Positions 1-18,576 of a stretch of 18,576 nucleotides of DNA are shown here, one piece after another. Each line of letters begins with the position of its first letter. Position 1 is the stretch's first letter. The DNA is from Propionibacteriaceae bacterium. GTDB lineage: Bacteria > Actinomycetota > Actinomycetes > Propionibacteriales > Propionibacteriaceae. The stretch lies in assembly GCA_031256725.1 (NCBI GenBank), contig JAIRQE010000001.1, positions 1 through 18,576 of the forward strand, given 5' to 3'. The notes below the pieces were generated by a model. The model was not told where the DNA came from. It saw only the letters and a list, made by a program, of their open reading frames with translations, and made no database searches. Made by a program: the position numbers and the translations under genes.

Positions 1-3000
1 TTCTCAGTCGCAGTGATCGTATGATCACCATCCTCAAGCTCCTTCGTGGACGTACACGACCACGACAGATCCTCCTGAACAACCGCAGTACACAACACAT
101 CACCGTCTTCATCAGTCACAGTGATCTCGTTGCCAGGTTCATCACCAGTACCCGTGATCTCAGGAGTGTTGTCATTTGTAACATCCCCATCCCCAGGACC
201 AGTGATCACTGGAGCCGCAGGCTCATCGCCATCATAAAACTCAACTGATACAGGCGAATTCTGAATAGGTCCAGCCAGTGGCCCATTCGTCACGGAACCA
301 TTGATCCTCACTATCTCGGGTGCGGTATCGCTCACGGTAGTGCTGGCATGCCCCGTAGAACCCGTGGTCACCTGACTGGACCCAAGCTGAGCGCTAGAAC
401 CGGGTACCAAATAAAGGTCTACGACAGCATCCTCAACAGGATTGCAGAACTGATCTGTCACATAAACCGTGACAGTGGAGGAACCAGGAACCATCACCCG
501 TGCGGGGCTAACACTCATGTTCGTACCCACCGCACCCGCGGGACAATCCACCTCAACATTCGGGTCAGGGTCGGGGTCGCCAGCCTTAAACGGAATCGGC
601 TTCGTCGTACCCACAGGCAGACCCTGATAAGTGACACTCGCTGTTGGAGCAGAATCGGCGAGCTTAGAAGAATACTGAACCGTGAAGGTACCATCTGGAT
701 TCGGGGTGAAATTCGCTTCCGTGACATCCGTGCTCGACGCGAGGAACTCTACGTCTGCCTGATTCAAACCCGTGATGATGTTGCCATACTGATCCTTCGG
801 AGTCAGCTTGCCGGTGTAGTAAACCGACCCATCAGAGACCACAAGATAGGTCGCAGGGTTACCCACTGTCGCAATCGGAGTTACGGTGAACTCCGACGTA
901 GCGTACGAGAAGGGGCCTGCTGTAAAGGTCACGGAGATAGGCGAGTTTGTGATCTGTGTGGGGGTACCAGCCACCACCACAGTTGCTGAAACATCGCAGA
1001 CCTCCGCCTTCGGGTCCGTGAACGTCACCGAGCATTGACCCTGGGTATTCGTCACACAGGTTGCCGTGGGTACGCGAGTCGCATCCGCAGAACCGAAGGT
1101 ACCGCTGCCCGTTAGAGCGAAGGTGACTGTAATCCCATCAAGGGGTACATTATTGGCATCCACAATCGTTGCTGTCGCGACATCTGGTTCACCCACAACT
1201 CGATTCGTGTGACTCACAGCCAAACTAGACTTCGTTGGATCTGGCGTACCCTTGGCATAGGGTACCTGTTCGCGAGCCTGGTCAGAGACGACATCATCGC
1301 CACCCGCATTCTTGCTCGTCGCAACCGCATCAAGAGTGATGAGCTTGGATGCAATGTCGAGTGCTGTGACAATATAGGTACCCGAGCATGTGGTTGAAGC
1401 CCCAGGTGCGAGGCTCGTCGACACGCATGTGAAGACTGGAGGTGTGCCCGTACCGTCAAAATCATCAATGAGAATCTGGACCGTATCCAAGGTGGTTTGG
1501 CCAGTGTTTTCCACTGTGAATGTGAAAGTCTTGACCTCGCCCACAGTCGTCATCGAACCTGGATCACTTGCAGTGATCGAGATGGAGGATGTACCCAGAA
1601 CCGATACCCGCGCTGTGTCGGTTTCAGATTCGGTACGAACTGTGGCCTCGTCCGCCTTCGCCGTCGCCTTGCCTGTCACATCGACATAGGTACGCGTGAT
1701 GTCACCCTGGGCTGAGGTATAAGTGGCGGTACACGTGGTGGTGGCACCTGCGGCCAGGATCGTCACTGGGCAGGAGATAGCGCCCAGGGTTCCTGAGGCA
1801 AGGGTCGTGGGGGCTGTGACCTGAAGATCCTTGACCTCCACAACACCAGTGTTGGTGACCTCAAATGAGAAGGTGGCTGTCTGGTTCGCAGCCGTGAGAG
1901 CCGTCGGGTTCACCGACACATCAAGGGTCAATTCAGTGGTTTTCAAGGTGGTATTCGCTGGAGGATTCACACCCAGGTTCGTGATCGATGAGGCTTGTGA
2001 AGTGTAGGTGTCATTCAGTGTTGGGGTTACAGGGATGATGATCTGGCAGGAGGTGGCACCCTTTGCGAGGGTACCATTCGTGATCGTCAGCGACGTTGAT
2101 GCGGCAATGGTTGCCGAACATGTATTCGTGGTCGCAGTACCAACCGTGAGACCCGCAGGGATGGGTACCGTATACGCCCAGCCAGCTTTGGCCTGAAGAT
2201 CAGTGGTGTTTGTGATCGTGAAAACCCAGTTGCTGGACACACCAATAGGAACCACTGCGGGGGTGAAAGCCTGATCCAACTGCGGGGTCACATCAATGAT
2301 GGCAAGAGAGTCGAAGGCAACGTCATTACCCTTACCGGTGGCAGTTGCGTTGTACAGTTCGAAGCCCAATTGGAAAGTCTCAGCAGGGGTACCTAGCAAG
2401 AATGCATTCGAGGACAGACGATCCATGTACACAGTGTGCGTACCAGTGACAACACCCGGGAACGATGGATGATATTCCGTAATAGTGGACGACGTACCTG
2501 TGGCACACGGATTCAATGGTGTCGGGGTCAACAGTTGCCGAGTACCATTAAAAATCAGATAGAAAGATTCTTGAGGGTCCACCCACCCTCCCGAAGAAGA
2601 GTCCAACTTGGCACAGTTGAGCGCTGCAAAGACTGCCGAGACCGCAAAGAAACGTCCACCATTAGCAGTCGTAGCCGAATTGGTACGGATCAGAGTACCT
2701 GGATCCTGTGCATACTGGTCCGCAGCAACAGAATTCGACGCAGAGGAGAGCACGTTATTCGTTTCGGCGCCAGCACCCATTCCCTGGAAGGTACCCAGAG
2801 CTGAAGCCATGGCCTGCAATTGTGGCCACATCTTGACCCCAGCAGAAGGATCACACCCATAGTCCGCCTGGATTCCAGGGTTTTGCGTCTTCGAGTTGAG
2901 AATCCATCCATTGCAGCGACCCTTACGCTCGGAGGGCTCCATCACGCTAGAACTCGCACGGGGCAACCATGCCTCACTTGCTGTGTAGACGGGCGACCCA

Positions 3001-3293
3001 GAAGGTGGGTACACCCTCAACGACATGGGTGTTGAGGTCCCCGTGCCATCGCCGAAGGTCTCCTTAAACACATCAAGGGGTGCCGCTGGTACTCCCGGAT
3101 TTCCTGGAGCGCCGAACGCCGGTGTCGAAGTCTCGAAGTTAAAGGCAGGGACTGCCACAATCGCCATGGCGAGAGCTAGAGATGCGGCAATGGCTACGCC
3201 TTTGCGTACTGTCCCTGTTCCTTGATTGAAGTGGGTCCTGCTAGTTGTACGGTCACGGCGTGTACGCGTGATCCGAGTCCAAAAATGATACAT
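1..3293 (-). CDS. Large cell-surface adhesin-like repeat protein, N-terminal ~1097 codons; the gene continues beyond the left window edge
   Basis: ATG at 3293-3291 sits 5 nt downstream of GAGGAGAG. Manual translation is uninterrupted to position 3. It is not in the ORF track because it has no stop in the window, and no other ORF is listed in this frame. The N-terminus MYHFWTRITRTRRDR...GVAIAASLALAMAIVAVPAF is a basic n-region plus a hydrophobic signal/anchor. There are two DUF11/TIGR01451-type repeats (FSFEVTNTGVVEVKDLQV..CPVTILAAGATTTCTATYT; FTFTVENTGQTTLDTVQILIDDF..CVSTSLAPGASTTCSGTYIVT). About three invasin/Big_1-like Ig modules follow (e.g. ATATIVDANNVPLDGITVTFALTGSGTF). The last visible part is an Ig-like module, PVITGPGDGDVTNDNTPEITGTGDEPGNEITVTDEDGD. 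Confidence 0.85.
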   Translation of the reverse strand, partial: MYHFWTRITRTRRDRTTSRTHFNQGTGTVRKGVAIAASLALAMAIVAVPAFNFETSTPAFGAPGNPGVPAAPLDVFKETFGDGTGTSTPMSLRVYPPSGSPVYTASEAWLPRASSSVMEPSERKGRCNGWILNSKTQNPGIQADYGCDPSAGVKMWPQLQAMASALGTFQGMGAGAETNNVLSSASNSVAADQYAQDPGTLIRTNSATTANGGRFFAVSAVFAALNCAKLDSSSGGWVDPQESFYLIFNGTRQLLTPTPLNPCATGTSSTITEYHPSFPGVVTGTHTVYMDRLSSNAFLLGTPAETFQLGFELYNATATGKGNDVAFDSLAIIDVTPQLDQAFTPAVVPIGVSSNWVFTITNTTDLQAKAGWAYTVPIPAGLTVGTATTNTCSATIAASTSLTITNGTLAKGATSCQIIIPVTPTLNDTYTSQASSITNLGVNPPANTTLKTTELTLDVSVNPTALTAANQTATFSFEVTNTGVVEVKDLQVTAPTTLASGTLGAISCPVTILAAGATTTCTATYTSAQGDITRTYVDVTGKATAKADEATVRTESETDTARVSVLGTSSISITASDPGSMTTVGEVKTFTFTVENTGQTTLDTVQILIDDFDGTGTPPVFTCVSTSLAPGASTTCSGTYIVTALDIASKLITLDAVATSKNAGGDDVVSDQAREQVPYAKGTPDPTKSSLAVSHTNRVVGEPDVATATIVDANNVPLDGITVTFALTGSGTFGSADATRVPTATCVTNTQGQCSVTFTDPKAEVCDVSATVVVAGTPTQITNSPISVTFTAGPFSYATSEFTVTPIATVGNPATYLVVSDGSVYYTGKLTPKDQYGNIITGLNQADVEFLASSTDVTEANFTPNPDGTFTVQYSSKLADSAPTASVTYQGLPVGTTKPIPFKAGDPDPDPNVEVDCPAGAVGTNMSVSPARVMVPGSSTVTVYVTDQFCNPVEDAVVDLYLVPGSSAQLGSSQVTTGSTGHASTTVSDTAPEIVRINGSVTNGPLAGPIQNSPVSVEFYDGDEPAAPVITGPGDGDVTNDNTPEITGTGDEPGNEITVTDEDGDVLCTAVVQEDLSWSCTSTKELEDGDHTITATE

Positions 3294-3888
3294 GGTATCT
3301 CTCCTCACGATGGGACCAGCCCAAGGAGGCTCGCAAAAAAGCCACTCAAGGGTCGGTTAAATTAGGTAGGGGGCACGTGAGTACATAGGTACTACACAAT
3401 GCAGAAAAGATGCACGGAAACCAGATCACTTCCCCATGACCATAAAACAGGGCCTAAGCCCACCACCCACATGCGTAAACGCATGCTCGAAATGTCATAC
3501 TCCCCCATATGGAGTTGAGACATACAGATTCACAAAACCCCCATGTTTTGGAAACCTCTAGACCCCAAGGCGAACTACCCCAGTTCACCTGATGCAAAGC
3601 ATGTTACCCATAAACAATGGCTTAGTCAAAAAGTTGACGATACTCAAATAATGTGCCCGTGAAGTGGGTGCCCGTACTGATCAACCCGGTATATTGTTAT
3701 ATGTTGTCTCACCGTCGCGGGTCAAGGGTTCCCCCAGATGGGGTTGTCTTCTATAGTTGTCACTGTGAGTTCGGATTGGCATCGACGCCACCAACGGGGT
3801 GCCAACAGACTCCAGACCCATTGTGGGAACTGCGCTAAGGTCATCGTCGCCAGCGTCCCACCCCCTGGAACCCCGATAAGGAGCCCAA

Positions 3889-5622
3889 ATGAAAAAGGTA
3901 CTGATCGCAAACCGCGGTGAGATCGCAGTCCGTGTCATCCGCGCCTGCGCATCCTATGGCCTCAAGTCCGTTGCAGTGTACTCAGACACCGACGCCAATG
4001 CCATGCACGTACATCTGGCGGATGAAGCGTACGGCTTGGATGGCCGTTCCGCTCTAGAAACCTACCTGGACGCAGACAAGATCCTCGCCGCCGCAAAAAA
4101 GTCTGGCGCGGATGCTATCCATCCCGGTTACGGCTTCCTCTCCGAGAGAGCCGACTTCGCCCAAGCCGTCGAAGATGCCGGCCTGATCTGGATTGGCCCA
4201 ACCCCTGAGAACATCGCCCTGTTGGGCGACAAGGTGGCCGCCCGTACCATCGCTGAAAAGGTGGGAGCCCCCCTGGTTCCCGGTACGCCAGGCCCAGTTG
4301 ACTCTGTTGACGAGGTACGCGCCTTCGCCGATGCCCACGGATACCCGATCGCCATCAAGGCAGCCTTCGGTGGCGGTGGACGCGGCCTCAAGGTTGTACG
4401 TTCCCCCAAGGAACTCGAACTACGCTACGACTCCGCAGTCTCCGAAGCAGTGTCCGCCTTCGGTCGCGGCGAATGCTATGTGGAGCGCTTCGTGGACCGC
4501 CCCCGTCACGTCGAAACCCAGATCCTGGGCGACGGCAAGGGCCGCATCGTTGTTGTGGGTACCCGTGACTGCTCCGCACAGCGTCGCCACCAGAAAGTCA
4601 TCGAAGAAGCACCCGCACCCTTCATCACCGACCTGCAGATGGAGAAGCTCATCGAAGCATCCGTCGCAATCGGCTCCGAAGTGAAGTACCGCGGCGTAGG
4701 AACCATGGAGTTCATGCTCGGTTCCGATGGCCTACTCTCCTTCCTCGAAGTGAATACCCGTCTCCAGGTGGAGCACCCCGTCACAGAGCGTGTCACCGGT
4801 GTTGACCTGGTTATCTGGCAGTTCAAGATCGCTGAAGGCCACGACATGGATGAACTCCCTGACGTCGTACCCCAGATCGGTCACTGCTTCGAATTCCGTA
4901 TCAACGCTGAAGACCCCGGCCGTGGATTCCTGCCCCAGGCTGGCGAATTCACACGCTTCGACGTCCCAGGTGGACCCTTCCTGCGTGTCGATTCAGGTGT
5001 AGGTTCTGCAGGTACGATCTCCGCCGAGTTCGACTCCATGATCGCCAAGATCATCGTATGGGGCAACAACCGCGAAGAGGCCGTCGCCCGAAGCCGCCAG
5101 GCCATGAAAGAGTGCAATATCGAAGGCATTCCCACCCTGGTACCCTTCCACCGCAGGATGCTTGAAGAACCCCAGTTTGCTGCCACCAAGGCCAAGGATT
5201 TCCTGGTACACACCAACTGGATCGAAAACGAATGCACATGGCTCGGCGAACTCACCCAGCCACTACCTGCAGGCGTACACCGTGAAGAAGTCATCCGTGA
5301 ATGGTTCGAGGTTGACGGCAAGTGGATTCGTCTAGGATTCCCGGCATCCCTAGTTGGTACAGGTGGTTCCGGTGTACACGCACCTGCCAAGGCTGCACCC
5401 TCTGCTACAACCGCTGGCGCGGTCAAGTCTGCTATGAACGGCTTGGTCTCCAAGTGGCTCAAGGCAACAGGTGACGCTGTCGCCGAGGGAGAATCCGTGG
5501 GTGTTCTTGAAGCCATGAAGATGGAAATGCCCATCGTGGCTGAAGAGTCTGGTACCTTCACACAAATGGTTGAGGAAGGTACAACCGTCAAGGAGGGACA
5601 GGTCATCGCGACCATCCTTTAG
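3889..5622 (+). CDS. accA: Acetyl/propionyl-CoA carboxylase alpha subunit (biotin carboxylase fused to a C-terminal biotin carboxyl carrier domain; AccA/AccBC/BccA type)
   Basis: The N-terminus MKKVLIANRGEIAVRVIRA is the canonical biotin carboxylase start. It has the ATP-grasp glycine loop AAFGGGGRGLKVV and the EVNTRLQVEHPVTE motif. The C-terminal lipoyl/biotinyl domain carries EAMKMEMPI (biotinyl-Lys in AMKM). AAGGAG lies upstream of the ATG. Confidence 0.95.
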   Translation: MKKVLIANRGEIAVRVIRACASYGLKSVAVYSDTDANAMHVHLADEAYGLDGRSALETYLDADKILAAAKKSGADAIHPGYGFLSERADFAQAVEDAGLIWIGPTPENIALLGDKVAARTIAEKVGAPLVPGTPGPVDSVDEVRAFADAHGYPIAIKAAFGGGGRGLKVVRSPKELELRYDSAVSEAVSAFGRGECYVERFVDRPRHVETQILGDGKGRIVVVGTRDCSAQRRHQKVIEEAPAPFITDLQMEKLIEASVAIGSEVKYRGVGTMEFMLGSDGLLSFLEVNTRLQVEHPVTERVTGVDLVIWQFKIAEGHDMDELPDVVPQIGHCFEFRINAEDPGRGFLPQAGEFTRFDVPGGPFLRVDSGVGSAGTISAEFDSMIAKIIVWGNNREEAVARSRQAMKECNIEGIPTLVPFHRRMLEEPQFAATKAKDFLVHTNWIENECTWLGELTQPLPAGVHREEVIREWFEVDGKWIRLGFPASLVGTGGSGVHAPAKAAPSATTAGAVKSAMNGLVSKWLKATGDAVAEGESVGVLEAMKMEMPIVAEESGTFTQMVEEGTTVKEGQVIATIL

Positions 5623-5640
5623 TCCATGAGATGATCATGA

Positions 5641-5676
5641 CCGGCCATGGAGGTTACCCCTCTGTGGCCGGTTTTT
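5641..5676 (+). terminator. Rho-independent terminator after accA
   Basis: CCGGCCA (5641-5647) pairs with TGGCCGG (5665-5671), with additional inner GGAGG/CCTC pairing. It is followed directly by TTTTT (5672-5676), 19 nt after the accA stop. Confidence 0.6.
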
Positions 5677-5999
5677 GTACAGCGTGTAACAGTATGGCGA
5701 CTAATGACCCATCCATAGCTTCCGCGATTTTCTGCAGTATCCCCTCTTGTGAGATCTGCTTATTTCTGAAGTTTTCTTGGGTACTCATGATGACAATGGC
5801 ACGCCTGGGAACATACCTCCACACTCTTGATGATTACCCAGTTGATACCCCGGAAACCCCAAAGTCCCCCAGAGGAACCTGAGACAGACTCAAGGGGGTC
5901 GGTTCCTGTGGGGGACTTGTACTCTTGACTGCGCGTGAGCCCGGAAAGCATTGCGCACCTGTTATGTCAGAGTGGGGATGAGGGAAGGGTCATTACCTC

Positions 6000-6665
6000 C
6001 TAGAGTTCTGATAGTTGGCCATGTTGAATTGAGTAGATCTTGTCTGCGATTGAGGTCACCTTCCGAGAATGGGTGACGAGGATGACACACCGATTCTCTT
6101 CATGGGCGAGCCTCGTGAAGATGTCCAGGATCTCAGCTTCGGTCTCACGGTCGAGGTTACCGGTCGGTTCGTCAGCGATGAGGATCGCGGGATCATGAGC
6201 TAGAGCCCTCGCGATTCCCACGCGTTGCTGTTCCCCACCCGAAAGCTTCAGTACCTTGCGATCAGCGGTCTCCCGATCGATACCCATGCGCTCCAAGAGT
6301 TCATAGGTGTGAGTTTTCTTGTCCTTGACCTTCGACTTACTAATATTCATCGAAAGGACAATGTTTTGTACAGCAGTGGCATTGGTAATCAGGTTAAAGC
6401 TTTGAAAGATCACCCCGACCTTCCAGGAGCGGTACCAATCGCGATCCATCTCTTTCAGACTCATACCGCCGCACAGGACCTCACCCTTTGTGGGCAGATC
6501 CAGGCCCGAGATGAGCGAAAGAAGGGTCGACTTTCCAGCACCCGATTTTCCAACAATGGTGTACACCGACCCACGTTCGAAGGTCGCCGAGATATCTTTG
6601 AGTACAGGCTTGGTTGATCCCTCGTAGCGATAGCTCACATGGTCTAGTGCTAATGCGCTCGTCAT
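6000..6665 (-). CDS. ABC transporter ATP-binding protein (MacB/LolD/FtsE-like, 221 aa)
   Basis: Walker A GKSGAGKST, signature LSGGEQQRVGIARAL, Walker B ILIADEPTGNLD, H-loop VTHS. I chose the start at ATG 6665-6663 (MTSALALDHVSYRY): AAGGAA lies upstream, and it is 1 nt after the permease TGA (6669-6667), which suggests translational coupling. The track's 6737 start adds an unlikely 24 aa overlap. Confidence 0.93.
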   Translation of the reverse strand: MTSALALDHVSYRYEGSTKPVLKDISATFERGSVYTIVGKSGAGKSTLLSLISGLDLPTKGEVLCGGMSLKEMDRDWYRSWKVGVIFQSFNLITNATAVQNIVLSMNISKSKVKDKKTHTYELLERMGIDRETADRKVLKLSGGEQQRVGIARALAHDPAILIADEPTGNLDRETEAEILDIFTRLAHEENRCVILVTHSRKVTSIADKIYSIQHGQLSEL

Positions 6666-6666
6666 G

Positions 6667-8247
6667 TCAGTTCCTTTCCGAAAGAATCTTGATAGGTTCG
6701 TATTTGGTGATCTGAGTTGTTGCGATGACACCTGCAACCGAGGAGAGCGCTAGGGCTATACCGATGAGTTGGAGGATGGTACGCCAATCCAGTGAGATAT
6801 TGAGGTTTTCGAGGGGTTGGGCTGTTGTCCCTTGTCCGGGTAGGGTCATCCCCATTCCGGCAGGTCCACCTTGGATACGTCCACCCATCCCTTCAGGACG
6901 ACCGCCCTGCATGGGGTCACTCGTTTCGTTCTGGGTTTCAATGGCCGCGAGTTGCTGTTCGTACAAGACATTGGTGACAGGTTGGGCCACTGCCATACCA
7001 ATACCCAAACCCAAGATCAGGCAAACCCCAGTGATGATAAGGGTCTCGGTCCACAGTCCAGCGACCACCTTCAGCCTCTTCATACCCATAGCCCGCAGTA
7101 CACCTATTTCGTACTTGCGTTCGCGGATCGCAATGGAGGATAGCAAAGCCAAGATGATGGCACCAAAGATTAGGACGACAAACACAAAGGTGGTTGAAAT
7201 CGATTTGAGAGCCTCCACCGGTCGTACCACCTGGTTATAACTTGTGGCATCTGTGGTGACAAGCCAGACATCGGGGAGACCCTTTGTACGCAATTCGGCG
7301 TCGAAGTCCGCCAAAAGCATTGGATCCTTCAAGAAGTAGGTTGCACTCACTTGGATACCCTGCTTGCCCTCCTGGAGGTTGGCAAGCAGAGTATCCAGGG
7401 AAACAAGAATCTCATTGCGCCTATCGGCCCAAGCCGAGCGCAACTGGTTCAGTTGCTCCTCGGTCTGCGTGAGATCCGTGTACACGCCAACAATTGTTAG
7501 ACTCCAGGAAATCTCGGTTGTTGCAAGATCCGAGAGAGACGACCCGAGGTCTGAGGGATCAGTCGACTCCACATCGAGGTTGGGAGGGGTTGTAAGTTCA
7601 CCTGTGGCAGTGATTTTATCCCCGAGATGGAGCCCACTGGCATCCATGACGTCAGCGCTAATCATGGCTTCATTGATGCTTTCTGGGTACCGCGAAGTGG
7701 CGGTTGTTGTGTCATAGTCCGTGGATAGTTCACGGGTACCATTCGTGAAATCTGCAAATTGGTTGATGAGACGGAAATAGAACTGGGTGGATTGTGATTC
7801 CTCAACTTGGCCACCTGGGCCGCCCCTAGCGAAGCCACGGGTGGCACCGCCCGGACCGAGATCCGCATTAGCTGCGGTCAGATCGGTCGAATTTGCGTTG
7901 GTACTTGTGGAAAACTCCGCTTTTTGAAGAAGATCGGAATCCCCAAACTTAACGAGGTCCTGAGCGGAAATCTGAGGCATAACCATTCTGATCATCCCGC
8001 TGGAAGAGTTTTGTTGTGCTTCCTCGCGAATCTTCTCCTGATTAGGGGAAAGGACGACTTCGGAGCCGAATCGGGTTCTGTAATCGTCGATAATCCCGGA
8101 GGAGGTGTTGTTGATCATGAGGGCTGTCACAACGCAGATGATCATGACGAGGATGATTCCTCCGATCATGAAGTTACGTCCCCGATTACGTACCAGGTTT
8201 TGTATCGCATTGGTGATGATGTACACCTGCGGTCCTCTCTGCGCCAT
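6667..8247 (-). CDS. ABC transporter permease, FtsX/MacB-type (N-terminal TM, ~310 aa extracytoplasmic domain, C-terminal FtsX 3-TM module)
   Basis: N-terminus NAIQNLVRNRGRNFMIGGIILVMIICVV is the typical MacB TM1. The FtsX core is AIRERKYEIGVLRAMGMKRLKVVAGLWTETL. The C-terminus is ITKYEPIKILSE. It is in an operon with the ATPase. Confidence 0.9.
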   Translation of the reverse strand: MAQRGPQVYIITNAIQNLVRNRGRNFMIGGIILVMIICVVTALMINNTSSGIIDDYRTRFGSEVVLSPNQEKIREEAQQNSSSGMIRMVMPQISAQDLVKFGDSDLLQKAEFSTSTNANSTDLTAANADLGPGGATRGFARGGPGGQVEESQSTQFYFRLINQFADFTNGTRELSTDYDTTTATSRYPESINEAMISADVMDASGLHLGDKITATGELTTPPNLDVESTDPSDLGSSLSDLATTEISWSLTIVGVYTDLTQTEEQLNQLRSAWADRRNEILVSLDTLLANLQEGKQGIQVSATYFLKDPMLLADFDAELRTKGLPDVWLVTTDATSYNQVVRPVEALKSISTTFVFVVLIFGAIILALLSSIAIRERKYEIGVLRAMGMKRLKVVAGLWTETLIITGVCLILGLGIGMAVAQPVTNVLYEQQLAAIETQNETSDPMQGGRPEGMGGRIQGGPAGMGMTLPGQGTTAQPLENLNISLDWRTILQLIGIALALSSVAGVIATTQITKYEPIKILSERN

Positions 8248-8472
8248 TGGGCTATGCCCTTGTGGACGTACGAGCCAGGCCCTTGAACCATCGGTCCGGG
8301 GTGATCCGAGGGTCCGGCTGGTACGTAGTACTAGTCTGTTGGGTCCGCTATGAGATTGTTCTAAGAAACTTTGAGAAGTACTTGAAAAGGGTCGGATGCA
8401 TCACGTGAAACACCAGATTTCTCCGTGAAAATGCTTGTCAGAGGTGGGAATCCTTGAGTACTGGGTACTTGG

Positions 8473-8913
8473 TTAGATTTCTTTGACCATCTGGATGTAT
8501 GGCAGAACCTCGAAACCTAGGCGTTCATAGAGTTCCTGGGCCTTTGTGTTTGTGCCTGTGACTTCGAGTCGGAAGCGTTTGGCTTCAGGGTACTCTGCCC
8601 AGAGGTACTCGAAGAAGGCGCCACCTAGACCCTTGCCTCGGCATGTGTTGTCTATGTAGAGGTCTTCCACGAGTACGATTGGCCCGCCGATTTCGGTGGC
8701 GAAGCTGAAGGCGAGCAGGGCGAAACCGACAGGACGGCTCTCGTCTTCGATCATGAGGCCCCTTATGTAGGGCGACCCACTGGCCGCGGCATCGAAGGTG
8801 GATCCCAGAATCTTTGAATCAACTGGGTGGCTGACCGCATCCGAACTATAGAAGCGTACCGCCATCTCTAGAAAGGTTTCTTTGTCGTCAATAGTGAAGT
8901 CTCGTATCATCAT
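8473..8913 (-). CDS. GNAT family N-acetyltransferase
   Basis: 146 aa. Acetyl-CoA motif A is VEDLYIDNTCRGKGLGGAFFEYL, followed by LEVTGTNTKAQELYERLGF. AGGAGAG lies immediately upstream, so the second ATG at 8910 may be the real start. No adjacent antitoxin-sized ORF. Confidence 0.85.
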   Translation of the reverse strand: MMIRDFTIDDKETFLEMAVRFYSSDAVSHPVDSKILGSTFDAAASGSPYIRGLMIEDESRPVGFALLAFSFATEIGGPIVLVEDLYIDNTCRGKGLGGAFFEYLWAEYPEAKRFRLEVTGTNTKAQELYERLGFEVLPYIQMVKEI

Positions 8914-9080
8914 CTCTCCTAGTCAGGTACGTTCCAGCCTATCGAAGAAATGGGTCGCTGATAATAGTGAAACTTCCCCACAATGACCTAGATTCTACGA
9001 CCTGATAAGCCTCTTCGCGAAAGTAAACTTGCGAAGGATGGGAGCCCTGTGATCTGAAGGATTGGGAATTGCCCTGAGGG

Positions 9081-9119
9081 AGTAAACAACAAGGGCCCAG
9101 GTTATACCCCAGGCCCTTG
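9081..9119 (-). terminator. Probable terminator hairpin after ppdK
   Basis: CAAGGGCC (9090-9097) is the reverse complement of GGCCCTTG (9112-9119). On the minus strand the hairpin is followed by TTGTTTACT. It starts 17 nt after the ppdK stop. The loop is long (14 nt) and the T tract is weak. Confidence 0.45.
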
Positions 9120-9135
9120 CGTAGTGAAGAAATAA

Positions 9136-11763
9136 TTAGCGCAGTGCTGCTTGTGCTGCTGCCAGACGTGCGATCGGTACACGGAAAGGCGAGCAGGAGA
9201 CATACTGCAATCCAACTCGGTGACAGAACTCGACAGACGAAGGGTCGCCGCCGTGCTCACCACAGATACCGAGCTTGATGTCGGGGCGGGTCTTGCGACC
9301 CAATTCGACGGACATCTCAACGAGCTTGCCAACACCAGTCTGGTCGAGGCGCTCGAAAGGATCATTTTCGTAGATCTTCGTGTCGTAGTAGGCGTCAAGG
9401 AACTTCCCGGCGTCATCACGAGAGAACCCGAAGGTCATCTGAGTCAGGTCGTTGGTACCAAAGGAGAAGAACTCAGCCTCGGTGGCGATCTGGTCTGCGG
9501 TCAAAGCAGCGCGTGGGATCTCGATCATCGTACCCACCATGTACTTCAACTCAATGCCCGACTCGGCAATGATGCGGTCAGCGGTTTCGGTGATGATCGC
9601 CTTAACGAAGGCCAATTCCTTGACCTCACCAACGAGGGGAACCATGATCTCCGGGACGATTGTCCACTGCGGGTTGCGCTTTTGTACATTGATCGCAGCT
9701 TCGATGATGGCCCGTGTCTGCATGGCGCCAATCTCGGGATAGGTTACATCAAGGCGGCAGCCACGGTGACCCATCATCGGGTTGAACTCATGGAGGGAGG
9801 CGATCTTGGCGACGAGATCCTCGACACTGATCTTCATTTCGGCAGCGAGGGCCTTAATGTCAGCCTCATCAGTGGGGAGGAACTCATGCAGAGGCGGATC
9901 CAGGAGACGTACAGTCACAGGCTGGCCCTCCATGGCTTCGTAGATTCCCTCGAAGTCGCCACGCTGCATCGGCAGGAGCTTCGCCAATGCGGCTTCGCGC
10001 TGCTCAACAGTGTCAGCAACAATCATCTCGCGGATAGCGGCAATACGGTCAGCCTCGAAGAACATGTGCTCTGTACGGCATAGCCCGATACCTTCAGCAC
10101 CGAACTCCATGGCCTGACGTGCGTCAGCAGGGGTGTCGGCGTTCGTACGTACCTTCAAGGTACGGTACTGGTTGGCCCAGCCCATGATGCGTGCGAAGTC
10201 GCCACCGATCTCAGCGGGGACTGTCTTGATCTGCTCGCCGTAGACGTTTCCTGTGGAACCATCCAGGGAGATCCAGTCGCCCTCTTTGTACTCCTTGCCA
10301 CCGAGGGTGAAGGACTGCTCATCGGCGCCGAAGCGGATTTCGCCGAGGCCGGCAACGCAACATGTACCCATGCCACGAGCAACAACGGCTGCGTGGGAGG
10401 TCATACCACCGCGAGCGGTGAGGATGCCCTTGGCGTGGTGCATACCTTCGATGTCCTCAGGGGAGGTTTCGAGGCGAACCAGGATGACATCCTTGCCGGC
10501 CTTGACTGTCCACTCCGTAGCTGTTTCAGCAGTGAAGACGACCTGACCGGTCGCAGCACCAGGGGAGGCGGGAAGACCCTTGCCAATCGGGGAGGCAGCC
10601 TTGAGCTCCTTAACGTCGAACTGTGGGTGAAGGAGAGCGTCGAGCTGCTTGGGATCAATCATGGTGACGGCCTTCTTCTCGTCGATCATTCCCTCGTCAA
10701 CAAGGTCTGATGCGATACGGAAGGCAGCCGCCGCTGTACGCTTCCCGTTTCGGGTCTGCAGCATGTAGAGGGTTCCATCTTCGATGGTGAACTCCATATC
10801 CTGCATGTCACGATAGTGGGCTTCAAGCTTGCCGACAATGGCGAGGAACTGGTTGTAGACCTCGGCGTTGACATCCTTGAGCTTGTCAATGTTTTCTGGG
10901 GTACGAATACCCGCGACAACATCCTCGCCCTGAGCGTTCATAAGGAACTCACCGAAGAGACCCTTCTCGCCTGTTGAAGGGTTGCGTGAGAATGCTACGC
11001 CCGTACCAGAGGTGTCACCGAGGTTGCCGAAGACCATGGATTGCACGTTGACAGCCGTACCCCAGTCGGAGGGGATGTCGTTCATGCGGCGGTAGTACAC
11101 GGCGCGCGGGTTGTTCCAGGAACGGAAGACGGCCCTGATTGCGCCAAACATCTGCTCAATCGGATCGGAGGGGAAGTCAGCGCCGATCTTGGACTTGTAT
11201 TCAGCCATGAACTGGTAGGTGAGTTCCTTGAGGTCCTCAGCAGTCAGATCCACATCAAGGGAGACTCCACGGGCTTCCTTCATCTCGTCAATGAGGCGCT
11301 CGAAGTAGGCCTTACCGACCTCCATGACGACATCGGAGTACATCTGAATGAAGCGGCGGTAGGAATCCCAAGCCCAACGCGGGTTGCCCGACTTGGCGAT
11401 GAGTGTTTCGACGACTGTTTCGTTCATACCGAGGTTGAGGATGGTGTCCATCATGCCCGGCATGGATGCACGTGAGCCGGAGCGTACCGAAACCAACAGC
11501 GGGTTATCCGCATCACCGAACTTCTTGCCCTGCTCGGCTTCAAGAATTGCGACATGTTTCAAGATCTCGGCACGGATGGCCTCAGAAATTGTCTCCCCAT
11601 CGTTGTAATACTGGGTGCATGCTTCGGTCGTAATCGTGAACCCTTGGGGGACCGGCATCCCCAGTTTGGTCATCTCGGCGACGTTTGCACCCTTGCCACC
11701 CAGTAGGTTCCGCATAGAGGCGTCGCCCTCTTTGAAATCATAGACAAATTTCTTCTCAGCCAT
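9136..11763 (-). CDS. ppdK: Pyruvate, phosphate dikinase
   Basis: 875 aa from ATG 11763-11761 (MAEKKFVYDFKEGDASMRNLLGGKGANVAEMTKLGMPVPQGFTITTEAC). The phospho-histidine loop is GGMTSHAAVVARGMG. The PEP-utilising C-terminal signature is GICGEHGGDPSS. The 53 Arg-rich codons upstream in the track ORF (to 11922) look like a spurious extension. Confidence 0.95.
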   Translation of the reverse strand: MAEKKFVYDFKEGDASMRNLLGGKGANVAEMTKLGMPVPQGFTITTEACTQYYNDGETISEAIRAEILKHVAILEAEQGKKFGDADNPLLVSVRSGSRASMPGMMDTILNLGMNETVVETLIAKSGNPRWAWDSYRRFIQMYSDVVMEVGKAYFERLIDEMKEARGVSLDVDLTAEDLKELTYQFMAEYKSKIGADFPSDPIEQMFGAIRAVFRSWNNPRAVYYRRMNDIPSDWGTAVNVQSMVFGNLGDTSGTGVAFSRNPSTGEKGLFGEFLMNAQGEDVVAGIRTPENIDKLKDVNAEVYNQFLAIVGKLEAHYRDMQDMEFTIEDGTLYMLQTRNGKRTAAAAFRIASDLVDEGMIDEKKAVTMIDPKQLDALLHPQFDVKELKAASPIGKGLPASPGAATGQVVFTAETATEWTVKAGKDVILVRLETSPEDIEGMHHAKGILTARGGMTSHAAVVARGMGTCCVAGLGEIRFGADEQSFTLGGKEYKEGDWISLDGSTGNVYGEQIKTVPAEIGGDFARIMGWANQYRTLKVRTNADTPADARQAMEFGAEGIGLCRTEHMFFEADRIAAIREMIVADTVEQREAALAKLLPMQRGDFEGIYEAMEGQPVTVRLLDPPLHEFLPTDEADIKALAAEMKISVEDLVAKIASLHEFNPMMGHRGCRLDVTYPEIGAMQTRAIIEAAINVQKRNPQWTIVPEIMVPLVGEVKELAFVKAIITETADRIIAESGIELKYMVGTMIEIPRAALTADQIATEAEFFSFGTNDLTQMTFGFSRDDAGKFLDAYYDTKIYENDPFERLDQTGVGKLVEMSVELGRKTRPDIKLGICGEHGGDPSSVEFCHRVGLQYVSCSPFRVPIARLAAAQAALR

Positions 11764-12040
11764 CGTGACTCTGAATCTCCTTGAATCTGTGCTCCCATGT
11801 GCTCGTGAGGCCACCGCAAGCGCGAGGCGTGGGCGGGACCGTCGGTGTCGGTGGAGCATGATCCGACATCGAATATGCGCTCCCCTAACTCTACCCTCTT
11901 TGAGGGAGTACTGTCGCCTCAAACAGGGTCAGTGTCCGTGGTTGCACATATGCTCTCGTGAAAAGCAAATCTCTGGTCACCTTAAAAGATATCTCTATGG
12001 TTAATCATAAACCGCTCGTGGAGGGGAGTAGCCTTGGGGT

Positions 12041-14947
12041 ATGAGTACCTCACGGTTGCTTGGCTTGGATCCCGAGCAGGTTTTGACTGCCCCCATTGAT
12101 CTGCATGCACGCGCCCACGATGCTTCCCATTTCCTGCTCTACCCTCAGGTAATTGCGGTACCGCGCAATGCCGATGATGTTGCTCGCCTCCTGCGTTCCT
12201 GCGCAGCCTCGGGGACCTGCGTCACCTTTCGTTCCGGCGGTACCTCCCTGTCTGGCCAGGCGTCAACAGATGCTGTGTTAGCCGATGTCCGCCACCATTT
12301 CGATGGGATCGAGATTCTCGACAATGGTTTACGGGTACGAGTGGAGCCCGGGGTTACCGTGAATCGCGTCAACGCACATCTGGCTCCATATGGTCGCCAG
12401 ATCGGGCCCGATCCTGCAAGTTCAGCTGCGTGTACGATCGGTGGAGTTGTGGCCAATAACTCTTCGGGGATGGCCTGTGGTACCACGGAGAACTCCTATC
12501 GGACTCTGGAATCTATGGTTGTGGTCTTGGCTTCGGGTACGGTCATTGACACGGGTGCTTCTGATGCGGATGAGAAGTTACGCATGATGGAGCCCGCTTT
12601 GTACCGCGGGTTGGTTGAGTTGAGGGAGAGGATTCTGTCCAATTCGACGTCGGTTGCTGTGATCACCCAACAGTTCTCTATGAAAAACACAATGGGGTAC
12701 GGGTTGAATTCCTTCCTTGACTATTCGACGCCTGCTCAGATTCTGGCCCATCTGATGGTGGGAAGTGAGGGGACCTTAGGGTTTATCGCTTCGGCCATTC
12801 TCCGTACAATATCCGTACGTCCTTACGTAGAGACCGGGCTGCTGGTTTTCCGGGATCTTCATGCAGCGAATCAAGCGTTACCGGATCTGGTGGCAACTGG
12901 TGCTGCGACCCTGGAGTTGATGGATGCAACCTCAATCGCAGTGGGTCAAGGATTGGCTGGCTGTCCTGATCAGATTCGCGGTATTCAACCCATATCGCAG
13001 GCAGCCCTGCTGGTGGAGTATCAGGCTGAGACTCCTGAAGAACTTGATGGATTGGTTAAAGGCGCTCGTGAAGTCCTGAGTGGATTGGATCTAGAGCAAC
13101 CTGGTGAACTGAGTCGTGACCCTAAGACCCGCAGTCAGTTATGGGTTTTACGGAAGGGATTGTACACCGCTGTCGCCTCAGCTCGACGAGTGGGTACCAC
13201 CGCCCTCCTTGAAGATGTGGTCGTACCAGTGGAGGCATTAGCTGACACATGTACCGAGTTGGGTGAGCTATTTGAGGAGTACTCCTATCCAGATTCGGTG
13301 ATTTTCGGACATGCCAAAGACGGAAACATCCACTTCATGATTACCGATGAGTTTGATAAGCAACTGGAACGGTACGAACGGTTTACCCAAGCTATGGTTG
13401 ATGTGGTCCTCAGCCATCAAGGGTCACTGAAAGCTGAGCATGGTACCGGTCGAGTCATGGCCCCCTTTGTACGGCAACAGTACGGCGATGAGCTCTTTGA
13501 TGTGATGTGTAAGGTGAAGCAACTCTTTGACCCGTGGGATGTTTTGAATGATGGGTCGGTGATTACCCATGATCCTCGCGCCCATGTGCGTCACATTAAG
13601 ACCGCTGTACCCGTGGATCCCTATGTGGATGCCTGTGTTGAATGTGGGTACTGTGAACCCATTTGTCCGGCTCATCATCTGACCTTGACTCCTCGGCAAC
13701 GCATCGCAGTACAACGGGAGATTGCTGGGGCCCGGCAACGAGGGGAAAACCACCTAGCCTCCTGTTTGGAGAGCGACTACCAGTACGCCGGTCTCCAGAC
13801 TTGTGCGGTTGATGGGATGTGTGGAACAGCCTGTCCGGTCGGGATCAATACCGGGTTCTTCGTCAAGAAAGCCCGGGCTAAGGTTGCTCCACGTCTCGCA
13901 CAAGGAGTGTGGGGATTAGCCGCACAACGATGGGCTGGTACCACTCATATTGCAAGTTTTGCCTTGTCAGCCGCCGATGATCTTGGATTCGCTGCCCCGG
14001 TGATAACGAAACTCAACCAACTTGGCAGAGCCGTACTTGGCAAGGATCAACTCCCCCTATGGTCACCCGACCTCCCCCAAGGAGGCCGATCCAGACAACG
14101 TCCTGAGCCAACTCGTGAACCCGCAGCCATCTATATCCCCGCCTGCGTAAACTCCATGTTCGGCCCTTCCTCAACATTGTGTACACAGGACTCTCAGTCA
14201 TCCTGCGCGCACCATAGTGAAGTCGCAGGATCCAGACATACGATGAGTTGTACATCTGCGATGAAATGTACTCCTATCAACCCCCAAGGAGTTCAAGCTG
14301 CTTTCGAGTCCCTGTGTGCCTGTGCTGGAATCACCCTTCTTGTACCAAGAAACATTGATGCTTTGTGCTGTGGCACCCCCTGGAGTTCCAAAGGTATGAC
14401 CCAGGGCTACGAGACTATGGCAGCCCGAGTCATCCCAACCCTCAAAACTGCCACCGACAACGGACGAATCCCTATCGTCTGTGATGCTTCCAGTTGTACC
14501 GAGGGACTCATGAGAATGCTCGCTGAAGAACCCGCCCTTCAAGTCATCGACTGTGTGGAGTTCGTTGCTGAGCGCATCCTGCCCCTACTCCCGCCAGCCC
14601 AGAAGGTGGACTCGATCACCCTTCACCCGACCTGCTCCTCGACCCAACTGGGACTCAACCCCCACATGGTCACCCTTGCAGAAGCCGCCGCTACCACGGT
14701 CAATCTTCCTGTTGATGCTGGATGTTGTGCCTTCGCCGGTGACCGAGGAATGCTTCATCCCGAACTCACCTATGCAGCCACAAGACCTGAAGCTTACGAG
14801 GTAGCTGCCCTCAACGCTGAGGTACACGCCTCCTGCAACCGTACCTGTGAGATCGGAATGACCCGAGCAACCGGTGAACCCTACCACCACATCCTCGAAA
14901 TACTGGCTTCAGTGATGAAAACGCTCTCCCCGACTCAAGGCCAATGA
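12041..14947 (+). CDS. FAD-binding oxidase fused to 4Fe-4S and cysteine-rich (CCG) domains; D-lactate/glycolate dehydrogenase-like (YdiJ / GlcD-GlcF fusion type)
   Basis: FAD_binding_4 region VTFRSGGTSLSGQ. FAD-oxidase C region KAEHGTGRVMAPF. Two ferredoxin clusters, CVECGYCEPICP and CAVDGMCGTACPVG. The C-terminal half has CCG-type motifs (ALCCGTPW, HPTCS, AGCCAFAGDRG). Confidence 0.9.
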   Translation: MSTSRLLGLDPEQVLTAPIDLHARAHDASHFLLYPQVIAVPRNADDVARLLRSCAASGTCVTFRSGGTSLSGQASTDAVLADVRHHFDGIEILDNGLRVRVEPGVTVNRVNAHLAPYGRQIGPDPASSAACTIGGVVANNSSGMACGTTENSYRTLESMVVVLASGTVIDTGASDADEKLRMMEPALYRGLVELRERILSNSTSVAVITQQFSMKNTMGYGLNSFLDYSTPAQILAHLMVGSEGTLGFIASAILRTISVRPYVETGLLVFRDLHAANQALPDLVATGAATLELMDATSIAVGQGLAGCPDQIRGIQPISQAALLVEYQAETPEELDGLVKGAREVLSGLDLEQPGELSRDPKTRSQLWVLRKGLYTAVASARRVGTTALLEDVVVPVEALADTCTELGELFEEYSYPDSVIFGHAKDGNIHFMITDEFDKQLERYERFTQAMVDVVLSHQGSLKAEHGTGRVMAPFVRQQYGDELFDVMCKVKQLFDPWDVLNDGSVITHDPRAHVRHIKTAVPVDPYVDACVECGYCEPICPAHHLTLTPRQRIAVQREIAGARQRGENHLASCLESDYQYAGLQTCAVDGMCGTACPVGINTGFFVKKARAKVAPRLAQGVWGLAAQRWAGTTHIASFALSAADDLGFAAPVITKLNQLGRAVLGKDQLPLWSPDLPQGGRSRQRPEPTREPAAIYIPACVNSMFGPSSTLCTQDSQSSCAHHSEVAGSRHTMSCTSAMKCTPINPQGVQAAFESLCACAGITLLVPRNIDALCCGTPWSSKGMTQGYETMAARVIPTLKTATDNGRIPIVCDASSCTEGLMRMLAEEPALQVIDCVEFVAERILPLLPPAQKVDSITLHPTCSSTQLGLNPHMVTLAEAAATTVNLPVDAGCCAFAGDRGMLHPELTYAATRPEAYEVAALNAEVHASCNRTCEIGMTRATGEPYHHILEILASVMKTLSPTQGQ

Positions 14948-15057
14948 GAAAAACACGCGAAGGAAAGTGAGAATGTCAGGAGATACGTTCCCTGACCCAC
15001 ATGGACCTTCATATCCAGGAATATAGAGTCGTCCTCTCGCACCAAGGACGAAGGACT

Positions 15058-16320
15058 ATGATCGACTGCGTAAGTACCTCAGAAACATCCATGGAACCGA
15101 CACCCGCTGCCTCGCTGTGGCGCGGGCGGTTAGCCCTACTCGCAGGGATCATCCTGATCGGGCTCAATGCGCGGATCATGGTGGCTGTGGTCTCGCCCAT
15201 CATCTCGATCATCATCGAGGAACTCCCGCTCACCCATGGCCACCAGGAACTCATCGGCTGGGCAGCCCCCGCAGTATTCGCGATCATGGGGATCCTCGCG
15301 CCACCCCTAGGACGACGGTACGGACTCGAAGCAATGATGGTTGTCTGTCTGGGGATCTCGGCCCTTGGAGAGATCGCACGCGCACTCGCGACAACACCAA
15401 ACCAATTCATCTGGTGGACGATCCCAGCCCTTGCTGGCGCAGGAATCGGCAACGTTTTGGTGCCCCCACTCATTCGTAAGTACTTCCCTGATCAGGTACC
15501 CGTCGTCACATCAATCTACACCCTCTTTGCAATGATCTCAGCCGCACTGCCGCCGCTCTTCATCCTCAACATCGCCCAGGCAACCGGATGGCGATTCTCG
15601 GTCGGAGTCTGGGGTGCGGCAGGACTCCTCGGCTTCCTGCCCTGGATGGTGATAATCTTCTCCTCAAGTCGCTCAGGTCATCGCATATCAGCAATCAAGC
15701 GCAGACTTGACCCTCGTACCGTAGTTGAAAGACCCCCACGCTTGGGTGTACCCATATGGAAAACCAAGGTCGCATGGGCGATGACAACGGTATTCGTCGT
15801 GAACTCACTGATCGCCTACACCATGTTCGCGTGGCTGCCACATGTACTGACCGAGGCCGGGATCTCACAGACCTCAGCTGCAATGTACCTCGCAATCTTC
15901 GCGATCGCACCCCTGCCAGGCGCCTTCATCACACCGATCCTCGCCGCGCGACTGAAACACGGCTGGATTCTGCCGGTTGTCTTCTCGGTTGCCTACGCGA
16001 TCTCTATGACATTCCTGGCATTTTGGCCCGCATTCCTCACACTGGCGTGGATCCTGCTCTCCCGCATCGGGGACTCCTTCTTCCCGTACATCATGACGAT
16101 GATCAACCTGCGTACGCGTACCACCCACGGTTCGATGGCCATGAGCGGATTCGTCCAATTCTTCGGGTACAGCCTCGCCTCCATCGGACCCATCGGCTTT
16201 GGGATCCTCTACACCGCCACTGGTACATGGCAGGTACCCATGACTGCGATTTTGGTACTACTGCCCATACAGTTTGTGGCTGGGATGATCGTTGCCCGGG
16301 CAGTACCCGTGGATGTGTGA
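15058..16320 (+). CDS. MFS transporter, CynX/YeaN-like (cyanate-permease family architecture)
   Basis: About 12 hydrophobic segments. The N-terminal region LLAGIILIGLNARIMVAVVSPIISIIIEELPLTHGHQELIGWAAPAVFAIMGILAPPLGRRYG resembles the CynX family. I prefer the start at ATG 15058 (AAGGACGAAGGAC upstream) over the track's 15001 (no SD). 15091 is also possible. Confidence 0.8.
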   Translation: MIDCVSTSETSMEPTPAASLWRGRLALLAGIILIGLNARIMVAVVSPIISIIIEELPLTHGHQELIGWAAPAVFAIMGILAPPLGRRYGLEAMMVVCLGISALGEIARALATTPNQFIWWTIPALAGAGIGNVLVPPLIRKYFPDQVPVVTSIYTLFAMISAALPPLFILNIAQATGWRFSVGVWGAAGLLGFLPWMVIIFSSSRSGHRISAIKRRLDPRTVVERPPRLGVPIWKTKVAWAMTTVFVVNSLIAYTMFAWLPHVLTEAGISQTSAAMYLAIFAIAPLPGAFITPILAARLKHGWILPVVFSVAYAISMTFLAFWPAFLTLAWILLSRIGDSFFPYIMTMINLRTRTTHGSMAMSGFVQFFGYSLASIGPIGFGILYTATGTWQVPMTAILVLLPIQFVAGMIVARAVPVDV

Positions 16321-16599
16321 TGGTCGAATTTGTGTTCGTGACTACCTAGAGTCCGTTGCGGCAACCGGTGATCCGACATCACGGGGTAAAGGACTGGCTC
16401 TTCCTCGAGAAGGGGCGAACCACTCTCTATAGCCTCAATGATGATGTGATAGTACCGGTATCACGTACAGTCATTCCGTGCGTTGACAGGTGTTCGGCCA
16501 CTTCTCTGGAACTCTGAACGCTGGCAGTTTCCAGCTTCTTGAGTTCTTGTCGTTGTGATCGCGCCTTCTGAACAAGTGGCATCGTCAGGTGAGAGTTCT

Positions 16600-16761
16600 A
16601 TGGCCACCACCTGGATATGGTGTCTGAGTAGGATGTCCCGAACTGAACTGGGTGACATTCTTGGAATTGGTTCAAGCACTACGAGCCAGAAGCTAAACGG
16701 CAAGGTCTCTTGGTCTTTCAAAGATATCTACCATGTCGCCCGTATTTCTCAATTCCTGTAA
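16600..16761 (+). CDS. Small XRE/Cro-like helix-turn-helix protein (53 aa), possibly a relic
   Basis: RMSRTELGDILGIGSSTTSQKLNGKVSWSFKDIYHVARI fits the HTH_XRE pattern (helix, G-turn, recognition helix, xxGK). ATG 16600 is preferred over the track's GTG 16555. It is short for the family and has no partner gene. Confidence 0.45.
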   Translation: MATTWIWCLSRMSRTELGDILGIGSSTTSQKLNGKVSWSFKDIYHVARISQFL

Positions 16762-16841
16762 ATTTCCTTATGCCCGAAATGGATGATATGAGACGATTCA
16801 TCCCTGCCACACTGCCGATTGAAGTGGGCCGTCATAATCTG

Positions 16842-16878
16842 CGCGCCTGGAGGGAGTCGAACCCCCAACCTTCTGAAC
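16842..16878 (-). tRNA. 3'-terminal tRNA gene fragment (variable region, T-arm, acceptor 3' strand, discriminator G) with no 5' half; probable att repeat of an integrative element
   Basis: The minus strand reads CAGAAGGTT-GGGGG-TTCGACT-CCCTC-CAGGCGC-G. That is a T-stem, a canonical TTCGAnT T-loop, the T-stem return, a 7-nt acceptor strand and a discriminator. Sequence 5' of it (16879 upward) is AT-rich and cannot form an anticodon stem, D-arm or matching GCGCCTG acceptor strand. The isotype cannot be assigned. Confidence 0.7.
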
Positions 16879-17034
16879 TATGGCTAACATCTTATAATAT
16901 TCGGAGGTTTTTATTCCGCGTAAGTCTTCTTTATTCCCCAGGGTTTCGACAACATTTCATACATAAATCCCACAATAATCATCAAATACCGCATATTTTG
17001 TATCCCATAATTCTTCGATACTTTGGAGGTACAA

Positions 17035-17895
17035 ATGCACGGACCCATGCCTCAACCGAGTTGGAGTCCCAAGTGGACTGCCATTCTTCAACTTTGGTCT
17101 GAGCACATGAAATGTCAAGGCCTCGCGGCAGAAACAGTCAAGTCTCGCATCGATACCATGAAACATGTTTCACGGATGCTTAAAACTGAGATTGAAAACG
17201 TTTCAACAGACCAACTCACTAAATGGGTGGCGCTACAGCAATGGGCGCCTGAAACTAGACGCCGCTACTATACAACGTTGAAACTGTTTTTCAGTTTCAG
17301 TGTTACCACACGAGCTGCACTGATCAACCCAGCTATAGACCTTCCTACTGTACGAATACCAAAACCGTACCCCCGCGCCATCCCAGATCCCATTCTTATC
17401 GCAGCCATTAATGAATGCGGAGACCGGCTCACACGACTTGTGCTTCTCATCGCCGCCGAAACCGGAGCGAGGCGAAGTGAAATCGCTCAAATTCAACCCA
17501 ACAGAGATTTGCTATATACGCATAATGGGTGGTCGTTGTATCTTCATGGGAAAGGGAATAAAAAACGCCTCGTGCCCATCACAAATCGCCTTGCTTCGGA
17601 GATCCGCAAGTGGTCTGGACAAGCCTCTAGATGGCTCTTTCCGTCAACTCAATCTACAACTGGACACCTCAGCCCATCACACATAGGAAAGCTTGCCTCA
17701 CGTAATCTCCCCGCAGGATGGACCCTTCATACCCTCCGGCATCGGTTTGCAACAATAGCGAATGAGCAAACAGGCGACCTAGCTGCATTACAGCAACTCC
17801 TGGGGCACGAATCCCTTGCAACCACCCAACGCTATGTCAATCCCAGCGACGCACGAATGCGGCGACTGGTCGATGCTGTCGCACTCGAAAGATAA
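17035..17895 (+). CDS. Tyrosine recombinase / phage-type integrase (XerC/D-like, 286 aa)
   Basis: Catalytic set: ETGARRSE (Arg I), HGKGNKKR (Lys), HTLRHRFAT (His-x-x-Arg), LLGHESLATTQRYV (His/Trp position and Tyr nucleophile). N-terminal SAM-like core-binding region. ATG 17035 sits 5 nt after GGAGG (17025-17029); the track start at 17023 is a TTG. Confidence 0.93.
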   Translation: MHGPMPQPSWSPKWTAILQLWSEHMKCQGLAAETVKSRIDTMKHVSRMLKTEIENVSTDQLTKWVALQQWAPETRRRYYTTLKLFFSFSVTTRAALINPAIDLPTVRIPKPYPRAIPDPILIAAINECGDRLTRLVLLIAAETGARRSEIAQIQPNRDLLYTHNGWSLYLHGKGNKKRLVPITNRLASEIRKWSGQASRWLFPSTQSTTGHLSPSHIGKLASRNLPAGWTLHTLRHRFATIANEQTGDLAALQQLLGHESLATTQRYVNPSDARMRRLVDAVALER

Positions 17896-17901
17896 CCCAT
17901 T

Positions 17902-18576
17902 ATGGCCAAAGAACTCGACATCCCCATAACCATCATTACATGTAATGCAATGATAGCCCGTAAAGACATGTTCCCATGGTGTCCATGCGTTACCAATAAA
18001 CCATGCATAGCAACGACACCAACGAACGAATATAAGTCCATCATTCATGGCTATGCCACGATAGCAAACAACACCATGAATCCATACAACCCATCCATTA
18101 CCAGCAAGGGATTCTTTCCATCCAAGACCATGAACACTGGTGTTGCAAGCGTTACCAACATTCCAAGCAACCCAATCCTCACAAGGAATGCCCGCTCTAC
18201 ATGCACTACTGTGCATCCATGCATCACAATGATGCCCAGCAACCCATACAATCCCTGCATTCACATCTTCACAAGGAAAACACTCAACCCAAGCAAGACA
18301 TCTAAGCCAACGTTCACATGCAATACATTCTTAGCCCGCATGACAATGAAAACTGGCTTGACATGTCAAACAAGTCTTCCCACGGATACATGTGCTGGTA
18401 TTAGCAACCGTCGGCCCCTGCGGGGTTACAGAAAGCTTCTATTTCGGTTCTCCAGGGACTCCATTATCCCGCCCACTCCTTCCACGCAACCACACTACGT
18501 GTGGTCCTCTAGTGAAAAACTTTTCCACTCCACGGTCGATGCCGTGTCGCCGCAAGCGAAACTTTTTCACCAACGG
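17902..18576 (+). CDS. Hypothetical Thr/Asn/Pro/Cys/Ile-rich repeat protein, first 225 codons; open to the right window edge. Coding status uncertain.
   Basis: I checked ATG 17902 to 18576 codon by codon and found no stop, while both other + frames have stops. It is not in the track because it has no stop in the window. It contains in-frame degenerate 54-codon repeats (VTNxP, NPYNPxI). Third-position usage (C/A/T-ending, G-poor) resembles the adjacent integrase. Against: no SD, very unusual composition, and an exact antisense frame that is also nearly open. Confidence 0.35.
   Translation, partial: MAKELDIPITIITCNAMIARKDMFPWCPCVTNKPCIATTPTNEYKSIIHGYATIANNTMNPYNPSITSKGFFPSKTMNTGVASVTNIPSNPILTRNARSTCTTVHPCITMMPSNPYNPCIHIFTRKTLNPSKTSKPTFTCNTFLARMTMKTGLTCQTSLPTDTCAGISNRRPLRGYRKLLFRFSRDSIIPPTPSTQPHYVWSSSEKLFHSTVDAVSPQAKLFHQR
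17934..17947. repeat. Perfect 14-bp palindrome CATTACATGTAATG
   Basis: Read directly from the sequence; it is its own reverse complement. Core ACATGT. Confidence 0.9.
17959..18444 (+). repeat. Degenerate tandem repeat, period 162 nt (54 codons), about 3 units
   Basis: Exact 10-mer GCGTTACCAA at 17987-17996 and 18149-18158 (offset 162). CCATACAA at 18082-18089 and 18244-18251 (offset 162). AAGAC(C)ATG and TGGTGT also recur at about the same offset. TCACAAGGAA (18179-18188) matches TGACAATGAA (18341-18350) at 8/10 with offset 162. Separately, TCACAAGGAA recurs at 18269-18278 (offset 90). Confidence 0.55.
18358..18369. repeat. Perfect 12-bp palindrome TTGACATGTCAA
   Basis: Read directly from the sequence; it is its own reverse complement. 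It has the same ACATGT core as the 17934-17947 palindrome. Confidence 0.9.

Follow-up and report, generated by a model that had tools for sequence, protein, structure and literature searches.

Integrase locus at the contig end

The window, an 18,576-nt stretch of a Propionibacteriaceae contig, carries a tyrosine integrase gene (int, 17035–17895, + strand) in its last part, with an SD sequence (GGAGG), an ATG at 17035 and a TAA at 17893–17895. The product matches Pfam PF00589 (E=4.8e-24), a PHROG integrase and, at 100%, the entry 'MAG: site-specific integrase [Propionibacteriaceae bacterium]'. It is related to integrases of prophages, and the genes adjoining int in related phages are convergent with it, which corresponds to the minus strand here. 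Between an HTH gene and int, the minus strand at 16838–16880 reads as a tRNA- or tmRNA-like 3' fragment (T-arm and acceptor). The Rfam tmRNA 3' end is found at 16850–16866 with a sub-threshold score (E=0.06) and no full tRNA was found at the fragment, which is the probable att core.

No terminator was found between int and the block that follows it, and promoter and terminator scans remained at chance level. An independent Logan contig of 1641 nt, from run SRR14710887, is identical to 16847–18487 and begins exactly at 16847. For contig extension, exact look-ups of int and of a 69-aa ORF within the block returned this Logan contig only. The sequence ends 180 nt past the array described below, and the genes visible there are int and one HTH ORF only. 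Comparison of the contig tail with the int 3' end, the int N-domain and syntenic lysis proteins gave noise-level similarity.

A cryptic nine-nucleotide array follows the integrase gene

The region 17929–18396 consists of 52 consecutive, highly degenerate 9-nt (three-codon) units, which keep one register throughout. The array was delimited, irrespective of strand, by autocorrelation, a 9-mer table, per-unit PWM boundaries and held-out phase. The autocorrelation peaks at each multiple of 9, with z values of 16.7, 16.5 and 14.1 for periods 9, 18 and 27, and 2.2 for period 3. In cross-validation over the 468 nt of the array, the best phase was identical in 47/47 held-out 54-nt windows, indicating that register-breaking indels are absent despite a unit-to-unit identity of ~40%. 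The units have thus diverged by point substitution, with no length change that breaks the 9-nt register. A higher-order repeat at a lag of 216 nt lies inside the range of the profile null, and TRF (score ≥30) detects zero repeats across the window. Among three candidates, the original prediction had leaned slightly towards a repeat-protein cargo gene on the + strand; a repeat-coding origin is the best supported explanation below, but the strict period over 52 units had been missed.

The unit profile on the + strand is [A/C/G] C [A/C] [A/T] N [C/G/T, never A] A [A/T] N, or [NCN][WNS][AWN] by codon, and the consensus ACATGCAAT is stop-free in every frame. This pattern generates the open frames of the two strands, the skew of C>G and the larger part of the CATG density. 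Information is unevenly distributed over the unit, with 1.1 bit at position 2 (C in 48/58 units) and 0.07 bit at position 9, which is free. Such unevenness indicates that the pattern has been maintained, rather than left to decay neutrally as an old satellite.

In the 9-mer table, every frame is constrained at each of its three codon positions. The sole strong coupling between columns joins positions 3 and 4 (0.58 bit, z=10.7); it crosses the codon border of the +1 and -1 frames and resembles a CA/CCA motif in two registers. The profile is also partly dyad-symmetric, its reverse complement scoring 1.7 bit/unit. These properties argue for a non-coding phased array that acts at the DNA or RNA level, with the 9-bp register itself under selection. 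It could be a scaffold of 9- or 18-bp sites for a DNA-binding protein of the element (iteron- or centromere-like, or a recombinase accessory array) or a strand-specific RNA feature. We consider this reading unlikely, although it is a serious rival of the coding reading. The arrays known from iterons and centromeres consist of a small number of well-conserved units, TRF does not detect the repeat in the window, and we know of no bacterial DNA-binding system with 52 contiguous 9-bp units that are ~40% identical. Neither a binding protein nor a conserved motif was identified for a binding array, which the original prediction had listed as a candidate.

Composition, CATG excess and terminal palindromes

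A recount of 17901–18400 gave A170 C150 G75 T105, in agreement with the predicted values for G and C and the excess of A over T. The GC content of the block is ~0.48, and the strand asymmetry is strong (C 30%, G 15%), which would be odd for the dyad-symmetric sites of a non-coding array.

The original prediction had also proposed that the tract is untranslated and acts as a putative Rho-loading (rut-like) insulator behind int. The compositional part of this proposal holds: in 78-nt windows, C≥G persists as one unbroken bubble from 17548 to 18456, and C-G averages 17% over the array. In addition, no intrinsic terminator follows int, and the + RNA of the block is weakly structured (z=-1.85). In E. 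coli tests, termination occurred on every template with a bubble >78 bp (PMC6144790). Published characteristics of rut sites are a C>G bubble of at least ~78–80 nt on the non-template strand and chains of YC dimers with 9–13-nt linkers (PMC6144790). The longest (YC)N9-13 chain in the array has 4 members, which equals the minimum in known terminators, whereas int and a host segment of the same size each reach 8. The proposal leaves the register-locked 9-nt period, the absence of indels and the position-specific constraints unexplained, and the (YC)N9-13 spacing used by Rho exceeds the 9-nt phasing. Moreover, int itself is C>G, so that no special rut tract would be needed, the 470 nt correspond to about six times a rut site, and ribosomes would mask the tract if the + ORF were translated. 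A rut function is very improbable.

All 14 CATG and 4 ACATGT sites lie exactly at the predicted coordinates. The CATG count exceeds the expectation from mononucleotide composition (1.7) and from a Markov-1 model (7.2, P=0.011), but it is mostly profile-derived, with 8.8 sites expected under a null that includes the profile and the coupling of positions 3 and 4 (P=0.024). The ACATGT excess persists under the same null (0.53 expected, P=0.001). These sites occur at the ends of the array only, where two copies form the centres of perfect palindromes of 12–14 bp. The left end carries the 14-bp palindrome CATTACATGTAATG (17934–17947), read from the sequence, and a second ACATGT at 17966, 28 nt beyond that of the palindrome. 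The 12-bp palindrome TTGACATGTCAA (18356–18367, inverted repeat I1) is located near the right end, followed by a second ACATGT at 18388, 27 nt beyond that of the palindrome. The palindrome centres (17940|17941 and 18363|18364) fall on codon borders and are 423 nt (141 codons) apart.

The restriction of ACATGT to the ends, with two palindrome centres, favours a non-coding array. In a quite unlikely explanation, the array is not an ordinary repeat ORF but a device peculiar to the integrase lineage, which acts as nucleic acid or through both of its strands. Such a device could be a putative phased protein-binding scaffold. It could also be a cassette bounded by the ACATGT palindromes, whose putative inversion would swap the + frame for the exact antisense frame, which is just as poor in stops, without a frameshift. 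The Logan contig runs continuously through both palindromes and gives no sign of inversion.

Reading frames through the array

The + frame (+1; 17902–18576) starts with an ATG 6 nt past the int stop, in frame with int. As predicted, it is open for 225 codons up to the contig end, and ~69 of these lie outside the array. Its SD is weak and its 3' end is past the contig end. The product is a repeat of [T/P/A]-x-[N/K/I], rich in Thr, Pro, Asn, Ile and Cys, and its composition is as described in the prediction (T29, P18, I16, N16 and C10, with D3 and E2, among 174 residues). The every-third column is T25/P19/A13, and Thr, Pro and Ala are chemically coherent at one position. The product has no signal peptide and contains 6% Cys; neither the JGI nor the Logan gene caller selected the ORF. 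If the array were non-coding, a fully open 225-codon frame whose ATG directly follows int would be a coincidence of ~0.07 x 0.08 x 0.25, where the last two factors are estimated.

Codon statistics do not follow this architecture. Synonymous codon use in the + frame varies with repeat position (z=5.3–6.2), whereas a + coding model predicts 0.1+/-1.0, and the frame is thus rejected by the synonymous-homogeneity test. Among Thr codons, ACG occurs in 0/25 at repeat position 1 and 5/5 at position 2. Third-position usage had been taken to favour the + strand, which is contradicted by the finding that its wobble positions are the constrained ones: A is absent at position 6, and G or T are nearly absent at position 3. 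The depletion of stops also had to be reassessed. It goes beyond composition in the +1 and -1 frames, with P<=0.003 on both mononucleotide and Markov-1 nulls, but once the profile is kept the values are 0.07 (+1), 0.30 (-1) and 0.37 (-2).

The exact antisense frame (-1; 17788–18438, minus strand) encodes an x-x-[W/C/G] repeat and fits the codon-position statistics best. Its interruptions are where the prediction had placed them, with a TAA at 18331–18333 inside the array and a TAG at 18439–18441 that bounds it upstream. The longest ORF (17788–18264) starts with GTG and overlaps int by 108 nt; no start with an ATG or SD was found, as had been noted. The predicted composition was likewise confirmed (G19, C18, W13, H10 and V15 among 174 residues), and the every-third column holds W/C ~33 together with G19. 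T-ending codons are favoured at all three repeat positions (43%, 47% and 64%), and the choice among synonymous codons hardly differs between repeat positions (z=2.0–2.3). An antisense-coding model predicts a + frame heterogeneity of 6.9+/-1.1, and 6.2 is observed.

These statistics, and the exclusions at positions 1, 3 and 6, which are avoided stops or first-base (amino-acid) constraints in this frame, suggest a relic of a minus-strand repeat gene. The antisense frame would have shaped the sequence and would now be a pseudogene in a decaying prophage end, with the + ORF a chance by-product of its codon pattern. The convergent genes that adjoin int in related phages, on the same strand, are consistent with this. 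We nevertheless regard the relic as unlikely. The array contains the TAA, the TAG lies upstream, a start with SD is missing, the frame overlaps int by 108 nt, and two nonsense codons have accumulated, yet not one frameshift in >600 nt. The product would contain 7.5% Trp and 10% Cys, and Trp, Cys and Gly at one structural position are chemically implausible. Homologues are missing, although phmmer should easily detect W/C-rich relatives, and the homogeneity test still gives p ~0.03.

The -2 frame holds two small hydrophobic ORFs on the minus strand. The 69-aa ORF (18051–18260) is the sole JGI annotation in the block, as a hypothetical protein; the 70-aa ORF (17832–18044) was called in the Logan contig only, and the last part of it lies opposite the int 3' end, in antisense. 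The prediction of a single stop in this frame between 17832 and 18260 proved wrong, since two were found (18051–18053 and 18045–18047). It is barely plausible that these ORFs are genuine genes for membrane or holin-like proteins that close a lysis cassette. They were chosen by the JGI and Logan gene callers, related prophages carry small membrane proteins convergent with int beside holin and endolysin, the ORFs begin with ATG, with one MM double start among them, and the 70-aa ORF has a basic C-terminal tail. ATGs are plentiful simply because of the CATG excess. The 9-nt pattern crosses the starts and stops of both ORFs, and the frame contains four stops over the whole block, against 5.2 expected from the profile. 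Synonymous homogeneity is violated more strongly than in any other frame (z=7.8), and the frame is thus rejected. Its every-third column is V25/G19/A13, the likeness of the two N-termini does not exceed the profile null, no holin, Pfam or PHROG match was found (PHROG E<=0.1), and tblastn of the relatives' syntenic proteins against 17800–18576 gave noise only.

A sister element carries perfect repeats

The closest integrase (P0002) has 54% identity and is the sole close relative; the lineage is thus sampled by two known members. At its locus (L002), an 18-nt repeat begins 45 nt past the int stop and runs for 4.4 copies, 100% identical, to the contig end. The unit equals 2x9 nt and is C-rich on the same strand. 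Against the PWM of the window, it scores positive in one + phase only, at 2.6 bit/unit. Like the window, the sister element offers an ATG shortly past the int stop (10 nt, with an SD-like AAGAGG), from which a frame leads into Thr/Pro-rich repeats, and this ORF and the + ORF of the window share a K-E-L...P.T start. In one frame only, the perfect unit reads GLLGFP. The perfect 18-bp direct repeats are also iteron-like, which favours a non-coding array; the array is missing from those integrase relatives in which ParA is present, which speaks against it.

The check for homologous elements that the original prediction had proposed yielded one sister repeat; ~110 more distant integrase relatives have no such repeat. 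Scans of metagenomes (80 loci) and IMG/VR (12 loci), with integrases of 30–55% identity (tblastn best segment), found no comparable array 3' of int, and the same was true of further look-ups and two cultured phages. Scans of genome contigs for further family members were empty, and IMG/VR contained no exact copy of the L002 unit. Period-9 signals in L012, L015, L032 and similar loci were discarded, as they belong to an unrelated host gene with QYGQAPQGQP repeats.

As in the original prediction, neither translation was recognised as a known family. Pfam and PHROGs gave no match for the + frame, the antisense frame or the -2 ORFs. A word-indexed search of 5.8 billion clusters found no homologue of the + or antisense frame, and an exhaustive phmmer search of 1.84 billion representatives with both frames concatenated found no relative. 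Searches with blastn against phages and plasmids and with tblastn of the + frame against phages were empty, and Rfam gave no match to the block at gathering or E-value thresholds. That a protein homologue is absent in every frame searched, and that three annotation pipelines reported no convincing gene, is in favour of a non-coding array. Single-sequence AF2 models were of low confidence (pLDDT 27.6 for the + product and 35.7 for the antisense product), and a codon-usage likelihood test, with int or host RSCU as the reference, lacked power when run on controls.

A proposed orphan tripeptide-period coding array

Our preferred explanation, with a probability of roughly 0.45, is that the block is an orphan coding array with a tripeptide period, now or until recently, which encodes a repeat protein and is carried as cargo by a small prophage-like element of actinobacteria. 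The gene would be located at the integrase-proximal end of the element. The sister repeats suggest that the array may have grown by replication slippage or unequal exchange of 9- or 18-nt units. The copies have then diverged by point substitution while keeping the position-specific constraint.

ORF architecture favours the + strand, codon statistics favour the exact antisense frame, and not one reading frame accounts for all constraints; the coupling of positions 3 and 4 and the ACATGT excess are explained by none of them. Within the coding hypothesis, somewhat more than half of the weight goes to the + strand, read from ATG 17902 and co-transcribed with int. The product would be rich in Thr, Pro and Asn, probably extended or disordered, and variable in length in frame. 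About a third goes to constraints laid down by the exact antisense frame, convergent with int, as late genes are in related phages, and now interrupted by nonsense codons. Judged by position, the product may occupy a lysogenic-conversion or 'moron' slot.

If the gene is real, its product is an orphan repeat protein that keeps a strict three-residue period but lacks the defining glycine of collagen-like and PGRS repeats. The gene would then occupy the lysogenic-conversion slot in a lineage of small actinobacterial prophages that has been poorly sampled. Its length-variable product could affect the host surface or phage exclusion. Irrespective of function, a degenerate period-9 profile that is invisible to TRF suffices to produce long ORFs on two strands, a large excess of a palindromic tetramer and misleading calls of small ORFs. 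Regions that appear unusually open should therefore be tested for hidden periodicity before overlapping genes or special signals are invoked. A specialist would be surprised only by the disagreement of ORF architecture with codon statistics.

Comparison with known systems

The PGRS regions of mycobacterial PE_PGRS genes are long, imperfect and polymorphic in-frame arrays in Actinobacteria; they are chromosomal and GC-rich, encode Gly-Gly-X and follow a PE domain. Their 9-bp unit CGGCGGCAA encodes Gly-Gly-Ala/Asn (PMC3914561). The array in the window resembles them in its actinobacterial host, its 9-nt tripeptide period and its long, imperfect in-frame arrangement. It differs in being A+C-rich, in its phage-integrase neighbour, and in having neither sequence similarity nor a Gly-rich frame. 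There are 5 (+) and 19 (antisense) Gly among 174 residues each, and no PE or other Pfam domain is present. Collagen-like Gly-X-Y proteins (Scl, BclA and phage tail-fibre or hyaluronidase proteins) have a three-residue period, change length by in-frame slippage and are often prophage-borne. The strict three-residue period is shared, but every-third Gly is missing in all frames and Pfam gives no collagen match.

Rut sites are resembled in that the + strand of the array is C-rich, G-poor and weakly structured, and lies 3' of a gene without an intrinsic terminator. They span ~80 nt without a fixed period, with YC dimers expected 11–15 nt apart (PMC6144790). The array in the window, in contrast, keeps a 9-nt period for 468 nt, and (YC)N9-13 chains are few. 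With iteron and centromere (parC/parS) arrays, the sister element shares direct repeats of ~18 bp by mobile-element maintenance genes. Iterons can sit within coding sequence, as do the lambda ori iterons in gene O. The array in the window differs by its 52 contiguous, ~40%-alike units, its strand asymmetry and its invisibility to TRF, and no initiator or ParB was identified. Well-conserved repeats of ~17–22 bp, typical of iterons, are found in the sister locus L002 only. A DGR template, a DnaA-box array, clt/TraB repeats and an MPME-like mini-element were considered and dropped as poor fits.

In Mollicutes, the vpma/Xer1 system and the mba locus have in-frame tandem-repeat ORFs beside a small tyrosine recombinase, with inversion of promoters or cassettes. 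A candidate repeat ORF adjoining a small tyrosine recombinase gene is the shared feature; int differs in its tRNA-like att fragment, its prophage-integrase kin and the absence of a sign of inversion. As in in-frame coding arrays, the unit length is divisible by 3 and the register is kept, with a period of 9 nt in the window and a unit of 18 nt in the sister element.

A hidden 9-nt period in the C-rich block

The tract that follows the tyrosine integrase gene (int) was described in the original prediction as a CATG-dense block in which three frames stay open on both strands. The base composition of 17901-18400 (A170 C150 G75 T105) reproduces its hand count exactly, and the 14 CATG and 4 ACATGT sites all lie where it had placed them. 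The + frame, which starts at ATG 17902, is open for 225 codons as described. The antisense frame, its exact complement, carries the expected stops (TAA 18331-18333 and TAG 18439-18441) and yields the ORF 17788-18264. The second minus frame (-2 frame) had been credited with a single stop, which was wrong, as two were found between 17832 and 18260 (18051-18053 and 18045-18047). Stops are depleted in the + and antisense frames beyond what mononucleotide and first-order Markov nulls allow (P ≤ 0.003), and the 14 CATG sites compare with 1.7 and 7.2 expected from the same two models.

A direct-repeat search of the block returned weak repeats, with every spacing a multiple of 9. Base autocorrelation rises to peaks of 0.37-0.48 at all multiples of 9, out to 216 nt or more, where the average of all lags is 0.27; no peaks are seen at lags 3, 6 and 12. 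In the column-entropy periodogram, periods 9, 18 and 27 score z = 16.7, 16.5 and 14.1, compared to 2.2 for period 3. Arranged in 9-nt rows from 17902, the sequence follows the profile [A/C/G], C (48/58), [A/C], [A/T], N, [C/G/T, never A], A (37/58), [A/T], N. Per-unit scores define sharp bounds of the array at 17929-18396, corresponding to 52 units. One common phase is preferred by a wide margin in 47/47 sliding 54-nt windows under cross-validation, and therefore no register-breaking indel is present across the 468 nt. The likeness between units is only ~40%, and Tandem Repeats Finder detected no repeat in the array. The dinucleotide usage of 17920-18396 is unlike that of int or the host part: TG (2.13), CA (1.49) and AT (1.49) are high, and CG (0.53) and CT (0.55) are low, with CG at 0.98 and TG at 1.32 in int.

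The consensus unit ACATGCAAT, when repeated, contains zero stops in all six frames. As a null, each of the nine columns was shuffled among the units, which retains the profile and nothing else. The stops expected and seen are then 2.3 and 0 in the + frame (P = 0.07), 2.2 and 1 in the antisense frame (P = 0.30), and 5.2 and 4 in the -2 frame (P = 0.37). The profile alone predicts 6.0 CATG sites, and 8.8 when the strong inter-column coupling is retained, against 14 seen (P = 0.024). The open frames and the CATG density are real, but they are mostly not separate features: both are largely accounted for by one cryptic 9-nt periodic array. ACATGT stays in excess over profile and coupling (0.53 expected, 4 seen, P = 0.001).

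The array in integrase relatives

Among 224 integrase relatives, the closest, and the only close one, is P0002 (54% identity), encoded on a 1193-nt JGI contig (L002). Here a perfect tandem repeat, CCAACAACCCTGGGAACC, begins 45 nt past the integrase stop (18 nt x 4.4 copies, 100% identical) and continues to the contig end and off it. Its unit equals 2 x 9 nt, and the integrase strand of the repeat is rich in C and poor in G. The window matrix scores this repeat positively in one + phase only (CCCAACAAC/CCTGGGAAC, 2.6 bit/unit) and negatively in the other eight. In both elements the best-fitting phase shares the integrase reading frame (17893-17904 in the window, 1068-1082 in L002), with one stop between, TAA and TAG, respectively; the chance of this is ~1 in 9. 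In L002 this phase has no start codon, and the ATG sits in the next frame.

No comparable array was found 3' of int in any of the ~110 more distant relatives inspected (80 metagenomic loci, 12 IMG/VR contigs, loci from seven more protein look-ups, and the phages Barebow and Sneeze), in which this position is occupied by convergent small membrane proteins, holin and endolysin, or parA. Period-9 matches in L012 (2118-3950), L015, L032, L049, L083 and other loci were discarded, as they stem from an unrelated host membrane protein with QYGQAPQGQP (27-nt) repeats; in the high-GC actinobacteria concerned, this host gene has a tRNA and an int+ParA element next to it. The array thus seems to belong to a very small sub-lineage, of which two members are known to carry it, and to be young in L002, where the copies are perfect, and old in the window, where they have diverged.

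Coding potential of the array

Constraint on the columns is very uneven, from 1.1 bit at position 2 to 0.07 at position 9, and there are zero indels despite near-saturating substitution. We therefore argue that the 9-nt pattern is maintained by selection and is not a decaying satellite. Such behavior is most commonly due to a reading frame, and because the period in both elements is exactly three codons, a structural repeat of three residues is suggested. Searches with any frame of the array (Pfam, PHROGs, sequence clusters and phage searches) detected no relatives, and single-sequence AlphaFold models of the frames were uninformative. Our preferred reading of the array is an orphan repeat gene with a tripeptide period, to which we assign a probability of about 0.45.

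As to the strand, we lean towards the + frame. Its ATG lies six bases past the int stop, none of its codons is a stop, including ~69 outside the array, no terminator was found between int and the block, and its conserved column reads Thr/Pro/Ala, which is chemically sensible. L002 is similar: its ATG lies 10 nt past the int stop, with an SD-like AAGAGG, and reads MRSTQQTSSKEL(PTTLGT)n; the corresponding reading in the window is MAKELDIPITIITCN...

The codon statistics point to the antisense frame, against this ORF architecture. In the + frame, few columns are as constrained as wobble positions 3 and 6, and synonymous usage differs among the three repeat positions (z = 5.3-6.2, against 0.1 ± 1.0 in a simulation of + coding); the Thr codon ACG, for example, makes up 0/25 at repeat position 1 and 5/5 at position 2. 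The antisense frame is near-homogeneous (z = 2.0-2.3), with T-ending codons preferred at all three positions, and simulated antisense coding predicts a + frame heterogeneity of 6.9 ± 1.1, close to the observed 6.2. An antisense gene that shaped the array and is now dead would explain these values and is a realistic, though less likely, alternative. The frame, however, is broken by the TAA within the array and the TAG just upstream, has no start codon with an SD, overlaps int by 108 nt, and would place Trp, Cys and Gly at one structural position.

The -2 frame is the most strongly rejected by the synonymous-codon test (z = 7.8). It holds a 69-aa ORF annotated by JGI, and the Logan gene caller called 69- and 70-aa ORFs; the stop number of the frame is that predicted by the profile, and it matches neither holin families nor syntenic proteins of the relatives.

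Possible action at the nucleic-acid level

A non-coding phased array acting at the nucleic-acid level is kept as a rival to the repeat gene because of three features. The only strong coupling between columns joins positions 3 and 4 (0.58 bit, z = 10.7), straddling the +/antisense codon border and resembling a CA/CCA motif in two registers. ACATGT occurs only at the array ends (17938 and 17966; 18361 and 18388), in pairs 28 and 27 nt apart within ~45 nt of the ends; the central 390 nt lacks the hexamer, and two of the sites are centers of the perfect palindromes CATTACATGTAATG and TTGACATGTCAA. The 9-nt profile is also partly dyad-symmetric. Nevertheless, we know of no system with 52 contiguous degenerate 9-bp units, and this reading would make coincidences of both the marked asymmetry between the strands and the uninterrupted ORF of 225 codons. 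We consider it less likely than the repeat gene but a serious rival, and a better candidate than a dead antisense gene. The centers of the outer-left (17938) and inner-right (18361) ACATGT sites are separated by 423 nt and coincide with codon borders. The Logan contig runs unbroken through both sites and so gives no sign of inversion between them.

The + strand C>G bubble is unbroken over 17548-18456, and an untranslated tract would be expected to load Rho by published rut criteria (Nadiras et al., PMC6144790). However, C>G already holds in int itself, suitably spaced YC chains are fewer in the phased array than in int (4 vs 8), and Rho does not require a register-locked period. Rho sensitivity is possibly a side effect rather than the function of the array.

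Genomic setting and comparison with known elements

The window spans an entire 18,576-nt contig from a Propionibacteriaceae MAG. Housekeeping genes (biotin carboxylase, an ABC/FtsX pair, GNAT, pyruvate phosphate dikinase, FAD oxidase and an MFS transporter) occupy 1-16320. Beyond this point the GC content drops from ~0.55-0.58 to 0.45-0.50. The low-GC part consists of a Cro/CI-type HTH ORF (16555-16761; BetR E = 4.7e-5, PHROG repressor), a tRNA/tmRNA-like 3' fragment on the minus strand (~16838-16880; T-arm GGGGGTTCGACTCCCTC and acceptor), the integrase (17035-17895, PF00589), the block, and 180 nt to the contig end. The fragment matches a tmRNA 3' end below threshold, and ARAGORN found no complete tRNA gene around it. 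The integrase is 100% identical to P0001, 'MAG: site-specific integrase [Propionibacteriaceae bacterium]'.

A separate 1641-nt Logan contig (L001) is identical to 16847-18487, which argues against an assembly chimera at the int-block junction, with the proviso that some reads possibly went into both assemblies. L001 starts exactly inside the tRNA-like fragment, as expected at a repeated att core. Both assemblies end (at 18487 and 18576) close to a 12-nt inverted repeat, 18512-18523 GTGAAAAACTTT / 18559-18570 AAACTTTTTCAC, with arms 35 nt apart and a further copy, AAACTTTTCCAC, in direct orientation; this structure could mark a repeat edge or an operator-like site.

Related integrases lie in actinobacterial phages and prophages that have a conserved end (L092, L004, L078, L085, L104 and L105). 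The IMG/VR contigs measure ~14-37 kb (mostly 16-21 kb), Barebow 18 kb and Sneeze 42 kb. In several relatives the genes convergent with int encode a 110-134-aa TM/coiled-coil protein, a holin-like protein of ~80 aa with two TMs, and an amidase endolysin; in Barebow and Sneeze other hypothetical genes fill the slot ahead of the endolysin or holin. ParA adjoins int in L007, L012 and L086, once with a D12-class adenine methyltransferase.

The succession of repressor-like ORF, att-like fragment and integrase (16555-17895), all in one orientation, is the 'viral' rep-attP-int layout. It is shared with Mycobacterium phage Sneeze (Gclasvirinae; repressor gp33, then int gp32) and Curtobacterium phage Barebow (gp19, then gp18), whose integrases are ~37-38% identical to that of the window. 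Cluster G phages have integration-dependent immunity. Unlike in these phages, the layout in the window lies directly beside host genes, which points to integration in series or in tandem that left a remnant, or else to an att site lying within the island. Read as an in-frame tandem-repeat cargo ORF, the array would be a variant of a known sort of thing rather than a new category.
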